IMG/VR virus record: IMGVR_UViG_3300025108_000042
Coordinates: 1 to 63,213 of that record
Reading direction: 5' to 3' (one strand)
Origin: a virus
Lineage: Duplodnaviria > Caudoviricetes
Length of the DNA: 63,213 nt
Shown here: positions 1 through 63,213 of the stretch, piece after piece
Layout of the letters: each line of letters opens with the position of its first letter
How positions within the stretch are numbered: position 1 is the first letter of the stretch
Program-made: the position numbers and the translations under genes
Notes under the pieces: model-generated
The model's database searches: none
The model's input: the letters and a program-made list of their open reading frames with translations, nothing else
What the model was told of the DNA's origin: nothing

Positions 1-1
1 G

Positions 2-106
2 GCGGTAATACTTTTATCTGAACAGATACACTACCATACGCCAAATACTACTAAAAACCCATATGACCCTCCTTTTGAAATAACTTGTAACACCAAAGAG
101 AGATGA
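2..106 (+). CDS. 3' fragment of a small cassette ORF ending ...TCNTKER
   Basis: Open frame from the window edge to TGA at 104-106, ending inside the cassette repeat. Confidence 0.55.
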   Translation, partial: AVILLSEQIHYHTPNTTKNPYDPPFEITCNTKER

Positions 107-142
107 GTCGTTGCACTCCTCACCGATAAATAAATTTATCTT

Positions 143-355
143 ATGAAAACACCAATGCAAGAACTATTGGAATGGGTTAGAGCAACCCTACCAATGGATT
201 TAGATACACCAAGATTGATTGAGCGTAAGATTGAATCTCTACTTGAGAAAGAGAAAGAGGTGATGTGTGAGTTTGCTGATGACTACCAACGCAACTGCTT
301 TCAAAAATCAGCAGATGATTATTTTAAAGAAACCTTTAACACCAAAGAGAAATGA
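143..355 (+). CDS. Hypothetical cassette protein ending TFNTKEK
   Basis: 70-aa ORF ending in the cassette repeat. Confidence 0.8.
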   Translation: MKTPMQELLEWVRATLPMDLDTPRLIERKIESLLEKEKEVMCEFADDYQRNCFQKSADDYFKETFNTKEK

Positions 356-537
356 AACAAGGAACATTAGTATGGATAGTAGCATCAGTAGAAGATGATG
401 CACTACAAGTAAACTGCGACAAGGATGAGATTGTAGTAGAGCCTCACGGATTTAGAGCAATGCCTTTGTATGCAGATAAGCAGTGGGTAAAGCCACTTAC
501 TGAAGAGGAGATTGAAGAATACAACAAGAACCTTTAA
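352..537 (+). CDS. Hypothetical cassette protein
   Basis: Starts at a repeat ATG and stops in the next repeat. Confidence 0.8.
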   Translation: MKQGTLVWIVASVEDDALQVNCDKDEIVVEPHGFRAMPLYADKQWVKPLTEEEIEEYNKNL

Positions 538-549
538 AACAAAAGAGAA

Positions 550-768
550 ATGAAACTATTCAAGAGAAGAAAAGAGATTGTATTAGGACATCACCACATT
601 GCAACTGATGTTAGGGTTAACATCACAACAAGCCACGAGGAGGGTGTTGTCGTACATTGTCAAACAAAAGACAACAAAATGATAAGGTTAAATTTTACAA
701 ATCACGAGGCGTTAGATATGGGTTTGATTAACCTTGAAGTATTACAGCCTTATTTTAGAAACCTTTAA
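550..768 (+). CDS. Hypothetical cassette protein
   Basis: Starts at a repeat ATG and stops in the next repeat. Confidence 0.8.
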   Translation: MKLFKRRKEIVLGHHHIATDVRVNITTSHEEGVVVHCQTKDNKMIRLNFTNHEALDMGLINLEVLQPYFRNL

Positions 769-780
769 CACCAAAGAGAG

Positions 781-975
781 ATGAGCCACAAAGACCTTAA
801 AAAAATGGTTGGTAGAGAATGTGAATTCCTATCTTACTACTTAGAAGAATTTGAAAAAAAGCTTACTACAGATCCAAGGAATCAAGAGCTTAAAGACAAT
901 ATCAATACCATAAGGGCTAAGTGGGAAGCTTACGACAAGGTATACCGATACATTATAAAAACATTTGAGGAATGA
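781..975 (+). CDS. Hypothetical protein
   Basis: Starts at a repeat ATG; ATGA overlap with the next ORF. Confidence 0.75.
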   Translation: MSHKDLKKMVGRECEFLSYYLEEFEKKLTTDPRNQELKDNINTIRAKWEAYDKVYRYIIKTFEE

Positions 976-1166
976 AAAATTACATTCGCAAGAGGGCGCA
1001 TTACAGGTACTTAAATAGGTACTTAAATGAAATACGCTGGGAGATTATAAATACAGTGATCATATCAAGTTCAACAGAATACACTAAGTCTGTTGTGGAT
1101 CATTTAGATAACTTAGGGGGATTAATACGTAAATACGAGAGAAGAAAGAGATGGATGAAATTTTAA
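972..1166 (+). CDS. Hypothetical protein
   Basis: Tightly packed ORF. Confidence 0.7.
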   Translation: MKNYIRKRAHYRYLNRYLNEIRWEIINTVIISSSTEYTKSVVDHLDNLGGLIRKYERRKRWMKF

Positions 1167-1354
1167 ACATAGAGTACCATACACGAGTGTACGTTATGCA
1201 TGCGTTAAAGAAGTACAAGAGTCCTACTATTGCTGCAAAACACTTAGGAATAACAGCAAGGACAATACATAGATACATAAATAAATGGGGAGTAAGCTAC
1301 AAGCCTGAAGCACCCAGAACTGTTAAACCTGTCCAGTGGAAAAACGTTAGATAA
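1151..1354 (+). CDS. Fis-type HTH DNA-binding protein
   Basis: AAKHLGITARTIHRYI helix-turn-helix pattern. Confidence 0.7.
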   Translation: MDEILNIEYHTRVYVMHALKKYKSPTIAAKHLGITARTIHRYINKWGVSYKPEAPRTVKPVQWKNVR

Positions 1355-1360
1355 AAAACT

Positions 1361-1534
1361 ATGAAAACAAATTACGAATCATCGAGAACACCAGAAGCAA
1401 AAGAAACAATAGTACGCATAGCAAGATACGCTTCAAGAAACATGATGCGTACAAAAGTGAAGAGTAGTGTTTACGCACGTATAGTAGATGCGTGTATGGA
1501 AGACCTGCGTAAAAACGGTATAGAAAATGACTAA
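1361..1534 (+). CDS. Hypothetical 57-aa protein (not in ORF track)
   Basis: Translated by hand, MKTNYESSRTPEAKE...; fills the gap in the operon. Confidence 0.65.
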   Translation: MKTNYESSRTPEAKETIVRIARYASRNMMRTKVKSSVYARIVDACMEDLRKNGIEND

Positions 1535-1619
1535 TCAACTGCTCGTAGAATGGTCGGTAGTCGTTCTTTTTGCTTTAATGTTTATAGCTTATCTGCTATA
1601 TAAAATGAAAGAAGACTAA
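1527..1619 (+). CDS. 30-aa single-TM protein
   Basis: MTNQLLVEWSVVVLFALMFIAYLLYKMKED; TAATG coupling to the next gene. Confidence 0.6.
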   Translation: MTNQLLVEWSVVVLFALMFIAYLLYKMKED

Positions 1620-2062
1620 TGGGATTCAACGAAGATATAGAGAGAGGTGAATCTGTCGAGTATAAGATACTTGAACTTATTAGGGAGACATATCCATCTG
1701 CCGATAAGAAAAAGGGGTATTTCAAAGAATACGATATAGAGATACCAGAGATAGACACTACTGTAGAAGTAAAGTATGATGAAATGTCTGCTGTTACAGG
1801 AAACTTAGTTGTCGAGACGGAGTTTGATAGCAAGCCTTCAGCATTAAACACAACAACAGCTGACTATTGGCTTTTTGTTACGCCTACGGAGCTTATGTGG
1901 ATCAAACCCACCGCCATATGGAGTGTTATACGTTTTCACAATTATAGTCTAAGGCGGTTTATTGGAAACGGTGACACCAAGTATAAGAAAGCTTTTTTGG
2001 TTAAAACACATCACATTAGAAATCTTTGTAACCCGGTTACAAAACACGATTTGTTTAAATAA
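1619..2062 (+). CDS. PD-(D/E)XK restriction-endonuclease-like nuclease
   Basis: YD...VEVKYD...GNLVVE motif. Confidence 0.7.
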   Translation: MGFNEDIERGESVEYKILELIRETYPSADKKKGYFKEYDIEIPEIDTTVEVKYDEMSAVTGNLVVETEFDSKPSALNTTTADYWLFVTPTELMWIKPTAIWSVIRFHNYSLRRFIGNGDTKYKKAFLVKTHHIRNLCNPVTKHDLFK

Positions 2063-2095
2063 GTAAATGTTTATACCTTGATAAAAAATCGCACT

Positions 2096-2362
2096 ATGTC
2101 AATTAAAGATTTAATTACTGAACACTATGGTGATCATACCGATGAAGGACCTTTATTAGCCGTTGGATTTGATGATGCTTTAATAGGTATTGATCCTAAC
2201 TCTCTTAGAGCCGTTTACTCAAGGAACATGTGTATAGACATACTCGTGGAGGAAGGAGAGTCTGTGGAGGATGCTATGGATTTTTTAGAGTACAATACAT
2301 TTAGTGCATACGTAGGAGAATACACACCAATTTTTATAGAAGATTTTTTATGGGATACTTAG
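2096..2362 (+). CDS. Conserved phage hypothetical protein
   Basis: GFDDALIG...AYVGEYTPIFI, a pattern recalled from marine phage proteins; ATG at 2096 preferred over the TTG at 2078. Confidence 0.7.
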   Translation: MSIKDLITEHYGDHTDEGPLLAVGFDDALIGIDPNSLRAVYSRNMCIDILVEEGESVEDAMDFLEYNTFSAYVGEYTPIFIEDFLWDT

Positions 2363-2556
2363 ACAACAAAGAGCACAAAAAGGTTATCGACTGTGTGCTT
2401 ATGCAAAACGCAAACATGTTCGTTAATCTGGGGATGGAGAACTCAAAAAGCGATTACGACAAAGCAAAGAAAGAAGAGCGTAGAAAACTCAGAAAGATAC
2501 AGCATCTTGATCCAGAGAAAATAGGCAGATTAATTAAAGACTCACTCGATGACTAA
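2350..2556 (+). CDS. Hypothetical protein
   Basis: ORF overlapping its neighbours in the operon. Confidence 0.7.
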   Translation: MGYLDNKEHKKVIDCVLMQNANMFVNLGMENSKSDYDKAKKEERRKLRKIQHLDPEKIGRLIKDSLDD

Positions 2557-2941
2557 CGATACACCTAAGTACTATATAGGAAAGTACAAGAATATAGAAG
2601 CAATGGATGTTGTTCTTGATTTTCAAGAGGACAATTACAATCTTGGCGTGGCAATAGCCTACCTACTGAGAGCTGGCAAGAAAGAGGGCAACCCAGCGAC
2701 TCAAGATATAGAAAAAGCAATAGTACATCTGGAAACCGAACTTAAACATCAAAGAGCAAATGGAGAATCTAACAGTAACGATATTCAAGGATATAAGGGA
2801 CATACAGGGTCCTCACCTTATTACGTTACGGACAGCACTGGAGCGTATAAAGAGTGGCAAGAGCAAGTCCTTGATAGAGAGGGTCCGTGGGGTTCACAGC
2901 ATCGATCAGAACGGGAACCAGGTTCCGGACAAGGAAGCTAA
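2549..2941 (+). CDS. DUF3310-like (SaV-like) protein
   Basis: PKYY...IEAMDV...YNLGVAIAYLLRAGKK...DIEKA motif. Confidence 0.75.
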   Translation: MTNDTPKYYIGKYKNIEAMDVVLDFQEDNYNLGVAIAYLLRAGKKEGNPATQDIEKAIVHLETELKHQRANGESNSNDIQGYKGHTGSSPYYVTDSTGAYKEWQEQVLDREGPWGSQHRSEREPGSGQGS

Positions 2942-4586
2942 GAAAGAACTACCTGTAGTTTGTTTTAGCGGTCAGTTTGAATTACGCAAAGATGATTCAC
3001 TGGTGTCGCACAATGGTCTTATTGTTCTTGATTTTGACCACCTAGATGTAGAGGTTTCAAAAACTATTCTAGCTACAGATGACTATGTATTTGCATGTTG
3101 GGTATCACCAAGTGGTGATGGGCTAAAAGCATTGGTCAAGATTAGCACACCTTCAAAACACCGTGAGCACTTCAAAGCTATTGAAAAATACATGGAGCGC
3201 ACCTACGGATTAGAGGTAGACCCCTCCGGTAAGAATGAATCCAGAGCCTGTTTTGAGTCCTATGATCCTGACATTATAGTAAACAGCAATAGCAAGACAT
3301 TTTCATCTATTGTTTCTGCTACTGATGACGTGCAAGTTGCATCGCATAAAGAGGTTATCACTGACTATAACAAGCTTGCTGTTATTTCTTCTATCATTAG
3401 ACGTGCTCAAGATGGAGAGAAACATACCGAGCTCGTAAAAGCCGCACATTTAGCAGGTGGGTTTGTAGCGGCTGGCAGAATAGAAGAAGAAGAAGCTCGT
3501 AGAGTGCTGCTTCGTGAGATACTAAAGAAAGAAGTAGAGAACGAAGACAACGCACGCAAAGCTATAGATGATGCAATAGAGTCAGGTAAGAAAATGCCTA
3601 TCCGTGATGTAATAGATGGCGAGAGCAAGGCAATACGCCAGATGCAACTAAACGATAATGACTTTAGCTTTGTATCTAACGATGACATTGATTTTAGCTG
3701 GATTACTGAATACGCCTCTGGCTTAATAGAGGTAGGTCTAACTACAGGTAACGATATACTTGATAGAAACTTTAGATACAAGAAAGACTTTACAATCATA
3801 AACGGTATCAGTAATGTGGGTAAGACTACATTAGCACTGCACCTTATGATTAACGCATCTGTACTACACGGTTGGAAGTGGATTATATACAGCTCTGAGA
3901 ATAAAACAGCATCTATTAAGATGAGGTTGATGGAGTTTATTGTTGATATGCCTATACGACAAATGGATACAGAGATGATTAAGTACGCTTACAACTGGGT
4001 AAACAAACACTACAAAGTTATAAGCAACAACGATGTATACAGCTACTCAGAGCTCATACTCTTTGCTGAAAAAATCATACATCATGAAGGAGCTTATGAT
4101 GGATTCTTTGTAGACCCATACAATAGCTTACGCATAGATATAGCTCAGGGAGTAAATAAGAATAGCCACGAGTACCACTATGAAGCAGCTTCGGAATTTC
4201 TAACTTTTGCCAATCGCATGAAGATGGCTGTTTGGTTAAATATGCACGCGGTAACTGAGGCACAGCGTATGCGTGGTGAGGATGGACTGCCTGTAGCGCC
4301 AACAGCATCTATGACTGAAGGCGGGGGTAAATTCGTGAATAGAGCCGATTGTTTCCTGACATTCCATAGGAAAGTGTCTTCTCCTGACTACGATACTCGT
4401 AGAACGATGGAGTTTCATGTACGTAAGGTTCGCGAGACAGAAACTGGAGGTGCTCCAACTGTTTACAATCAACCTTTCTTGTTCCAAATGACTGAGTCAA
4501 ACACAGGTTTCAGAACCTTTACAGCACAAGGTCCACTGTATAAGCCTCTTATGTTAAAAAAAATACAAGGAGAGCTGGTTTTATAA
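2760..4586 (+). CDS. Primase-helicase (VirE-N/BT4734-like N-terminal domain + DnaB-like helicase)
   Basis: KKELP..FSG, LDFD, SPSGDGLK, SRACFESYDP; Walker A GISNVGKT; FVDPYN; NMH. Confidence 0.85.
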   Translation: MENLTVTIFKDIRDIQGPHLITLRTALERIKSGKSKSLIERVRGVHSIDQNGNQVPDKEAKKELPVVCFSGQFELRKDDSLVSHNGLIVLDFDHLDVEVSKTILATDDYVFACWVSPSGDGLKALVKISTPSKHREHFKAIEKYMERTYGLEVDPSGKNESRACFESYDPDIIVNSNSKTFSSIVSATDDVQVASHKEVITDYNKLAVISSIIRRAQDGEKHTELVKAAHLAGGFVAAGRIEEEEARRVLLREILKKEVENEDNARKAIDDAIESGKKMPIRDVIDGESKAIRQMQLNDNDFSFVSNDDIDFSWITEYASGLIEVGLTTGNDILDRNFRYKKDFTIINGISNVGKTTLALHLMINASVLHGWKWIIYSSENKTASIKMRLMEFIVDMPIRQMDTEMIKYAYNWVNKHYKVISNNDVYSYSELILFAEKIIHHEGAYDGFFVDPYNSLRIDIAQGVNKNSHEYHYEAASEFLTFANRMKMAVWLNMHAVTEAQRMRGEDGLPVAPTASMTEGGGKFVNRADCFLTFHRKVSSPDYDTRRTMEFHVRKVRETETGGAPTVYNQPFLFQMTESNTGFRTFTAQGPLYKPLMLKKIQGELVL

Positions 4587-4616
4587 ACAGCTAATCACTA
4601 TTTTGTTAGAAAGTAT

Positions 4617-4991
4617 ATGGATACAAAAAACGAAATAGTACTGTCTTTGCCCAAGCCGCCATCATTGAACGCTTTTTATGCTGGTAGACACTGGACAATA
4701 CGCAAGAAACATAAAGAAAGCTACAACAAGAGCCTAAAAGAAGCATTACTTAATTACGATCTTTTTACAACAGAACAATATGCATTAGAGGTAGAGTACA
4801 ACGCAAGGTATGATGTAGACAACGCTATTATGTGTGCTAAATTCGTTAGCGACTTTTTAAAAGATAATGAGTACGTAATTGATGACACGCCTAAATACTT
4901 CGTAAAACAGAGTACCAAGTTTAACAAAAACCTAAATAAAGATGAGTTCCTATGTCGTATCAAGCTCTATGGATACCAACTCCGTGAGTAG
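4617..4991 (+). CDS. RusA-like Holliday junction resolvase
   Basis: PKPPSLN, DVDN...K..SDFL...IDD. Confidence 0.75.
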   Translation: MDTKNEIVLSLPKPPSLNAFYAGRHWTIRKKHKESYNKSLKEALLNYDLFTTEQYALEVEYNARYDVDNAIMCAKFVSDFLKDNEYVIDDTPKYFVKQSTKFNKNLNKDEFLCRIKLYGYQLRE

Positions 4992-5199
4992 TGATTTTTT
5001 TAATGCCTGTGCAATGATGCACGAAATGATTAATGAGCTGTATGAAAGCCTACACGATGGCTACGGCAATCCAGTAATTGATGAAAAACAGATACTTGAT
5101 TTAACAAAAGAGTTTAAAAACAAAATGCGTTTAGAACTCGATATGATCAAGTCTTCTGTACACCAACACCTGGAAGAAAATGCAAAGGGGCAGATATAA
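4969..5199 (+). CDS. Hypothetical protein
   Basis: ORF; the internal ATG at 4969 reduces the overlap with the upstream gene. Confidence 0.65.
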   Translation: MDTNSVSSDFFNACAMMHEMINELYESLHDGYGNPVIDEKQILDLTKEFKNKMRLELDMIKSSVHQHLEENAKGQI

Positions 5200-5557
5200 A
5201 TGCGCTAAATGCAATAGGTTAAAAAGAAAACACCTGTTCCATAAAGACAATTCTAAAAAATCTGGTGTGGCTTCTTACTGTAAGAACTGCAAGAAGAAAG
5301 CTGACTCCCTAAGAGAAAGAAAATATGGGGACATAGATGAGAACGGCAACTTAATATATACTGTATATTACTTACCAGAGGAGCACTACGTAGGAATGAC
5401 AAAGGATCTTTTACACCGCATGAAAGACCATAGAAAATCAGGTAAGTTGATTGATGGATATGAGATTGTAGGTCAGTATTCAGATCCTAAAATAGCTCAT
5501 CTGTTGGAAACACAGCTACATTACAGAGGTTACCATGGGTTCCAGTATAAAGGTTAA
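5180..5557 (+). CDS. Zn-finger + GIY-YIG-like endonuclease
   Basis: CxxC...YCKNC; YTVY...YVGMT...R..DH...E. Confidence 0.7.
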   Translation: MQRGRYKCAKCNRLKRKHLFHKDNSKKSGVASYCKNCKKKADSLRERKYGDIDENGNLIYTVYYLPEEHYVGMTKDLLHRMKDHRKSGKLIDGYEIVGQYSDPKIAHLLETQLHYRGYHGFQYKG

Positions 5558-5607
5558 TTAACTACCTTTACAAGCTCTTTACTTTTCTAACCTTTAAAAC
5601 AAAAACT

Positions 5608-5730
5608 ATGTCTGATTTACAGATGAGTGACAGCTTTGCTGACTTTATTGACGAGCTTGAAACCAGTGAAAAAAACGATAACGCTCAATGTTCTATCGAT
5701 AACCCGGAATGCGAGAGTTGTAGCGGTTAG
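5608..5730 (+). CDS. 40-aa acidic peptide ending CSIDNPECESCSG (resembles the RNR alpha C-terminal tail)
   Basis: Translated by hand; begins at a cassette-type start motif and is followed by a terminator. Confidence 0.75.
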   Translation: MSDLQMSDSFADFIDELETSEKNDNAQCSIDNPECESCSG

Positions 5731-5737
5731 AATTACC

Positions 5738-5775
5738 AGAGGGGTGGAAATTATTCTGCCCCTCTTTCTTTTTAT
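5738..5775 (+). terminator. Rho-independent terminator of the replication arm
   Basis: AGAGGGGTGGAA/TTCTGCCCCTCT stem followed by a T-rich tract. Confidence 0.75.
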
Positions 5776-5799
5776 ATAAAGAATATTAGTATCTTAGCG

Positions 5800-5898
5800 C
5801 CAGTTCTATTTATCATTTCATCTCTCTCTCCCCACTCTTGGATGATTTATAGAGTTTGAGTTAACAGATCAGAAAAGGAGGCATTAGCCTCCTTTTTT
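5800..5898 (+). ncRNA. Candidate ~100-nt small RNA
   Basis: Promoter-like TATCTTAG at 5790-5797; stem with a CU-rich loop; ends at the 5873-5898 terminator; no ORF. Confidence 0.4.
5873..5898. terminator. Bidirectional terminator at the convergence of the two arms
   Basis: AAAAGGAGGC-ATTA-GCCTCCTTTTTT. Confidence 0.8.
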
Positions 5899-6006
5899 GT
5901 TTCCCTTCTTAGCGTAACAGCAATTACCATCACATTCTTTGGGTTCTATTTCACAGTACTGACGCTTTGGATTAGCACTATTAATTTTCTGTTTTCTTTT
6001 ATTCAT
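5884..6006 (-). CDS. 40-aa basic Cys-rich peptide
   Basis: MNKRKQKINSANPKRQYCEIEPKECDGNCCYAKKGNKKGG; overlaps the upstream stop. Confidence 0.45.
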   Translation of the reverse strand: MNKRKQKINSANPKRQYCEIEPKECDGNCCYAKKGNKKGG

Positions 6007-6430
6007 TGTCAAGATACTTGTCGATTAGTCTTTGTATAACTTTAAACCCTATAAACACTAGGAAAAAGTACAAAGCTAACTTCTGTATCTTATCAAATAA
6101 GTTTTCTTTTTCAACATAAATAATTTTTTCGTAAGGAATTTCAATAGTCCGAACTATCGTATCCGAGTCGCATTTCGCGTCTATAATAAGAGTGTCGTTC
6201 ACCTTTACTATCTTCACACGCAACCTGTCCTTCGTTATGGTTATGGTGTCGTGTTGCTTCAAAGTCACAGTATCCTTCAAAACCACAGGCGGGACTACAA
6301 GAGTGTCCTGTACAACCAATGTGTCCTTTTTCAGAATCATTGGGTCTTTCTGGACCGCTTTTTTCAAGTGCCATTGAGCGCTGCAACTCGTTAATAACAG
6401 CATTAGAGTTAATCTTACCAGCCATTTCAT
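5999..6430 (-). CDS. Unimolecular spanin-like lipoprotein
   Basis: N-terminal lipobox LLLTSC, beta-rich DT-repeat middle, C-terminal TM helix; lies in the lysis region. Confidence 0.7.
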   Translation of the reverse strand: MKWLVRLTLMLLLTSCSAQWHLKKAVQKDPMILKKDTLVVQDTLVVPPVVLKDTVTLKQHDTITITKDRLRVKIVKVNDTLIIDAKCDSDTIVRTIEIPYEKIIYVEKENLFDKIQKLALYFFLVFIGFKVIQRLIDKYLDNE

Positions 6431-7470
6431 TTTTTATACTTTGATTTCACCGAACCACCTTTTTTGTAAAGGAACGGGCTTGCTCCACTTATCTTTCTTC
6501 TCTGTAACGCTTGAGCTTGATTTACATAATCGTCAAATGATCCTACTTTTATGTTACCTATCTGACCTCCATATGTTTCCATAAACTGAGCTTTGTTCGC
6601 GTCTGGAACGAATATGTTACTTATTTCGTCAAAACCTATACCTTTATTAAACATCGCCTCGCCTTCAATTGTAGAGCTAGGTATACTCATTCTTGATTGA
6701 GCACCGTATTTAGGGTTGACGCCAAATACCACAGGGTAATTATTAGCACCTTTTCCAAACCTTATAGCGTAACCAGCAGCTGCTCCAGGGTTAGATATAG
6801 ATGCTGTGGAAACAGTATTCTGAGCGTCTCTAATGCCTTGAATCATTTGGTTCACTTCTACACCCTCTCCTGTTACTAATTTACCAGCTCTCTGTAATTC
6901 TTCAGCTGATATCAATCCCTTGTTCTTGAATATTCCTGGTAGAGCACTTGAACCAGTTCCGTGGGTATACAGAAAAGGAACGGGTGATAAATCTTTTTGA
7001 AAATTGGCTATTCTCTCTAATGTTTCAGGTTTTGAAAATGCAGAACCCTTACCATACAGAGCACCTCCTGGAAACACGTCACTTGCAATATCCATATTAG
7101 CTCCATAAGGTATACTCATTTGTCTATCGTATGCATTTTGTATAGCCTCAAGATCAATGTTCTTTGCAATATTAGAACGATTACCTTTAATGAGTCTTGC
7201 TATTCCTTTTCCTAACCCTCTCAATGCACTAAGACCACCACTCCTGTCAGCGCCTATCATTCTGAAGTTACTGTTGGTTGGTTGTAATTCATCCGCAGTT
7301 AAGCGTCTTATCATTGGACCTTCGTATACAGGGGCTGTTACAGAAACCTCATCAAGAAAACCACCTTGAATTGGTTTTGGTTTCAAATTATTATGATTAG
7401 CTCTTTCTCTTAGCTTCCTTATAGCTGGAGGTAGATGTCCACCTTTTGTGTATTTTCTCTTAGCCTTCAT
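6427..7470 (-). CDS. Basic-tailed putative virion protein with an ADP-ribosyltransferase-like domain
   Basis: YTHGT...I...GLIS...VSTAS...YA...EGE pattern; YxxGG motifs at both ends. Confidence 0.5.
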   Translation of the reverse strand: MKAKRKYTKGGHLPPAIRKLRERANHNNLKPKPIQGGFLDEVSVTAPVYEGPMIRRLTADELQPTNSNFRMIGADRSGGLSALRGLGKGIARLIKGNRSNIAKNIDLEAIQNAYDRQMSIPYGANMDIASDVFPGGALYGKGSAFSKPETLERIANFQKDLSPVPFLYTHGTGSSALPGIFKNKGLISAEELQRAGKLVTGEGVEVNQMIQGIRDAQNTVSTASISNPGAAAGYAIRFGKGANNYPVVFGVNPKYGAQSRMSIPSSTIEGEAMFNKGIGFDEISNIFVPDANKAQFMETYGGQIGNIKVGSFDDYVNQAQALQRRKISGASPFLYKKGGSVKSKYKK

Positions 7471-7472
7471 GT

Positions 7473-7949
7473 TTATCCCACGTAATCAAAGTCGGTATAA
7501 GTAATGCTTACCGATTCCCCTTCTTCCAATGCCTTAGCAATCGGAGGATAAACTCTTTTGTACGCATTAACACTTGAGCCCACCATACCATTACTAGAGC
7601 TAAAGTTCGCTTGTTGAGAATCACCCAGAAGAAGACACCCAGCAGTATGTTCGTCAGTGTTACCAGTATGAATAAGGATATACTCAAAGTTAGGAACCTC
7701 ACGCACCCATAACATTCCTTTGTGCATCTCCCCGTATTTTTTTTCATACCGCCCATGAAAACCGCCTGTAGCTCTAAGTGTTATTTTATAAGTGCCGGAA
7801 GGTATTCTAGTTTCTCCAGCTACCTTGTCTTCACGATGCTCGTCCTCCAATGTGTAACATAGGAATCTACGCTTACCACCACTAACATCAAATAGCGCAC
7901 CATTTGTGCTATCTTTTTGACTGCTAAATCTTAGTACCTCTAGCTCCAT
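7473..7949 (-). CDS. DUF5675-like protein, candidate endolysin
   Basis: CYTLED...GETRIPSGTY...ILIHTGN...TAGCLLLG; next to the holin candidate. Confidence 0.7.
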   Translation of the reverse strand: MELEVLRFSSQKDSTNGALFDVSGGKRRFLCYTLEDEHREDKVAGETRIPSGTYKITLRATGGFHGRYEKKYGEMHKGMLWVREVPNFEYILIHTGNTDEHTAGCLLLGDSQQANFSSSNGMVGSSVNAYKRVYPPIAKALEEGESVSITYTDFDYVG

Positions 7950-8179
7950 TACTCAGCTTTTTTAGCAAACTTCTCGATACCAGCGATACCAAAGCTACCC
8001 AGGGTTACGATTACAAAGCTGTTGTAAGTGAACTCATTAATAGGCAAGTCTTTACTACAAGCTCCTGTGATTACATCAGCAAGCATAACAGCTACCATTA
8101 CAGCAAAGGAGAGAAAACCTATAATTGTTTTCTCGTTCCAATCATTATCATCTTTAAAGATCTTTACAAACTTTTTCAT
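7949..8179 (-). CDS. Holin-like two-TM protein
   Basis: Two hydrophobic segments, basic C-terminus. Confidence 0.6.
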   Translation of the reverse strand: MKKFVKIFKDDNDWNEKTIIGFLSFAVMVAVMLADVITGACSKDLPINEFTYNSFVIVTLGSFGIAGIEKFAKKAE

Positions 8180-8194
8180 AATTATATATATTAG

Positions 8195-11100
8195 TTAATC
8201 AAAATATTCTTTAGGGAATTTATCACTTACATCAAGGTTGTTTAAAATGTAAGACTCTTCGTAATCATCAAAATTAGTTTTAATAATTTTATTTACTTCT
8301 ATCATTTTCTGAGTGTTTCCTTTATAAGCAGCAACTTTAACTACCGAATAATACATTTCTCTTACATCATCCAATATTTTCTTTCTGTGCTCCGGATAAT
8401 CCGTAGTAAGGTAATTCTCATCAAAACTTCTCTTATAGCCTTTAACAGCATATCTAAATTGTTGCACTAAGTCGTACTCATAGTCGCGCACAAAAGCCCT
8501 TTGAGCAATAAGCTTTAAAGTCTCCTTTGGTACATTTACTTTTTCTAGGTTAAAGTCTTTTGGATTTAAACCCTGTAGCTTTAAATATCTTTCAGCTCTT
8601 TCTATCTCTTCATTTTTTCTAGAAGCGTCTCTGTAAGAAGATGTTATTAAAGAAGGTAGAAACTGAGAGCCACCGTACTTAGCCATGTCCATAACACGTT
8701 TAAATGCCGGGTCAGAAGGGTCTGATATTGATCTTCCGTAAACATCTTCGTTTTTAGCCAAAGAGGTTAAAAGATTTACAGCCATGTTAGGCTGTATTGC
8801 ATCACCTAAAATTCCAAAGTAACCACCAAACCCAAACACCTCAGCGTAAGGATCAAATCCGGTGTAGTCATATACACGAACTTTTAAATCATCATCAACA
8901 GATTTAACCCATACCTTGTGGTTTTTTAGCCATCCTGGTCTAACAACAGTTGCATTTTCAAACATCTCTGCTTGTTTTTTTCTTTGCTGTTCTGTCTCTT
9001 CTTCGTCATCAAATCCTAGCATACCAAGTATGCCCCCGTAAGCATATGAAACAGATTTAATTATAGCGTAAGGACCAGATACTCCTACCCATCCAAGACC
9101 GGTAAGTTTTCTGCGGATATCTTTTCTGTATTCTGATTTCTGCTCATCAGATAAAGTATCGTCTGACATTAATGTTTTAATATCATCTCTTACGTTTGCT
9201 ACAATTCTGTATGTACTTCTAAACGCTTCAAAACGGAATCCTTGGAAATCACCAATAGGCATTCTTTGTACAGCTTTACCAAGCTTAGTAATCCTACCCC
9301 ATGTAGGAGTGTTGTCTTTTACACGCTCGGCAGCTTGCGCTCTTACTTTTTTCTGCTGTGCATCATTTAAATTAGCGTATTCGTCACCATAAAGTTTCTT
9401 AGCGAACGACTCCCTTTCGTTTTGATAGATAGACATTTTACCAAAGTCATCAATTGCAGCGTAAGTAGACCCTAGATCTGCAATAACTTTTTTACCCATG
9501 TTTCGTACCTTACCTACATACTTATCGTAGAAAGATTTATCCCCAGTTACGGAGAAATAGTATGAGAATCCAGAAAGACCAATTTGATTTACATTAAACG
9601 ATTGACCTATCGCTCCATTCTCTGCAAGCTCAGTAAGCATGTCCATGTATTTTTGATCTCCATTTAGGATACCTTCAGCCATAGACTTTATATTCTTAGC
9701 TTGTTTTGTAGGGTTAAACCATCCGTTAGCCCAGTTAAAATACATTGTACCTATAACGTTCTTACCCCATGTCGGGCTATTCAATATAACGTTAACCATA
9801 CGTAGGTTCTTCAATGCAAAGAAGTAACCACTCCAGAATCCACCCGCTAAACCATCTTTATCAGTTTCGTAAATAGGTTTAGACTGTATGATTTCAGTAA
9901 TATCATTATGAACCCACTTCGTGTTTAAAGGACTCATAGGGTCATTAATCTGCTTGTATGTAGCCTTTTGTCTTTCTTTAATTTTATTATTAGAAATAAT
10001 CATTGGCTCCTGACTAACGCGGTCTAATATCAGTTTCTTCTGTGGCTTAGTAAGCTTAGAGAAATCTTTATTAAACTCTTCTTTAGCGTAAACATCTTTT
10101 AGGTTGTCTTCTATACCATCAGCAATCATTTCAACCATCTTACCTTTTTCGTAGATGTTAAACAGCACCTCACCTGTTGCAGCCATCTGTGCAATAGGGT
10201 CTTTAACCTCACCAAGAAGCTCTCTGATATGTACTGGTAGATCTTTCTTTTCTAAGAAGGCACTGTTAGGAATGTTTGTTCCCTTACCTTGAGCTCTCAT
10301 CTTTTTTCTGTTATCAAGAAGCTCGGTATATTCTTTAATAAGGTTGTCGATGTTTCGCTTAGACTCATCTAGAAGCAACTCTCTCTTAGAGTATCCTTTG
10401 TTATCACCTTTTGTAGCTTTTAACAATGTAGACTCAATAGCTTGTTCTCTGGTATATCCAGCCTCGTTAATAAGCTTGTTGATCCAGTTATTGTAAAGAA
10501 CTAAAAACTCTTCTTCTACAGCTTTGTTTCGCTCGTTCTTACCTAGATTTAAATACTTACCTAAAGATCCAAACTTAAACTTGTAAGTAGGGTCATCAAA
10601 AAACCTGTAAGAGCGGTGCATATATGTACCAATATTCTCTAATATGTTTTCCTTTGTTTCTTTAGGCAACTTAGAGAATGTACTATCTGTTACTAAAGCA
10701 GCAGATTTTTCGTCTATAATGGCACGAACAGCCCTTAAATTCTTAAGTATACGCTCACCGTTTTTCAACTCAAGTATATCATCAACAACAGCTGATTTGT
10801 CAGCCTCCATCATAAACCTATTGGCTAACCCTCTTGCTTTAACAATATACTCAGTGTCTATACCTCTTTTCTTGCGGCTCACCCAGTTACCACCAAGGTC
10901 ATTATTCAGCTCTCGTAAAATCTTTCCTAGACCCTTCATACCTATAGAGACTTTAGAAGATCTTATCTCTTCCATTTTAATAATCTCTTTCTGTACTTGG
11001 TTCCATTTAAAACCTTTAATCTTTTCTAAAGCAGATTGCAGTCTTGATGGATAGTCTAATTCTTCGTCTGTTGGAGGCTCATACCCTTGTTTTTCTTTAA

Positions 11101-14100
11101 ACTCTGGGGTACTTTCCTCTATTGTTACGTAATCAACACTTCCTTCAAATATAGAAACGCCAGTACTTGCTTGATCAATAACCGGAGTATCACTCATTTT
11201 TTTCACTGCACTTGCAGTGCTTGATACTTTTGGATCTTCGCTTGGTCCTACTAAAATTGCACTACGACCATGTCTACCAGCATCTACAGCAATTGTTCTT
11301 GCCCATTCGGCAGCTGATATACTAGGGTCTACAAAAGCAAAGTAAGTTGGGATTAAAGCCTGGTCTAATATAAGGTGACCAAACTTTCCGCTATTATTAA
11401 TTTTTAATTTGCTTAAGAATTTTGCAAGCTTTATGCTGTCTAATAAAGGAGCAGGTCTTTCTGAAAACGGCTCGTATAATTCTTTTCTTGAGAATGAATA
11501 TACCGGAGCTGGAACAATGTTTTCCGGCTTCTTGGTATCTGGTTTACTTGATGTTCTATCATTAAAGGTCGCAAACTTACCGCTATCTAGATTAATAATT
11601 ATACCATCTAACAGTGTAACTCCAGGTACTGATTTTATATATTTTGAAAATTTGCGATAAACATTTAAGTCTCCAGAACTTTCCTTTAAATTACCAGAAG
11701 GGTGGTTATGAATAAAAGTCACAAAAACCTCTTCTCCTTTTAAATCAAATCTAGCAGCATCTATAAGCCCACCAACTTGTATCATATCAACTACAGCTGA
11801 ATTTTGAGTACCTGTTCCGAGCCAAATGGTTTTATAATCCCCTTTTTTGGTACTAACCACAAGGAACATGTTTTCAGAAGTAGCTGACTCAAGATGACGC
11901 AATAAAAACGCGACATCACTAGGACCGTTTATCTTCTCTGGACCGGTAAGGCTAAAAGCCTCATTCTGTTCGTATATTCTTTGCTGTAGAGTAAACTCTT
12001 CAGTTTTGTTTTTAGCTACCATAGAGCTTTTAAAACGTATTGGTCCGAGTTGTTTACTGTTTACTACTTGGGTTTTTTGATCAGTATAGGATCCAGAAGG
12101 CGCTGCATCTGTTCCTGTAAGCTCTTCTGTCTTTGGATACTTAACAGCTATAACCTCTTCATCTTTTGTCAAAGCTTCAAACCCTAGTCTCTTGGCTACA
12201 TTCTCTTCTGTTTCGTTAAAAGCTTTGGCGACAGCTGACACATATTGTTTTACTACATCTAAACCCTCTTTCCTTAGGTCTTTAATATCTTGTATTAGTG
12301 TGCTTTCAGTTGCGTAATCGCTAAAACTATCCGCATCAAACCCATCCATTACAAGTCTCTTAGATCCTTTACCTTTACTTAAAGCATCAAACGCTTTGGC
12401 TTGTGTAATGAGGTCAAATCCATACATCCCATTATTGCCCCACATTACTTGATTTACTTTCTTTGGATCAAATTTTCCAGTAACACTTTTTTTAAGCCAT
12501 GGATTAGCAAGATTCTGGAAGTAGTCTTCCTCTAAAGCTGATACAGCCTCAATGCCTTTTAAACCTTTGTACTTAAAATCAAGAACATCCTTTACACCTT
12601 TAGCAGCTCCCTTGTCTGAACCATATATCATTACATTTTCAGGTGCATCCTTAGTGCGTTTTCTCTTTGGGTTTTTGTCGTACCCGCCTTCATAAATATC
12701 TAATCTTATAGATATTCCACTACCAAGATTCATTATCTTTTTAGCAACTTCCCACCATTCTTTATTAGGTACTGTAAATTCAACGCCTTTACCTTTTTCA
12801 AAACTATAAAAGTTATTAAGATCTTCTGCTGAAGGAACAAAACCTTTAGCTATTTCAGCCTCCTCTTTAGTCAGCTTAACACCAGCAATAATCGTTTCTT
12901 CTTCTTTAATATCCTTTTCAGTGTAATTTTTTAGTTTAGAAAACTCACTGTCATCCATCTGCTTAATAGCATCAGCAAAAGTCAAAACCTTGCTTACGCC
13001 ATCAATAGTTACAGTGTCATATAATATTTTATTTACACCAATATCATCAGCTACACTTTTAATGTATTGCTTAATAGTATTAATCGCTTTTTTGCGAGAG
13101 TCAATAAGTAGATCTTTAGGTCTAGTTTCTTCAGACATACTATTTATAGACCCGTTGTAGCTTTCTACTAATTCAACAATCTTCTTCTTTACTTCCTGAA
13201 TATTATTCTTCTGATATTCTGGACCTATAAAGCCATATTTAGTTTTTGGGTTTGAACCCTCAAGGAACTTTTTATTTTTAGCACCTTTTTCATCAGCTTC
13301 TATTACTATACCAATACCGAACTCGCCAATATCCTTCATTTTTTCTATGTCAGATTCTGACTTCAAGCTTATTGCAGAGACAGTCTCAGCATCAATAATA
13401 TCTTGCTTGTTAGGTATAGACTTTTTCTTTGGCTGTGCTTTTTGCTCTGGCTTAGAGAAAACTTTTTGCTCTTGTTCTGGAGCTTCTTCTTTTTTTAATC
13501 CAGCGTCTATTAGAATTTGATCTTTAGTAAACTTAGAAGAGTTTGCAGTATACTTACTTAAAGAACCACCAGCCTTCAGGCTGCTTAGAATGTCGTACTG
13601 ACCACTACCTCTGTTTATAGGAATAGCCTTCCATACTCTTTTAGGGTATATTTCTCTTCTTCCAAAGTATTCTACCCTGTCATTCTTCATTCTATACCTT
13701 TCAATACTGTCTAAAGGTTTTGATACAAGCTCGCTTTTTGAAGTTTCTTTTCCTCCGTTAAGTACTTTTTGTTTCTGTATCTCAGTATTTATAATAGCAG
13801 CAGTAACAAGTTGAATAAACTCATCTGGGTTCATTTTACCTGTTATGGTTTTGGCGTAGAACTCTTCCTCGTTTCTGTAGAACGGAGCCTTATTACCAGA
13901 CATTATCTCCTTTCTTACCATAAGGCGAGATGCAATGTCTAATTCTAAATCGGGTAACGGAGCTCCTGTTGTTCTTATACTAGGTATAGTTCTACCCTCA
14001 AGTTCCTTATTTATTTCACGCTTTTTATCTAAGTCGCTTTCATCATCCTCTTTTTTTGCTGCTACCTCAGGTTCAGGCGCTGCCTCTGGTTGAGATTCCT

Positions 14101-16375
14101 TCTCTGTGGATGGAGCTACTTCAGCTTTTATTTCTTGTTCTGGAGCTTGCTTAGTATCTGGAGCTGTTTCTGGAGTGGGAGCGACTTCAGTTTTTGGAGC
14201 CGGGGCAAGCTGTTGGTTGATTTTTTCATCTTGTTTAGCTAAATTTTCTAATTGCTGTTCTAATTCTTCTTGCTCGTACTGGCTTGTAATAATGTTGTAA
14301 GCAACCTCATCGCCTATATTACCTCTAAAGGTCCTTTTAGTGCCGTTTGCTGCATCTAAATTAACAGATACTATATTTCCTTGCTCGTCACGGTTAATTG
14401 CTGCTAGAGGGTCGCTATAGTTGTTCTGATATTGCTCACCACGAATAGTGATATTGTTACCATCAATCGATACAATCTCCTCAGCTTTTGCCAGTCCAAG
14501 CTCATCAGCAAATTTGCCGTTAAGATCGTCTATATTTCCAAGCTCAATTATATCCCCATCGTCAGTCAACAAAGATCTCTTGCCAGCTCCTTCATCAATA
14601 ATACGACCAGCAACTTGCTTGCCCGAAGGAGACTTCATAGTTACGCGACCTTCAATAAGGTCTTCAAATCGATCTGGTTGTACCGCTTTGTCTACTTCTA
14701 AGTCAATGGTAACTGGAGTAGGTTCATCTTCTGGTACAAATGTTTCTTTTGGAGCAGCCGGTTTAGTTTCAACTGTGCCAATTATATCTGTTTTCTTTTT
14801 ATTAAGCTCTAATTCTAATTTCTCAATTTGAGACTTGATTAAATTAGCAGCCGTTTCTGACTCAGTACCCTCTAATCTCTGCTTCTTGTCAAGAATAACA
14901 GCTTCAAGGTTTCTAATCTCATCAATCTGTTCGTCAGTAGCTTTTTTAATAAGTGCGTTCTCTTCATCGCTACGATACCTAGATTCAATTTCATCCTTCT
15001 CAACAAAAAGCTCTACAGCTTCTGTTTGTAAAAGATACAGTTGAGAATCGTCAGAAGTAAGTTTTCTTTTCTTAGCAATGTTGTTTAATGCGTTATCAAT
15101 ATCTCTGATTCTTTTTTGGTCCTCAGTAGAGAACTTACTAAAGAACTCAACGTCTTGATCAATCAATGTACGCAATGAAGATATATTCTTATTGATCATG
15201 TCATCAATAACATTTACTTCTTCTTGTGAGGCTTCTTTCTTCTTTTCCTCTAGCTCTTTTAGCTGTTGTGCTTTTTTTGCACGAGCTTTTTCGTTCTTAA
15301 TAGAACCACGAGCGCTCATTCCGTTTGCTGTTACAATTGTACCGCCACCGGCAGTCATACCTATTAGAAAATCGTCAACAAGCTTATTTACATCAAAAGG
15401 TTTTCCTTCTTTAACTCCAACGACCATCTGGTCAAACGAGTTTACCAAAGCTTCCTCAAAGCCTTCTTCCAATCCGCTTTTAGCCAATTGCTTGTATATG
15501 TCACTCGCTTTTACACTCTGTATAAAAGATTGTCTGTATGCTTCAGTGGAAGCCTGTTTAGAGAATATCTTTCTAAATGCCGCAAGGTCGGCTCCCCCCA
15601 TTTTCTCTGCCAATCCCTCTACAACACCTGCTGCCGTAGCAAACATTAGTTTCTCTGACGGAGAATACACTGGATTATTTTCAATCTCACGATACTTATT
15701 ACCACCAGCACTTACAGCAACTACACCTATACCTGTTGTAGCAGCTAAGGCAACCGAAGGTATAGCCTCTGTAGCACCACTAACCAATAAAAAAGCTGAT
15801 TTAGATATTTTACCATCTTGCGCTAAACCTACAATCCCTCTTTCAGCCTCCTCTTTAGTAATGCCAGCATTTGTATTACGAGTATTTCTATAGAATTCTG
15901 CGTTAGCAGCAAAGGTATCTGCGGCTTTTTCTATAAAGTTAGGATCTTCAAGTGATGTTATTGATTCAAATAAAGGACTATTGAATCCACCCGGCATTCC
16001 AGAAGAGCGAGCAAAATCGTAAGCCATATTAGCGTAGTCAAGTATACCGCCTACAACACTATTAGATCCACCTACTAATTCTGATAAAAAAGGAGTCTTT
16101 GCCGCACCTCTAGCAAAAGCGCGATCAGCCTCTTTAAGAGACTCAAAGAAAGGATTTGGCGGTGTTTCAACCTCTGTAGATACTGATGGTCCAACCAAAG
16201 ATTCTCCAGCTGTAGCTTCTTTTTTTTTTGGAGCGTAATCTACTTGCCCCTTGTATACAGGGTACTTCTCTAATATTGCGTCAACCAATACAGAATCTTC
16301 GTATTCGTTATACTCTGGATACTTAGCCTTTATCTGTGATGCAAAATCCTGTACAGAGAGTTTATCTTGAGGCAT
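8195..16375 (-). CDS. Giant internal virion/ejection protein (2726 aa) with an embedded JAB/RadC domain
   Basis: Size and position after the tail genes; E...IHNHPSGNLKESSGD...LLDGII motif. Confidence 0.75.
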   Translation of the reverse strand: MPQDKLSVQDFASQIKAKYPEYNEYEDSVLVDAILEKYPVYKGQVDYAPKKKEATAGESLVGPSVSTEVETPPNPFFESLKEADRAFARGAAKTPFLSELVGGSNSVVGGILDYANMAYDFARSSGMPGGFNSPLFESITSLEDPNFIEKAADTFAANAEFYRNTRNTNAGITKEEAERGIVGLAQDGKISKSAFLLVSGATEAIPSVALAATTGIGVVAVSAGGNKYREIENNPVYSPSEKLMFATAAGVVEGLAEKMGGADLAAFRKIFSKQASTEAYRQSFIQSVKASDIYKQLAKSGLEEGFEEALVNSFDQMVVGVKEGKPFDVNKLVDDFLIGMTAGGGTIVTANGMSARGSIKNEKARAKKAQQLKELEEKKKEASQEEVNVIDDMINKNISSLRTLIDQDVEFFSKFSTEDQKRIRDIDNALNNIAKKRKLTSDDSQLYLLQTEAVELFVEKDEIESRYRSDEENALIKKATDEQIDEIRNLEAVILDKKQRLEGTESETAANLIKSQIEKLELELNKKKTDIIGTVETKPAAPKETFVPEDEPTPVTIDLEVDKAVQPDRFEDLIEGRVTMKSPSGKQVAGRIIDEGAGKRSLLTDDGDIIELGNIDDLNGKFADELGLAKAEEIVSIDGNNITIRGEQYQNNYSDPLAAINRDEQGNIVSVNLDAANGTKRTFRGNIGDEVAYNIITSQYEQEELEQQLENLAKQDEKINQQLAPAPKTEVAPTPETAPDTKQAPEQEIKAEVAPSTEKESQPEAAPEPEVAAKKEDDESDLDKKREINKELEGRTIPSIRTTGAPLPDLELDIASRLMVRKEIMSGNKAPFYRNEEEFYAKTITGKMNPDEFIQLVTAAIINTEIQKQKVLNGGKETSKSELVSKPLDSIERYRMKNDRVEYFGRREIYPKRVWKAIPINRGSGQYDILSSLKAGGSLSKYTANSSKFTKDQILIDAGLKKEEAPEQEQKVFSKPEQKAQPKKKSIPNKQDIIDAETVSAISLKSESDIEKMKDIGEFGIGIVIEADEKGAKNKKFLEGSNPKTKYGFIGPEYQKNNIQEVKKKIVELVESYNGSINSMSEETRPKDLLIDSRKKAINTIKQYIKSVADDIGVNKILYDTVTIDGVSKVLTFADAIKQMDDSEFSKLKNYTEKDIKEEETIIAGVKLTKEEAEIAKGFVPSAEDLNNFYSFEKGKGVEFTVPNKEWWEVAKKIMNLGSGISIRLDIYEGGYDKNPKRKRTKDAPENVMIYGSDKGAAKGVKDVLDFKYKGLKGIEAVSALEEDYFQNLANPWLKKSVTGKFDPKKVNQVMWGNNGMYGFDLITQAKAFDALSKGKGSKRLVMDGFDADSFSDYATESTLIQDIKDLRKEGLDVVKQYVSAVAKAFNETEENVAKRLGFEALTKDEEVIAVKYPKTEELTGTDAAPSGSYTDQKTQVVNSKQLGPIRFKSSMVAKNKTEEFTLQQRIYEQNEAFSLTGPEKINGPSDVAFLLRHLESATSENMFLVVSTKKGDYKTIWLGTGTQNSAVVDMIQVGGLIDAARFDLKGEEVFVTFIHNHPSGNLKESSGDLNVYRKFSKYIKSVPGVTLLDGIIINLDSGKFATFNDRTSSKPDTKKPENIVPAPVYSFSRKELYEPFSERPAPLLDSIKLAKFLSKLKINNSGKFGHLILDQALIPTYFAFVDPSISAAEWARTIAVDAGRHGRSAILVGPSEDPKVSSTASAVKKMSDTPVIDQASTGVSIFEGSVDYVTIEESTPEFKEKQGYEPPTDEELDYPSRLQSALEKIKGFKWNQVQKEIIKMEEIRSSKVSIGMKGLGKILRELNNDLGGNWVSRKKRGIDTEYIVKARGLANRFMMEADKSAVVDDILELKNGERILKNLRAVRAIIDEKSAALVTDSTFSKLPKETKENILENIGTYMHRSYRFFDDPTYKFKFGSLGKYLNLGKNERNKAVEEEFLVLYNNWINKLINEAGYTREQAIESTLLKATKGDNKGYSKRELLLDESKRNIDNLIKEYTELLDNRKKMRAQGKGTNIPNSAFLEKKDLPVHIRELLGEVKDPIAQMAATGEVLFNIYEKGKMVEMIADGIEDNLKDVYAKEEFNKDFSKLTKPQKKLILDRVSQEPMIISNNKIKERQKATYKQINDPMSPLNTKWVHNDITEIIQSKPIYETDKDGLAGGFWSGYFFALKNLRMVNVILNSPTWGKNVIGTMYFNWANGWFNPTKQAKNIKSMAEGILNGDQKYMDMLTELAENGAIGQSFNVNQIGLSGFSYYFSVTGDKSFYDKYVGKVRNMGKKVIADLGSTYAAIDDFGKMSIYQNERESFAKKLYGDEYANLNDAQQKKVRAQAAERVKDNTPTWGRITKLGKAVQRMPIGDFQGFRFEAFRSTYRIVANVRDDIKTLMSDDTLSDEQKSEYRKDIRRKLTGLGWVGVSGPYAIIKSVSYAYGGILGMLGFDDEEETEQQRKKQAEMFENATVVRPGWLKNHKVWVKSVDDDLKVRVYDYTGFDPYAEVFGFGGYFGILGDAIQPNMAVNLLTSLAKNEDVYGRSISDPSDPAFKRVMDMAKYGGSQFLPSLITSSYRDASRKNEEIERAERYLKLQGLNPKDFNLEKVNVPKETLKLIAQRAFVRDYEYDLVQQFRYAVKGYKRSFDENYLTTDYPEHRKKILDDVREMYYSVVKVAAYKGNTQKMIEVNKIIKTNFDDYEESYILNNLDVSDKFPKEYFD

Positions 16376-16399
16376 ATTGATTATTTTTTATTAATCTTT

Positions 16400-17773
16400 T
16401 TACGATTGAGGTAATTTTAGATTTAATGGATTACCGTTAGACGAAGGTACGGAATTTTGACTGCTTACACCCAGTGGATTAGCAACGTCCGCAGCAAGAG
16501 GGAGCTGACCTTTTTTAGCAGAATCTATTAAACTTCTGATACCAGGATTGCTATTGAGTTTTGCAATTTCGTCTGGTTTAGCAGGTCTAACAGTTGTGTA
16601 TACATCTCTATTAGCGTCAGCATCAACACCTGGTAAGTTACCTACGATAGCCATAACTCCTGGAGGGAGAGTATTTCCTTTTTTATCTTTAAAAGCTCCT
16701 TGAACCTTTATCAATACTTCTCCATTTCCGTCAACCATTACCTCTAAGATGTCTTCTTTAAGCTCTTTAGCTCTACCTTGGGCATCTTTCGCACTACCGT
16801 ACTTGTTAGAAGTTTCAATAATATCAGATTCCGGTATAGGGAACGCTGTAATATCGTTAGCACTAGGATTCTTAGCTCCGTATATCAGCATACTAGGAAC
16901 CTTGTACCCTCTTACATCTTTGTAAGATTCAATAGCCTTACCAGACTCACTAGTAGGTTTAGTTTCTCTAGGTATTAATGATAAAAAATCTTTAACAACA
17001 GCTTCATTGTATCTGTTTTGGAAAGAGAATAGTCTATCTTCCGGTTGTTGAACTATAAATTGAAACTGCTGTTCATTTCTAATTTGTTTTTCCCTACCTA
17101 GTAAGCCAGCGTCAATACCTCCCCAAACAGTAGCTTTTAAAACATTATCTGAATAAGGGTCGTTCATGCGAGAATCCAAAAGCTCTCTAACAGCGTTTTC
17201 GGCAGCGGCTAAGTTTACCTGACCAGTAGTGGGGTTTGTAAATTCATTTTTAATACGGTCGCTTAAATCACTATAGAATTGATTTGCGGTTGTATTAGGA
17301 TCGTTTATTTCAAAGTCTTTACGTTTCGGCAAAACATAATCACTCATAGCTAACAAGCTGTTAGGAGTCTGAGGTGTAAATCTATACGACTGTGATGTCA
17401 AATCATACTCGTCAAAGCTAACGCCAAATCCAGCGGGATCAGCTCTAAATGCTGCGGTGTTGGTGTGATAGCTTTCTGTTAGTTGTTTTGCTGTTCCGGC
17501 TAAACGAGAGTAGTTAGCATAAGCATTGTCTAGAGCTCTTCTACTGCCTACATTATCATCAGTAGCGACACCACTCATAGCCTGCTCTACTTGATTCCAT
17601 TGTGATTGAACAGCTGGTATAAAACCTTCTAAATAGTTCTCTCCTGTCTGCTTATAATCTTTAATGAAATTATAAGAAGCTGCCTTCTCTTTCTTTATTT
17701 GGTCTTGACGTAGCTGCGCCATTCCAAGAAAGTCTGGTGTCTGAATTATAGTGCTTGGTACAAACTCCTCCAT
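16400..17773 (-). CDS. Putative internal virion protein
   Basis: Position in the ejection-protein cluster. Confidence 0.55.
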   Translation of the reverse strand: MEEFVPSTIIQTPDFLGMAQLRQDQIKKEKAASYNFIKDYKQTGENYLEGFIPAVQSQWNQVEQAMSGVATDDNVGSRRALDNAYANYSRLAGTAKQLTESYHTNTAAFRADPAGFGVSFDEYDLTSQSYRFTPQTPNSLLAMSDYVLPKRKDFEINDPNTTANQFYSDLSDRIKNEFTNPTTGQVNLAAAENAVRELLDSRMNDPYSDNVLKATVWGGIDAGLLGREKQIRNEQQFQFIVQQPEDRLFSFQNRYNEAVVKDFLSLIPRETKPTSESGKAIESYKDVRGYKVPSMLIYGAKNPSANDITAFPIPESDIIETSNKYGSAKDAQGRAKELKEDILEVMVDGNGEVLIKVQGAFKDKKGNTLPPGVMAIVGNLPGVDADANRDVYTTVRPAKPDEIAKLNSNPGIRSLIDSAKKGQLPLAADVANPLGVSSQNSVPSSNGNPLNLKLPQS

Positions 17774-18708
17774 TATTTAAATCTTTTTGTCTTTAACAGA
17801 TTACGGAAGAACTTTGATTCTTTAGATATAGCCTTTGCCTGTTTTGGGTTTAACACATATTCTCCTCCTGTCATTTCTCCAACAACTTCTCCGTCCTGAA
17901 TCATATGTATAGGATTAGTCTCATGACTAAACTCTCCTGAAGTCTGCATAACACCACCATGTCTAAAATTATTCATTTGACCAATAGCTTTGAGTGCCTC
18001 TTCTTCTTCTGGAGTTAAGTCCATCATAGCGCTTGAAGTAGGTTTATACATATCAGCAATACCAGCTGTATTTACACCATTATTTATAAGAGCGTCAGCC
18101 GGTTGTGATATACCAAATTCATTTTGAGAATTTTTCCGACCAATATCTAAAGTTTTTTCTGGATCAAGTTCATTTTCAACTTCCTCTTGTTTATTTCTTT
18201 GAGCAAGCCCGTAACCAACAGTTCTTCCAATGTCGCTTAGTCCACCAACGGTATTTTGAACACCAGCGTTAATAGCGTTTTGAAATCCTCTTTTTTCTAT
18301 CATTTCACGCTGAGTGTCACGATTAATTTTTCTTTCAGAACCCATAGCTCCAGCACCTAGTGCAGACATAATATCTCTTTGCTGTTGTGTTAGCATCTGG
18401 TTTGTAGCTCTTGATCCTGACTCGACAACCTTGCCTATACCGCCAATAACGGCTCGTGAACCTGACTGCTGCAAGGCATCTGTAGAAGTTGCTAAAGCTT
18501 TATTTATCTCACCAATACGTTGTTGTACAGCTTGACCAGATTTAGCTTGTTTTAACATCTCGGCATATTCAGCAGGTCGCATGCGTGAAGCTTCTTGTAC
18601 TCCAGCTAAACCAGCCTTACCAGCACGCTGCTGATATAAACCATAACCAGTCTTACCTAGACCGGCTACACCTTGAGCTACGAGAAGTGACATTGTAATT
18701 GGATCCAT
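17773..18708 (-). CDS. Putative internal virion (pilot-like) protein
   Basis: MDPIT start, Gly/Ala/Gln-rich; C-terminal GEFSH...EMTGGEYVLNP. Confidence 0.6.
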   Translation of the reverse strand: MDPITMSLLVAQGVAGLGKTGYGLYQQRAGKAGLAGVQEASRMRPAEYAEMLKQAKSGQAVQQRIGEINKALATSTDALQQSGSRAVIGGIGKVVESGSRATNQMLTQQQRDIMSALGAGAMGSERKINRDTQREMIEKRGFQNAINAGVQNTVGGLSDIGRTVGYGLAQRNKQEEVENELDPEKTLDIGRKNSQNEFGISQPADALINNGVNTAGIADMYKPTSSAMMDLTPEEEEALKAIGQMNNFRHGGVMQTSGEFSHETNPIHMIQDGEVVGEMTGGEYVLNPKQAKAISKESKFFRNLLKTKRFK

Positions 18709-18726
18709 AGTGCAAATTTACGTATT

Positions 18727-21700
18727 TTAATTATGTGCCTTAGAATCTGTTATTACTGCATTAACAGCATATAATTCTATAGGGTTTGTATCTGTTTTGG
18801 TTAGTTTTATTTTAGCAAAATAATCTCTTATCTGGTCACCTTCAATAGATGAATCTGCAACTAGTACGACCACATCATTTTGTACCAACCCTGTAACATT
18901 TGCATTACAAGTTAGTTGATTTGATCCAGAAATACTAGAAGCTGTTAAAGACAATGCATTAAGCTGTGTGTTGTTTACCTTGTATAAGAAAGAAGAAACA
19001 CCTAGAGGGAAACTCATAGAGGATATATTATTCTTAAAAGTAATTGTGTTAGTCGACACACTGTCCACAATTCCTAATCCAAAGAATTCATCTGTGCTTT
19101 TTGTAGTGGTTATATTATCCGTTCCGTTTCTACTGGTGGTGGCTCCGTGGATATAAGTATAATGAAAACCCTCTTTCTCATCGTAAGACGTATCATCTAT
19201 AACAGCTGATTGATCAGTCGTAGAAATAGTTGTATCCCAAGCTGCATTGCCTTCTAAAGATAATGACTCGTATGTTTTTACAGCAGAAGGAGAGCTCTTG
19301 GAAACAACCTCAATTAAAGATTGAGCAGCCGAAGCTCCGTAGAATGTGTTTCTATTAGATGTTTCGTTATGCTCATACAGGTATCCATCGCTAAAGGTAT
19401 GTAATAAACCTCTTAGACTTGCAATAGACTCTGGTTCAAAACTATAGAATGTGGTAAATACATTATTGTTTATAGAGTATCCCAAGGTAAATGAGTCCTC
19501 GCTACCGCTTATCGCTGGTGTAGTAATAATATATTCCTTATTGTCTTTATCAATACCTCCGACAACCTTATGATTGGTCTCATTTGAGACAGCATTAAAC
19601 TTTTTATTTATAAAAGAAGACATCGTCTTATCACTAATAGATGTTAAGCCATTAGAGGATATACCTACTAAATCCCCACTATTCACATCTGCAAAGAATA
19701 TTTTACCATTGTAATGTGCTACAGATTCTGGATTGCTTCCACAACCGTATTCACCTGTAAAGTATCTTTCGTTGCCTAAAACATTAGTACTTAATGTTAC
19801 TAAATCATCACCACTACCTGTCTGTATTACATTCTTCCCAACAGCTAACACACCAGCCCTGCGCTCTTGTATAAAGAACAACGACTGATTGTAACTAACA
19901 AGACTTTTTATAGAGCCGTGTTCTATAGCTAAATCTTTATAATTAGCTAGTGATAGATTAAAAGATGATAAATTTAAATTAGAACTGTCAGCTGAGTAAA
20001 AATCAGAATAAGTTATAGAAGCTTTTCTTTTCTGCTGTTTAGCGTTATCAATTCTAGCTATGGGTCTACCAATAGAACTGCTTTCAGATTTAAAAAAGTC
20101 GCTCACAGAGTAGTCGTCTATAAATCTAACGATACCGTTATATCCAGGCATTTTTCTATACCTTCCTTTTGATACTTGATCGGGAGCGGCAAACATAACT
20201 CTAGGACGCATATATGCATCGCCTTGAGTTATTTCAATAACTTTATCAGTGTTTGTAACTGTTCCAGAATAAGCTACATCTAATGTAAATGTAGAATCTG
20301 TTGTTTCTTCAGCAAAGAAATAATAAGTGCTTCCTTCTTTATATACATTACCTATGGTAATACTAAAGCTGCCAGAGGTTATAACATCTCCTTTGAAAAT
20401 TCTGTCCGTAGTTGTTCCTTCAACATTACTACCACTTTGTGTGGTAATTATAAAACTAGGACTTGTCGTGACCCGGTCGTCTTCGTGGGCTCCAGATATA
20501 ATATTATATTTGGTTCCTATTTCGTAGTATATACTTTCTTTATTTTCTTGATTGTCATTATACACTTCTATAATGCAATTGTCAAACCACTTGCTGTCGT
20601 TGTTTTCTAAATTTTTATAAGTGAATCCAGTAGCGTTTTGATTTTCTTCTATGATTAAAAATGATCCAGTTGTGTAATTTACTGTATCTGGACTAGAACT
20701 GTCAAGTATTGGATTTGTATTATAGTCATCTACCAATATCTCATGACCTACAACTTTAAATATATTTAAATCTAAACCTGAAGAACCATATGATATTATC
20801 CTTAATTTATCGCCTTGTTCGTAAGAATAGCTTTTGTCAGATCCAAATGCCTTTACATAACTATTGTCCTTTTCAAAGAGAGTGTTTAATGATAGATATA
20901 TTCTTTTATTAGGAGTACTAAAGACTCCAGAGTCTTCATTAAAAGGAACAAAACCACCACCTATTCCATATATAAACTTGCTAATAGATAACCCTTTTCC
21001 AGTGTATACCGGAGCCCATCTACTAGCCCATGAAGGAGGGTTATGTGATATTCTCATAACCACACTTGAAGCTCCGTTTAAGTCGTTTTCATCAACCCTA
21101 TCGGATAATGCGTTTACATAAGTTTTTCCCAACTCCTGAACTCCGCTACTTCTATTTCGGTCATCATAATAAACCATTCCCAGTTTATGAGAAGATCCAG
21201 ATTTAAAAGTCTTACCTACATCTATATTTTTTAAAATAGGTCCCGTAAAATAAGATGTTCTGTTAGTCAGAGTCATCGCAAAATCTGTAGAAGGGTCTGC
21301 ATTATACAAAACTATTCTTCCAGATCTTATAATAAATCTTTTGTTACCGTTTTCATAAAAGCTGTTAAATTGTACATCTAGAGTTTCAGGATTAAAAATA
21401 AGAGTACCTGCATTTGCAGTGCTCGTACATTTGAATGTTAAAGATCCTTTTACCTCTCCGCTTTCAACAGTAAACAATGAAGATCCACTTGCGTTCATTA
21501 TACGAATAGAATCCCCATCACCCAAGGGGTAAAGCTTAACCGTGAAAAGATTATTATGCATTAAAGCATAAATAGCATTTTTTAAATCCTGTTTACTATC
21601 TCCAGAAGAAATATTTATTTGCTCTCTAATAATAAGTGGTGATATACCAGATTGAATACCGTCTTTTATTTTAGATATTGATTTTGTATCTACATTTTTT

Positions 21701-22953
21701 CCATCCTCGTCAGAAAAATATATATCTGTACTAACAGATAGATTAGCGGAACCACTATCAGATATATTAATTTCATCAGCGTTAAGCACTATATTTAAAT
21801 GCAAGACCCGGTCTTCTGAAAAAGTAGAAGGCAATCCGCTATAATCTAATAAAACAGAATAATTAGTTGATTGAGATAAAGAGACTGCTAAAGTATTATC
21901 GCTATTTTTATAATTAGAAATTAATTCACTACTTGTACTAGTGTTTTCATAGCCCTCTGTATATCCACCGTACATTAGCCTACCCTCAACTATTTCCTGA
22001 CTATCAGCTTTTAAAGGAACATTGTCAAAAAGCTTGTTCTGTTCTGTAGATGAAACTAAAGAACCTCTTTTATCATCTGTAAAGTTTACAGTTACAGCAT
22101 TACTGTTGTGCACGTTTGTCTTTTCTTCTATTTCAAAGAATGGACCTGTATTACCCTCTCTTGCGTATAAAACTATTTTATCTACATCCGCTACACTGTT
22201 TTTAATAAACACATTTATTTGGTTATAAAAAATCTTAGCAGACTCTGTTATAAACCCATCTCTTAGTTGTGTTAGAGAAGAAGTTAGCGAACTGTATGGA
22301 GATAGTGCTGAATGTTCGCCATCGTCATACACGTATTTATAAGCAAATTGATATACCTTATTAAATATTCTATTCTCTTTTAGTGCTGAGTTGTTTACGA
22401 TATTATACGTAGGAGGATCTAAAGGTGGTTGTTTTGCAACAGTTAGGAAAAGTAGCTTTTCTTCGTCTGTACCTGTAGTAAACTTTGAAGGGTAGTTGCC
22501 AGCTATAGCTTTTGTTACGTTAAGCTTCTTGGGGTCTGATTCGCCATCATTAAAATACAAAAGTATATCTCCCGTATTAGACTCTATTATATCAGCCTTA
22601 ACAAAAGAATTAGCTGTAAATCCTAATACAGAATCTTGATATACTCTTGATGATGACCCTGTAGAAGACTTGTACTGGTATATTGAGTGGTTGTTATTGC
22701 TGTTATATATAAAGAATATAATAACGCCTAACTGCTCATGAGAAACCGAGCCGACAACCTTGCTGGTTCCAGAAGCTGGTGCTATATTAAAACTCTTTGC
22801 AACATTACCATAAGCGTTTTTAATAACAATACCATCGCCATCGTCTTCAGTAGATATACGCAAGTTTAATGCGTCTGTCATCTCTACGTTCTTTACGAGA
22901 CGTTCATCACTATCTTTATTTAGATACCTCGGAGTTAGCTTATCTATAGCCAT
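18727..22953 (-). CDS. Tail stabilisation/nozzle protein (crAss-like)
   Basis: LNKDSDERLV..DALN N-terminus, FAYKYVYDDGE, YGCGSNPES. Confidence 0.75.
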   Translation of the reverse strand: MAIDKLTPRYLNKDSDERLVKNVEMTDALNLRISTEDDGDGIVIKNAYGNVAKSFNIAPASGTSKVVGSVSHEQLGVIIFFIYNSNNNHSIYQYKSSTGSSSRVYQDSVLGFTANSFVKADIIESNTGDILLYFNDGESDPKKLNVTKAIAGNYPSKFTTGTDEEKLLFLTVAKQPPLDPPTYNIVNNSALKENRIFNKVYQFAYKYVYDDGEHSALSPYSSLTSSLTQLRDGFITESAKIFYNQINVFIKNSVADVDKIVLYAREGNTGPFFEIEEKTNVHNSNAVTVNFTDDKRGSLVSSTEQNKLFDNVPLKADSQEIVEGRLMYGGYTEGYENTSTSSELISNYKNSDNTLAVSLSQSTNYSVLLDYSGLPSTFSEDRVLHLNIVLNADEINISDSGSANLSVSTDIYFSDEDGKNVDTKSISKIKDGIQSGISPLIIREQINISSGDSKQDLKNAIYALMHNNLFTVKLYPLGDGDSIRIMNASGSSLFTVESGEVKGSLTFKCTSTANAGTLIFNPETLDVQFNSFYENGNKRFIIRSGRIVLYNADPSTDFAMTLTNRTSYFTGPILKNIDVGKTFKSGSSHKLGMVYYDDRNRSSGVQELGKTYVNALSDRVDENDLNGASSVVMRISHNPPSWASRWAPVYTGKGLSISKFIYGIGGGFVPFNEDSGVFSTPNKRIYLSLNTLFEKDNSYVKAFGSDKSYSYEQGDKLRIISYGSSGLDLNIFKVVGHEILVDDYNTNPILDSSSPDTVNYTTGSFLIIEENQNATGFTYKNLENNDSKWFDNCIIEVYNDNQENKESIYYEIGTKYNIISGAHEDDRVTTSPSFIITTQSGSNVEGTTTDRIFKGDVITSGSFSITIGNVYKEGSTYYFFAEETTDSTFTLDVAYSGTVTNTDKVIEITQGDAYMRPRVMFAAPDQVSKGRYRKMPGYNGIVRFIDDYSVSDFFKSESSSIGRPIARIDNAKQQKRKASITYSDFYSADSSNLNLSSFNLSLANYKDLAIEHGSIKSLVSYNQSLFFIQERRAGVLAVGKNVIQTGSGDDLVTLSTNVLGNERYFTGEYGCGSNPESVAHYNGKIFFADVNSGDLVGISSNGLTSISDKTMSSFINKKFNAVSNETNHKVVGGIDKDNKEYIITTPAISGSEDSFTLGYSINNNVFTTFYSFEPESIASLRGLLHTFSDGYLYEHNETSNRNTFYGASAAQSLIEVVSKSSPSAVKTYESLSLEGNAAWDTTISTTDQSAVIDDTSYDEKEGFHYTYIHGATTSRNGTDNITTTKSTDEFFGLGIVDSVSTNTITFKNNISSMSFPLGVSSFLYKVNNTQLNALSLTASSISGSNQLTCNANVTGLVQNDVVVLVADSSIEGDQIRDYFAKIKLTKTDTNPIELYAVNAVITDSKAHN

Positions 22954-22955
22954 AA

Positions 22956-23696
22956 TTAATATTTAGGCGACTGTCTGAAATTCTTTCTAATCGTTGCTAA
23001 CGCATCTTGCTTCCCAAAAGACTTCATTCGTGCATTAGACTTTCTGCGTTCATTATAATATTCTTGTCTTGCTCTAGATTTCTCTACAGCTGGAACATTG
23101 CTCTTACGCTCTATTAGTTTATAATATATGTAAGCTCTTACTGTTTCTTCAGCAAACTTATGTACACTAGGAGATGTAGATAAAGCTTCATCAGCTATAT
23201 ACTCTATAGCTACGGTAGCCGAACCTACATTTGTTGAGAGCTCAATTCTGTTTTGGTCAAAGTTTATTCTGTACTCACCAGCTCCTTTGCCGCCACCGAT
23301 ACCATACAATCGACCTTGTGATCCATTAGCAATATAGTTTCTGTATACCTCTGAATCAAAAGCACTATAGTTTGGGATTACATCTTTACCCCTGTTAGAT
23401 ATGAGGTTAATATTTCTGTTTTCTATAAACTGATAAACAAGACCATCACCACCTATAACACCTAGTTTTAATAACCCTACAAAATCTGTAGGCAACGTAA
23501 CTGTTCCTTTTGTTTGGTCTACTGTTAGCTCTGCTGCTTTCACTTTAAGACCCATGTCAAAACCAATCTCACGTACGCCCCTAAGAGCAAAGTTTCTTAC
23601 AACAATCTCTGAAGCATTACTAGTGTAATCATCATACCCCATGGTTAACATGAAGTCGTTGACGAGCTGATCTATTGATATAGTTTCTAACGACAT
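22956..23696 (-). CDS. Tail tubular/ring protein
   Basis: VTLPTDFVGLLKLG; synteny. Confidence 0.65.
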   Translation of the reverse strand: MSLETISIDQLVNDFMLTMGYDDYTSNASEIVVRNFALRGVREIGFDMGLKVKAAELTVDQTKGTVTLPTDFVGLLKLGVIGGDGLVYQFIENRNINLISNRGKDVIPNYSAFDSEVYRNYIANGSQGRLYGIGGGKGAGEYRINFDQNRIELSTNVGSATVAIEYIADEALSTSPSVHKFAEETVRAYIYYKLIERKSNVPAVEKSRARQEYYNERRKSNARMKSFGKQDALATIRKNFRQSPKY

Positions 23697-24439
23697 TATT
23701 TATTCTCTTCTTTTTGTTTTTCAACTGTAGCGTATTGAGCAACAGCAGAATCACGTAGGTTAATACCAATAAGTTGTGCTATTTCCACAACCAAGTCTCC
23801 AAAGAAATGCTCTGGTAGCTCAAAGTCCACACTATTTGCAGCGTCAAATATCTCAACACCAGGAACAGTAGATATGTAACCAAACTTAGGTTGAGCTGTC
23901 GTCTTTGCAGTAGTTGTTGGATTTAAACCCTGAGGTAGTTTGTAGTACCTTAGCTCAATCTTTTTAATACTGGTAGGAAACACTTCTATGCTATCACCAA
24001 TCAACCCAATAGGAGATGACTCACTAGGATTTGATAAGTCGCTCATTAACGCACGATCAATATCTTCCTGATTATGCATGAGTTGTATGTTAGTACCTAC
24101 ACTAGATCCAAAAACATATGTGCTGTTTGTAGTCATAGAAGATACTCTAGCTAAATCACTAGGCTTTGAAAATACTCCATTTGCCTGAGTTAGCTTTTCC
24201 TTCTTTTGAAAAACAGATAGATCTTCGTCTATATTCTTAGTCTTTCCTAAACTCTTGCCTGGGTCAATGCCAGCTCTACGAAAACGCATTGCATTCCTGT
24301 GCTCATCAAACAGTCTATTAAACACGTTCATTTGAGCCAAACCAGCAAAACTATTAAATACAGCAGGAGATACAAATCCCTTCTGGTCCTTGTTAACCAA
24401 GTCTTTTAATGCTGTATATACTCTGTTTACACTTGCCAT
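23696..24439 (-). CDS. Tail adaptor/ring protein (start revised to MASVNRV)
   Basis: NKDQKGFVSP..FN..AQ, DFELPE; promoter at 24460 lies downstream of the ORF-track start. Confidence 0.65.
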   Translation of the reverse strand: MASVNRVYTALKDLVNKDQKGFVSPAVFNSFAGLAQMNVFNRLFDEHRNAMRFRRAGIDPGKSLGKTKNIDEDLSVFQKKEKLTQANGVFSKPSDLARVSSMTTNSTYVFGSSVGTNIQLMHNQEDIDRALMSDLSNPSESSPIGLIGDSIEVFPTSIKKIELRYYKLPQGLNPTTTAKTTAQPKFGYISTVPGVEIFDAANSVDFELPEHFFGDLVVEIAQLIGINLRDSAVAQYATVEKQKEENK

Positions 24440-24469
24440 CTGATTGATATTAGATAGTACAAATATACG

Positions 24470-24501
24470 AAAAGAAAAGGGGCTGCTTTTGGCAACCCCT
24501 C
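24470..24501 (-). terminator. Terminator
   Basis: AGGGGTTGCC/GCAGCCCCT stem then a T tract on the - strand. Confidence 0.7.
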
Positions 24502-24527
24502 TGCTTAACATTCTGTGTAACAGAAAA

Positions 24528-25349
24528 TTAGATATTGTTTAGCTGTTCTACAACTTGATCGTAAACTGCGGCTCCTTTCTCAGTCATGAAGAAGCGGACA
24601 GCAACGTCAGTAGGACTGCTACCCGGAGGGCAAGATACAATTAATCTATTGTTGTCAAACCAGTAAACACCATTTTCTGTAAGACTAAGAATTTGGAACT
24701 CTTCAGCCTGCATAACAGCAGAACGGCAAATAACCTCTGGGTTGTCAAACATCTTGATGAACTTCTCCGGGTTCATCTTAGCGTCTCTAAGCAACTCTCG
24801 CTTGATCTCAGCGTTTTTCTGGTTTACATTGATACCATACGATAAAGCAACTGGTAAAAGCTCTTGAACGTCTTTATTTCTAATTAAAGAAATAGCTTCA
24901 TGCATACTAAACTCACGGTCTAGCTCTTCTTCAGCTGTTTTACTTTTATCAATTAACTTAAAAACATCACCACCGTTAGCGACATTGTCTGGATGCATGT
25001 TTAAAAAGTTGATTAAGTTTGGATTTGTAAACTCAACAGCTAGCATTTTATCTCTGAACACTACATGCTCTCTTCTAGCGTATTGACTTTGTTCATCACG
25101 ATAAATTGTCTTTTCATTAGGACAATATCTTAAAGCTGTAGTTACCTGCTTAACTGGATCGTAAATAGTAACCTCGGATTTAACTCTACAAACGATGCCG
25201 CCACCGTTTATAATCTCGTAAAATCTTGTGTTTTGTGGGTTGAATACCTGTCTGACAGAAAAGTCTACAGGTTTTGCTGTTTGTAATGCTTCTGGTGCGA
25301 TATCTTTTTTAGGACGACCAGGAGCTTTTTTAGCTGTCGTATTAGCCAT
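24528..25349 (-). CDS. Conserved protein downstream of the capsid gene
   Basis: LRYCPNEKTIYRDEQ, FLNMHPDN; synteny. Confidence 0.7.
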   Translation of the reverse strand: MANTTAKKAPGRPKKDIAPEALQTAKPVDFSVRQVFNPQNTRFYEIINGGGIVCRVKSEVTIYDPVKQVTTALRYCPNEKTIYRDEQSQYARREHVVFRDKMLAVEFTNPNLINFLNMHPDNVANGGDVFKLIDKSKTAEEELDREFSMHEAISLIRNKDVQELLPVALSYGINVNQKNAEIKRELLRDAKMNPEKFIKMFDNPEVICRSAVMQAEEFQILSLTENGVYWFDNNRLIVSCPPGSSPTDVAVRFFMTEKGAAVYDQVVEQLNNI

Positions 25350-25366
25350 TTTATTAAATATTAAAT

Positions 25367-25402
25367 TAAAAATAAAAGGAGAGAGCCCTAAAGCCCTCTC
25401 CT
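25367..25402 (-). terminator. Terminator/attenuator after the major capsid gene
   Basis: GGAGAGGGC/GCTCTCTCC stem then a T-rich tract. Confidence 0.6.
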
Positions 25403-25415
25403 ATTTGTTTTGCCC

Positions 25416-26795
25416 TTATGAGCGGATCAAAATGTGCTGGTTAGCTGCACGAGTAACCAAGTTACATTCTGAACGGTAGTTGAACTGTAGGCTGTCTTCG
25501 TTAGTGTTAGAAACACCTAAGATAGAACCTGTCATCCAGTGCTCCATTTCACGAGAGTAACCATCAACTGCTTTGTAGTTCATCTCTAGAGCAGCTGCGC
25601 GAGCACCACTTTTAGGATCAATTACAGAAGTCATTGGAATCATCACACCTTTAAAGCTAGAACCACCTAACAATGTTGGGTCGTTAAGCAACTTCCAAGA
25701 TTTGTTATGGAATGTGTAACCACCACGTCCAAATGATTTGAATCCAAGTTTTACAGCTTGTTCAGCATTAGTAAACGAACCGAATGCAGCAGCACCGTTA
25801 GTTGGATTACCAATTATGCTTGCACCAGAATCACCGAATCCAGCAGCACCATTTAAGGTAGCTACCATGTCATCGATTGCTAACATCTGCTCAGTGTTGG
25901 CGTACATACAGTACTCAGGAGCAGATCCTTGCTTGTCTAACTCAGTAACAATAGCATCAAAATCTACTAGTGAGCTTATTACACCACCAGTTTGAACGAT
26001 ACCACGATCTTCAATTGCAGCGAAGTAACCTTCAGAACCGTTTACGGAGAAATCTCCTACAGTTACATCAGTAGCTTTTTTCTGACCTAACAACATCATC
26101 ATCTCACGCTTGTCTAAGAAACGCTGACGAGTATCCATCTCACCTTTGATGTACCAACGGTAGTCACCATTACCAAGATTGATGTAGCCAATGTTTGTAG
26201 CCTGAGAACCAGTTACCTTGAATGTTTCTTTCAAGATGCTGTATGGATTCTCACGTAATACAACGTTGCTTTCCAAGTATTCTGTTGGTTGGCTTGAACC
26301 TTGTCCGTACAAGTTACCAATGATAGCTGCATCAACAGCACCAGAAGTTGGGTTAGCACCAGTGCCGCCCATATCAACAACAGTTAAGTTGTAAGAAGTA
26401 ACATTGTTACCACCTACAGCAGCAACGTCTGTTACCAAGTAACGCTTAGTTCCAATCAATAATACATCGTTTACACGAGTAAAGATTTTTTCATCAGCTA
26501 CAGTAACTGCAATTTTACCACCAGCGATCCAGTCACCAGTTTGACGAGCGTGAAGACGAGCTTCTTCCCACCACTGAACCTTGTCAGCTGTTCCAGCAGA
26601 CTTGATTGCTCCTGTCATTTGCAAGAACCCTGTGATACCTTGATCACCGTAAGTCTTTGCTAACGCCTCACGAATATCGGGACGGTTTACTTCATCAATA
26701 AAGTCACCTAAAGAAGTGTACTTTGCCGGGTCTAAGCGCTTAAATGCGCTTTGTACGCCACCGCTAAGGGATGGCTGATTTGGTTTTAAACTCAT
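25416..26795 (-). CDS. Major capsid protein
   Basis: 459 aa, WWEE.RLH, REMMMLLG, GSEGYFAAIEDRG; follows the acidic scaffold gene. Confidence 0.8.
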   Translation of the reverse strand: MSLKPNQPSLSGGVQSAFKRLDPAKYTSLGDFIDEVNRPDIREALAKTYGDQGITGFLQMTGAIKSAGTADKVQWWEEARLHARQTGDWIAGGKIAVTVADEKIFTRVNDVLLIGTKRYLVTDVAAVGGNNVTSYNLTVVDMGGTGANPTSGAVDAAIIGNLYGQGSSQPTEYLESNVVLRENPYSILKETFKVTGSQATNIGYINLGNGDYRWYIKGEMDTRQRFLDKREMMMLLGQKKATDVTVGDFSVNGSEGYFAAIEDRGIVQTGGVISSLVDFDAIVTELDKQGSAPEYCMYANTEQMLAIDDMVATLNGAAGFGDSGASIIGNPTNGAAAFGSFTNAEQAVKLGFKSFGRGGYTFHNKSWKLLNDPTLLGGSSFKGVMIPMTSVIDPKSGARAAALEMNYKAVDGYSREMEHWMTGSILGVSNTNEDSLQFNYRSECNLVTRAANQHILIRS

Positions 26796-26814
26796 TGTTT
26801 AAAGTTTTTATGTT

Positions 26815-27969
26815 TTAGAAAAATTTCAAAGTTTTGTCTACACCCAACGCATCTAAGAGTTGTTGTGAGACATTGTCCGTAGGTTGTGCCGTACCTACTG
26901 CCGGTGCTTCTGACTTAACATTTGCCGCTTCGTTAACGACTCTACGCTGTCCGTCACTCATACCTTGCTGATACAATGATTTTGCTATCGCATCAATGTT
27001 ATCAACCAGCGTTTGATGAATGTTGAACTTATCGTAGTCCCATTGTCCGTCTTGGCTAATGTACTGGTCAAAGAACGATTCAATGTTACGGTTCTTGTCA
27101 ACTAATTGATTTCTGTAAGAATCATTAATACTGAACTCAAACTCCTTACCATCTGCTAACTCAAAAGTAACAGCATCTAAGTTGTTGGTTTGTTCTTGCA
27201 TATTCTGAATCCAACGATCGTCAATAGGTGACTGAACAGCTTCATCTTGTTGTTTTGCCGGAGCAGTAAATTGAGAACGAATCTGATCAATTCCTGTTCT
27301 AGCTCTATCAGCATCAATCTTCAATTGTAACTTGCTAAGTTTAACCTCATCCTCTGAATGGTAATCTTCGTCAAGTTTGTATTTTGAGCCTACAAGCATA
27401 TCAACCTCCTCACCACTAAGGTTTGGATATTCGTTTGACATAGATACACGAATGGCTGTCATATCATCCATTTCGGACGGATTTAAAGCCTGGTATCTAA
27501 ACCAATCTTCTGGGTTGCGACCTGTCTGCTCTACAAAGTCTGAGATAACCTTAACTCGTTCGTCAATTGTAGATTCTTGTTGCTGTTGGGTTTGTTGCAA
27601 GAAAGCTGATAATTGATCAAGACTCTCTATCTCTAAGCCAAGCTTTTCGCTGACATAACGAGACACAGCAAAATCATCAAGAGATGGCTCTTCTGCAACG
27701 GGTGTTTCTGTATTTAAAGAACTTTCGCTAGTAGGTTCTACTACTTGCTCAGTGGGTTGGTCCTCTGCAACTGGTTCGGCTTGTTGTACAGTCTCCTGTT
27801 CTACTTGCTGTTCCTCTGCTGCCGGGGCGCTACTTAAATCTATATCAAAACTATCTGGCATTACTGGAGAAGTAGCCTCTACTCCTTCTGGCATTGTATC
27901 AGAAAAGCTAAACCCGGCATCGCCAAGTTGATTTTCAATTTCAGCTTCTTGTTTGTTTTCCATGTTCAT
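26815..27969 (-). CDS. Capsid scaffolding protein
   Basis: Very acidic, directly upstream of the capsid gene. Confidence 0.65.
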   Translation of the reverse strand: MNMENKQEAEIENQLGDAGFSFSDTMPEGVEATSPVMPDSFDIDLSSAPAAEEQQVEQETVQQAEPVAEDQPTEQVVEPTSESSLNTETPVAEEPSLDDFAVSRYVSEKLGLEIESLDQLSAFLQQTQQQQESTIDERVKVISDFVEQTGRNPEDWFRYQALNPSEMDDMTAIRVSMSNEYPNLSGEEVDMLVGSKYKLDEDYHSEDEVKLSKLQLKIDADRARTGIDQIRSQFTAPAKQQDEAVQSPIDDRWIQNMQEQTNNLDAVTFELADGKEFEFSINDSYRNQLVDKNRNIESFFDQYISQDGQWDYDKFNIHQTLVDNIDAIAKSLYQQGMSDGQRRVVNEAANVKSEAPAVGTAQPTDNVSQQLLDALGVDKTLKFF

Positions 27970-28048
27970 TAAATTAAATTATGTTACAAAATTAACATTT
28001 TTATATACACGCTTTTAGATCAGCTCTTCTACAGCTGTTAAAGTCTTT

Positions 28049-29131
28049 TTATCTGAATTGATAATTCAAACCTGCCCTTACACTAAATATGTTTTTGTCC
28101 CAGTATCTCATATACTCTGACTCTGTGAATACGCCCCAGTTTTTACCGAGTTTCCATCCTAATACAAATCCACCAGAGTGGTCAATCCACTGGTCTCCAT
28201 CAACATAGTTGCTGTAAGAAAACTCTTCTTTGTCGCCTACGTGTAAGTGATAAGGCAAGATGTTTAGCCAAGTGTGTATCCAGAAGTTGTCTGCATAATG
28301 ATAGTAGTCTACACCAAGTATTGCAGATACAGACTGAATAAATCCAACGCTATCAATACTTAATCTATTAAACTCGTTTACTACGCCAGGATAAATGTAT
28401 CTACGGAAGTCTTCATCAGTGTCCGCTACTCTTTCTCCGTTAGGATCATTCCAGTACCAGTCTCCGTTATCTACCTCGTCATCGTTATCGTAGTCAATAC
28501 CATAGTAAATATCTTCGTATCCCATGTTGCGAACTAAGTCCCACCAAGGATTGTGTGCCAAGAAATCAGCTATAGGGTTGTATCCGTATGGTTTGTGTAA
28601 ACGACCTGCAACACCCGCTGAGAAATCTAACTCTCCTATGTGTAGTCTTAGTCTTGATTCTACTTGTGTGTAGTCTAAGCGTGCTAATCCTTGATACCGA
28701 TATTCGCCTTTAAACATAAAGTACTTACCTAAGTACCGAAGAAAGTACCTTTGATTGGCGTAAGCACGTCCCTGCTGACGACCTAAGTCGTACTGAGCTA
28801 GATACTCAAAGCCTTTTACAGAGCCTACAGTAGCTGATAAAGCTGTAGTTGGTTCTCTCTGCCCATCATAGAATCGGTTTTGTCTGTTCTCGTACTTGTA
28901 GCGAGCAACCTTACGAATACCTAATGTAGCAGTATAGTCAAATGGATACTCCTCTGTGTAGTTAAATAAGTCTCCACCCTGTGTTGTGTACCAAAATTCT
29001 TCTGCATACATCGGGTTAGAAGCTACCCCGCTTGTGTAGATAGTAGAATACTTAAAGAAATTTTTTACTGCGTTTTGACCATATAATGGTTGACACAGCA
29101 TAAATAATGTTACGAATATTAACTTCTTCAT
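28049..29131 (-). CDS. Outer-membrane beta-barrel-like protein
   Basis: Signal peptide, aromatic-rich alternating strands, C-terminal RAGLNYQFR. Confidence 0.6.
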   Translation of the reverse strand: MKKLIFVTLFMLCQPLYGQNAVKNFFKYSTIYTSGVASNPMYAEEFWYTTQGGDLFNYTEEYPFDYTATLGIRKVARYKYENRQNRFYDGQREPTTALSATVGSVKGFEYLAQYDLGRQQGRAYANQRYFLRYLGKYFMFKGEYRYQGLARLDYTQVESRLRLHIGELDFSAGVAGRLHKPYGYNPIADFLAHNPWWDLVRNMGYEDIYYGIDYDNDDEVDNGDWYWNDPNGERVADTDEDFRRYIYPGVVNEFNRLSIDSVGFIQSVSAILGVDYYHYADNFWIHTWLNILPYHLHVGDKEEFSYSNYVDGDQWIDHSGGFVLGWKLGKNWGVFTESEYMRYWDKNIFSVRAGLNYQFR

Positions 29132-29494
29132 CTAGTATTGATTTGCACCAGTCATCTCATCAACATAAGTCTGTACGTCTCTGTAGCTGAGGTCTAGTTT
29201 CATTGATATACCTGCTTCCCATCTGCGTATTTCTTCACCGTCTTTATATAAGACCACAGTGGGAACAGACTTGATTCGTCCTATCTCTTTAAGCTTTGGG
29301 TGTTCGTCAATCCAAGCATTAAATACACGAGCATCAGATAGTCGTGTTAGATTCTTTACGCTGTTGGTTTTATTAAATACAGCATTGTATTGAACTACTG
29401 CTATACCATCTCCCCATTGCTTAACGTAATCCTCTGTTCTTATTGTTGAAGAAAGAGATGATAGAATAAATACAATGGTTAAAAATGGTTTCAT
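29132..29494 (-). CDS. Secreted thioredoxin-fold protein lacking CxxC
   Basis: Signal peptide; IKSVPTVVLYKDGEEIRR cis-Pro segment; no cysteine. Confidence 0.65.
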   Translation of the reverse strand: MKPFLTIVFILSSLSSTIRTEDYVKQWGDGIAVVQYNAVFNKTNSVKNLTRLSDARVFNAWIDEHPKLKEIGRIKSVPTVVLYKDGEEIRRWEAGISMKLDLSYRDVQTYVDEMTGANQY

Positions 29495-29495
29495 A

Positions 29496-29771
29496 CTACT
29501 TCATTTCAAAGAGACGATTCTCTATTTTGTCTAGTTGCTTTTTAATATCGCCTACGTCAGTCTGTGTATTCATAATGGTCTCACGAATCAATTCATCCTT
29601 GAGGTCATATTCTGTTCTACTGATTACAGGCACGGGTAATTCCTTAGCCTCATCAATACCTGCTTGCAAGTCAAAGTAGCCTAGCGTAACTACACCGACT
29701 CCTGCAATAATTACACCTATTGTCTTTAATGATAGACCTACTACTGTATCTTCAGATATCTCTTTTGCCAT
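29496..29771 (-). CDS. Single-TM coiled-coil protein
   Basis: Hydrophobic helix then heptad repeats. Confidence 0.65.
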   Translation of the reverse strand: MAKEISEDTVVGLSLKTIGVIIAGVGVVTLGYFDLQAGIDEAKELPVPVISRTEYDLKDELIRETIMNTQTDVGDIKKQLDKIENRLFEMK

Positions 29772-29772
29772 T

Positions 29773-30066
29773 TTACCACTTTACTTTGTTTGCCCAATAC
29801 GCAGCGCTTAAAACACCTTTAGCTATATTTTTGCGGTGACGAGCTTTGAATGATTTTCTTTTTGCTTTCATTTTAGCGGATTCACCAGACTTAGGTTTTC
29901 CAGCAGTAGATGCACCTTGTTCGCCAAAGCGAATGGTCTTAATCGTAGAGCCAGACTTAGCTACAACGATGTGAGATTTTTTAGGGTGGTTGGGAGTGCG
30001 TTTTGGTTTGTTATAACCAGACACCCCTGCTCTTTCTAAACGTGAGTCTTTTTTCTTCGCTTTCAT
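29773..30066 (-). CDS. Conserved basic phage protein
   Basis: KTIRFGEQG...RKSFKARH...SAAYWANKVKW. Confidence 0.75.
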   Translation of the reverse strand: MKAKKKDSRLERAGVSGYNKPKRTPNHPKKSHIVVAKSGSTIKTIRFGEQGASTAGKPKSGESAKMKAKRKSFKARHRKNIAKGVLSAAYWANKVKW

Positions 30067-30080
30067 AGATACAAAGGTAT

Positions 30081-30111
30081 AAAAAAAGGGGGTACGTTAA
30101 ACGTAACCCCC
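30081..30111 (-). terminator. Terminator
   Basis: GGGGGTTACG/CGTACCCCC stem plus T7. Confidence 0.75.
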
Positions 30112-30138
30112 TGATATACAGTTTAGTGCAATCGAGTC

Positions 30139-30378
30139 TTACTCCTCTGTAGTTTCTGTTATTTCTCCTGTCTCCAGGTTGACAGAAACAGAGCCGTATT
30201 TTTCTTCAAGAATCTTCTGCTCTTCAGTTACCTGAGCCTGAGCTGTTAATGCTTGAGAAAGAAGTTGTGCTTTCTGAATCTCTAGTTGACCTAGTTGTGC
30301 AGTGAAATTGTTTGCTGTGTTTACAGCTTTACGAACTTGTTCTAGTTCTTCTGTAGATAATTTTTTAGCCTTAGCCAT
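30139..30378 (-). CDS. Small coiled-coil protein (possible fibre chaperone)
   Basis: LEEKYGSVSVNLETGEI; has its own promoter. Confidence 0.7.
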   Translation of the reverse strand: MAKAKKLSTEELEQVRKAVNTANNFTAQLGQLEIQKAQLLSQALTAQAQVTEEQKILEEKYGSVSVNLETGEITETTEE

Positions 30379-30430
30379 AATAAATTGTTTAGTGAATTCA
30401 ACTATTACAAATATAGTACAAATCTGTTTA

Positions 30431-30553
30431 TTATGCCAAATTGTCTACGTAGGCTTGACACTCTTCTTGCGTCCCCCAGAATACAGGTATGTCATCTTCT
30501 AACACTTCCCATACACTTCCGTCATCTTGATATTTTTCTACTGAGTATTCCAT
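30431..30553 (-). CDS. 40-aa acidic protein
   Basis: MEYSVEKYQDDGSVWEVLEDDIPVFWGTQEECQAYVDNLA; TAATG coupling. Confidence 0.55.
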   Translation of the reverse strand: MEYSVEKYQDDGSVWEVLEDDIPVFWGTQEECQAYVDNLA

Positions 30554-31458
30554 TAGTGTGTTCCTATTGTTCCGCCCGTTATAGTTCCCGTGTATCTACT
30601 GTTTGAATCTGAAGCATCGCTATTTTCAAACGTCCATTCTGTAACCAAGTTAGTACTTGATGTTTGCGAGCTGTCCGCTATAACGCCTGAGTTGTATATG
30701 CTAGTAATAGCAGAACCACTTATGATTCTATCGTATACTTTTATTTCATCAAAGTCCATGAAGGCATTACCGCCAGAATTGGTAGAGTGTATGTTTTCAC
30801 CAATCTTGTATTTAGTAGCTGCTATAGAGCCTCTTGATCCGTTTGAAGACGATGCGGATGATGTACATTCAGATCCATTCCAATACAACTTAAACGCGGA
30901 CTCAGCAGCAGACTGTGAAGCGTCATACGTTATTGTTAGATTAATCCAACCCGCAGCATTAGCATTACCTCTATTTGTTTTAGACCAAGCATTTGAGTTA
31001 CTAAATCCTGTTTGAGTACTATTGTCGTGCAGAGCAAACTGTCTATCAAAGTTAGATGAGTTAGTTCTTACCCTAGTAATAATTCTATTTACGTTAGCAG
31101 TATAACTAATAAACAAGCGGTTATTTCCGTTTGCTGTAGTGTTGCTAAAGTTAATCATCATATGATTTTGGTCAGAAGTATTTTGTGGTCTTACCCACAT
31201 GCTTATGGTAAGGTCTTGAGTAGAGTTAATAGTAAAGGGAGCTGAACCTGTAGTACCGCTTATGTAATCTCCTGTACCATCGTTCTCATAGAACTTGACG
31301 TTAGAGTAGTTAGCGTATCCGTAAAACTCACTCATAGCATCGGGTATTGACTTACCAGCAGTACTAGACATAGCCCTTAGCGAAACATCCGTAGATGCTG
31401 CGCCAAGTTCTGTTTTTATGTCGTTAAGTGATATCTGTCCGCTACTTTGTAGTGCCAT
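30553..31458 (-). CDS. Fibre-tip protein with LamG/ConA-like lectin domain
   Basis: MALQSSGQISL N-terminus; TISMWVRP, W.NLTITYD, KLYWNG, FDEIKVYDR. Confidence 0.8.
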   Translation of the reverse strand: MALQSSGQISLNDIKTELGAASTDVSLRAMSSTAGKSIPDAMSEFYGYANYSNVKFYENDGTGDYISGTTGSAPFTINSTQDLTISMWVRPQNTSDQNHMMINFSNTTANGNNRLFISYTANVNRIITRVRTNSSNFDRQFALHDNSTQTGFSNSNAWSKTNRGNANAAGWINLTITYDASQSAAESAFKLYWNGSECTSSASSSNGSRGSIAATKYKIGENIHSTNSGGNAFMDFDEIKVYDRIISGSAITSIYNSGVIADSSQTSSTNLVTEWTFENSDASDSNSRYTGTITGGTIGTH

Positions 31459-34400
31459 CTAGTTTTGCTTCTAAAGTTTCAACTCTTGCTAAAAGCTCCT
31501 TGTTGCTTTCTATCAATAGAGCAACTAGCTTTTCGTAATCAACAGTCTTGTAAGTTTCGTCACCAACAAATGGAAGTTTCTTTTCGTGTACCACCTCTGG
31601 TACAACCGCTTCTACTTCCTGTGCAATTACACCTATCTCACGCTGTCCCTTACGGCTTCCTTCGTTCCAAGTGTACTCTACACCTCTAAGCTTAGAAACC
31701 TTCTCAGAAGCGTTCTCTATAGTCTGTACATCGTCTTTAAGGCGTTGGTCAGAAACAGTAGTAGAGAATGCAATAACATCACCATCAACGTGTAGATCAC
31801 CATCATCTTCCAAACGCATTTCTTCAGCGCCTGCTGTGTACCAGCGAATACCCACCGAAGCATCGTATAACGTGTAGTCGTGAGTGTTACCCGTATGGAT
31901 ATCTTGAGTAGTGCTATTACGTCTACGGTCATTTTCCAAACGGAACGCTGTGCCTGACAGAGTCATACCATAGTTACCGTCAGCACTATAGGTAGTGTTA
32001 GCCGTACTTACCACAAACGGGTCTGTTGATGTTCCTGTACCCTGAATGCTAGCGTTTGAGAACTTGACATGCTCCCCAGAATCAACTCTGTTTACAGTGT
32101 CATTCTCATCCATTAAGTCCCAGCTTCCGTAGTTTGCTGCAACAGCTAAATCAATAGTACCGTCTCCATCTTGATATGTAGCAGTAATGTTTGATTCACT
32201 GTTACCACTAAACATTGCACCTACAATATCTTGCACCTGCTCGTTAGAAAGCTGAGTGTTTGTATTTGTAGTGTAGCTTGGGGTAGCCCATACAGCTGTA
32301 CCGCTAGAAGAATACTTTAAGAACTGACCAGCAGCACCCCCAGAAGGTATGTGTTTATTACCTGCTGTTACAGGGTGAGTATAAACTGTATCTGTATCCG
32401 TAGCTGAGATAGTACCATTGGCATTAATCTGCACATTCGTACCAGCCGTTAGAGCTGCTACTACGTTAGCGGTATCCGTTACGTCAGCATTGTCTTCTAC
32501 ACCCGAAGCCGTAGAGTAAGAAGTGCTATTGAACGCATTAGAACCAAACGTGTATGTTTGATTAGTTGCCCCGCTTATTGCAAACGTAAGAGTGTTACCA
32601 GATTTAGTAATACCGTTTAAGTAGTAATTGGTATTGGCATCTGTCCATGGGACATTGACATACATTTTTTCACTTGATACCTCTACTGGATAGTTTTTGC
32701 CATTCTCAGAATATCCTATCTTAAACCCTCCTCTTACTGAAGAAGACCCAGCAGGTAACGAGTAGTTATTCGCATTGTCTTCTACACCTGAAGCGGTTGA
32801 ATATCCAGCACCGTTTGTCAACTGATTGTTGTTAGTTGGAATCGTGGGCTTATTTTTAATAAACGCATCTCCACTTGTAGCATTCCAATCAGACTGAACA
32901 TTAACTTCTGCACCAGAAGCAATACCATCAAGCTTAGTCTTAAGTGTACTTGTAAAGTTCTTTTGAGTAAGACCGCCATCACCTACAGTGTAAGTAGTGT
33001 TTGTGTCTGTAGCTGAAATAACACCACCTGAACTAATACTTACGTTAGTACCAGCGGTAAGGTTGCCACTGTGGTATATTTTGTGCTTTGTTACTTGAGT
33101 AAGACCCGTAGGCTCTGTAGTTGTAACTGAATCAAAATTATAAGTAACAGTACCAAATTGCGATAATATAGTAAACTGGTTATTTTGATTGTAGTCAGAC
33201 ATTAACGCCCAAATCTCGTAGTCGTTATTAGCCGCTTGACGATAATAAAATTCATAATCGTCACTTACTCCTGAATCTGATAGCTGATAAACGTCAAAAC
33301 TTATTGCCGTTCTAGTTCCTATCTGAATCTCATATGAAGCTTTATCAGCATCACCGTAATCACCAGCAGCCGATAATATACCTGTCACGCCATCATCATA
33401 GTCATCTAAAGTAAACAGCTTTATATATCTTCTACCACCACTGCCTGCACCGGGATTAAAAGTGTATTTACGTGCAAACCCACTGCTGTCAATACCGTCA
33501 AGTAAATTAGAATCCGCTGCTTTAGATGTAGCACCTAAATAAGAAGTACTACTAAATGCGTTAGAACCAAGTGTACGTTTCTCTACTTCAGTTCCGTTTA
33601 AAACTAAAGCTGTTGTTGAACTAGTGTTTGTGTCTGTTCCGTTTAGGTAAATTTTATCAGCATAAACACCACTCCAGTATCTACCAGAGCTACCTAGATT
33701 GTAAGAACTGTCAACCGCAGGGGTAAAATTACCCCAAGCAAAGTTGTTTTTAAATCTTTCAAAAAAGCTTATGCCCCTTGTATAGTCTGTTCCTAGGTTA
33801 GCAAGGTTGTTGTCACCTGCTCTGTAATTAGCAGCATACAACGTGTGTATTCTAAAATAGCTGTTGTTTACAGAACCACCCAAAGTATATCGCACCTTAG
33901 TAGTTGCAGAGTTAGTTCCGCTATTACTTCCTATTTGCCTTAATACAACGTTCTTTGTATTATCGGTTAAATCACATAGTGTCTGCCAAGCGCCACCACG
34001 GTAAGCTTCAATTTTAACTTTTGTGGCTGTAAAACTACCAGAGCCAAATACAATACCAACCCATGCACTATACAGTAGCTCATTAGTCCATTCTAATGTA
34101 ATAACACCAGGTGTATCTGAACCTTCTTGATAAATACCATCAGCGCCATTGTCACTATACCAACTACCCGCTGTACTTGAATATGCATCAAAAGCAGCTC
34201 CATTGCTAAAATCGCTTGTAGCAACAGAATTAGAGTAACTGTAGCTACCAGAAGAACCGCTTCTTGTTTTGTATAAACCAGAAACAGAAATTGTACCCCA
34301 ATGATTAAATCCAGCAAAGTCATTTATAACATGCGGCAGGTGAACCATGTTGGCTTCAGCGGCAGGGTTTAAGAAACCGCCTCTAACAACAGTACCGTTT

Positions 34401-37400
34401 TGAGTGGTAGCAATGTTACCATAGTTTACATTTGTGGAAACACTGGTATTTAAATCTCCTGCTACATATAATTTGTTTTGGACTGTAACTTGTGTGCTGT
34501 TTACTTCAAGTCTTTCTGAGCCTCCTGTTACGACACGCCATTGGTCATTAGCATGAAATCCAAAATAGGTATTAGTATCTGAAGTGTGAACTATGTTGGC
34601 GGGTATTTGTAAATCCCCTGCGAAAGTAGCTCCTCCACTAAATGCCATACTAGTATTAGAAGCGGTCATTCTATAACTAAAGTCCGATGTCTCTGTATCA
34701 GAGTCATGCCAGTCCATATACTTACCGACTTCCATTACACCATCAGTAAGAACTTTTACAACTCCGTTATTCCACCAATCACCACTTACTGGTGAAGGTA
34801 TTCTCGCTGAATCAAAAACTCCACTTGTAATATCTCCAGCAGCGTGTGTATGCGATGCTGCTGCAAAGTCTGTTGAAGCAGATAAAGCTGCGCTACCTAA
34901 TCCAAGATTAGAACGAGCAGCAGAAGCACTAGAAGCACCCGTACCACCATTAACGATAGCTAAGTCTGTACCAGACCAGTTACCATTATTGATGGATGTA
35001 AGGTATGTGTTGTTAGTATCAAACTTAACTGTTCCTCCAGCAGCAATTCTTATGCGATTGTCTTCAAATCTTACATATGTATCGCTGTCTCCTACGTGAG
35101 AAATGTATTCAATAACCTCAAGACCGTCATCTATTCTGACAATACCACTACCAGAGCGAAGTTGAAGCTGATAGCTAGAAGAGGTTTGAATTAAACCATT
35201 TGTATGCAACTTTAAAGCATCTGGGTCATTAGTACCGTGAATACTTACATAATCATCTGTATTGTTATCATCAGAAGGTACAAGGTGTAATACACCTTCA
35301 TTAGTTTCGTTTGGACTTAGACTTTCAGATGTTTCGTGCATTATAAAACCAGGGTCACTACTGAGCGTGCCTGCTTGAAAATATATATACGATTTATCTG
35401 TTGAAGTATCTGAAAATGTATCTGCTAAACTTGCTGTGCCATTCTCAGTATATATGTCTATCCTAGGGTTGTTACCTGTCTCTCCAATGTATAGGTGGTC
35501 AAAATGACCCTCTGCAAATTTATTAGTGTTAGATCCTATATCATATGTTGAGTCTGCGGACGGAAGTATGTCTCCACTGTTAATCGTGGTAGTTGTACTC
35601 GCGCCTCTACCTACAACTGAAGAAAGTGTATCTGTTTCAGTGTATGATGTTAAGTACCCTGCGCTAGCATGATTGCCCCATCCGTAAGCTGTGTTCCAGT
35701 TAGTAGAGTTATTAGCAAAATTATTTGCTGTCCATACTTGCGCCCAATTCTGCCAGCCAGTTCCTTGAGGTGATGCACTGTTCTGATTGTATTGACGAAT
35801 CCATAAGCCAGACGCATTGTAGTCAGAAGCAGTTCCAAGTTGAAGTGTGTTTGGAACACCATTAACCCCTAAAGAATAAATTGCTGAATAATTCTGATTA
35901 CGATTTGATGAATTATTTCCAGTGCTTATAGCACCAAAACTAGTGCGAGCAATTGTGTCTACGTCAGTACCAGTATTATACTTAACAAAAGGAAGCTTGG
36001 TAGCTATACTGTTTGTTACAGTGGTAGAGAAGTTAGCATCGTCTCCTAACGCAGCAGCAAGCTCGTTAAGCGTGTTTAATGCTGAAGGTGATGAATCTAC
36101 AAGGTTAGAAATTTGAGTCCCTACATACGTCTGTGTGGCGTAACTGCTTAGGTCTTGGTCACCTGTGTTAGTACCAGACGATGAGCCTGAGAAGTTGTCT
36201 GCTGTAAGGTCACCTACAATATCTACATCCCCATCTGGGTCTAAAGTCATTATTGTTTGTGTGGTTGATGCCGATGCATCGTACCATTGAAATAACCCAT
36301 TGTTTCCACCAGCTCTTACTCTAAATCTATCAGATGTGTCTGTGAAACTATTAGTATCTACAAAGTCAACGTATGGGAATGTACTTGAAATAGTTATCCC
36401 AGCGGTCAATGTGCCACCAGCTAGCGGTAAGTAGCTAGCTAAAGCAGTGCTTATTGCAGAGTCTGAAGCATAGTTCTGTTCGCCAACCCAAGTCTGTGTA
36501 GCAAACGTATCCGTTGATATAGAGAGATTACCGCTTGAGTCAGACTGCACAAGACCAGCGCCAAGGTTGTGTATCTGAACAACACCGCCTCCTTTAAACC
36601 TAACAGCTTCAGCAGAAACAACTCCACTAGCCTTAGTTTTAAAAATTATATCTCTTCTTGTGGTGGCAGTTGCGCCTTCATCTGTGCTTAAAAGTATATC
36701 TCCTGCCCAGCTTTTAATTCTTCCATTACCGCCAGATGAGTCAAGTCTAAAAGTGTAGTTTACGTCTTGCCCACCTACTTGAACTTGAGTTCCATTAAAA
36801 GAAAGAGCAGCGCCATCAGAGCCTCCTACATTAACAGCAAAATCCGCTTTGCCTGAGTTATTATTAGCACTGCCTAATAAAACAGCACCGCCATGAGGCT
36901 GTAGCTGTAAGTTGTATTTAGTATTAGCTGTTTGTCTTCTTACCTGTAATAAAGCATCTCCGTCTGGTTTTACAGCTCCGTACAGCCCGTAAGCAGGGTC
37001 GCTGTTCATCATTACAAAAGCAGCATCCGTAACTGCTGTATTGTTTAAAATTTCAGTGTTGCCTCTTTGTACAGCAGTTAGTACAGCCCCTTTAGATGTA
37101 GACGAAGAGTTCCCTACAATTAATGTACCTCCATAAGGCTGTATGTTTATTGTACCATTATTACCATTATTGTATGTTTGAAACTGAGCATGCCCAGCGC
37201 CAAATCTTCTAATATAAAGCAAGTCGTCATTAGAAGCTCCCATACTTATTAGGTTTCCTCCAACTGTTAGCATAGCATTCCCCCCAGTAGAATACTGAGT
37301 ATCTGTACCAATACGAACATTAGTACCAGTTACAAAAGCATCATCGGTCTTTAGTATGTTAGCTGCACTGCGATATAGGTTAGTGTCAGCAGAAGTACCG

Positions 37401-38026
37401 AAGTAAATCTTACCGCTACCATCAAACAAGAGCCGTTGTCTGTTACCCCAAGAGGTATCGTTGTTAGGAAAAGCCAATATTTGCAATCCACCTTCAGCTC
37501 CTATGGTAACTAACTCATTAGCAACTCCAGCATTAGCTTTAAGAGTAGCACTCGTATCTCCACCAGCTATGATTACACCATCATCATGCCCTAGTATCAG
37601 ACCGCCATTAGCTGTTGTACGCTCAAGAATAGTCTGTCCATCAAACTTTAAGACTACACCAGTGTCTGGAATAAAGTCAATAAATCCACCAACACCAATA
37701 GTCATGGTAGATGTTAACGCCATGTTGTTCTCAATCTGTGGGTTATACAGATTTAAAACTGTAGAGTTAGAGCCTATAGTAAGAGTAGCACTTCCACCAT
37801 TCTCTCCTTTGATAGAACCGCTTTGCTCAAAGATTATATTTACGTTGTTTACACCGTCACCGATATATACGTCTGAATCCACATCACCAAACAGCACATC
37901 ACCTACGGCATTGCTAATAACTAAGTCATCGCCTGATGTTTCAATCTTACCAGTGTTTGTACCAGCAGAGTTTTTGAATTGAATGTGTTGCGGAGTGCTT
38001 AAAGCACTTACGAGTTTAATAGCCAT
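31442..38026 (-). CDS. Long tail fibre with C-terminal peptidase S74 intramolecular chaperone
   Basis: LNTLNELAAALGDDANF; SDQRLKDDV...LRGVEYTW...GVIAQEVE..VPEVV...VDYEKL. Confidence 0.9.
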   Translation of the reverse strand: MAIKLVSALSTPQHIQFKNSAGTNTGKIETSGDDLVISNAVGDVLFGDVDSDVYIGDGVNNVNIIFEQSGSIKGENGGSATLTIGSNSTVLNLYNPQIENNMALTSTMTIGVGGFIDFIPDTGVVLKFDGQTILERTTANGGLILGHDDGVIIAGGDTSATLKANAGVANELVTIGAEGGLQILAFPNNDTSWGNRQRLLFDGSGKIYFGTSADTNLYRSAANILKTDDAFVTGTNVRIGTDTQYSTGGNAMLTVGGNLISMGASNDDLLYIRRFGAGHAQFQTYNNGNNGTINIQPYGGTLIVGNSSSTSKGAVLTAVQRGNTEILNNTAVTDAAFVMMNSDPAYGLYGAVKPDGDALLQVRRQTANTKYNLQLQPHGGAVLLGSANNNSGKADFAVNVGGSDGAALSFNGTQVQVGGQDVNYTFRLDSSGGNGRIKSWAGDILLSTDEGATATTRRDIIFKTKASGVVSAEAVRFKGGGVVQIHNLGAGLVQSDSSGNLSISTDTFATQTWVGEQNYASDSAISTALASYLPLAGGTLTAGITISSTFPYVDFVDTNSFTDTSDRFRVRAGGNNGLFQWYDASASTTQTIMTLDPDGDVDIVGDLTADNFSGSSSGTNTGDQDLSSYATQTYVGTQISNLVDSSPSALNTLNELAAALGDDANFSTTVTNSIATKLPFVKYNTGTDVDTIARTSFGAISTGNNSSNRNQNYSAIYSLGVNGVPNTLQLGTASDYNASGLWIRQYNQNSASPQGTGWQNWAQVWTANNFANNSTNWNTAYGWGNHASAGYLTSYTETDTLSSVVGRGASTTTTINSGDILPSADSTYDIGSNTNKFAEGHFDHLYIGETGNNPRIDIYTENGTASLADTFSDTSTDKSYIYFQAGTLSSDPGFIMHETSESLSPNETNEGVLHLVPSDDNNTDDYVSIHGTNDPDALKLHTNGLIQTSSSYQLQLRSGSGIVRIDDGLEVIEYISHVGDSDTYVRFEDNRIRIAAGGTVKFDTNNTYLTSINNGNWSGTDLAIVNGGTGASSASAARSNLGLGSAALSASTDFAAASHTHAAGDITSGVFDSARIPSPVSGDWWNNGVVKVLTDGVMEVGKYMDWHDSDTETSDFSYRMTASNTSMAFSGGATFAGDLQIPANIVHTSDTNTYFGFHANDQWRVVTGGSERLEVNSTQVTVQNKLYVAGDLNTSVSTNVNYGNIATTQNGTVVRGGFLNPAAEANMVHLPHVINDFAGFNHWGTISVSGLYKTRSGSSGSYSYSNSVATSDFSNGAAFDAYSSTAGSWYSDNGADGIYQEGSDTPGVITLEWTNELLYSAWVGIVFGSGSFTATKVKIEAYRGGAWQTLCDLTDNTKNVVLRQIGSNSGTNSATTKVRYTLGGSVNNSYFRIHTLYAANYRAGDNNLANLGTDYTRGISFFERFKNNFAWGNFTPAVDSSYNLGSSGRYWSGVYADKIYLNGTDTNTSSTTALVLNGTEVEKRTLGSNAFSSTSYLGATSKAADSNLLDGIDSSGFARKYTFNPGAGSGGRRYIKLFTLDDYDDGVTGILSAAGDYGDADKASYEIQIGTRTAISFDVYQLSDSGVSDDYEFYYRQAANNDYEIWALMSDYNQNNQFTILSQFGTVTYNFDSVTTTEPTGLTQVTKHKIYHSGNLTAGTNVSISSGGVISATDTNTTYTVGDGGLTQKNFTSTLKTKLDGIASGAEVNVQSDWNATSGDAFIKNKPTIPTNNNQLTNGAGYSTASGVEDNANNYSLPAGSSSVRGGFKIGYSENGKNYPVEVSSEKMYVNVPWTDANTNYYLNGITKSGNTLTFAISGATNQTYTFGSNAFNSTSYSTASGVEDNADVTDTANVVAALTAGTNVQINANGTISATDTDTVYTHPVTAGNKHIPSGGAAGQFLKYSSSGTAVWATPSYTTNTNTQLSNEQVQDIVGAMFSGNSESNITATYQDGDGTIDLAVAANYGSWDLMDENDTVNRVDSGEHVKFSNASIQGTGTSTDPFVVSTANTTYSADGNYGMTLSGTAFRLENDRRRNSTTQDIHTGNTHDYTLYDASVGIRWYTAGAEEMRLEDDGDLHVDGDVIAFSTTVSDQRLKDDVQTIENASEKVSKLRGVEYTWNEGSRKGQREIGVIAQEVEAVVPEVVHEKKLPFVGDETYKTVDYEKLVALLIESNKELLARVETLEAKLDGTTK

Positions 38027-38029
38027 AAT

Positions 38030-40744
38030 TTATAATCTTGTTCCTCCGATTCGTTTTTTACCTGTGTTAAAAGATGCTCTTACACTTTTCCTAGCCGTTC
38101 CTTTTGAATGGTAACTCTGGGGTGAAGCTACAGAAAAAGCTACTTTAAAGTCTTTCATTTTAGCTCCCTCTTCTCTACCATCGTTGTCTTCCATAAAGTA
38201 ACCATAGCTTAACCAATATGATTCTTTTTGCGGTGCGACAGTAACCTCTTTTGACTCCCAATTTCCTATGGAAGCGCTTGTATGCGGAGCATACTCAATC
38301 CACCCTTGTTGCAGTTTCCCTTGACCCTCCGTGCTGTTTAAACCGTAGTTATTAAGCTGACTTGTATTCCAGTTATGTCCTTCACTACCAGAGCCAAATT
38401 CCCCATTAGCATATCTACCGTTTCTCCAGATATTGCCATTTAAAGGTCTTGCAATTAGTATTGGATAATCATTAGAACTTAATGAAGCGGTGTTTCCTAT
38501 ATATGTTTTTGGATTTACATACCAGTTACTCTGTATTTTCACTGTAGTGTTAGCAGGCACAAAAACTTTTTCTTGGTAACCTTTATAATTGTTTTCATTA
38601 ATTAAAACATCCCAGTCGGAAGTGCCTTTGCGTTTTATTCTAGTCCATCTATAATGGTTTTCAACGTATTCATCGGATTTAAATCCATGCTCGTTCCACC
38701 GTATTATACCATTGCCCCCTCCGTTTCTCCATGCATCATAATTAGAATTTCCATCATGATACACATTATAGGCATATATTTTCCCAAGTACCCCATTGTA
38801 GTAAGCACTAGTACCGTCCCATTGATTAGGCATAAACCTAGAGTTGTGTATATAACAATCCGAAATAGAATCTGTTATATATATGTATCTGTACTTATCT
38901 GCATACCATTTATCAAAATGACAATTCTGAAGATTGTTTCCAAAATAGAAAGCATAACTCTGTTGGTGTCTAACATCTATATGCCTAGCAGAATTCACAT
39001 TGTTTTGACGAGTATGGTAAATCATAAAACCATAATCTTCAGCCATTCTATTATAAAAATATTCTGCATGGCTATGCTCTCCATATATAGCCTCTATCTG
39101 AGTATTACAGTAATTACCCGTAAAGTTTTGCATACCGTACTGCTTTGTAAAGTATCCTGAAGACCATCTCCAGTATCCTCTACCAGTTCCAGCGGTAACA
39201 CAGTTTCTACTTACGTGACCATAAGGGTGACGAACACATATAGAAGGATAACTATCTCCATCTCTTGTAGGGTTAGAGCAAAGATTATAAGCCGTATTAC
39301 TACAGCCGTCTATATAATTCTCTCCTGTTTGACTAACACCACTAGAAGTGTGAATTGTAGTTTGGTCAGCCCCACTACCATTTAAATCTGTACGATATCT
39401 ACCGTTATACCCACCGATAGTTACACCTGCTCTAAAATTAGTACTGTCGTTAGTGTTGTAGCCTAAGCCTTTAAATTGAACGTATTTAATTTTAACACGT
39501 CTTGTGGAAGCATCATCATGACCATTGTTAGTCCAATATCTTACATTAAAAAATACACGAGCGGAATCTTGGTCTCCATCAGGAACATCAGTACCGTCAG
39601 TCTTACACGCTTTAATAAGAATATCTCTTGTTACTCTAGTTACTACACAGCCAACATCAGAATAGTATTGTATATTTCTATCTAGCGTTAGGGCATTACC
39701 ACTTTTAGCGGATATTGTGTATAGCACATTATGTCTCCAAACATTGTTTTCACTTCCGCTTGAGTAGTTGTATGTTCCGTTATCTGTTGATGCTTCCAGT
39801 ATGATTTCATCCCCTACAGATAAATCTGAAGCGTTGCCTACCACAATTTGATTAGTACTGTCTAAAGCTGTAATTGCAGTTGTTATAGAGGTTGATAGTC
39901 TTCTTACGATTCTATTGTCTGGGTGGTACTTCTCTGTAGCAGATTGATAGGCTGTTAAACCATCTACAGTGCCTGTAACAGCACTACTAAACGTTATTAC
40001 ATTTCCTTCAATATTTGTAATCTCTTTTAGGTTTCTATTAGAACCTGTACCAAATACTATCTTGTACCCTATCCTAAATACAGCTGCATCATCTACTGTT
40101 ATGGTAGAGCCAGACTTAGATTGAACCACAGCTTGCGGAGATACAAATTGTCTTATATATAGTCTATTGTTACCGCTATCTACATCATGAATCCAAAAGC
40201 ATTCATCAGGATTCATACGGTAATCCACTTCTCTTTCGTACAGGCTTATCATATCACCTGCTGCAAAATTTGAAACACTATCTAAGGTCAGATAATCAGA
40301 AAAGGCTTCGTGAATACCGTTTAGATTATTGTAATGTGTAGGCTCACTACCTGATAATTCAACGCCACACCATCTTCTTGAATTCACTTGAATACCGTGT
40401 TGGTCTGAGTTATTCCCAGATATTTTTACTTCTGAGCCTCCAACCATAGATAGCAGAGAACCCGAGGTACTTGTTCCTTGCACAAACTCACCAGCATTAG
40501 TACTATTATTGCTTGTGTTGTTTACAGTCATTCTACCGTGTAGGTGCATCTTGCCACCATTAGCAAAATGCAGGTTACCGTCAATAGTTACATCGCCTGT
40601 TCGTGTAGACTGTATGTTGGTAGTAACGTTTACTTTATGACCGTGTGCAATAACTACTAAGTCATCAGCAGCGGGTATACTACCGCCTACCCAAGTACTA
40701 GTTACATTCCAGTTACCTGACTGATTACTCGTTATTGTAGCCAT
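38030..40744 (-). CDS. Tail spike-like protein (G8-like N-terminus, beta-rich)
   Basis: SGNWN..STW.GG.IP...D.VVI..GH.V. Confidence 0.6.
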   Translation of the reverse strand: MATITSNQSGNWNVTSTWVGGSIPAADDLVVIAHGHKVNVTTNIQSTRTGDVTIDGNLHFANGGKMHLHGRMTVNNTSNNSTNAGEFVQGTSTSGSLLSMVGGSEVKISGNNSDQHGIQVNSRRWCGVELSGSEPTHYNNLNGIHEAFSDYLTLDSVSNFAAGDMISLYEREVDYRMNPDECFWIHDVDSGNNRLYIRQFVSPQAVVQSKSGSTITVDDAAVFRIGYKIVFGTGSNRNLKEITNIEGNVITFSSAVTGTVDGLTAYQSATEKYHPDNRIVRRLSTSITTAITALDSTNQIVVGNASDLSVGDEIILEASTDNGTYNYSSGSENNVWRHNVLYTISAKSGNALTLDRNIQYYSDVGCVVTRVTRDILIKACKTDGTDVPDGDQDSARVFFNVRYWTNNGHDDASTRRVKIKYVQFKGLGYNTNDSTNFRAGVTIGGYNGRYRTDLNGSGADQTTIHTSSGVSQTGENYIDGCSNTAYNLCSNPTRDGDSYPSICVRHPYGHVSRNCVTAGTGRGYWRWSSGYFTKQYGMQNFTGNYCNTQIEAIYGEHSHAEYFYNRMAEDYGFMIYHTRQNNVNSARHIDVRHQQSYAFYFGNNLQNCHFDKWYADKYRYIYITDSISDCYIHNSRFMPNQWDGTSAYYNGVLGKIYAYNVYHDGNSNYDAWRNGGGNGIIRWNEHGFKSDEYVENHYRWTRIKRKGTSDWDVLINENNYKGYQEKVFVPANTTVKIQSNWYVNPKTYIGNTASLSSNDYPILIARPLNGNIWRNGRYANGEFGSGSEGHNWNTSQLNNYGLNSTEGQGKLQQGWIEYAPHTSASIGNWESKEVTVAPQKESYWLSYGYFMEDNDGREEGAKMKDFKVAFSVASPQSYHSKGTARKSVRASFNTGKKRIGGTRL

Positions 40745-40925
40745 CTTCTAAAATTTCATCGTTGAATAATTCCTGATATGCAGACAAGTCTAAAGCTGTT
40801 TCAAAATGCAAAACATCGTCTGAGTCAACTAGTGATTCTTGATTTAGCTCTACAGCTACTTCAGATTCATCAGAAGAAAGAGTGATTTCCCCAGTAGTCT
40901 TGTTATAACTTACACTTAATATCAT
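40725..40925 (-). CDS. Small acidic protein
   Basis: ORF with a promoter at 40946. Confidence 0.65.
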   Translation of the reverse strand: MILSVSYNKTTGEITLSSDESEVAVELNQESLVDSDDVLHFETALDLSAYQELFNDEILEDGYNNE

Positions 40926-40955
40926 GTTGTATTTTTTGCTACTGACAAAGATAAC

Positions 40956-40989
40956 AAAAAAAGAGGGCTAAGATTAATTCCTAGCCCTC
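40956..40989 (-). terminator. Terminator
   Basis: GAGGGCTAG/TTAGCCCTC stem plus T7. Confidence 0.75.
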
Positions 40990-41014
40990 CTTGCTTATAC
41001 GTTACTGGTTTAGA

Positions 41015-42877
41015 TTATTCTCCCCCAGTGATGTGTACTTTAATTGTTTCTGCTGGTAGATCTTGAATTGTGATTGCACCAGTAGATTGATTCTGTACGA
41101 TTTCTGCTAATAACATAGCGCCACTGCTGTCAATAACACTAATATGGAAAGGAGCAGTTAGATTGTGAGTGCTTCCCGCAATAATAAGTTCTCCACCACT
41201 GTGATTTGTTTCCGTGTGTACGTAACGTTTTGCACGGTTTACAATATCGTTAATGGTAGCGGTGTTTACCGTAACACCGTCCATCTTGTTAAGCTCCGCA
41301 GTAGAAGCGGTAATACCGTCAAGTACACCGAGTTCTGAGCTGGTTACCGCTGAAGCAGCGATCTTACCAGAAGCGTTAGAAACTACAACACGAGATGCTG
41401 TTAAGTTTGTATCGTCAATGGTTGTAGCAGCACCAGTGATTGTTGGTTGCTTGCCGTTGATTTGAGTCTGTATAGCTGAAGTAACACCGTCAACGTAGTT
41501 AAGCTCTGCTGTGGTAGCAGTAACTCCGTCCATGATGTTTAGCTCTGCTGTACTAGCAGTTAAGCCATCAGTTTTGTTTAACTCAGCAGTAGAAGCTGTA
41601 ACACCATCTAATATGTTTAATTCAGCAGCGGTAGATGTAATTGTTGTACCACCAAGAGAAATAGATGTTGTTATGATGCCTGCCTCTACACTACCAAACT
41701 TAGCTGCGGCTAGAGTACCACTAAATACCTCATCATTATTAGTAGCGTCAACATAAGCTGTAAACTCACGAGATGAATCATCGTAACCAAAGAAACCTAG
41801 TTTTGCACTAGTTCCATCGTGATAACGGAATTCAATACCACGGTCTTTGTTATCATCTGCTGATGGAGCAGTATCACCACCAAGGGTAAATACAGGATCA
41901 TCAATAGTAACTGTTGTAGAGTTTACAGTAGTGGTTGTACCACTTACCATTAAATCTCCGTCTACAATAACATCACCAGTAACTTGTACGTTAGGTGTGT
42001 TTGTGCCACTACCAATGATTATGTTGGTAGAACCTGAGCCGTGTACGTTTTCAGCATGCGTAGTATCTAAACCCGCAAGCGTAGCCGTTAAGTTTGTTCC
42101 TGATACACTATCATCTATAGCCGTAGCAAAAGACATTGTTCCGCTACCATTGGTCTGTAAGAACTGACCAGAAGAACCGTCTGAAACATTCAGCCTAGCG
42201 ATGTCTACAGAGTTGTCTGCAATCTTAGCCGCAGTTACCGCATCAGTTGCGATTAGAGCTGTAGTAATCTGAGCATCAGCAATCTTAGCAGTAGTTACTG
42301 CATCGTCTGCTATCTTGGCTGTACCTACAGCGCCCGCAGCTAGTTTACCAGAGGTAACAGCTAGGTTGACGATGTTACCAGTAGCAACAGTTGTTGCAGC
42401 AATTTTAGCACCCGTAACCGCATCATCAGCAAGATGAACTGTATCAATACTTCCGTCAGTATAGTGTTCGCTATCAATTGCGTTATCTGCAATCTTAGCA
42501 CCATTTACTGAATCAGCACCTAACTTAGCGTTAGTTACAGCACCTGCTGCAATCTTAGCAGTAGTAACTGCGAGACTAGCTAGTTTAGCTGTAGCAATAC
42601 CACCGTCTTTAACAGTGAGAGTGTTACTAGATAAGGTAATTGTTGATTCGTCAGCCGCAGCACCTACTAGTGTCCAACTTTCACCATCATATACCTTTAG
42701 CTTATCTAATGTGCTATCATATACGAATTGACCTTGTGCTGGACTAGTAATCGCATTAATCTGCGTAGTAGACAGGTTTTGAATTTGTGCGTTACGGAGT
42801 TCTCCCTTAGCTAAGTCTAAAAACGAACTTAGCTGTATACTGGTGACGGATAACCCCGATACTATCTTTAATGCCAT
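41015..42877 (-). CDS. Fibre protein with 10-aa AVTxAKIA and 14-aa TAELNxxDGVT repeats
   Basis: Peptide repeats visible in the translation; DRGIEFRY module. Confidence 0.8.
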   Translation of the reverse strand: MALKIVSGLSVTSIQLSSFLDLAKGELRNAQIQNLSTTQINAITSPAQGQFVYDSTLDKLKVYDGESWTLVGAAADESTITLSSNTLTVKDGGIATAKLASLAVTTAKIAAGAVTNAKLGADSVNGAKIADNAIDSEHYTDGSIDTVHLADDAVTGAKIAATTVATGNIVNLAVTSGKLAAGAVGTAKIADDAVTTAKIADAQITTALIATDAVTAAKIADNSVDIARLNVSDGSSGQFLQTNGSGTMSFATAIDDSVSGTNLTATLAGLDTTHAENVHGSGSTNIIIGSGTNTPNVQVTGDVIVDGDLMVSGTTTTVNSTTVTIDDPVFTLGGDTAPSADDNKDRGIEFRYHDGTSAKLGFFGYDDSSREFTAYVDATNNDEVFSGTLAAAKFGSVEAGIITTSISLGGTTITSTAAELNILDGVTASTAELNKTDGLTASTAELNIMDGVTATTAELNYVDGVTSAIQTQINGKQPTITGAATTIDDTNLTASRVVVSNASGKIAASAVTSSELGVLDGITASTAELNKMDGVTVNTATINDIVNRAKRYVHTETNHSGGELIIAGSTHNLTAPFHISVIDSSGAMLLAEIVQNQSTGAITIQDLPAETIKVHITGGE

Positions 42878-42905
42878 GACTTATTTCTTTTTTACAAATT
42901 TAACA

Positions 42906-43241
42906 CTAATTTAAATACGCTTGTCCGCTAGTGGATGCGTCAAACGATAGAACTACTTGATTGTCAGATGTATACGACACATCACATATAATAACTGTCC
43001 CTGCTGAATCTACAACTGAGACAGATGCTCTTTTAGCTAAACCATGGTCAATAGTCCATGTCGCACTAGGAGATGCCTGGGTGTGTACATAGTTTTTATC
43101 AGCGCTTCCTGAAGATGCTTGAACTCCAGAAACAACAACGCTAGTAACATTAGATGATGCAGATGTTACATTTACCGCAGCAGTTGTTGATGCATTAATG
43201 TTAATGCTATCTCCGCTTTTTATTTCTATGTTGTTACTCAC
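42906..43241 (-). CDS. Small fibre-associated protein
   Basis: YVHTQ..SATWTIDHGL....SVSVVD. Confidence 0.65.
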   Translation of the reverse strand: MSNNIEIKSGDSININASTTAAVNVTSASSNVTSVVVSGVQASSGSADKNYVHTQASPSATWTIDHGLAKRASVSVVDSAGTVIICDVSYTSDNQVVLSFDASTSGQAYLN

Positions 43242-43593
43242 TAATATCTTCGTTAACTGTGAATAATCCGTAAATCCAAGTTTTTACTTCACCTCCAGTT
43301 GTAGACTGAAGATCATATACGTACATTCCACCGCTAACTCCAGACATAACAGTTGCCGTTGCAGAGATAGTAAGCTTCCCTTCTGAGTTTCCTGTATATG
43401 TAAAAGAAGAATCTCCTATGATATCTGAAGAAGAGGTATCTGTTTCTTTTACGTCTAGTTTCCATGTATATCCAGAGACATCCAAAGCAGCACCTGTTGA
43501 ATCTGTAAAAGTGAATTGCAGATTAAAGGTATCTCCCTTTCTACAGGTCACATCTACTCTTGTGGAGTTATCTAAGTTTATTTTTGTAGCCAT
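43234..43593 (-). CDS. BppU-N-like Ig-fold structural protein
   Basis: KGDTF..FT.TD..G.ALD.SG...YVYDLQ. Confidence 0.65.
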   Translation of the reverse strand: MATKINLDNSTRVDVTCRKGDTFNLQFTFTDSTGAALDVSGYTWKLDVKETDTSSSDIIGDSSFTYTGNSEGKLTISATATVMSGVSGGMYVYDLQSTTGGEVKTWIYGLFTVNEDISE

Positions 43594-43610
43594 GTTACAA
43601 AGGTACTAAT

Positions 43611-46037
43611 TTACTGGTTATCAAGAAGTTCACTTAAGTTATCTGAGCTTCCTTGTAGTTCCTCTCTTTTCCCCTGACGCTGAGATAAAAGTTTAGATTG
43701 CTCGATAGCTTGTTTTTTTACGCGCTCGTCTTTACGATCTTCTTTCATTGCTTCGTCTCTAGCTTCAGCGCCACTTTCAATTTGCTGCTCTGCAAGCCCA
43801 AACTCGCCCTTCATTTGCTCAAGTTGAACTTTCATTTGATGCTCCATTTGAGCATACTGCATTTTTAGCTGGTACTCAAACTCTTTCTTTTGCATATCCA
43901 ACTGTGCAAGAACTTGCTGTTTTTGTAAATCAACTTCAACAGCTGCTTGTTGCTGCATAGCCTGAGCTTGCGATTGCGCCTGTACATTCTGTTGAGCAAT
44001 AGCTTGTTGTTGCGCTATACGTTTCTTTCTACGTATAATAAGCAAACGCTCTGCCTGGTCAATGTCTTTTAACTGACGAATAGCAATAGCGTCTTCAAGG
44101 TCTATTTCTTTTTGAGCCAGAGCAATTTGTATGTTTTGCTCAAGGTATTGACGGTCCATGTCATTAAGATCACTGAGAACCCGGACACCAAAGTTGTACA
44201 TTGGAAGATCTCTAAAGCTTGATAAGACAGACATATTAGTCTTGCCGATAGCTTTTTCATATACCTTGAATATAACTGATTCTATAGGAAGTATTTGAAC
44301 GCATTTCAAGACATCCTCACAGACTTTTCTGTAGAGAATCATACTAGCGTTAGTGATATCGTAAATAGCGTTATTACCGGCATTTACAGCTAGCTGATTA
44401 ACACCAACTAAAGCCTCTCCTTTGGGAGTTGTTCCGTCCATAACTTCATTGATGCCTGTAGCATCGCGAATCATACGTAAGTAGTGATTGTATAATGCAA
44501 TAAGCTCATTTATATTACGTATGGTGTTTCCAATCTCGCGGATAGGAGGGTTTTGGAACCCGCCTTCTGGATTCTTGCTACGATAGTAGAATACACCCGT
44601 TTGCTCGTAGATGTCTTGAATATCTAAAGGCTGTAAATCACCACCACGACCTAAGTCAACATTTTCTAAACCTTCAATATCAACCATGATACCATCTGGT
44701 TTACTTTTAGCAATTGCCTGCTGTAGCTTTAAATGAGTTAGCTGTAATTGATCTGCGAAACCAACAACACCAGATACCAAAGACTTAGGTATCATGTTGC
44801 GCATATTTACAGAAGTTACAGAGTAAGATAAACGAGCCTTAGAAATATCGTGGATATTTTTCGGAATGTTATGTTCTTTTCCGTAATTGAACAAATGATC
44901 TGTACCAATAATATACATACCGCCATAAACTGTAGAGTTTTGCATGTATACCGGGTCACGGTCATATACAGAGTTCTTAGGAGCTTCATACTCTTCTCCT
45001 TTAAAATAGAATCCCATATTTCCGTGACGAGACATCTTGTTTTCGTAGATCATAGAATCTACAGACAAGTATTCAAAGTCTAATATCTCAACAGTATACT
45101 CATCGTAACCGTACTTGTATTTATTAAGTTGCTTGTCGTAATACTTTTCTGTAAAACGTTCGGCACTATTAGAGTGTTTGTTCATCACACTCTGAGCCAT
45201 TTCCGTATATTCTTTCTCAGTAAACTGATCACCAGCTAAACGTTTAAGCTCCATGATACTCATGCGCTTAATATGTCCGGCATAAACTAAATCAGAGAAT
45301 GTAGGGTCGTCAGTATAATTGTGAATAAACATTGATGGATCCACATACTCCTCAGTAATACCGTAGTTAGGGTCATTGCTTCGTTTAGCAACAGCCATCC
45401 CACAGCTAATTATGTCTTCAACACATCTGCGGTAGATACGCTCATCAAAGTCATTCCACTGTAGTGTAAGTTGTGTTGCAAGTTGACCAGCAACCTCGGC
45501 ATCTGTTTTTACATTTGTCTCTAAAAAGATTTCTGCTTCTTCTGGAGTATCTGGAAGACTGTTTGGATCCACCTGTGTTTGTAGACCTGAGGCTTTAGCT
45601 TCCGCAATCATCTCTTTGTTCTCGATCTGTAAAGCAATCATTTTTTTCTTTACATCCTTTTCGCTTTGAGAAAGTGGATCAACAGCTTCAATCTGTGGAT
45701 ATCGATAAGATGATATAATTTTGTTTGCTACAATTTTCACAAACTTAGGAACGATAGGAACTGGAGTCCAATCAATAGACAACAAAGAACCATCGTCATT
45801 GCCCGGATCTAAGCTATTGAGTATCTGTTTGTATATACGAGTGTCCTGTGTACCGTTAGCATACATGCGTGACTGCTCAAACTCCTTGTACCTCTTTTGA
45901 TACAAGCTACCTTCTGTGTCTAGCCCTCCCCATTGATTCATCATTGCCTTAGCATACTCTAAACCATATTCTTTCTGGCTTTTTTCAGCATGCTTTGCTA
46001 GAGGGTTTGGGAAACTTCCTTTCTTTGTTACATTCAT
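43611..46037 (-). CDS. Portal protein
   Basis: 808 aa downstream of the terminase; DWTPVPIVPKFV, IRDATGINE, Gln-rich C-terminal coil. Confidence 0.85.
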   Translation of the reverse strand: MNVTKKGSFPNPLAKHAEKSQKEYGLEYAKAMMNQWGGLDTEGSLYQKRYKEFEQSRMYANGTQDTRIYKQILNSLDPGNDDGSLLSIDWTPVPIVPKFVKIVANKIISSYRYPQIEAVDPLSQSEKDVKKKMIALQIENKEMIAEAKASGLQTQVDPNSLPDTPEEAEIFLETNVKTDAEVAGQLATQLTLQWNDFDERIYRRCVEDIISCGMAVAKRSNDPNYGITEEYVDPSMFIHNYTDDPTFSDLVYAGHIKRMSIMELKRLAGDQFTEKEYTEMAQSVMNKHSNSAERFTEKYYDKQLNKYKYGYDEYTVEILDFEYLSVDSMIYENKMSRHGNMGFYFKGEEYEAPKNSVYDRDPVYMQNSTVYGGMYIIGTDHLFNYGKEHNIPKNIHDISKARLSYSVTSVNMRNMIPKSLVSGVVGFADQLQLTHLKLQQAIAKSKPDGIMVDIEGLENVDLGRGGDLQPLDIQDIYEQTGVFYYRSKNPEGGFQNPPIREIGNTIRNINELIALYNHYLRMIRDATGINEVMDGTTPKGEALVGVNQLAVNAGNNAIYDITNASMILYRKVCEDVLKCVQILPIESVIFKVYEKAIGKTNMSVLSSFRDLPMYNFGVRVLSDLNDMDRQYLEQNIQIALAQKEIDLEDAIAIRQLKDIDQAERLLIIRRKKRIAQQQAIAQQNVQAQSQAQAMQQQAAVEVDLQKQQVLAQLDMQKKEFEYQLKMQYAQMEHQMKVQLEQMKGEFGLAEQQIESGAEARDEAMKEDRKDERVKKQAIEQSKLLSQRQGKREELQGSSDNLSELLDNQ

Positions 46038-46079
46038 CTTTTCGCTGAATATTAATCAGAAACAAAGATAGATAATTTA

Positions 46080-48200
46080 TTAACGCTGAATTACCTTGGC
46101 TTTACGGAAGAACTTCTTATTGCTGTTGTCTTTTTTTATTTCTTTCTTAATTGACTTTTGAGCAGCCATAAGAGCAAGACCAGCACTTATACTAAGGTCA
46201 AATTTGGTACGGTCGTCTATCTTAAAGTTAATCCAGTCTTCCAGAGTGTTGTCAAAAAACATTCTGCCGTAATTACCCTCTTCATTTAATCCTACATACT
46301 CGTGTATATATGCCTCAATAGACTGAGCGTGAGCTTGTATGATGTCTTGAGAGTTGGACGGTATACCTTTTGTTTTTGTTGCGCTACGTGATCCACCACC
46401 TAAATGTACTGGTCTATCCATAAGATATCCGTCATAACCTCTGTTCTCAAAGTATCTCGCAATACCGTACTTGTTATTCTCTATAAGTATCATATACCCA
46501 TAAAAAACAGCAGACATAAGAACATCCTCGTAGAATATTCTAGCTAGCGGTGGACGTGAAGCATACTCTAATACAAACATGTTTGAGGGATGCTCCATGT
46601 TTATTTTATTATATAAATGTAGTGCGCCCTTAGACCCCCTGCCGTCTACAGTTGTGTCGAGGTCATAGCTATCCACGCCTCCTACGCCCAGCCATGCGTT
46701 GCCAGGGGTTTTCTTACCTCTTTCTGTTACAACTTTATTGCGCAGTTCATCTGGTGGCATCCAGGCTATCCTAAATCTACCACTAGGGTCTGGTCTAAAA
46801 ATAACCTTTGTATCTTGAATGCCGTTCTCCCATACAAAATTACCACGAACAACAGGATTTGGATACAGCTCCATATTGTTTTCTAGTTGCTCGTATATCT
46901 TAGCGATATTAAAAGTAGATGCTTTAGTAGAGTCGCGAAACGCTTCGTCCATTGTAAATGGAAACTGACGTATAACTTCATTAAGGTCGTAGCTATCATT
47001 AGACAATGCCTTGCGCTCGTTCTTTAAAAACGTCTTAGCACCTATATCAATCATCTCATTGTCTACACCCAGTATAGGTTTTTCTGGATCATCAATAACA
47101 GGGTTTCCATAAAGATCAAAAAACCCTTCAAGGGCTTCATACGATGGTATAAATATTTTGTATAAACCTGTTTTTGTTCTGCCATTAGCATTACGCTCTG
47201 TGGGGTCTGAGTTGTATACGAGCTTTTTAAAGTTTCTACCTCCTTTGTCTAAAGGGTTTACAGTAGAACCTACCATTGCCTTCCCTATAATTTTACGACC
47301 CACAAGTAAACAAGTTCTATGTACACGCCATATCTCAGTTATATCCTCAGGCTTTTCTATTTTACCAGCTTCATCAAGAAATAGGTAGTGCAGCTTTTCA
47401 CCATCATAAGCATTAGACGTAGTGTTTTTCCAGTTAATAATGGTATCTAAAGCTTCGCCACTGTTTGCTGTTTTATTATTTTTGGTAATACGTTTTGATG
47501 GCTCGCGAAATGCTAACTCTTGACGTGGGTTAGTCGTACCGTCTTGTATAGGCTTAAAGAAAAATGGATAGTTCCGGTATATCGGCATTATCTTTTTCAT
47601 GAAGACATTTTCTTGTGCGTCCTTACCCGTCTTAGATACAATGCCTAATAACTTGTCTTTTACTTGAGTACCCTCATCAGATAAATTACCTGAACACATC
47701 TGTGTATATCCCGAACGTCTACACTTGACATAGACTTGACCCATGGATCTTGGGTCGTGCTCACACGCAACGAAGTGCCTAGAAAGTCTATTCTGGAATT
47801 CCAGGTAGCTAGGATATCCAATATCAATCTTGGACCATTGCAAGAACATATAATGATGACCTGTTATATAAGTAGGCTCACCATTGTTCATGAACCATAC
47901 GCCATTCCTGCGTCTATCAAACTCTTTACGTATAAACTCCGTATACCTTTCTTTAAAAGGCTTCGGCATCTCTGTCCAGTCGTCCATGGACCTAATCTTC
48001 ATCAAATCTGACGGGGGGTCTAGTCTACGCCAGTATTGATCTTCTTTTTTTGATTCGCTAAAGAGTATATCCTTTTTTTTAGGAACAGCTGGCAATTGCA
48101 GATAAACATCAGATATATTAATTACATCACCACCAGTACCCTTCGGGCATATGTTTACTACTGGCTCGTCAATACCCTCTATGTTTACTAATCCAGCCAT
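46080..48200 (-). CDS. terL: Terminase large subunit
   Basis: KCRRSGYT Walker A, FLDEAGK Walker B, GST, GVDSYD nuclease motif, IENN. Confidence 0.9.
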   Translation of the reverse strand: MAGLVNIEGIDEPVVNICPKGTGGDVINISDVYLQLPAVPKKKDILFSESKKEDQYWRRLDPPSDLMKIRSMDDWTEMPKPFKERYTEFIRKEFDRRRNGVWFMNNGEPTYITGHHYMFLQWSKIDIGYPSYLEFQNRLSRHFVACEHDPRSMGQVYVKCRRSGYTQMCSGNLSDEGTQVKDKLLGIVSKTGKDAQENVFMKKIMPIYRNYPFFFKPIQDGTTNPRQELAFREPSKRITKNNKTANSGEALDTIINWKNTTSNAYDGEKLHYLFLDEAGKIEKPEDITEIWRVHRTCLLVGRKIIGKAMVGSTVNPLDKGGRNFKKLVYNSDPTERNANGRTKTGLYKIFIPSYEALEGFFDLYGNPVIDDPEKPILGVDNEMIDIGAKTFLKNERKALSNDSYDLNEVIRQFPFTMDEAFRDSTKASTFNIAKIYEQLENNMELYPNPVVRGNFVWENGIQDTKVIFRPDPSGRFRIAWMPPDELRNKVVTERGKKTPGNAWLGVGGVDSYDLDTTVDGRGSKGALHLYNKINMEHPSNMFVLEYASRPPLARIFYEDVLMSAVFYGYMILIENNKYGIARYFENRGYDGYLMDRPVHLGGGSRSATKTKGIPSNSQDIIQAHAQSIEAYIHEYVGLNEEGNYGRMFFDNTLEDWINFKIDDRTKFDLSISAGLALMAAQKSIKKEIKKDNSNKKFFRKAKVIQR

Positions 48201-48497
48201 CTATTTCTTTGCAAACTTTTCACTAAAACCAGAGCTGTAGTCTACCTCTTCTTTTATATTGCCCGTTTTCTTTAGCTCTTTTAGCATTAGCTCTAATTTC
48301 TGATACTCCGTTATAAGCTCCTTAGCATCTATTGCTGACTGCTTTATACTTTGCAGTTCAGACCTGCGCTGGCTACCACTTAACTCTTTGTCTACAGGCT
48401 TCTTAATTTCTTCTGTAATATTTTCAATAGCTATAGACATAGCATGCAGAAGCTCTTCTCCAGCGTATACACTGTCAAATTTTTTTCTGCGTCCCAT
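48201..48497 (-). CDS. Putative terminase small subunit
   Basis: Small helical protein directly upstream of terL. Confidence 0.5.
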   Translation of the reverse strand: MGRRKKFDSVYAGEELLHAMSIAIENITEEIKKPVDKELSGSQRRSELQSIKQSAIDAKELITEYQKLELMLKELKKTGNIKEEVDYSSGFSEKFAKK

Positions 48498-49084
48498 TAG
48501 AATCCAGTTGCGTAAATATGTCCAATATGTGTACGGTAAACCTCCTGACCATCTATTTTCATCCGATAGTCAGCGTTCTTCATAATCATTACTTTATCAC
48601 CTTTTTTTAATCCGAGCTCTTGTACAGCTGGCGAATCGTAAAGAACATAACCAAACATATTGTATTCTGGCTTTTTGAGTTCTGTGATGATGCCGCTTTC
48701 AGTAACTTCTTCATCCTCCTGTTCTTCTGGCGTTAAGAATATCCATTCAGACAATAAGTGTATCTCTCCAGTGTCTTGACACTTGTAAGCGTAAGCTTGT
48801 GTGTTTCCACTGTTGTAGGGATCAAATCTGACAAAATATATATCATCATCTACAAGTTGACCCTTACCTTCGTTGGATACAACGACATGGTGGTGAAAGT
48901 ATAATATGTCTCCAGGTTTAACCCCAGTGTTGTGTTTTTCCGGAACCAAGTATACTTCAGCAGACATCTTTCTGTTTTCAAACTCATTCCATTTAGGATC
49001 TAGATATATTGACTTATCGCCAACCTTTAGCTCATCGTTAAAAGCTTTTGGCATTCTAACGAAGAAATCGTGTAGTGATCTCAT
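48497..49084 (-). CDS. Tandem GroES-like co-chaperonin
   Basis: GVKPGDILYFHH; EVTESGIIT...LGLKKGDKV. Confidence 0.7.
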   Translation of the reverse strand: MRSLHDFFVRMPKAFNDELKVGDKSIYLDPKWNEFENRKMSAEVYLVPEKHNTGVKPGDILYFHHHVVVSNEGKGQLVDDDIYFVRFDPYNSGNTQAYAYKCQDTGEIHLLSEWIFLTPEEQEDEEVTESGIITELKKPEYNMFGYVLYDSPAVQELGLKKGDKVMIMKNADYRMKIDGQEVYRTHIGHIYATGF

Positions 49085-49124
49085 CTTAATTAAATTTAAT
49101 TGGTGTTAATTAACTAACACAAAC

Positions 49125-49358
49125 TTACGAAAAATCACAGTCGTATTCTATGAGCACGGGCATGTCAACTGTAGACTTCCATAGCATCACACCGTCTCTA
49201 GGGTGTTTGATATAAATGAGGTATTGCGTTTTTCCGTACTTATGTAAGTACTTTTCATCGAGTATAATCGTGTCTACTTTAGACTCACCAGCTCGTTGAC
49301 CTATATAATAAGCCATAGCTTTTAGGGGATTGTCCCCTATAATAATTTTACGTATCAT
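49125..49358 (-). CDS. Conserved hypothetical protein
   Basis: IRKIIIG..P..AM.Y..GQ...LWK...MPV.IEYD. Confidence 0.7.
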   Translation of the reverse strand: MIRKIIIGDNPLKAMAYYIGQRAGESKVDTIILDEKYLHKYGKTQYLIYIKHPRDGVMLWKSTVDMPVLIEYDCDFS

Positions 49359-49363
49359 TCTTT

Positions 49364-49690
49364 TTAATTTATATCTCCGTTTCTACGGGCTAAGTCGATC
49401 CAGTAATCAATACTGCCTGGGTCTGGTTCGCTTTCTTGGCGATATGCCTCAACACAATAAGAAAGAAGATCATCTAATTCCTCTTCATCTGTTACAGAAA
49501 AAGATGACAATAAGTTCATGTTAGCACGTTCCTGACCCTCTTCATCAATGTATGAAGAATCCATATCTAAAAAACCAACAGCAACACAGGCGATAAACGA
49601 GTCTTCTATATCGTACTTTTTGGCAACAGAAGCTATAGCGAGTATGAGTTCTTGTATCTCATAGATTGCATCTTTCTCGTTTTCTTTCAT
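49364..49690 (-). CDS. Acidic hypothetical protein
   Basis: ORF; ATG at 49690 lies downstream of the promoter at 49715. Confidence 0.7.
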   Translation of the reverse strand: MKENEKDAIYEIQELILAIASVAKKYDIEDSFIACVAVGFLDMDSSYIDEEGQERANMNLLSSFSVTDEEELDDLLSYCVEAYRQESEPDPGSIDYWIDLARRNGDIN

Positions 49691-49741
49691 TTGATTTACA
49701 ATGTTTAATTTTATCAAATATACTAATTTAATAAAAGGCTT

Positions 49742-50188
49742 ATGCCGAAGGGACGGGTAGCGAAGACAAAGATGTTTAGAGATTTCTCATACATCAAGGA
49801 CAAATGGATTAAAGAAAACTACTTAAAGAACTGGAGTATTGTTATGAGCGACATGCTTTCCAGATATGACCTTTCAGATAAAGAGATGAGGTTCATGCTC
49901 TTCGTCTACGACCTGGAGTTCTTCACTATGGACTGGATTGCCGGAGAGTACAAGTATGAGAAAAGAAACATAGGACGTAGGCTTGTATACCCTCTTCTTA
50001 AAAAGGGGTACGTCTATAAGCATTTTGATAAGCTTACTCCGTCTACGGCTAGAGAAGATCATTTGTTTAGGGATGAAAGTAAATACAATTACCGTGTAAG
50101 GTACGCTCTCAGCCAAAATGGTAGACTAGTTGTGTCTAGATTTTACCGAAAGATGGCTGGTGAGGAACCTATTAGTGTGAAGAAATAG
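49742..50188 (+). CDS. Winged-helix (MarR-like) regulator, the lone + strand gene in the late arm
   Basis: YDLSDKEMRFML...PLLKKGYV...YALSQNGR. Confidence 0.55.
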   Translation: MPKGRVAKTKMFRDFSYIKDKWIKENYLKNWSIVMSDMLSRYDLSDKEMRFMLFVYDLEFFTMDWIAGEYKYEKRNIGRRLVYPLLKKGYVYKHFDKLTPSTAREDHLFRDESKYNYRVRYALSQNGRLVVSRFYRKMAGEEPISVKK

Positions 50189-50336
50189 TTTTAAAGGGCT
50201 TTTTTAATGACGCACCTTTATGTGGTACAAACTTACCCTTGTGCTCTTGAAGGTAATAACGCCCTCCCTTGTCCATCCAATGATATCCAGAGGGGGCATC
50301 AACCATTACTTTAGCTGTTTTCTTTTTAGCTTTCAC
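50172..50336 (-). CDS. 54-aa basic protein
   Basis: GTG start; KAKKK...DAPSGYHWMDKGG...PHKGAS. Confidence 0.6.
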   Translation of the reverse strand: MKAKKKTAKVMVDAPSGYHWMDKGGRYYLQEHKGKFVPHKGASLKKPFKTISSH

Positions 50337-50613
50337 CACGCAACAATGTAAAGTCGTTAGCGTCTAATACACCATTACCGTTTTTATCAAGCTTTACTTG
50401 ACCACCTTTAAGGTATTCTTTTACTTTACCGCCAGCGTAGTATTTCTTTTTCTTCTTAGATTTCTTTTTAATCTTACGCTCTTGCTCTAGCATTTCCTTT
50501 GTAGGTTTTTTACCAGAACCTTTTTTAGCACGGATGTTATCCCACAAACCACGTTGGCTGTAGCTACCATCTTTACGCTTGATCATTTTCTTTTTTTTCT
50601 TTGCTTTTGCCAT
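50326..50613 (-). CDS. Very basic protein with a C-terminal EF-hand-like loop
   Basis: Poly-Lys, GLWDNIRAK, DKNGNGVLDAND. Confidence 0.7.
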   Translation of the reverse strand: MAKAKKKKKMIKRKDGSYSQRGLWDNIRAKKGSGKKPTKEMLEQERKIKKKSKKKKKYYAGGKVKEYLKGGQVKLDKNGNGVLDANDFTLLRGES

Positions 50614-50614
50614 T

Positions 50615-51421
50615 TTATCTGTTTTTACGCATTCTTTCTAGTGCTGCTCTATTTTGGTTAACAAACTGAGCGTTATCTGGTCCTTGTTTCTTTCTTACTT
50701 CCCCTTCTGATGTTCTGTATATAAACTCACCTGTTTGTTGGTTTAACTTAACACCGTATATTTCTGGTAGCACCCTGCGCAAAGCTGGAGGTTTGCTCAT
50801 ATCCATATTGCCGAACGGTAGTTTTGGTGGAAGTTCAACCATAGACTCTTTAGGTCGTATAGGTTTTTTACTTGTTGATGACATGCTAGAAACAGGGTTA
50901 TCTGAATCTATTCTAAAGTAAGAGTAATCTCCATTAGATTGTCCTGGCTCATATATGCCGGCACTTACTGTAGCCTTTAAATCGGGGTCATAATATGTTG
51001 TATCCGCGGGAACAGCAGCTCTAAGCATTCTGTCCATAAACATGTCTTGATACTTAGATAGCGCTCCAGGGGTTTGGAAAAGACTATCCACCTGTGGGTT
51101 TATTCCTTTGACAAACTTATTAGCCTCTTCTCTACCTAGCTCTCTTTGAGGTATAGACTGACCTAGCTTTTCAAATATTGGATCTACAGGTTCTCCATTG
51201 TAAATCTTTCGTAGTTTGAACTCAGGTTCAGTTTGTTCTGATGCATAGGGATCTGCTTCGTCAATAAGAGACAAATCTATCATTCTACGAATTAAACCCT
51301 GCGCATCGGTAAAACTAGTGTCTCTATCTACGTTTGTTTTTACAGATGTAGTATCTGAAGCTCTACGTTTCTTAGGATTTACAGGTCCACCTTTCTTATA
51401 TTTTTTGTACTTACCCTTCAT
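50615..51421 (-). CDS. Hypothetical protein with MKGKY..YKKGG leader
   Basis: ORF with the shared N-terminal motif. Confidence 0.7.
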   Translation of the reverse strand: MKGKYKKYKKGGPVNPKKRRASDTTSVKTNVDRDTSFTDAQGLIRRMIDLSLIDEADPYASEQTEPEFKLRKIYNGEPVDPIFEKLGQSIPQRELGREEANKFVKGINPQVDSLFQTPGALSKYQDMFMDRMLRAAVPADTTYYDPDLKATVSAGIYEPGQSNGDYSYFRIDSDNPVSSMSSTSKKPIRPKESMVELPPKLPFGNMDMSKPPALRRVLPEIYGVKLNQQTGEFIYRTSEGEVRKKQGPDNAQFVNQNRAALERMRKNR

Positions 51422-52641
51422 TATTTCTTCTTAAGTTTTACTTTACCGCCATTCATAAGATATATAGGGTTTCTGTTTTCACCGCGCCTTCCGTTAGGTA
51501 TAACATATTCTGAAGCTTTCTTCCTAGGGGTTTTTGTTATTGGTGGGTTTTTAAAAACTGGTCTGATACCATACTCTTCTTGGTAAGCATCAAGGTATCT
51601 ATCTAACTCGCGCTGACTCTTTTGTACTAGATAGTCCTCTCTGTCGGATTCGTATCTTTCGTCTGCGTCTTCTAGTGTTTTCTTAAATTTCTTTTCTTGC
51701 TGCTTGTATGCTTTTTGTAGTGGGTTTCTCATAATACCAGCAGTTGGTATTACCAATCCATCTGTACGAGAAAGACCACCTCCACCAAGTATAGCAGCCA
51801 TTGGAGCAAACCAAGTAGCTTCACCCACTTTTGATACGTACCCTTCAGAAGCTTGGTTGTATTGATCTACTAGAGCTGGACGATCGGCAGCGGATGCGTC
51901 TTGTATTTGGTCTGATATGCCAACCATAGTCTTTTCTTGCTTATATAAATCATTATAAGTTTTTGCTGCGTAAGCCATGGCTGCGATGTCTTCAATATGC
52001 CTACCTCCTGTAGATGCACCTCCAGCTAAAAGAGTATTAGCAGGTGGGAACACAGAACCAGGAGTTTGTCTGAACTTATCTAGCAAAGTGTTATCTAGCT
52101 TTTCTTTTTGGTGTCCTAACTTATAGTTACCAAATCTAACTTCATCTATTATATCGTTCTGCTCATCTCCTAAGTTCACACCAGCATTGGCTCGTGTTTT
52201 CCCCATAGTTACGTTTTCTCCTGTTTTTTTCCATTTACCAGTAGCGTAATACGGTGTTCTATAGTTTACACCGTCTGGTGATTGTTTAGCATTCTTCCAA
52301 CGCTGCAATGATATTGGACCTAGATTGTATGTTGTTGTGTAATCATCTAAGGGCAATGCTTTATCGTATAAACTTTCTACTCTTTGTCTAGAAACAAAAT
52401 CATAGAATGATGGTAGGTCGTCTCTATTTCTATCTTCTGGAAGCTCTGCATCTCTATAGTCTGGAGCCCAACCATATCGTTCAGACAATTTATCCAGTTG
52501 AGACTGCACTAGGTCTTCTAACTTGTCTTCCCATCCACCTTTATAACGGACAGGACCACCTATCATACGACTGAATCTAGGACCTTTCTTACCCTTCTTA
52601 CCGGGCTTACCACCGCCTTCGTATTTGTACTTCCCTTTCAT
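51421..52641 (-). CDS. Hypothetical protein with MKGKYKYEGGG leader
   Basis: ORF; motif at the N-terminus and YLMNGGKVKLKKK at the C-terminus. Confidence 0.7.
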   Translation of the reverse strand: MKGKYKYEGGGKPGKKGKKGPRFSRMIGGPVRYKGGWEDKLEDLVQSQLDKLSERYGWAPDYRDAELPEDRNRDDLPSFYDFVSRQRVESLYDKALPLDDYTTTYNLGPISLQRWKNAKQSPDGVNYRTPYYATGKWKKTGENVTMGKTRANAGVNLGDEQNDIIDEVRFGNYKLGHQKEKLDNTLLDKFRQTPGSVFPPANTLLAGGASTGGRHIEDIAAMAYAAKTYNDLYKQEKTMVGISDQIQDASAADRPALVDQYNQASEGYVSKVGEATWFAPMAAILGGGGLSRTDGLVIPTAGIMRNPLQKAYKQQEKKFKKTLEDADERYESDREDYLVQKSQRELDRYLDAYQEEYGIRPVFKNPPITKTPRKKASEYVIPNGRRGENRNPIYLMNGGKVKLKKK

Positions 52642-53024
52642 AAAAATGGATTTATTTTTTTTCTAGGTAGCATAAGCTCCGGGAATTTAGCATCTCTAAC
52701 TTCTTGCATAGGAATACGTTTGCTGTACTCTTCTCTGCCAGGTCTAGAGTTTCTAGCCATAACTAGGTTTTCAGGGTCCATGATATAGGGACGCATGGTA
52801 TACATAGGGTCTGAATCTTCTTGATCAATAGCTCCTCCCATCATACCTCTATCAATATAGCTGGTAATCTCTGGTGGCATATTCTCTGGATCCATAATAC
52901 CTTCAAGCATCATTATCTTAGCAGCTAAAGCAAGCTCTTCCATTTGTCTAGCAAACTCTGTCTTCTTGCTTACCTTTTTCTTTTTAGGTTTGCCACCGCC
53001 TTTGTATTTATATCTACCCTTCAT
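52638..53024 (-). CDS. Hypothetical protein with MKGRYKYKGGG leader (start revised)
   Basis: The shared leader defines the start at 53024. Confidence 0.7.
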   Translation of the reverse strand: MKGRYKYKGGGKPKKKKVSKKTEFARQMEELALAAKIMMLEGIMDPENMPPEITSYIDRGMMGGAIDQEDSDPMYTMRPYIMDPENLVMARNSRPGREEYSKRIPMQEVRDAKFPELMLPRKKINPFL

Positions 53025-53172
53025 TCTTCTTACAGTTTTTTGCTTCAGAACAATAGCATATTTCATCGCTACCACAAGCAAATGGATGCTCTGCTGTTGT
53101 TTTTATACCCGCTATTCGGTGTAACATACTCACTAACAGTACAATGCCTAATAGTATAATAATTCCTGTCAT
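53014..53172 (-). CDS. 52-aa membrane-anchored Cys-rich peptide, first late gene
   Basis: MTGIIILLGIVLLVSML...CGSDEICYCSEAKNCKK; promoter 5 nt upstream. Confidence 0.55.
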   Translation of the reverse strand: MTGIIILLGIVLLVSMLHRIAGIKTTAEHPFACGSDEICYCSEAKNCKKNEG

Positions 53173-53840
53173 AGATACAAAGATAATCAATATAATGCTA
53201 CAGCTGTTTGTGTCAAATGAGACTTGATAATGTCATTTATTTTTACTAACTTAGCATTGTGATTGAGATCAAACGCATGATTGAACTCATGTTCTTAAGT
53301 GAATCAGTTTATAGTTCAGAAATAAACTAATCCAAGTACAGAGTGCCAAATCCCAATTAAGGCACACTCTAAAATTCACGTTAAACACTACAATACGCCC
53401 TAACTATACCTGTTTCTGAACCACGCGTTCAGTCCCAGAGATCCCCTTACAACAGCTGTTATTAGTATTGCATACACAGTGTCCACTACCTAACAGATAT
53501 ATCCTATACACCCCCGCAAATCCATACTCTGAACCCAAACAACAACTTTCTGCACTTTACAGCAATCTATTGCCCCGAAAAATACCCCAGAAATATCTAC
53601 CTAGGGGATTATATATATAGTCTACCGATAGAAACCGCGCACCTAAACCGATATCCAGACCACCCCCGCCCGACCAGCTGACCGCCTTTGTGCACTTTTT
53701 CAGCTTTTAGCACCGTTTACTGCCTGTCTGGCGATCTTTGTTCTACCTGTTTAGTGATCAATACCAACCCTTGCACCTCCAGACAACCGAAACAACCGTA
53801 TAGCTCCTATGTAGGGCATTTACTGTCGTATCTGGGGCAA

Positions 53841-53904
53841 CACCTAACCAGCTGACGAGCTGACCGGATTAAGAGCTTACGAGCTGACCAGCTGACGAGC
53901 TCAG
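53841..53904. repeat. Tandem 8-bp array (C/G)AGCTGAC
   Basis: cacctaac cagctgac gagctgac cggattaa gagcttac gagctgac cagctgac gagctcag; one extra copy at 53675. Confidence 0.85.
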
Positions 53905-53934
53905 GTAGTGTTGAATTCTTTTTGTTGCGTTCGT

Positions 53935-53964
53935 TTTGTTTATTCACATTTGTTTATATATTGC
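53935..53964 (+). promoter_or_regulatory. Putative early promoter (TTTG, 18 nt, TATATTGC)
   Basis: Near-consensus Bacteroidota -33/-7 elements upstream of the structured leader. Confidence 0.5.
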
Positions 53965-54010
53965 AATTCAGTAGAACGGTCAGCCGTTCACGTTCTTTGA
54001 CATTCGGGAA

Positions 54011-54147
54011 AGTTAAAACAGATCTGAAGAGCTTCAGTAGTGCGAAGCCAGAGCGCCAGTGATGGCGCCAGGACTTAATAAGTTGAAACCTATGAACGGG
54101 CACACGTTCAAAGCAGGTGCGAAAGCTCCTGCGGTTATCTGTTAACT
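54011..54147 (+). ncRNA. Hammerhead-ribozyme-like RNA (type I topology with its first site; enzyme strand 54011-54090)
   Basis: AACAGAU 54017-23 pairs with AUCUGUU 54137-43; AGUU pairs with AACU across an AA bulge; CUGAAGA 54024-30; GAAACC 54085-90 pairs with GGU; GUU triplet. Stem II is atypical. Confidence 0.7.
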
Positions 54148-54165
54148 AATTTAAAACTTTGACAA

Positions 54166-54417
54166 ATGGAAACATTGACAAATTATGACCATGCACAGTT
54201 AGACCTTGCAACCGGTCAACACCGTACACACGCGCAATTCTTAGAAGTTATGGACTCAGCGTTTCATGGTGTATACTCGCAAGCAAAAGCACAGTATAAA
54301 GAATTTTGTTTTGATCCTGTGAGCTACATTGAACACATAGATGAATATTGCGAAGGATTGGTGAATGATAATGTGAAAATTGAACTACTCACTCAGCTCG
54401 TTTACATTATAGACTAA
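54166..54417 (+). CDS. Early hypothetical protein
   Basis: Bounded by repeat elements. Confidence 0.8.
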   Translation: METLTNYDHAQLDLATGQHRTHAQFLEVMDSAFHGVYSQAKAQYKEFCFDPVSYIEHIDEYCEGLVNDNVKIELLTQLVYIID

Positions 54418-54478
54418 AAAAGGGGAGCGCTTACGGGCGCTCCTTTGGTTATCTGTTAACTAATTAAAAATCATTAAA

Positions 54479-54715
54479 ATGAATGATTCAAAGAAACTCT
54501 GGCACGTTCAACAACTGCACATGCTGGAAAGGTCAAACCCTTATTCGTACGGTTCTTTTGTGTTTACCAGCTCAGGCGAAATATTCACAGTTGATGAAGC
54601 GGTTGACATTTGGGAGGACATCAAAGAAGAAGGACTTTTTTACGGTGTGAATTGGGAAAGCGAGTTATGGAGCGAAAGCGGTATACAAATACCAGCCGTT
54701 TATACTGAACACTAA
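54479..54715 (+). CDS. Early hypothetical protein
   Basis: Bounded by repeat elements. Confidence 0.8.
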   Translation: MNDSKKLWHVQQLHMLERSNPYSYGSFVFTSSGEIFTVDEAVDIWEDIKEEGLFYGVNWESELWSESGIQIPAVYTEH

Positions 54716-54774
54716 GATGAAGAGCGCCAAATGGCGCTCTTTTGGTTATCTGTTAACTAATTAAACTCACTAAA

Positions 54775-55071
54775 ATGAAGGTGTACAACGTATACAAGGC
54801 AAACGAGGAGCTATACATGACATTTCAAAGCAAAACTGAAGCGGTTGACTTTATAGAATATGGAGCCGCAAGTGTTTTTAGCGAAGAGGGCTTTTATTTG
54901 GAGGAGGCGCTTATTTGTAAATGCGGTAACGATAAAGAAGTTATGGAGCGTTTTGATGCGTACGGCTACGCAACCGGTGATTGGTGCAATACGTGTTATG
55001 AAAACGGAAAATATCCATACAGGAAAGATCGTTACTACGACTACTTTAACGCTGGGGAAAGATTAGAGTAG
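54775..55071 (+). CDS. Early protein with a possible Zn ribbon
   Basis: CKCG...WCNTCY. Confidence 0.8.
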   Translation: MKVYNVYKANEELYMTFQSKTEAVDFIEYGAASVFSEEGFYLEEALICKCGNDKEVMERFDAYGYATGDWCNTCYENGKYPYRKDRYYDYFNAGERLE

Positions 55072-55122
55072 AAAAGAGCGCCATTTGGCGCTTTGGTTAT
55101 CTGTTAACTAATATAAATAAAG

Positions 55123-55578
55123 ATGAAAACTACAGTATTTATCGGGAAAGCTGAGGTAAAATGGAAAGCAAAGAAGAACCCAATAGAGCACAAAATTAGA
55201 AGCTCAAGGGATGCTTACAATTTATTAAAGGCACATATCGGAAAAAAGATATTTGAACAAGAGCTTTTTATTACTATGTATATGAACAAGGCGAACACCG
55301 TATTATGGATTGAAACCATAACTCAGGGATGCGGTGCTTCGTGCTCTGTAGATATCCCAGCAATAACAAGAAGAGCTATAGAGGGAACGGCACACGCGGT
55401 AATTGTCGCGCACAACCACCCGAGCGGTAATAAAAACCCCAGTGAGAACGACAAAAGAGTAACTAAGAACTTAAAGAAAGCGATTAAACCATTTAACATA
55501 GAAGTGTTAGACCATATTATCGTTTGTGGGGATGGTTACTACAGTTTCGCTGACAATGGCGAACGATCGTTAGCTTAA
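55123..55578 (+). CDS. radC: RadC-like JAB domain protein
   Basis: QELF...AHNHPSGNKNPSENDKRVT...VLDHII. Confidence 0.9.
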   Translation: MKTTVFIGKAEVKWKAKKNPIEHKIRSSRDAYNLLKAHIGKKIFEQELFITMYMNKANTVLWIETITQGCGASCSVDIPAITRRAIEGTAHAVIVAHNHPSGNKNPSENDKRVTKNLKKAIKPFNIEVLDHIIVCGDGYYSFADNGERSLA

Positions 55579-55638
55579 TTTATGAGGAGCGCCAATGGGC
55601 GCTCTTTGGTTATCTGTTAACTAATTTAATCAAACACT

Positions 55639-56355
55639 ATGAAGAATAGAGTTGTATTTACTATACCTGAAAAGGACATTATAGTTGTAATACGTAAGGG
55701 CAAGACCACAAACAAGAAGATTACAAACGGTGCACCACTGGTGCAAACGTACACATTCAGCACTGCTCAATGGACTTTAGCTTCCACCAGTAAAGGCTTC
55801 GGGATGAAGAAATTCTTTGCTTTGGATGGTTCCAATTGCTTAGACTGTCCATATAGTGGAAACAAAGGTAAAGGCGGTTGCTATACACACAAGTTTAACC
55901 AATATGTAGGCTTTTTGTCTATGCTACGTAGCATTAAACACAATGAGCTTACACCACTTACAAGGGACAAACAACAGAAAATTATTGAGCTTTCGTTTAA
56001 TAGTTATGTAAGATTTGGGACATATGGCGAACCATCCTTAATGCCTTTATCTGTTGTTGATGCTATGGTATGGAATGCTAAGACATGGACTGGTTATACG
56101 CACCAATGGGAAAAAGAATGGGCGAACAGTTATAAAAACTATTTTATGGCTTCTACGCACAATCAAACAGAAAGTAAAAGAGCCAAAACAATAGGCTATA
56201 GATCATTTGTTTCTGTAATACCTGACAAAAAAGTTACCGGTATAAACTGCCCAGCATCTAAAGAGCAAGGCTACAAAAGTAACTGTGAAAAGTGCGGGTT
56301 ATGCTCAGGGGTGAAGGGCAAAGGAAACAAGGATGTATGGATTATGGAGCATTAA
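55639..56355 (+). CDS. Cys-rich Gp88-like (possible Fe-S) early protein
   Basis: CLDCP...CY, VRFGTYGEP, TGYTHQW, CPAS...CEKCGLC. Confidence 0.6.
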   Translation: MKNRVVFTIPEKDIIVVIRKGKTTNKKITNGAPLVQTYTFSTAQWTLASTSKGFGMKKFFALDGSNCLDCPYSGNKGKGGCYTHKFNQYVGFLSMLRSIKHNELTPLTRDKQQKIIELSFNSYVRFGTYGEPSLMPLSVVDAMVWNAKTWTGYTHQWEKEWANSYKNYFMASTHNQTESKRAKTIGYRSFVSVIPDKKVTGINCPASKEQGYKSNCEKCGLCSGVKGKGNKDVWIMEH

Positions 56356-56407
56356 AAAGAGCGCCACTGGGCGCTCTTGGTTATCTGTTAATATAAGTTA
56401 TAAAGCA

Positions 56408-56665
56408 ATGAAAAAGAATGACTACGAACTAAGTATAGAATACAGGGAGCGTTTCGCACTTAATAAAGGCGAACGTTACTGGATGCAAGAAGCAATTGAT
56501 TTGTATTCTAAGATGGCTAAGGAAGAGCTGGAACACGAAATAGAACAAGGTAAAAGACCGGTAATAGCTCCAGCTTTTTTTGATGGATTATTTAATACTA
56601 TAAGCGGTAAGCTTGATGCTTGGATGCAAGAAGAAAGAACTGTTCTTCAAGACTCGGAAGAATAG
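56408..56665 (+). CDS. Early hypothetical protein (start revised)
   Basis: First ATG after repeat 6. Confidence 0.75.
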   Translation: MKKNDYELSIEYRERFALNKGERYWMQEAIDLYSKMAKEELEHEIEQGKRPVIAPAFFDGLFNTISGKLDAWMQEERTVLQDSEE

Positions 56666-56743
56666 TTAATGATTGGTTAACGGTAGAGTCAAAAGGAGCG
56701 CCATTGAGCGCTCCTGGTTATCTGTAAATTTAAACAATGTATT

Positions 56744-57244
56744 ATGAACAGGATTAATTATTGGATTAAGGAAAAATTAGGCTTAATCGATAAAGGGGGG
56801 GTGAACAGGATTAATTATCTATTAATGAAAGTAGATTACCTGAGCACCGAATTGCACATAGCTAAAGAGCAAATACTTAAGCTTGAAAAAGATGTTAGCG
56901 GTATTCATGATGAGCAACACGAAACAAGGGAGACCGTATCTAACAACGAGTACGCAATAGACAGTGTGAAAAGTGATTTAGAAAATCATAATGTTCCGTA
57001 TCTGTGGGAAATCGTAGATAATAACAAAGATTATATAAAGAACCTTGAAGTACCTGATGAATACAACATTAGGGAGATTATAAAATTAGAACTGGATGCT
57101 CTAAAAGGGACTAATGACTCACAAGAGACAATAGGAGGTGATAGTATAAGTAATGAACGATTGATTACCGGTATTGTAAGAAGTGAAATTGCACAGTACA
57201 ACAAGTTTATTGTAGATGCATTGAATGAGAAATCATTTGATTAA
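56744..57244 (+). CDS. Early coiled-coil protein
   Basis: Bounded by repeat elements. Confidence 0.75.
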   Translation: MNRINYWIKEKLGLIDKGGVNRINYLLMKVDYLSTELHIAKEQILKLEKDVSGIHDEQHETRETVSNNEYAIDSVKSDLENHNVPYLWEIVDNNKDYIKNLEVPDEYNIREIIKLELDALKGTNDSQETIGGDSISNERLITGIVRSEIAQYNKFIVDALNEKSFD

Positions 57245-57298
57245 TTATAAGAGCGCCACTGGGCGCTCTTGGTTATCTGTTAATTAATATATATAAAG

Positions 57299-57499
57299 AT
57301 GAAACACCAGTATGGAACAGTGTACGCTGAGGCTACGCTAAAAGTTCGTGTAAAGTTTAATACGTATCTACACGATGCAGAAGAGTATGAATACGTTATG
57401 GATGCTATGTATAACGGGGACTTTGATTTTATAGAAATGCCTAAAGTTGATAGCTTTAAAATCGAGAATGTAAGAACGTTTGAAGAGAAGGAGTTATGA
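57299..57499 (+). CDS. Early hypothetical protein
   Basis: Follows repeat 8. Confidence 0.75.
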   Translation: MKHQYGTVYAEATLKVRVKFNTYLHDAEEYEYVMDAMYNGDFDFIEMPKVDSFKIENVRTFEEKEL

Positions 57500-57762
57500 C
57501 AAGGTTTGAACAGGATAAAGAGACTATTTTTCGTTACATAGACAGTAAAGGATCAAGACCAATGAGTAGGGCTTATTGGAATTTAGTGGTGAGCATACGC
57601 GATGTAGGGTTGTTCTGTGAGGGAATAGCACCTAACAGACACTGGAGACTTAAACACGTTAAAGAATATTTCGGAGTAAAAGGAGGTAAACAAAAGATTT
57701 ACGACCAGTTAAACGAAATGCTTGATGACTATAGAAAAGAATTAGGGTATGAGACAGTGTAG
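57496..57762 (+). CDS. Early hypothetical protein
   Basis: ATGA coupling to the upstream ORF. Confidence 0.75.
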   Translation: MTRFEQDKETIFRYIDSKGSRPMSRAYWNLVVSIRDVGLFCEGIAPNRHWRLKHVKEYFGVKGGKQKIYDQLNEMLDDYRKELGYETV

Positions 57763-57961
57763 TGAAACCGGAGAGGTGATGTATGGTGGTTGGGTGATTT
57801 GTGATGATATCTATATCAAGTATGAAAAGGATTTAGACAATTATTTGCTTGAATGGGCAAAAGATGATGGTCTACATAATTTCAACATTGAATGGCTAAG
57901 AGATTATTATTACAACAGTGAGATGTTCTACTACACAACGTGGTACGAAGAAGAAGATTAA
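57749..57961 (+). CDS. Early hypothetical protein
   Basis: RQCSETGEVM..GW...YYTTW. Confidence 0.7.
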   Translation: MRQCSETGEVMYGGWVICDDIYIKYEKDLDNYLLEWAKDDGLHNFNIEWLRDYYYNSEMFYYTTWYEEED

Positions 57962-58013
57962 TTAAAAGCGCCACTGGGCGCTTGGTTATCTGTTAATTTA
58001 AAATATAAAGATT

Positions 58014-58148
58014 ATGTATACAGACAATATGTATAGCAACGAGTACACTGAGGCTCTTGAGGACTTTGAATGTTTTGTAAGAAACATATTAGATAGCGAA
58101 GATTTGACTGATAAAGAAAAAGTTGAAACAATTAAAAAACAATTATAG
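58014..58148 (+). CDS. 44-aa early protein (not in ORF track)
   Basis: ATG at the usual distance after repeat 9, open to TAG. Confidence 0.7.
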   Translation: MYTDNMYSNEYTEALEDFECFVRNILDSEDLTDKEKVETIKKQL

Positions 58149-58151
58149 ACT

Positions 58152-58388
58152 ATGAAAGTATTTACATTAGTACAAATTATTGAAAGAGACTGCGATGTAA
58201 AAGTAGAATCTTTTGCTACACTACAAGAAGCTATGAAATTTCAAGACAAGCTAACCAGAGAATTTATACAAGACTGGGGCTCTGTAAAAATTGACTTCGC
58301 ATTTGAAGAGAACTCCTCTATCTTTTTTATGGAGTCTAAGAATGGTAGTACTGACCAACAAATAGTAATCAAAGAAACTGAAATATAA
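58152..58388 (+). CDS. Early hypothetical protein
   Basis: ORF in the operon. Confidence 0.75.
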   Translation: MKVFTLVQIIERDCDVKVESFATLQEAMKFQDKLTREFIQDWGSVKIDFAFEENSSIFFMESKNGSTDQQIVIKETEI

Positions 58389-58451
58389 ATAGATTGAAGT
58401 AAAAGGTGCGTTGCACCTTGGTTATCTGTAAACAATTTAAAACAATTTATT

Positions 58452-59204
58452 ATGCCTAACTGGGTAAATTCAACAGTTGAAATGGAGTTACAAAACTCTG
58501 ATGTAAAGCTTTTAGAAGCTATGAAAGAAAATGGCGGGATCTGTAGGACCTACAATCCAATGCCAGCTCTGTTAAACAAAACGGTATCACCAGTGCAAAT
58601 TGTATCTGTTAAAGAATACAAGGAACAACAGAAGTTTAACGAAGAATACTTACAGTCTATTCCTGAAGGACAAAGTCCTGATGATTGGAAGATTAAAAAG
58701 GGTATTACAAAAAAGATGCACGAAGAGTATATAGAAAAGTATGGACATGCTGACTGGTATAGCTGGGCAAGTAAGCATTGGGGTACAAAGTGGGGAGATT
58801 GTGATTTTAATTACTGGGAAGATGAAACGACAGACAATGGTACAACAATAGTAGTTGTCCACTGGGAGTCGGCTTGGGGACCTATCTTAAATAGTCTTAC
58901 CGAGAAGCTTATAAACGACCTAAGAGCTACTGATACACCCGCTAAATTCAATTGGGAAGAAGAGCAAGGATTTGGGGCAGAATATGAACTGGTAGATGGG
59001 AAGTTGTCTTTAATTAGTGAATGGGATTTACCTGAATGGGGAGATGAATATTACGAAGATGATAAGGGCAACTGCTACACTTACCTTATAGAAGATTACT
59101 ACAAGATGGGAGAAGTCTACAGTAAGGGATTCTATTTAGAGCATTCAATACACGAGCCATATGACAAGGAAAAGGATGGTGAAATCAAAAAGATGAAGTG
59201 GTAA
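58452..59204 (+). CDS. DUF1281/YubB-like ferredoxin-fold protein
   Basis: MPNWV.S, DWYSW...WGTKWG, ESAWGP. Confidence 0.75.
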   Translation: MPNWVNSTVEMELQNSDVKLLEAMKENGGICRTYNPMPALLNKTVSPVQIVSVKEYKEQQKFNEEYLQSIPEGQSPDDWKIKKGITKKMHEEYIEKYGHADWYSWASKHWGTKWGDCDFNYWEDETTDNGTTIVVVHWESAWGPILNSLTEKLINDLRATDTPAKFNWEEEQGFGAEYELVDGKLSLISEWDLPEWGDEYYEDDKGNCYTYLIEDYYKMGEVYSKGFYLEHSIHEPYDKEKDGEIKKMKW

Positions 59205-59380
59205 TGGATTTTAAAGAAGTGTATAGTAAGATAGATTCTGTAAGGTTTTCACTGGCTATGAGAGATAATGTATTGCACGTTGCGTATATTGATAAGATAG
59301 AGCAGTTTATAAACACCTTAGAGATTCAAAATGGAAAACAAGAAGAGAGAAGAGGTGTTAAAGCGCATCTTGAAGAATGA
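59204..59380 (+). CDS. Last early hypothetical protein
   Basis: TAATG coupling. Confidence 0.6.
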   Translation: MDFKEVYSKIDSVRFSLAMRDNVLHVAYIDKIEQFINTLEIQNGKQEERRGVKAHLEE

Positions 59381-59475
59381 ACTGATCAGTGGTACAACAG
59401 TTATACTGAGCGGTATGCTTTTTATATTTTTATGTCAGTTGATTGTTGATTTTCTCGTTAAGTTTATTACATTTG

Positions 59476-59508
59476 GAGGGTAGTCCGTTGGGCTATCCTC
59501 TTTTTTTT
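59476..59508 (+). terminator. Terminator closing the early operon
   Basis: GAGGGTAGTCC-GTT-GGGCTATCCTC plus T8. Confidence 0.85.
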
Positions 59509-59969
59509 GTCCTTTTTTAGCTGTGATTCGGGGAGATAAACAGCATCCAGAAGAGTATTTACAATATGTAAAAGACACGCTGGTTACGGAGATAATTAAT
59601 ACACACTCCGTGAGCACCAGTAATACTTGGTAACTATTCTGTTTCAATGGCTCGTACAAAAGTGTAAGCAAGTGCTGGATTCCTATACCTTTCCGACTTG
59701 TGGGTGACTGTACTACTGATAACTCGGTGTAAGCTGGTTCCTATAAAGGGTTTTATACCCTTTAGGGGATCTTGAAACTCCTTCTAATCTAATGATAGCT
59801 GGTTCCCAGTAGAGGGAACGTTAGCTCTTAACAAGGAGCGGGGCGCGAAAACGCCCCAAGCGAATTGTATACAGTGAATAAGGAGCAATATTGAAAATAA
59901 AGACTGTATTTCTTGTTTATAACTGAGTAATTACTTAGATTTACACAATGCTTACTGCGGGGTAGCATG

Positions 59970-60001
59970 GGGATTATGGGGTTCAACTCCCTGTAGTCCC
60001 A
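59970..60001 (+). other. tRNA-like minihelix (12 bp + 7-nt T-loop) in a 5' leader
   Basis: GGGATTATGGGG-TTCAACT-CCCTGTAGTCCC-A. Confidence 0.6.
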
Positions 60002-60022
60002 CTAATTTAAATTCAATTAAAA

Positions 60023-60571
60023 ATGGGTCAACACCAATTTAAGACCACCAACATCAAAGGAAAAAAGTATGTTGAGGTCAACGAACGCGTAAAAGCGTTT
60101 AGAACACTATCCGAGTACAAAGGATGGTCATTAACATCTGAGATAGTACATCTAACAGATGACAGCTGTGTAATCAAAGCAATTGTTACAGATGCTGATG
60201 GTAGCGTATGTTCTACCGGTTTAGCGCAAGAGGACAAGTCTTCCTCTCGTATTAATCAAACAAGTTATGTAGAGAACTGTGAAACCTCAGCTGTTGGTAG
60301 AGCTCTTGGTTTTATGGGTATTGGTATTGATACTTCTATAGCGACTGCTGATGAGGTAGATATGGCTATTAAGAAGCAAGACAGTGCACCTACTACTACA
60401 AAATCTAACACACCAGCTGTTAGTACTGATCCTGACGTGTTCAAGCAATCTATTGATTATTTAAAGAACACACCTAATGACAAGAAGGATACATCTTTTG
60501 AGATGATTATGAGCAAACACGGAACTAAGTTTTCGGAGAAGCAAGTAGAAGCTCTTAAGAAGTTTATGTAA
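60023..60571 (+). CDS. Rad52/Sak-like ssDNA annealing protein
   Basis: YVEVNER...ENCETSAVGRAL..GIG. Confidence 0.7.
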   Translation: MGQHQFKTTNIKGKKYVEVNERVKAFRTLSEYKGWSLTSEIVHLTDDSCVIKAIVTDADGSVCSTGLAQEDKSSSRINQTSYVENCETSAVGRALGFMGIGIDTSIATADEVDMAIKKQDSAPTTTKSNTPAVSTDPDVFKQSIDYLKNTPNDKKDTSFEMIMSKHGTKFSEKQVEALKKFM

Positions 60572-61377
60572 TGGAGTTCGCAAGTAAACTTGTTGAGGTA
60601 ACTAACAAACCTTATTTATCATACTCGGCTATTAAATATGCTGCGAATGGTAGTAAGCAACAAGACATGAAGTTGTTTGAGCTTTATATCAAAGGTTTGC
60701 TTAGAAAAGAATCACAAGCTTTCACATTTGGCTCTCTTTATGACTGCCTCTTGCTTGAACCTGAAAAGGCAACAGATGAATTTATTGTTATAGATGATGA
60801 AGAAATCTGCGCTACAATTGGTGGTAAGAATCCAAGAGCAACAAAGAAGTACAAGGAGTGGAAAGAAGAGTTTCAAAAAGACCATTCTAAAAAAACAATA
60901 GTATCAGAAACCGACTGGACTGAAGCAACAGCAATGATTAATCGCTTAGACGCTTCCGAAGTTATAATGCCCGACACTGGAGAGATAATCTCTGTTCGTT
61001 CGTTTTTAACCGGCAAGCCCCAGGTTGAGTTTAATACGTGGATCGAGGAAATCCCAGTACGTGGATTTTTTGACTGTGAAGGAGATACATTTATCACAGA
61101 TAGCAAAAGCACCAGAAGTGTATCTGGCTTTAGGTATGATGTCAAATCGTTTGACTATGATATCCAAGCATACATATACACTCAGGTTAGCGGTAAAGAG
61201 TTTTACTGGGTCGCCCAGGGGAAAAGTAAACCGTATCTATGTGCTGTATACAAGGCATCGGATCAAATTCTTAAAAGCGGTGAGCAGAAGTTCTGGTCTG
61301 CTGTAGAGAATATATCGAGATGGCTTGATGAACCGAGCAAAGACACAGAGTCTTTTGCTTTATATGATATTATTTAA
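60571..61377 (+). CDS. RecE/DUF3799-like PD-(D/E)XK exonuclease
   Basis: LSYSAIK, FGS....LLEP, RGFFD...DSKST...YDIQAYIY. Confidence 0.75.
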   Translation: MEFASKLVEVTNKPYLSYSAIKYAANGSKQQDMKLFELYIKGLLRKESQAFTFGSLYDCLLLEPEKATDEFIVIDDEEICATIGGKNPRATKKYKEWKEEFQKDHSKKTIVSETDWTEATAMINRLDASEVIMPDTGEIISVRSFLTGKPQVEFNTWIEEIPVRGFFDCEGDTFITDSKSTRSVSGFRYDVKSFDYDIQAYIYTQVSGKEFYWVAQGKSKPYLCAVYKASDQILKSGEQKFWSAVENISRWLDEPSKDTESFALYDII

Positions 61378-61408
61378 CCCGGAAGAAATTCCACAAATCC
61401 GATCAAAG

Positions 61409-61663
61409 ATGGCTGACAAAAAGAACATCTACATGGGCTTCGCTGAAGGTCCGAAAATTCAGCAAAACATTTCATTTAAAGTTGATCAACTTGATGAATT
61501 GAAGAAGTACGCCACACAAGCTGGCAACATTAACTTAACTGTTGTAACTCACTTTAACCGTGACGAGAAAGTAAGCAAAAGCTTTATTTCTGTTTACAAT
61601 CCGCACGAGGGTAAAACTCAAGGTTTCACACCTAAGTCAGCAGCAGGTGACTTACCATTCTAA
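61409..61663 (+). CDS. Putative ssDNA-binding protein
   Basis: C-terminal DLPF tail; follows the exonuclease and annealase genes. Confidence 0.6.
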   Translation: MADKKNIYMGFAEGPKIQQNISFKVDQLDELKKYATQAGNINLTVVTHFNRDEKVSKSFISVYNPHEGKTQGFTPKSAAGDLPF

Positions 61664-61973
61664 TGTAAAAGGGGGTCGGTTGTACCGGCTCCCAATTTAC
61701 TACCTTGAGGTGCAGGTCTCGTATTTAAAGAGAAAGCACTGGACACCAGTAGACACCTGGGTGGTAACCACGATCGATAACTTAAACTCTATAGTAAGGG
61801 AGGATTCTAAAACGAGAGATAGATTATTCCAAATGATATATGGTAAAGGATATAAGAGCCAAAAGGCTGTTAGATTAGATAAGATATACAGCAAAAAGCA
61901 AGTAGGATACGTAAATAAATCTTACAACGAGCTGACTGAATCTCAAAAGAGAACGATAAATGAAGATAAATAG
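61647..61973 (+). CDS. Hypothetical protein (start uncertain)
   Basis: ORF in the operon. Confidence 0.6.
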   Translation: MTYHSNVKGGRLYRLPIYYLEVQVSYLKRKHWTPVDTWVVTTIDNLNSIVREDSKTRDRLFQMIYGKGYKSQKAVRLDKIYSKKQVGYVNKSYNELTESQKRTINEDK

Positions 61974-62517
61974 TAGTCAAATATTTAGAGCTAATGATCA
62001 ATACACAGCTCTGGATAAGTTCTGGAAAAACGTAGTTAAAGAAAGGGGTGTAACAAACACTAGACAGCGCATAAATGTAATATATAGACATACGTTTTCT
62101 TGTGTTTGCTACGACATATCTACACTTCCAATAGTACAGATATCTTCTATACTTGATAGGGATCACGCAACGGTAATACACGCTGTTAAGAACAACGAGA
62201 ATAATAGAAAGTATGACCACAGCTATGAGACTATCTATATATGGATGCATAATGAGATATCCCAAATCCTTAAGTCTCACATTGATGAGAATGCTATATC
62301 AATACTCACAAGGGTTAGAGACAGAAACCCAGAGATAGATATTGACACTCTTTTAGAAGGAGTAAATAGAGACTGGACAATTAAGATGTCCCTATTAAAA
62401 GAAGAAAATATACGCTTGACAAAAGAAAATAAATCTTTATCTAAGTATGCTAACAGCACCAATGAGCGTAACAAATTATTAGAGAGTGAACTTAAACGTG
62501 TAAAAAACTTGATATGA
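61960..62517 (+). CDS. DnaA C-terminal HTH domain protein with a coiled coil
   Basis: I..ILDRDHATVIHAVK signature of DnaA domain IV. Confidence 0.8.
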   Translation: MKINSSQIFRANDQYTALDKFWKNVVKERGVTNTRQRINVIYRHTFSCVCYDISTLPIVQISSILDRDHATVIHAVKNNENNRKYDHSYETIYIWMHNEISQILKSHIDENAISILTRVRDRNPEIDIDTLLEGVNRDWTIKMSLLKEENIRLTKENKSLSKYANSTNERNKLLESELKRVKNLI

Positions 62518-62654
62518 GCAAGATGAAGCAATTCCTACGCATCGCCAATGCGAGGTTAAAAAAGGTATATCCTAACAAGATGCAACGCAAAGCCTGGGCT
62601 GCAAATATGTGGCGCAGATGGTTAGAAAGACAGAACGTAGAAAGAGATTTATAA
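62514..62654 (+). CDS. 46-aa basic protein
   Basis: MSKMKQFLRIANARLKKVYPNKMQRKAWAANMW...; coupled at both ends. Confidence 0.65.
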   Translation: MSKMKQFLRIANARLKKVYPNKMQRKAWAANMWRRWLERQNVERDL

Positions 62655-62947
62655 TGTCGGCTCCAGATAGATTTCAAAATGCTGTAAAGCTTGTTGCTTT
62701 ATTACAGCTGTCTTTAGAGCAGATGGATACGATAAAGGGAACTAAGATCTACAGACATAAAATAAAGAACCAGATCAATTTACTTGAGAAGTCTTTAGAA
62801 TCCCTATTGTCTGGACCAGTGAGTGAACTGGACGAAAGAAATGAAGACCTGTTTAACACAATACAAAAAAACATAAGCATGGTTTTAGACATGAGTCTTG
62901 AAGAGCTGTCAATGTTAAAGGTAGCTGTTGAAGAGTCAAGAGAATAA
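62654..62947 (+). CDS. Hypothetical protein (start revised)
   Basis: TAATG coupling. Confidence 0.7.
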   Translation: MSAPDRFQNAVKLVALLQLSLEQMDTIKGTKIYRHKIKNQINLLEKSLESLLSGPVSELDERNEDLFNTIQKNISMVLDMSLEELSMLKVAVEESRE

Positions 62948-63119
62948 GGTGTGCTATACTATTAATTAAGCCTGATAATTGACAACACCTTATGGAGATA
63001 AAGGGAGGGGTTTTACTAACTTAAAATTAAACGGAATGGTTATTCGTTTCCTCCCTTTATAACCTTTAAAACCAAAGATGATACAGAACCATAGGGTTTT
63101 GTGTCTTTAATAGAACATT

Positions 63120-63213
63120 ATGTCAAGTAAACTGCGCAAGATAGTTGACACCAACAAAAGGTGTAAGCACATCAAAAGAGAAGGTGAGAGTTGCAGATTA
63201 AACAACAACTGCA
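63120..63213 (+). CDS. Truncated Cys-containing small protein
   Basis: MSSKLRK...CKHIKREGESCRLNNNC runs off the window end. Confidence 0.6.
   Translation, partial: MSSKLRKIVDTNKRCKHIKREGESCRLNNNC

Follow-up and report, generated by a model that had tools for sequence, protein, structure and literature searches.

A candidate hammerhead ribozyme with one enzyme strand and ten predicted substrate sites in a phage early transcript

Can a single natural RNA enzyme divide one long phage message into gene-sized pieces? This is what would follow, if true, from the arrangement described here in a 63,213-nucleotide stretch of viral DNA (Duplodnaviria; Caudoviricetes; IMG/VR record IMGVR_UViG_3300025108_000042), the whole of which we call the window. 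The phage is marine. A first-pass annotation had read a leader RNA in the early region as a hammerhead enzyme strand serving multiple sites, and this reading is now supported by comparison with relatives, with cleavage itself remaining an inference. We consider it very likely that the leader is a real cis-acting hammerhead, catalysis being inferred from sequence comparison. That the one enzyme strand also cuts the other nine sites is likewise inferred, and here the balance tips only slightly in favor.

The anatomy of the leader (Table 1) is shown by its sequence and folds. The MFE fold of positions 54008-54150 contains stems I and III together with five hairpins, and in it the stem-I enzyme strand pairs to 54137-54147. 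The GAAA of the second core strand occupies 54085-88, and A54088 pairs with U54135 as A15.1-U16.1. The 54 nt separating CTGAAGA from GAAACC fold into three hairpins with no single stem II, and stem III consists of ACC:GGU only and encloses two more hairpins. The fold has a z-score of -4.34, with 1 of 200 shuffles equally good, and the leader of relative L036 gives a matching result (z = -4.50). The conserved box ACGTTCTTTGACATT upstream of the arm served as the anchor for scans of the sequence collections. Bacteroidota promoters have the consensus TAnnTTTG, and a putative -7 box upstream of the leader has the counterpart TATATTTG in L011 and L266. If it is such a box, the transcript may start near 53970, a possibility inferred from sequence alone.

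Table 1. Features of the leader RNA and of the ten repeat sites (window coordinates).
Feature	Position	Strand	GGTTATCTGT start	Predicted cut after	Basis or remark
Putative host promoter -7 box TATATTGC	53957-53964	+			Inference only
Conserved box ACGTTCTTTGACATT	53989-54004	+			Directly 5' of arm; kept in both clades
Stem-I enzyme strand AGTTAAAACAGAT	54011-54023	+			Read directly in sequence
Distal AGUU	54011-14	+			Part of stem-I strand
AA bulge	54015-16	+			Part of stem-I strand
Proximal AACAGAU	54017-23	+			Part of stem-I strand
Core C3-A9, CUGAAGA	54024-54030	+			Sequence
Stem-II domain	54031-54084	+			Three hairpins; folds
H1	54031-35/54044-48	+			Within stem-II domain
H2	54053-58/54063-68	+			Within stem-II domain
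H3	54072-76/54080-84	+			Within stem-II domain
GAAACC	54085-54090	+			Core G12 A13 A14 plus stem-III strand A15.1 C C
Stem-III domain	54093-54132	+			Hairpins H4 and H5; folds
H4	54093-98/54105-10	+			Within stem-III domain
H5	54113-54132	+			GAAA loop; within stem-III domain
Site 1	54133-54147	+	54133	54136	GGU (stem III), U17, AUCUGUU-AACU (stem I)
Site 2	54421-54461	+	54447	54450	Hairpin, GGUU, AUCUGUUAACU; no core nearby
Site 3	54719-54758	+	54744	54747	Hairpin, GGUU
Site 4	55075-55109	+	55095	55098	Hairpin, GGUU
Site 5	55583-55622	+	55608	55611	Hairpin, GGUU
Site 6	56357-56393	+	56379	56382	Hairpin, GGUU; distal AACU absent
Site 7	56694-56730	+	56716	56719	Hairpin, GGUU; stem I 6 bp (AUCUGU)
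Site 8	57248-57285	+	57271	57274	Hairpin, GGUU
Site 9	57966-57998	+	57984	57987	Hairpin, GGUU
Site 10	58403-58434	+	58420	58423	Hairpin, GGUU; stem I 6 bp

The motif GGTTATCTGT occurs in ten exact copies in the window, all on the + strand, and 14 matches are found when up to one mismatch is allowed. Shuffled controls at this tolerance average 4.39 matches with a maximum of 10, and 0 of 100 reach 14. Although ATCTGT is present 58 times on the + strand of the window, GGTT precedes 10 of these occurrences and GGTG precedes none. Each GGTTATCTGT copy follows a G+C-rich hairpin, the predicted cut is after the fourth base of every GGTT, and the distance from cut to ORF start is 24-29 nt at all ten sites; at site 7, where the ORF start is at +24, an ATG in another frame comes first, at +17. 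The cleavage triplet is GUU at every window site, which fits the NUH rule with an H that is not G. A hammerhead descriptor finds only one hammerhead in the window and no CUGANGA core near sites 2-10, and these nine sites match both arms of the distant enzyme strand. Most claims of the first-pass annotation on these points held: its placement of the arm, CTGAAGA and GAAACC agrees with the sequence, its ten GGUU-AUCUGU repeats with cuts 24-29 nt before an ATG are upheld by the exact motif scan and the ORF starts, and its statement that the GUU triplets obey NUH is correct at 10/10 sites. Its picture of the leader needs correction, as it omitted the three-hairpin build of the stem-II domain and the two hairpins that stem III encloses.

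How much weight can a hammerhead-like pattern carry? A loose descriptor applied to 2.85 Mb of unrelated phage DNA returns 12 matches (9 cores), or about 0.4-0.5 expected per window. A descriptor match alone is not significant, and the weight of evidence lies in conservation among relatives. That conservation is shown: the leader RNA is kept in eight other IMG/VR records (L011, L012, L131/L266, L036, L177, L037, L022 and L033) and is present in 33 of 36 metagenome stretches, the two sets overlapping by some contigs found in both. No leader varies at C3 U4 G5 A6 G8 A9, at G12 A13 A14, or in ACC or GGU. Only N7 is free in the core strand of the 9/9 IMG/VR and 33/33 metagenome leaders, being U in 24, A in 7 and C in 2 of the latter, and the leader site has U or C at H17. 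GAAACC is unchanged in every leader, as are GAAA and the A15.1-U16.1 pair in 14 distinct aligned leaders. The three-hairpin stem-II domain is found in all nine IMG/VR leaders, as are H4 and H5, whose sequences differ.

Covariation of the leader helices is also shown. Among 15 leaders (14 distinct) aligned to model R1, 93.3% of cells pair and both sides change in 24 of 36 pairs; none of 500 shuffles matches this number, and slid controls give 2-9 such pairs. A caveat is that the alignment was fitted to model R1, which favors the structure. Both sides change in 5 of the 7 proximal stem-I pairs, where 98.9% of cells pair across the 15 leaders, and in 5/5, 6/6 and 4/5 pairs of H1, H2 and H3, respectively. 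The three pairs of stem III (A-U, C-G, C-G) are constant across the aligned leaders, and because they never vary this stem has no covariation support. A fourth A-U pair is possible in L036 and L037.

The arm and the repeats are shown to change together. In the window's clade the arm ACAGAU is accompanied by 5-10 sites of the form GGUY/AUCUGU per record (a slash denotes the predicted cut). In a second clade, AUCAGU is accompanied by 4-8 sites of GGUY/ACUGAU, and the clade as a whole has AUCAGU or AUCGGU with 4-9 sites of GGUH/ACUGAU. The AUCGGU arm of L022 faces GGUH/ACUGAU sites by G.U wobble, and therefore the match between arm and site exists at the RNA level. After GGTH, neither clade carries the motif of the other. 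Seven related records hold 3-9 further core-less sites each, and in the second clade the hairpins ahead of GGU are always present and vary in sequence by site. Cleavage triplets in the relatives are GUU, GUC and, once, GUA (GGUA at one site in the L022 record), and no true site in the window or its relatives has G at position 17. Two GGTG contexts were seen, both matches with two mismatches that we take for chance, and the one in the window lies inside a listed ORF. Changes within sites are too few to be significant, with about 4 of 8 retaining pairing by wobble. Because there are only two arm types, or three with the wobble form, the joint change represents essentially one evolutionary split.

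Other relatives, identified by TerL, are shown to carry complete minimal type-I hammerheads at the equivalent places between early ORFs, in tandem (L025, L029, L032, L058, L059, L062) or singly (L043, L044, L057, L077, L079). The stem-I arm contains the stop codon, and 18-33 nt separate the cut from the ATG that follows. Stem I is identical in all copies (GGUUAA/UUAACC), each with its own enzyme half. Given these hammerheads between early genes, intergenic RNA cleavage is a habit of the family. Substrate-only sites are absent from the relatives with complete hammerheads; the elaborate leader enzyme is found only alongside such sites, and plain hammerheads never are. L022 and L037 also carry pistol ribozymes above the Rfam threshold, on the same strand.

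A referee might ask why, if the leader is a hammerhead, established models do not recognize it. The window leader is unmatched by Rfam models RF00163, RF00008 and RF02275-7 at E values up to 10, and the leaders of L036, L022 and L037 are unmatched by the five Rfam hammerhead models. These searches do recover small hammerheads elsewhere in the loci, and the 54-nt and 42-nt inserts probably account for the failure to match the leader. Of two checks named in the first-pass annotation, Infernal hammerhead models gave an unfavorable result, and co-variation in relatives gave a favorable one, with arm and repeats changing together around an invariant core and the surrounding helices covarying. The architecture is itself a concern. 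Position 10.1 falls within H1, which starts there, and 11.1 within H3, which ends there; a direct 10.1-11.1 pair (G-C or G.U) is possible in most leaders and impossible in L011 and L012 (A, C). A four-way junction could conceivably stack on the core in place of stem II, although this is an inference. To our knowledge, no hammerhead with a three-hairpin stem-II build has been described, and therefore hammerhead activity of the leader is not assured.

Action at many sites faces a further difficulty. Cofolding of the released enzyme with sites 2-10 shows no more than that the pairing is possible, and the binding predicted at 37 C is weak (between -4.7 and -10.4 kcal/mol), with stem III formed in 7 of 9 cofolds. 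Moreover, the enzyme fragment's own 3' GGUU is predicted to compete for ACC, such that later substrates must displace it. The earlier claim that the released RNA cuts the other nine sites should be read with caution on both counts. Support for the hammerhead is comparative rather than biochemical, there being no RNA ends, and cleavage, especially at sites 2-10, is inferred.

The mechanism that we propose begins with a leader (~53970-54147) that would encode a type-I hammerhead of unusual build, in which 54011-23 and 54137-47 would form stem I, a three-hairpin domain would replace stem II, and the RNA would cut its own transcript after U54136 (GUU/A). The nine intergenic units (hairpin, GGUU, AUCUGU(UAACU)) would each be a core-less 3' half of this hammerhead, supplying the cleavage triplet together with one strand each of stems III and I. 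By pairing to each unit through the same two arms, the leader RNA would direct a cut after GGUU and split the polycistronic early RNA into mRNAs of one gene each. The 3' end of a product would be a hairpin bearing a 2',3'-cyclic phosphate, and its 5' end a 5'-OH followed by an A/U-rich leader of 24-29 nt. Catalysis, cutting at sites 2-10, the choice between trans action after release and action within the same transcript, and any effect on expression are all inferences.

The alternative that survives best, which we nevertheless judge unlikely, is that the leader hammerhead is real but acts in cis alone, on site 1. The remaining nine units would then have another function in common with site 1, perhaps as targets of a protein endoribonuclease, as 3' stabilizer hairpins joined to a standard 5' translation leader, or as weak terminators, and the arm would track the motif simply because the motif is required at site 1. 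In its favor, the relatives with complete hammerheads use a single stem-I sequence throughout their copies, so motif constancy is possible without pairing to a shared enzyme. In addition, hairpins with T-rich tails score as terminator-like (13 found versus 3.3 expected), and predicted trans binding is weak. Against it, sites 2-10 retain just what a hammerhead substrate needs, namely GGU, an H17 that is never G, and a 6-7 nt match to the arm. A protein nuclease acting at nine sites would leave no need for a leader ribozyme at the tenth, and the second-clade tail GGUUACUGAU is U-poor and ill-suited to a terminator. Finally, this alternative does not fit the exclusive association of the elaborate enzyme, and never of plain hammerheads, with substrate-only sites.

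Far less probable is a structured antisense regulator that pairs with the repeats without cutting, controlling how each early gene is translated or how stable it is, with a hammerhead likeness that is non-catalytic. The complementarity of arm and repeats, and the fact that they change together, do show pairing rather than cleavage, stem II is non-canonical, and an Rfam match is absent. Yet eleven fixed core nucleotides and the A15.1-U16.1 pair are invariant across 9 IMG/VR records and 33 metagenome stretches (overlapping sets), variation is restricted to the two positions that a hammerhead leaves free, N7 and H17, pairing reaches the cleavage triplet from either side and stops precisely there, and the family has complete hammerheads and pistols elsewhere.

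Promoter-stem-loop cassettes are known in T4-type phages. The notion that the repeats are terminator-promoter cassettes defining one transcription unit per gene, with the leader likeness a coincidence or relic, draws on the terminator-like hairpins, on the intergenic repeats of HF1-group haloviruses reported to contain promoters (PMC7230728), and on an early gene order that is not the same in the window and in L266, as mobile cassettes would predict, but is very unlikely because there is no enrichment of sigma-70-like sites (17 against an expected 18.3), the repeat motif lacks the Bacteroidota TAnnTTTG box, no RNA polymerase family match was found among 27 different window proteins scanned (25 of 32 ORFs of at least 150 aa), a DNA signal leaves the G.U-compatible arm of L022 and the covarying leader structure unexplained, and relatives fill the equivalent gaps entirely with hammerheads.

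We found no description of a natural hammerhead with one enzyme and many sites in the literature searched, and the proposed system shares only parts of its design with others. T4 RegB is an endoribonuclease that cuts GGAG in early intergenic regions. It resembles the window's system as a phage-encoded activity that cleaves early mRNAs at a short motif repeated between genes, but RegB is a protein, whereas specificity here would come from RNA base pairing. RNase P RNA, a natural RNA enzyme acting in trans on many substrates (PMC6765202), is similar in those respects to the enzyme proposed here. Unlike the latter, it is large, has a protein partner, catalyzes hydrolysis rather than transesterification, and recognizes shape rather than a guide sequence.

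Among hammerheads, the engineered Haseloff-Gerlach trans-cleaving format is man-made; its stem II is plain and its arms are about equally long. As in that format, core and stem II belong to the enzyme in the window, and NUH comes with the substrate, which is bound by way of stems I and III; the differences are a stem III of 3 bp that is hairpin-flanked on both partners and a three-hairpin stem-II domain. A discontinuous hammerhead is reported to occur in mammalian Clec2 3' UTRs (Martick et al., 2008, cited in PMC6765202). It too is natural, with enzyme and substrate strands far apart in one RNA, but it pairs one enzyme strand with one site in a eukaryotic 3' UTR without repeated substrates. 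Tandem complete hammerheads in phage-like polycistronic RNAs were described by Perreault et al. (2011; PMC3088659), with cutting shown in vitro for three arrangements. There, as in the window's relatives (L025, L029, L032 and others), intergenic hammerheads cut one transcript and each site has a full ribozyme, whereas the window has one enzyme half and ten sites, nine of them with the substrate half only.

The complete virus record (63,213 bases) carries late and structural genes, among them those for the portal, large terminase and virion proteins, on its minus strand, and an operon of small genes on its plus strand from about position 54,000. The leader of this operon contains the motif AGTTAAAACAGAT, followed by the core motifs CTGAAGA and GAAACC (see table). 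The repeat GGTTATCTGT is present in ten exact copies in the window, all on the plus strand; when up to one mismatch is allowed there are 14 matches, a number reached in none of 100 shuffles. Each copy is preceded by a G+C-rich hairpin and followed, 24-29 nt later, by the next ORF start. The first-pass annotation had described these motifs, the ten repeats and the spacing to the ATG, and its observations are confirmed: all three leader motifs lie where it placed them, and an exact search together with the ORF starts bears out ten repeats at the distance claimed. Each unit corresponds to the part of a cis hammerhead lying 3' of the linker between H4 and H5, the two hairpins enclosed by stem III, and comprises an H5-like hairpin, a stem-III strand, the cleavage triplet and a stem-I strand.

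Features located in the window and in related virus loci (L-numbers)
Feature	Source	Positions	Strand	Support
Leader motif AGTTAAAACAGAT	window	54011-23	+	sequence inspection
Core motif CTGAAGA	window	54024-30	+	sequence inspection
Core motif GAAACC	window	54085-90	+	sequence inspection
RadC-like JAB, 151-aa early protein	window	55123-55578	+	E 6.6e-36
RadC-like JAB, residues 1486-1596 of 2726-aa giant protein	window	8195-16375	-	E 1.1e-07
Pistol ribozymes	L022; L037	4635-4699; 3466-3530	-	70.6 and 54.9 bits, Rfam threshold 34.5
Small type-I hammerheads	L036; L037	5357-5406; 4245-4294	-	29.7 bits, threshold 34
Hammerhead_3, directly upstream of first early gene	elemoA (L307)	19083-19139	-	36.3 bits, threshold 48.5
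RAGATH-1	elemoA (L307)	17291-17371	-	27.8 bits, sub-threshold

The leader was not matched by the Infernal hammerhead models that the annotation had proposed as a check: Rfam gave no hammerhead match in window positions 52000-60000 at E up to 10, and the leaders of the relatives L036, L022 and L037 were likewise unmatched at permissive thresholds. The 54 nt separating CUGAAGA from GAAA do not make one single stem II. In 2.85 Mb of unrelated phage DNA, a loose hammerhead descriptor matched 12 times (9 cores), so a single match in a 63-kb window is unremarkable alone. IMG/VR contains 309 relatives of the large terminase, and 80 of these loci were kept for comparison. In the close relatives L011 and L012 the repeat is as in the window and the leader is almost identical; its differences lie in the three hairpins that separate CUGAAGA from GAAACC and are compensatory. 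Searching with the leader (nhmmer) gave weak matches to the more distant relatives L036 (E 0.076) and L022 (E 0.18), whose terminases are ~70% identical, and these matches led to recognition of a canonical core: both leaders read CUGAUGA, three hairpins, GAAACC, the core being that of a textbook hammerhead. The leader is present in eight other IMG/VR records and in 33 of 36 metagenome-scan stretches, which are partly the same contigs as the IMG/VR records. The first pattern used to scan the collection was too loose (at least 118 stretches, nearly all chance); a tighter pattern gave 59 stretches, 6 of them in the family. Among cultured phages, the nearest of which infect Flavobacterium and Cellulophaga, no match was found by megablast of 53900-58500 or by tblastn of a 250-aa early protein.

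Every leader keeps C3 U4 G5 A6 G8 A9, G12 A13 A14, ACC and GGU constant, and variation falls at N7 (U 24, A 7 and C 2 in the metagenome leaders) and H17 (U or C). Hammerheads leave exactly these two positions free. Every helix in the leader varies with pairing retained. An alignment of 15 leaders to a covariance model has 93.3% of its cells paired, with both sides changed in 24 of 36 pairs, a figure that none of 500 shuffles matches and that falls to 2-9 pairs in slid controls. This alignment is fitted to the structure of the model, which favours that structure; it comprises the 15 matches at E up to 0.15 and excludes L285 (E 0.55). With default filters that model, R1, missed most of the second clade of relatives described below, and with filters off at E up to 10 it gave 86 matches, mostly noise. 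Stems I and III, together with the five hairpins, also emerge from folding by energy alone, with z of about -4.3 and -4.5. We conclude from these results that the leader is a genuine RNA structure, conserved among relatives, that combines a hammerhead core with a type-I layout. A three-hairpin domain stands in for stem II, and two further hairpins are enclosed by a short, invariant stem III (ACC:GGU). A direct 10.1-11.1 pair is impossible in L011 and L012, and no described hammerhead is known to us with a comparable stem II. That the leader is a functional cis hammerhead is likely, with catalysis inferred from comparison and without RNA data.

The arm and the repeats change together. In the window clade (the window, L011, L012 and L131) the arm adjoining the core is ACAGAU and the units are GGUY|AUCUGU, 5-10 per record. 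The second clade (L036, L037, L033 and L177) combines the arm AUCAGU with units that read GGUY|ACUGAU, of which a record has 4-8. In neither clade does the other clade's motif follow GGTH, and GGTG ahead of the motif was not found. The L022 arm is AUCGGU while its units remain ACUGAU, giving a G.U pair, and the match between arm and units is therefore at the RNA level. Throughout the second clade the hairpins ahead of GGU are unrelated in sequence between sites, yet one is present at every site. Thus the covariation of arm and repeats that the annotation had proposed to look for in relatives held, each clade having its own matching motif, although this joint change amounts to one deep split. 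The count of site variants is rough: it missed records with the arm AUCGGU (L269 and alike), it took in three 2-mismatch hits that we regard as false (two GGTG, one GGTA), and it holds too few events to compare wobbles with mismatches.

Other relatives carry complete ribozymes. Minimal type-I hammerheads form tandem series on the early strand, with spacings of 240-470 nt, in L025, L029, L032, L058, L059 and L062; L043, L044, L057, L077 and L079 have one each. They sit precisely between ORFs, with the upstream stop codon within the stem-I arm, and cut 18-33 nt ahead of the next ATG; no substrate-only sites were found in these loci. Upstream of their leader-type hammerhead, L022, L036 and L037 also have Pistols and small hammerheads, encoded on the early strand; Rfam found neither in window positions 52000-60000. 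Judged by these complete hammerheads and Pistols, the habit of the phage family is to cut its early transcripts between genes, with such a spacing ahead of the start codon. The window clade has the same geometry with the enzyme half missing at nine of ten places, and the elaborate leader enzyme is found only alongside substrate-only sites. Orthologous junctions could not be paired, since the window early proteins have no tblastn match in loci with complete hammerheads.

Three further observations were made in related loci. One tandem copy in L059 (~19880-19925) and in L062 (~9635-9680; reverse-strand positions) reads CCGAUGA rather than CUGAUGA while its stem I is the common one, and may be dead or cut by a neighbour. 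L069 and L071 (~2150-2200; reverse-strand 13936 and 10823) carry UGUA|UUAACC after a very stable hairpin (-19.3 kcal/mol) with no core nearby, which may be a different type of substrate-only site. Hammerhead hits in cultured Flavobacterium elemoviruses all stay below threshold; in phage elemoA (NC_055852.1) such matches lie on the early strand.

We infer the following mechanism. The leader would fold and cut after U54136, and the released RNA, or the still-attached leader, would pair with the next units through a stem I of 6-7 (up to 11) bp and a stem III of 3 bp. The substrate's own hairpin would replace H5, and the enzyme would cut after GGUU, yielding products with a hairpin at the 3' end and a 5'-OH, A/U-rich leader at the 5' end. 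A weak point is that the enzyme's own GGUU stays on ACC after the first cut. Cofolds of the enzyme with each of sites 2-10 reach no more than -4.7 to -10.4 kcal/mol; seven of the nine contain stem III, and all nine contain 5-6 of the 7 stem-I pairs. On balance we lean towards a single enzyme strand that cuts multiple sites, on comparative evidence, with cleavage inferred and no RNA data. The annotation's interpretation, one enzyme strand with ten sites, is to this extent supported by comparison, and cutting at the further sites remains an inference.

A bolder reading, to which we would give slightly better than even chances, is that a ~165-nt hammerhead enzyme RNA releases itself with its first cut and then acts as a guide-directed endonuclease on all tags. 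A portable tag of ~40 nt (hairpin, GGUH and 6-11 nt) ahead of every early gene would be recognised and cut, and the extra hairpins H2-H4 would be adaptations to bimolecular action.

The main rival accepts a genuine cis hammerhead for site 1 and assigns the remaining units another purpose. A constant motif can indeed have a cause besides a shared enzyme, because stem I is also identical in all copies in relatives with complete hammerheads, but we consider this rival unlikely. Less probable still is an antisense leader that binds the units without cutting. Terminator-promoter cassettes are very unlikely: there is no enrichment of Sigma-70-like sites, the window proteins scanned matched no RNA polymerase family, and the same gaps are filled wholly with ribozymes in relatives. 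Separately, hairpin promoters served by a virion RNA polymerase of the crAss-like or N4-like kind were considered and dropped, as the window proteins scanned matched no polymerase family and relatives indicated ribozymes.

The transcript probably starts near 53970, downstream of a box similar to the Bacteroidota -7 element. Upstream of this putative early promoter, 53850-53901 holds AGCTGACGAGCT four times, twice exactly and twice with a single mismatch. Every copy forms a small inverted repeat, and similar GAGCTGACGAGCT runs occupy the same position in L012 and L266. These might be operator or origin repeats; no hammerhead fold was found that includes the CTGACGA within the AGCTGACGAGCT copies. 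The box ACGTTCTTTGACATT (53989-54004), which lies after the putative start site and before the ribozyme arm, is kept in both clades though the adjoining arm differs. It includes TTGACA with no -10 element after it, and could be a protein site, a second promoter or part of the RNA.

Early-gene order also differs between the window and a related genome. The genes at 54166-57961 are arranged differently from their homologues in L266:1380-5864, where the homologue of 57496-57762 sits between those of 55639-56355 and 56408-56665, a change consistent with shuffling of gene cassettes at the repeats. The window also encodes two copies of a RadC-like JAB domain. If the bolder reading is true, a gene cassette would need only the tag to be processed automatically, a good match for the early region of these Flavobacteriia phages, which is shuffled and changes fast.

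The small self-cleaving ribozymes known from nature are single-turnover and cis-acting. Tandem complete hammerheads that process a phage-like polycistronic RNA have already been described (PMC3088659), and a 2019 review relates that the discontinuous Clec2 hammerhead prompted a search for trans-cleaving ribozymes, naming no natural small one (PMC6765202). In the open-access literature searched, which includes these two papers, PMC10085705 and PMC7230728 and leaves out subscription journals and supplements, no natural hammerhead was found whose single enzyme strand has several substrate sites. The biological role of many phage-associated ribozymes is unsettled. If all tags are cut, nature has reached the trans-hammerhead format, phage ribozymes gain a clear function in splitting operon mRNA without a host RNase, and a naturally optimised bimolecular hammerhead scaffold becomes available; on the bolder reading, this would be the first natural small ribozyme to act as a guide-directed multiple-site endonuclease. 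The phage family offers a natural series, with a full ribozyme at every gene junction in some members versus one elaborate enzyme and many bare tags in others.

Follow-up and report, generated by a model that had tools for sequence, protein, structure and literature searches.

A candidate hammerhead ribozyme variant with an inserted two-hairpin domain in the early leader of an uncultured podophage

Here, we propose that in an uncultured podophage, probably of Flavobacteriaceae, a conserved structured element in the presumed 5' leader of the early operon is a new architectural variant of the hammerhead ribozyme that would cleave in cis at 54136|54137, a reading to which sequence comparison leads us to assign a probability of about 0.55. 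Positions 54024 to 54090 of the window (the whole virus record analysed, 63,213 bases with a completeness rating of 100%) would hold the catalytic core and the "stem II" region of this self-cleaving RNA. The core would be formed by CUGAAGA (hammerhead positions C3-A9) and GAA-A (G12-A15.1), with the last of three consecutive hairpins, H3, serving as helix II, and the first two, H1 and H2, forming a conserved insert between A9 and G10.1. Stems I and III would form with the first copy of a repeated intergenic motif, placing the predicted cleavage after U54136. More tentatively, we propose that one leader hammerhead may cut itself free at this first site and then cut nine other GGUU|AUCUGUU sites in trans.

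The phage and its early region

Matches to PHROGs identified a portal protein, a large terminase, virion structural and tail-fibre proteins, a primase/helicase and an exonuclease in the window. The terminase is 41-49% identical to those of the Flavobacterium "elemo" phages (41%), of Cellulophaga phages and of the uncultured podophage MW202828, and since these matches include phages of Flavobacterium and Cellulophaga, the host is probably a member of the Flavobacteriaceae. A blastn search of positions 53100-54500 against cultured phages returned no match. The leader element sits in a gene-free stretch of about 1 kb that separates divergent gene blocks, bordered by minus-strand genes ending at about 53081-53190 and by small plus-strand genes from 54166 onwards, and the cumulative GC skew turns within the same stretch. 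A promoter-like box on the plus strand (53957..53964), which we take to be a Bacteroidota -7 box with the consensus TAnnTTTG, would start the leader transcript near 53970; the box reads exactly TATATTTG in four of eight aligned relatives, and the window has a near match to it.

Directly before this box lie approximately seven tandem 8-nt units NAGCTGAC (53846-53904), with a separate copy of the unit at 53672-53684, 174 nt upstream of the array, and a similar run in the relative G003. The array may represent iterons for a replication or regulatory protein. Elsewhere in the window, a 2726-aa open reading frame on the minus strand (8195-16375) carries a RadC/JAB-like stretch (phrog_10276, residues 1482-1596), and a 151-aa early gene on the plus strand (55123-55578) matches the same family.

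Anatomy of the leader element

All parts of the element lie on the plus strand. The predicted leader opens with a 5' hairpin, H0 (53974..53989), in which 79% of alignment cells are paired and two pairs are changed on both sides, and which was flagged as terminator-like. Between H0 and stem I, the stretch ACGTTCTTTGACAT (53991-54004) is kept in all eight leaders aligned; it also occurs near 43610 in the distant MW202828, a phage without the hammerhead-like element, and may act as a signal in the DNA. The 5' strand of stem I (54011..54023) consists of a distal AGUU (54011-14), a bulged AA (54015-16) and a proximal AACAGAU (54017-23), and is complementary to AUCUGUU and AACU at all 10 copies of the repeated motif. 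The end of this arm and the start of the core form an 8-nt palindrome, CAGATCTG (54019-54026), through which two leader RNAs could pair or which could serve as a DNA site.

The first core strand, CUGAAGA (54024..54030), is identical in 8/8 sequences and is followed by H1 (54031..54048), a 5-bp stem (GCUUC 54031-35/GAAGC 54044-48) under an invariant 8-nt loop AGUAGUGC, and then by a linker CAG(A/U) (54049..54052) with invariant CAG. H2 (54053..54068), the second hairpin of the insert, has a 6-bp stem (GCGCCA 54053-58/UGGCGC 54063-68) and a GNRA-type loop, GUGA. The candidate helix II, H3 (54072..54084), is a 5-bp hairpin directly 5' of GAAA, made of GACUU (54072-76) and AAGUU (54080-84) with a G.U closing pair. 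The second core strand GAA (G12-A14) and the ACC that would provide the 5' strand of stem III occupy 54085..54090, with A15.1 at 54088, and are identical in 8/8 sequences. Further downstream, H4 (54093..54110) folds in 8/8 sequences and carries a conserved loop GCACA, under which the relative G001 has a wholly different stem, and H5 (54113..54132), the GC hairpin of site 1, abuts the GG of that site. Site 1 itself (54133..54147) comprises GGU (stem III 3' strand), U54136 (position 17), and AUCUGUU plus AACU (stem I 3' strand). The invariant loop of H1 (54036-54043) contains GUGC and the invariant loop of H4 (54099-54104) contains GCAC; by their complementarity, the two could form a 4-bp kissing contact.

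The helix junction assembled in this way carries the full core consensus of a hammerhead: CUGAAGA at 54024-30 agrees with the CUGANGA of C3-A9, GAA is followed by an A15.1-U16.1 pair in which A54088 faces U54135, and the unpaired nucleotide 17 is U in the window, is C at site 1 of three relatives, and is U or C, hence not G, at all 49 distinct sites collected. A helix II joining A9 directly to G12 with a G10.1-C11.1 closing pair was absent from the element, where the 41-46 nt of H1 and H2 intervene; this insert (54031-54071) measures 41 nt in the window and 46 nt in G001, and is made of two covarying hairpins. With H1 and H2 in front of H3, helix II would be replaced by three tandem hairpins without a closing helix, which would make a multi-helix junction. 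No Rfam hammerhead model recognised the element: the whole window gave no hammerhead match at gathering score, a search of 53300-54500 at E up to 10 gave no hammerhead and, on a site hairpin, just a weak match to sbrA, and a check for truncated hits in 54069-54160 gave no match. Since these models heavily penalise large inserts, we regard the missing match as weak evidence against function.

Relatives, covariation and the register of stem II

We aligned eight distinct sequences, namely those of the window, G001, G002, G003, L180, L182 (cut at its 3' end), L183 and L184. G003 was found via a neighbouring 406-aa protein with 84% identity, G001 and G002 came from a pattern scan of viral contigs, and the four L sequences came from a metagenome scan. 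Matches in the viral-contig scans were mostly chance (three real among at least 100 stretches, three real of six, and three real of 36), the metagenome scan gave eight matches of which five were real and one was the same contig as G003, both matches of a genome-contig scan were chance, and a scan for the motif alone yielded no new phage among the matches listed. Six of the seven relatives were first found with patterns that demanded CTGA(N/A)GA, the H1 loop and the CAG linker, so the invariance of these three features is partly by construction, and a relative with a mutated core would be missed. GAAACC was in no retrieval pattern, the stem I arm, H2, H3 and H4 were absent from those of three scans (the ones with at least 100, six and eight matches), and both GAAACC and the arm AACAGAU are identical in 8/8 sequences. 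The family is shallow, with eight sequences at 75% mean column identity, and no relative with a different target motif was found among those retrieved.

The inserted helices are supported by this alignment. All five pairs of H1 are changed on both sides, as are two of the six pairs of H2 (which also has G.U pairs in G001) and three of the five pairs of H3, with 100% of cells paired in each of the three hairpins. The 9 + 2 pairs of stem I (98.4% and 78.6% of cells paired) and the three pairs of stem III (100%) include none changed on both sides, and since all of these pairs are invariant, the alignment lends stems I and III no covariation support, which weighs neither in their favour nor against them. 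Over the whole structure, 93.8% of cells are paired, compared to 88.0% in shuffled alignments, and 12 pairs are changed on both sides, compared to 4.7, with 0/500 shuffles reaching either value; pairing in slid controls was 23-42% of cells. The G.U pairs of H1-H3 read correctly on the plus strand only. Protein-coding readings of the region, 53922-54062 on the plus strand or 53954-54103 on the minus strand, were rejected on the compensatory stem changes and on indels of 5 nt and 1 nt.

An earlier, sequence-only reading of the window had placed three hairpins between CUGAAGA and GAAACC, all of which proved correct in their coordinates and are present in the minimum-free-energy (MFE) fold, and it had left two registers for stem II. 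The register with H3 as stem II and a 41-nt insertion after A9 fits 8/8 sequences: H3 abuts GAAA in every one of them, with a closing pair that is G-C in six and G.U in two. The other register, with GAAG (54044-47) as the core strand behind a 2-bp stem II (54031-32/54042-43), can be drawn in the window, as can the pairings that were thought to accompany it, namely docking of 54048-61 on substrates and a switch in which CUGAA pairs with UUCAG (54033-37) and hides the core. It does not carry over to the family, and we consider it very improbable. GAAG, which is the 3' arm of the covarying H1, occurs in one of eight sequences (the other seven have GGGG, CUAG, GGAG four times, and GGAA), the 2-bp stem is lost in five of eight, where it becomes AC/GC or GU/GC, and the middle A-U pair of the core-hiding helix (alignment columns 88/95) is present in one of eight with no covariation. 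An expanded loop II made of H1, or of the entire insert, was also considered and rejected: such a loop is without a closing helix, G54031/U54084 would be followed by C/U, and G003 has A/C.

The proposed docking segment, CCAGAGCGCCAGUG (54048-61), is indeed complementary to the 3' arms of the substrate hairpins. H2 resembles the repeated substrate hairpin in the same sense, and because the resemblance is to the 5' arm of that hairpin, H2 is complementary to the 3' arms by construction; plus-strand copies of 54048-61 with three mismatches occur at 56356 and 57248. Docking through this complementarity is contradicted by the relatives, as the segment is changed in 7/7 of them while the substrate arms are not. 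A54052 is U in the other seven sequences. The H2 stem has become GCGUUA/UAACGC in both G002 and L184, and G001 has GCGCGAGGU/ACCUUGUGC, while the substrate hairpins of these three keep GAGCGCC/GGCGCUC. What endures of the sequence-only reading of a hammerhead variant with a docking or regulatory domain is a conserved structured RNA with a complete core consensus, and what falls is docking by H2; the insert may still have a regulatory role.

Predicted folds and chance expectation

Unconstrained MFE folds of all seven full-length sequences, as well as the RNAalifold consensus, contain the helix between the leader and site 1 together with H1-H5, and the folding z-score of the window sequence is -4.3. 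In both kinds of prediction, the core CUG is joined to the invariant CAG linker, and the hammerhead-compatible fold lies 2.9-5.1 kcal/mol above the MFE. These features count against the hammerhead reading, as do the length of stem III, only 3 bp, and its competition with an extension of H5 in four of seven relatives. As a cleavage triplet, GUU is also slower than GUC. A relaxed type I descriptor (minimum lengths of 6 bp for stem I, 4 bp for stem II and 3 bp for stem III, with an insert no longer than 50 nt) had a single match in the window, which is this element, as well as matching 6/6 relatives tested, and it matched once in 300 Markov simulations of the window.

A repeated motif as candidate substrate

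A GC-rich hairpin followed by GGTTATCTGTTAACTAA recurs in 10 copies between 54133 and 58436, all on the plus strand, compared to 0.39 expected by chance, and one copy precedes each early gene or gene group. The AACAGAU before CUGAAGA and the ACC after GAA are antisense to GGU-U-AUCUGUU with a single U left unpaired, and on the predicted pairing they are laid out as in a hammerhead that holds its substrate. From GAAACC to the nearest copy downstream is 43 nt, and the topology in cis would therefore be that of a type I hammerhead. In the window, stem I would pair 54017-23 with 54137-43 and, beyond a 2-nt bulge, 54011-14 with 54144-47, and stem III would pair 54088-90 with 54133-35, leaving 54136|54137 as the predicted scissile bond. 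In general form, stem I would consist of AACAGAU/AUCUGUU, a bulge of 2-3 nt and 3-4 more pairs, and stem III of ACC/GGU.

The nine further copies, each a GC hairpin with GGUUAUCUGU(U/A)AA (54447..58436, plus strand), start at 54447, 54744, 55095, 55608, 56379, 56716, 57271, 57984 and 58420 and are candidate trans substrates. Each of them has U at position 17, and across all 10 window sites all three pairs of stem III (3/3) and 6-7 of the 7 proximal stem I pairs can form. Among the 49 distinct sites of the window and six relatives, the unpaired position 17 is U in 42 and C in seven, and never A or G, and the conserved block (positions 0-14) matches the footprint of the two arms; the regular expression behind these sites fixed part of the other positions, and mismatch-tolerant searches gave the same sites. 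The predicted cut lies 24-29 nt before the next ATG at nine of the 10 sites and 17 nt before it at one.

From this arrangement, we tentatively propose that the leader, released or still attached, cuts the nine other GGUU|AUCUGUU sites, and that these trans cuts would yield monocistronic mRNAs, each with a 3' hairpin and a leader of 24-29 nt. As part of the same tentative proposal, the H1/H2 insert would clamp the complex, perhaps via the kissing contact between the loops of H1 and H4, and the GC hairpin belonging to each substrate would stack on stem III, which is 3 bp long. Weighing against this, the GGUU left at the 3' end of the ribozyme by cleavage in cis would be a competitor of the trans substrates.

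Alternative explanations

The main rival, which we consider less likely than the hammerhead, is that the element is a structured leader RNA without catalytic activity; the junction would then resemble a hammerhead by chance, and the repeats would serve as terminators or as sites for a protein RNase. Such a leader might work as a processive antiterminator, like HK022 put or EAR, and carry RNA polymerase through the ten terminator-like hairpins; alternatively, it might regulate the repeated motif by antisense pairing or through a bound protein. The position of the element directly downstream of the promoter-like box suits this explanation, and eight of the 10 site hairpins with their GGUUAUCUGU tails scored as terminator-like, with 12 such sites between 53800 and 58700 compared to 2.4 expected. 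It would also be in keeping with the missing Rfam hammerhead match, with the burial of part of the core by CUG/CAG pairing in the MFE folds, and with the conservation of the site hairpins in sequence as well as in structure, as recognition by a protein would predict. The podophage MW202828 points the same way. It has a different repeat, GUGUCGUUAACGACAC, with the palindrome GTGTCGTTAACGACAC, in 14 copies between 43747 and 55156, most of them before early genes, and a scan of this genome for an equivalent leader found no hammerhead-like leader, so the repeat may have a function that needs no ribozyme. (Most of these GTGTCGTTAACGACAC copies lie approximately 20-40 nt before early start codons with no preceding GC hairpin, and the MW202828 repeat and the window motif have GGT..TC.GTTAAC in common.) However, a leader without catalysis leaves unexplained why two arms split by a 64-nt domain should leave exactly one unpaired U or C, and why the junction should have the exact combination of CUGANGA, GAA and an A-U pair that the descriptor met once in 300 simulations. 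Put-type antitermination, moreover, requires no complementarity to terminators, and the resemblance to put or EAR elements lies in the setting alone, a leader followed by terminator-like hairpins, with no Rfam match.

Signals acting as DNA offer an improbable explanation, in which operators or phage-specific promoters would be provided by the repeated motif and by its inverted half-copy within the leader, and the hairpins would be cruciform or hairpin promoters in the manner of N4. The palindromic nature of CAGATCTG, the GTTAAC within the motif, and the MW202828 repeat, a perfect 16-bp palindrome centred on GTTAAC, are consistent with this explanation, as are the near-constant distance of the motif from start codons and the 8-nt iteron array just upstream. 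Against it, the site hairpins are more stable as plus-strand RNA at 45 of the 49 distinct sites, and their plus-strand folds include 55 G.U pairs that become A.C mismatches on the other strand, which argues that they act as RNA. G.U pairs are used in H1-H3 as well, all 10 copies of the motif lie on the sense strand, and a PHROGs scan of 32 proteins turned up no RNA polymerase. The hammerhead variant cleaving in cis is the most likely reading of the leader element.

Comparison with known systems

The element has the same core nucleotides in the same order as the type I hammerhead (Rfam Hammerhead_1; CUGANGA / GAAA / NUH), and on the predicted pairing likewise has an open stem I, a stem III closing on the cleavage strand, an A-U pair adjacent to the site, and U or C before the predicted cut. 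It differs in that two covarying hairpins (41-46 nt) without a closing helix split A9 from helix II, in that its stem III is 3 bp long and encloses two hairpins, and in that no Rfam model scores it.

The closest comparison within this phage group comes from the elemo phages. In the first 34 kb of elemoA, we found a canonical-looking type I hammerhead on the minus strand between two early genes (NC_055852.1, 17291-17371), which matches RAGATH-1-hammerhead (RF03152) with 27.8 bits and an E value of 0.0099, below the gathering score of 56.3. The element is conserved across the 68 records that matched, each of them a Flavobacterium phage on host BAL314, and on the opposite strand the same stretch is annotated as a hypothetical CDS. 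Like the window leader, it is a type I arrangement in the early operon of a Flavobacteriaceae podophage, and its stem II and GAAAC (GACUU..AGUC-GAAAC) resemble H3 and GAAAC of the window; in contrast, its core is continuous and it has a single, unrepeated cleavage site, no repeat copies of the elemoA cut site having been found. Since elemoA carries a canonical-looking hammerhead, hammerheads in early operons are plausible for this phage group.

Cutting between early genes has a known protein-based counterpart in T7, whose early mRNA is processed by RNase III, a host protein, through double-stranded cleavage at hairpins between early genes. In both phages, a hairpin lies between each early gene and monocistronic mRNAs with 3' hairpins would result; unlike the window leader, T7 processing is without guide-like complementarity. 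The antisense arms around the core recall the Haseloff-Gerlach design, in which trans-cleaving hammerheads are reportedly engineered with antisense arms flanking the core opposite an NUH site, a design that is synthetic, whereas the window leader is natural.

Multiple hammerheads flanking genes in phage-related polycistronic RNAs, as well as small insertions in the hammerhead core, are described by Perreault et al. (2011; PMC3088659). The window leader resembles these systems in the proposed cutting of a phage-type polycistronic transcript between genes; they have a complete cis ribozyme per cut, whereas the leader would combine one core with ten substrate sites. In engineered minizymes, an unpaired linker stands in for helix II, generally with less activity than standard hammerheads (PMC544870); the likeness to the leader is that helix II is replaceable by another connector, with the difference that minizymes are synthetic. 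New hammerhead permutations have likewise been described (PMC10085705). In the literature searched, we found no natural multi-site trans hammerhead, no precedent for a multi-hairpin insert of 41-46 nt at the A9/G10.1 step, and no report of hammerheads in Flavobacterium or Cellulophaga phages.

Conclusions

If the leader RNA cleaves, the definition of the hammerhead would widen: an entire domain of two hairpins would be tolerated at the A9/G10.1 step, and a multi-helix junction could include helix II. More such variants may exist, because model-based searches miss them. Should cleavage in trans also hold, the leader would be the first natural guide-like hammerhead, with one core for many substrate sites, and a protein-free counterpart of T7 RNase III processing, as well as a natural scaffold for the design of trans-cleaving ribozymes. 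If the RNA does not cleave, it would still constitute a new conserved class of leader RNA tied to an intergenic signal repeated ten-fold. For the biology of the phage, multi-site cleavage by a single leader would explain the way in which stable messages for single genes are made from one early transcript in a Bacteroidota phage.
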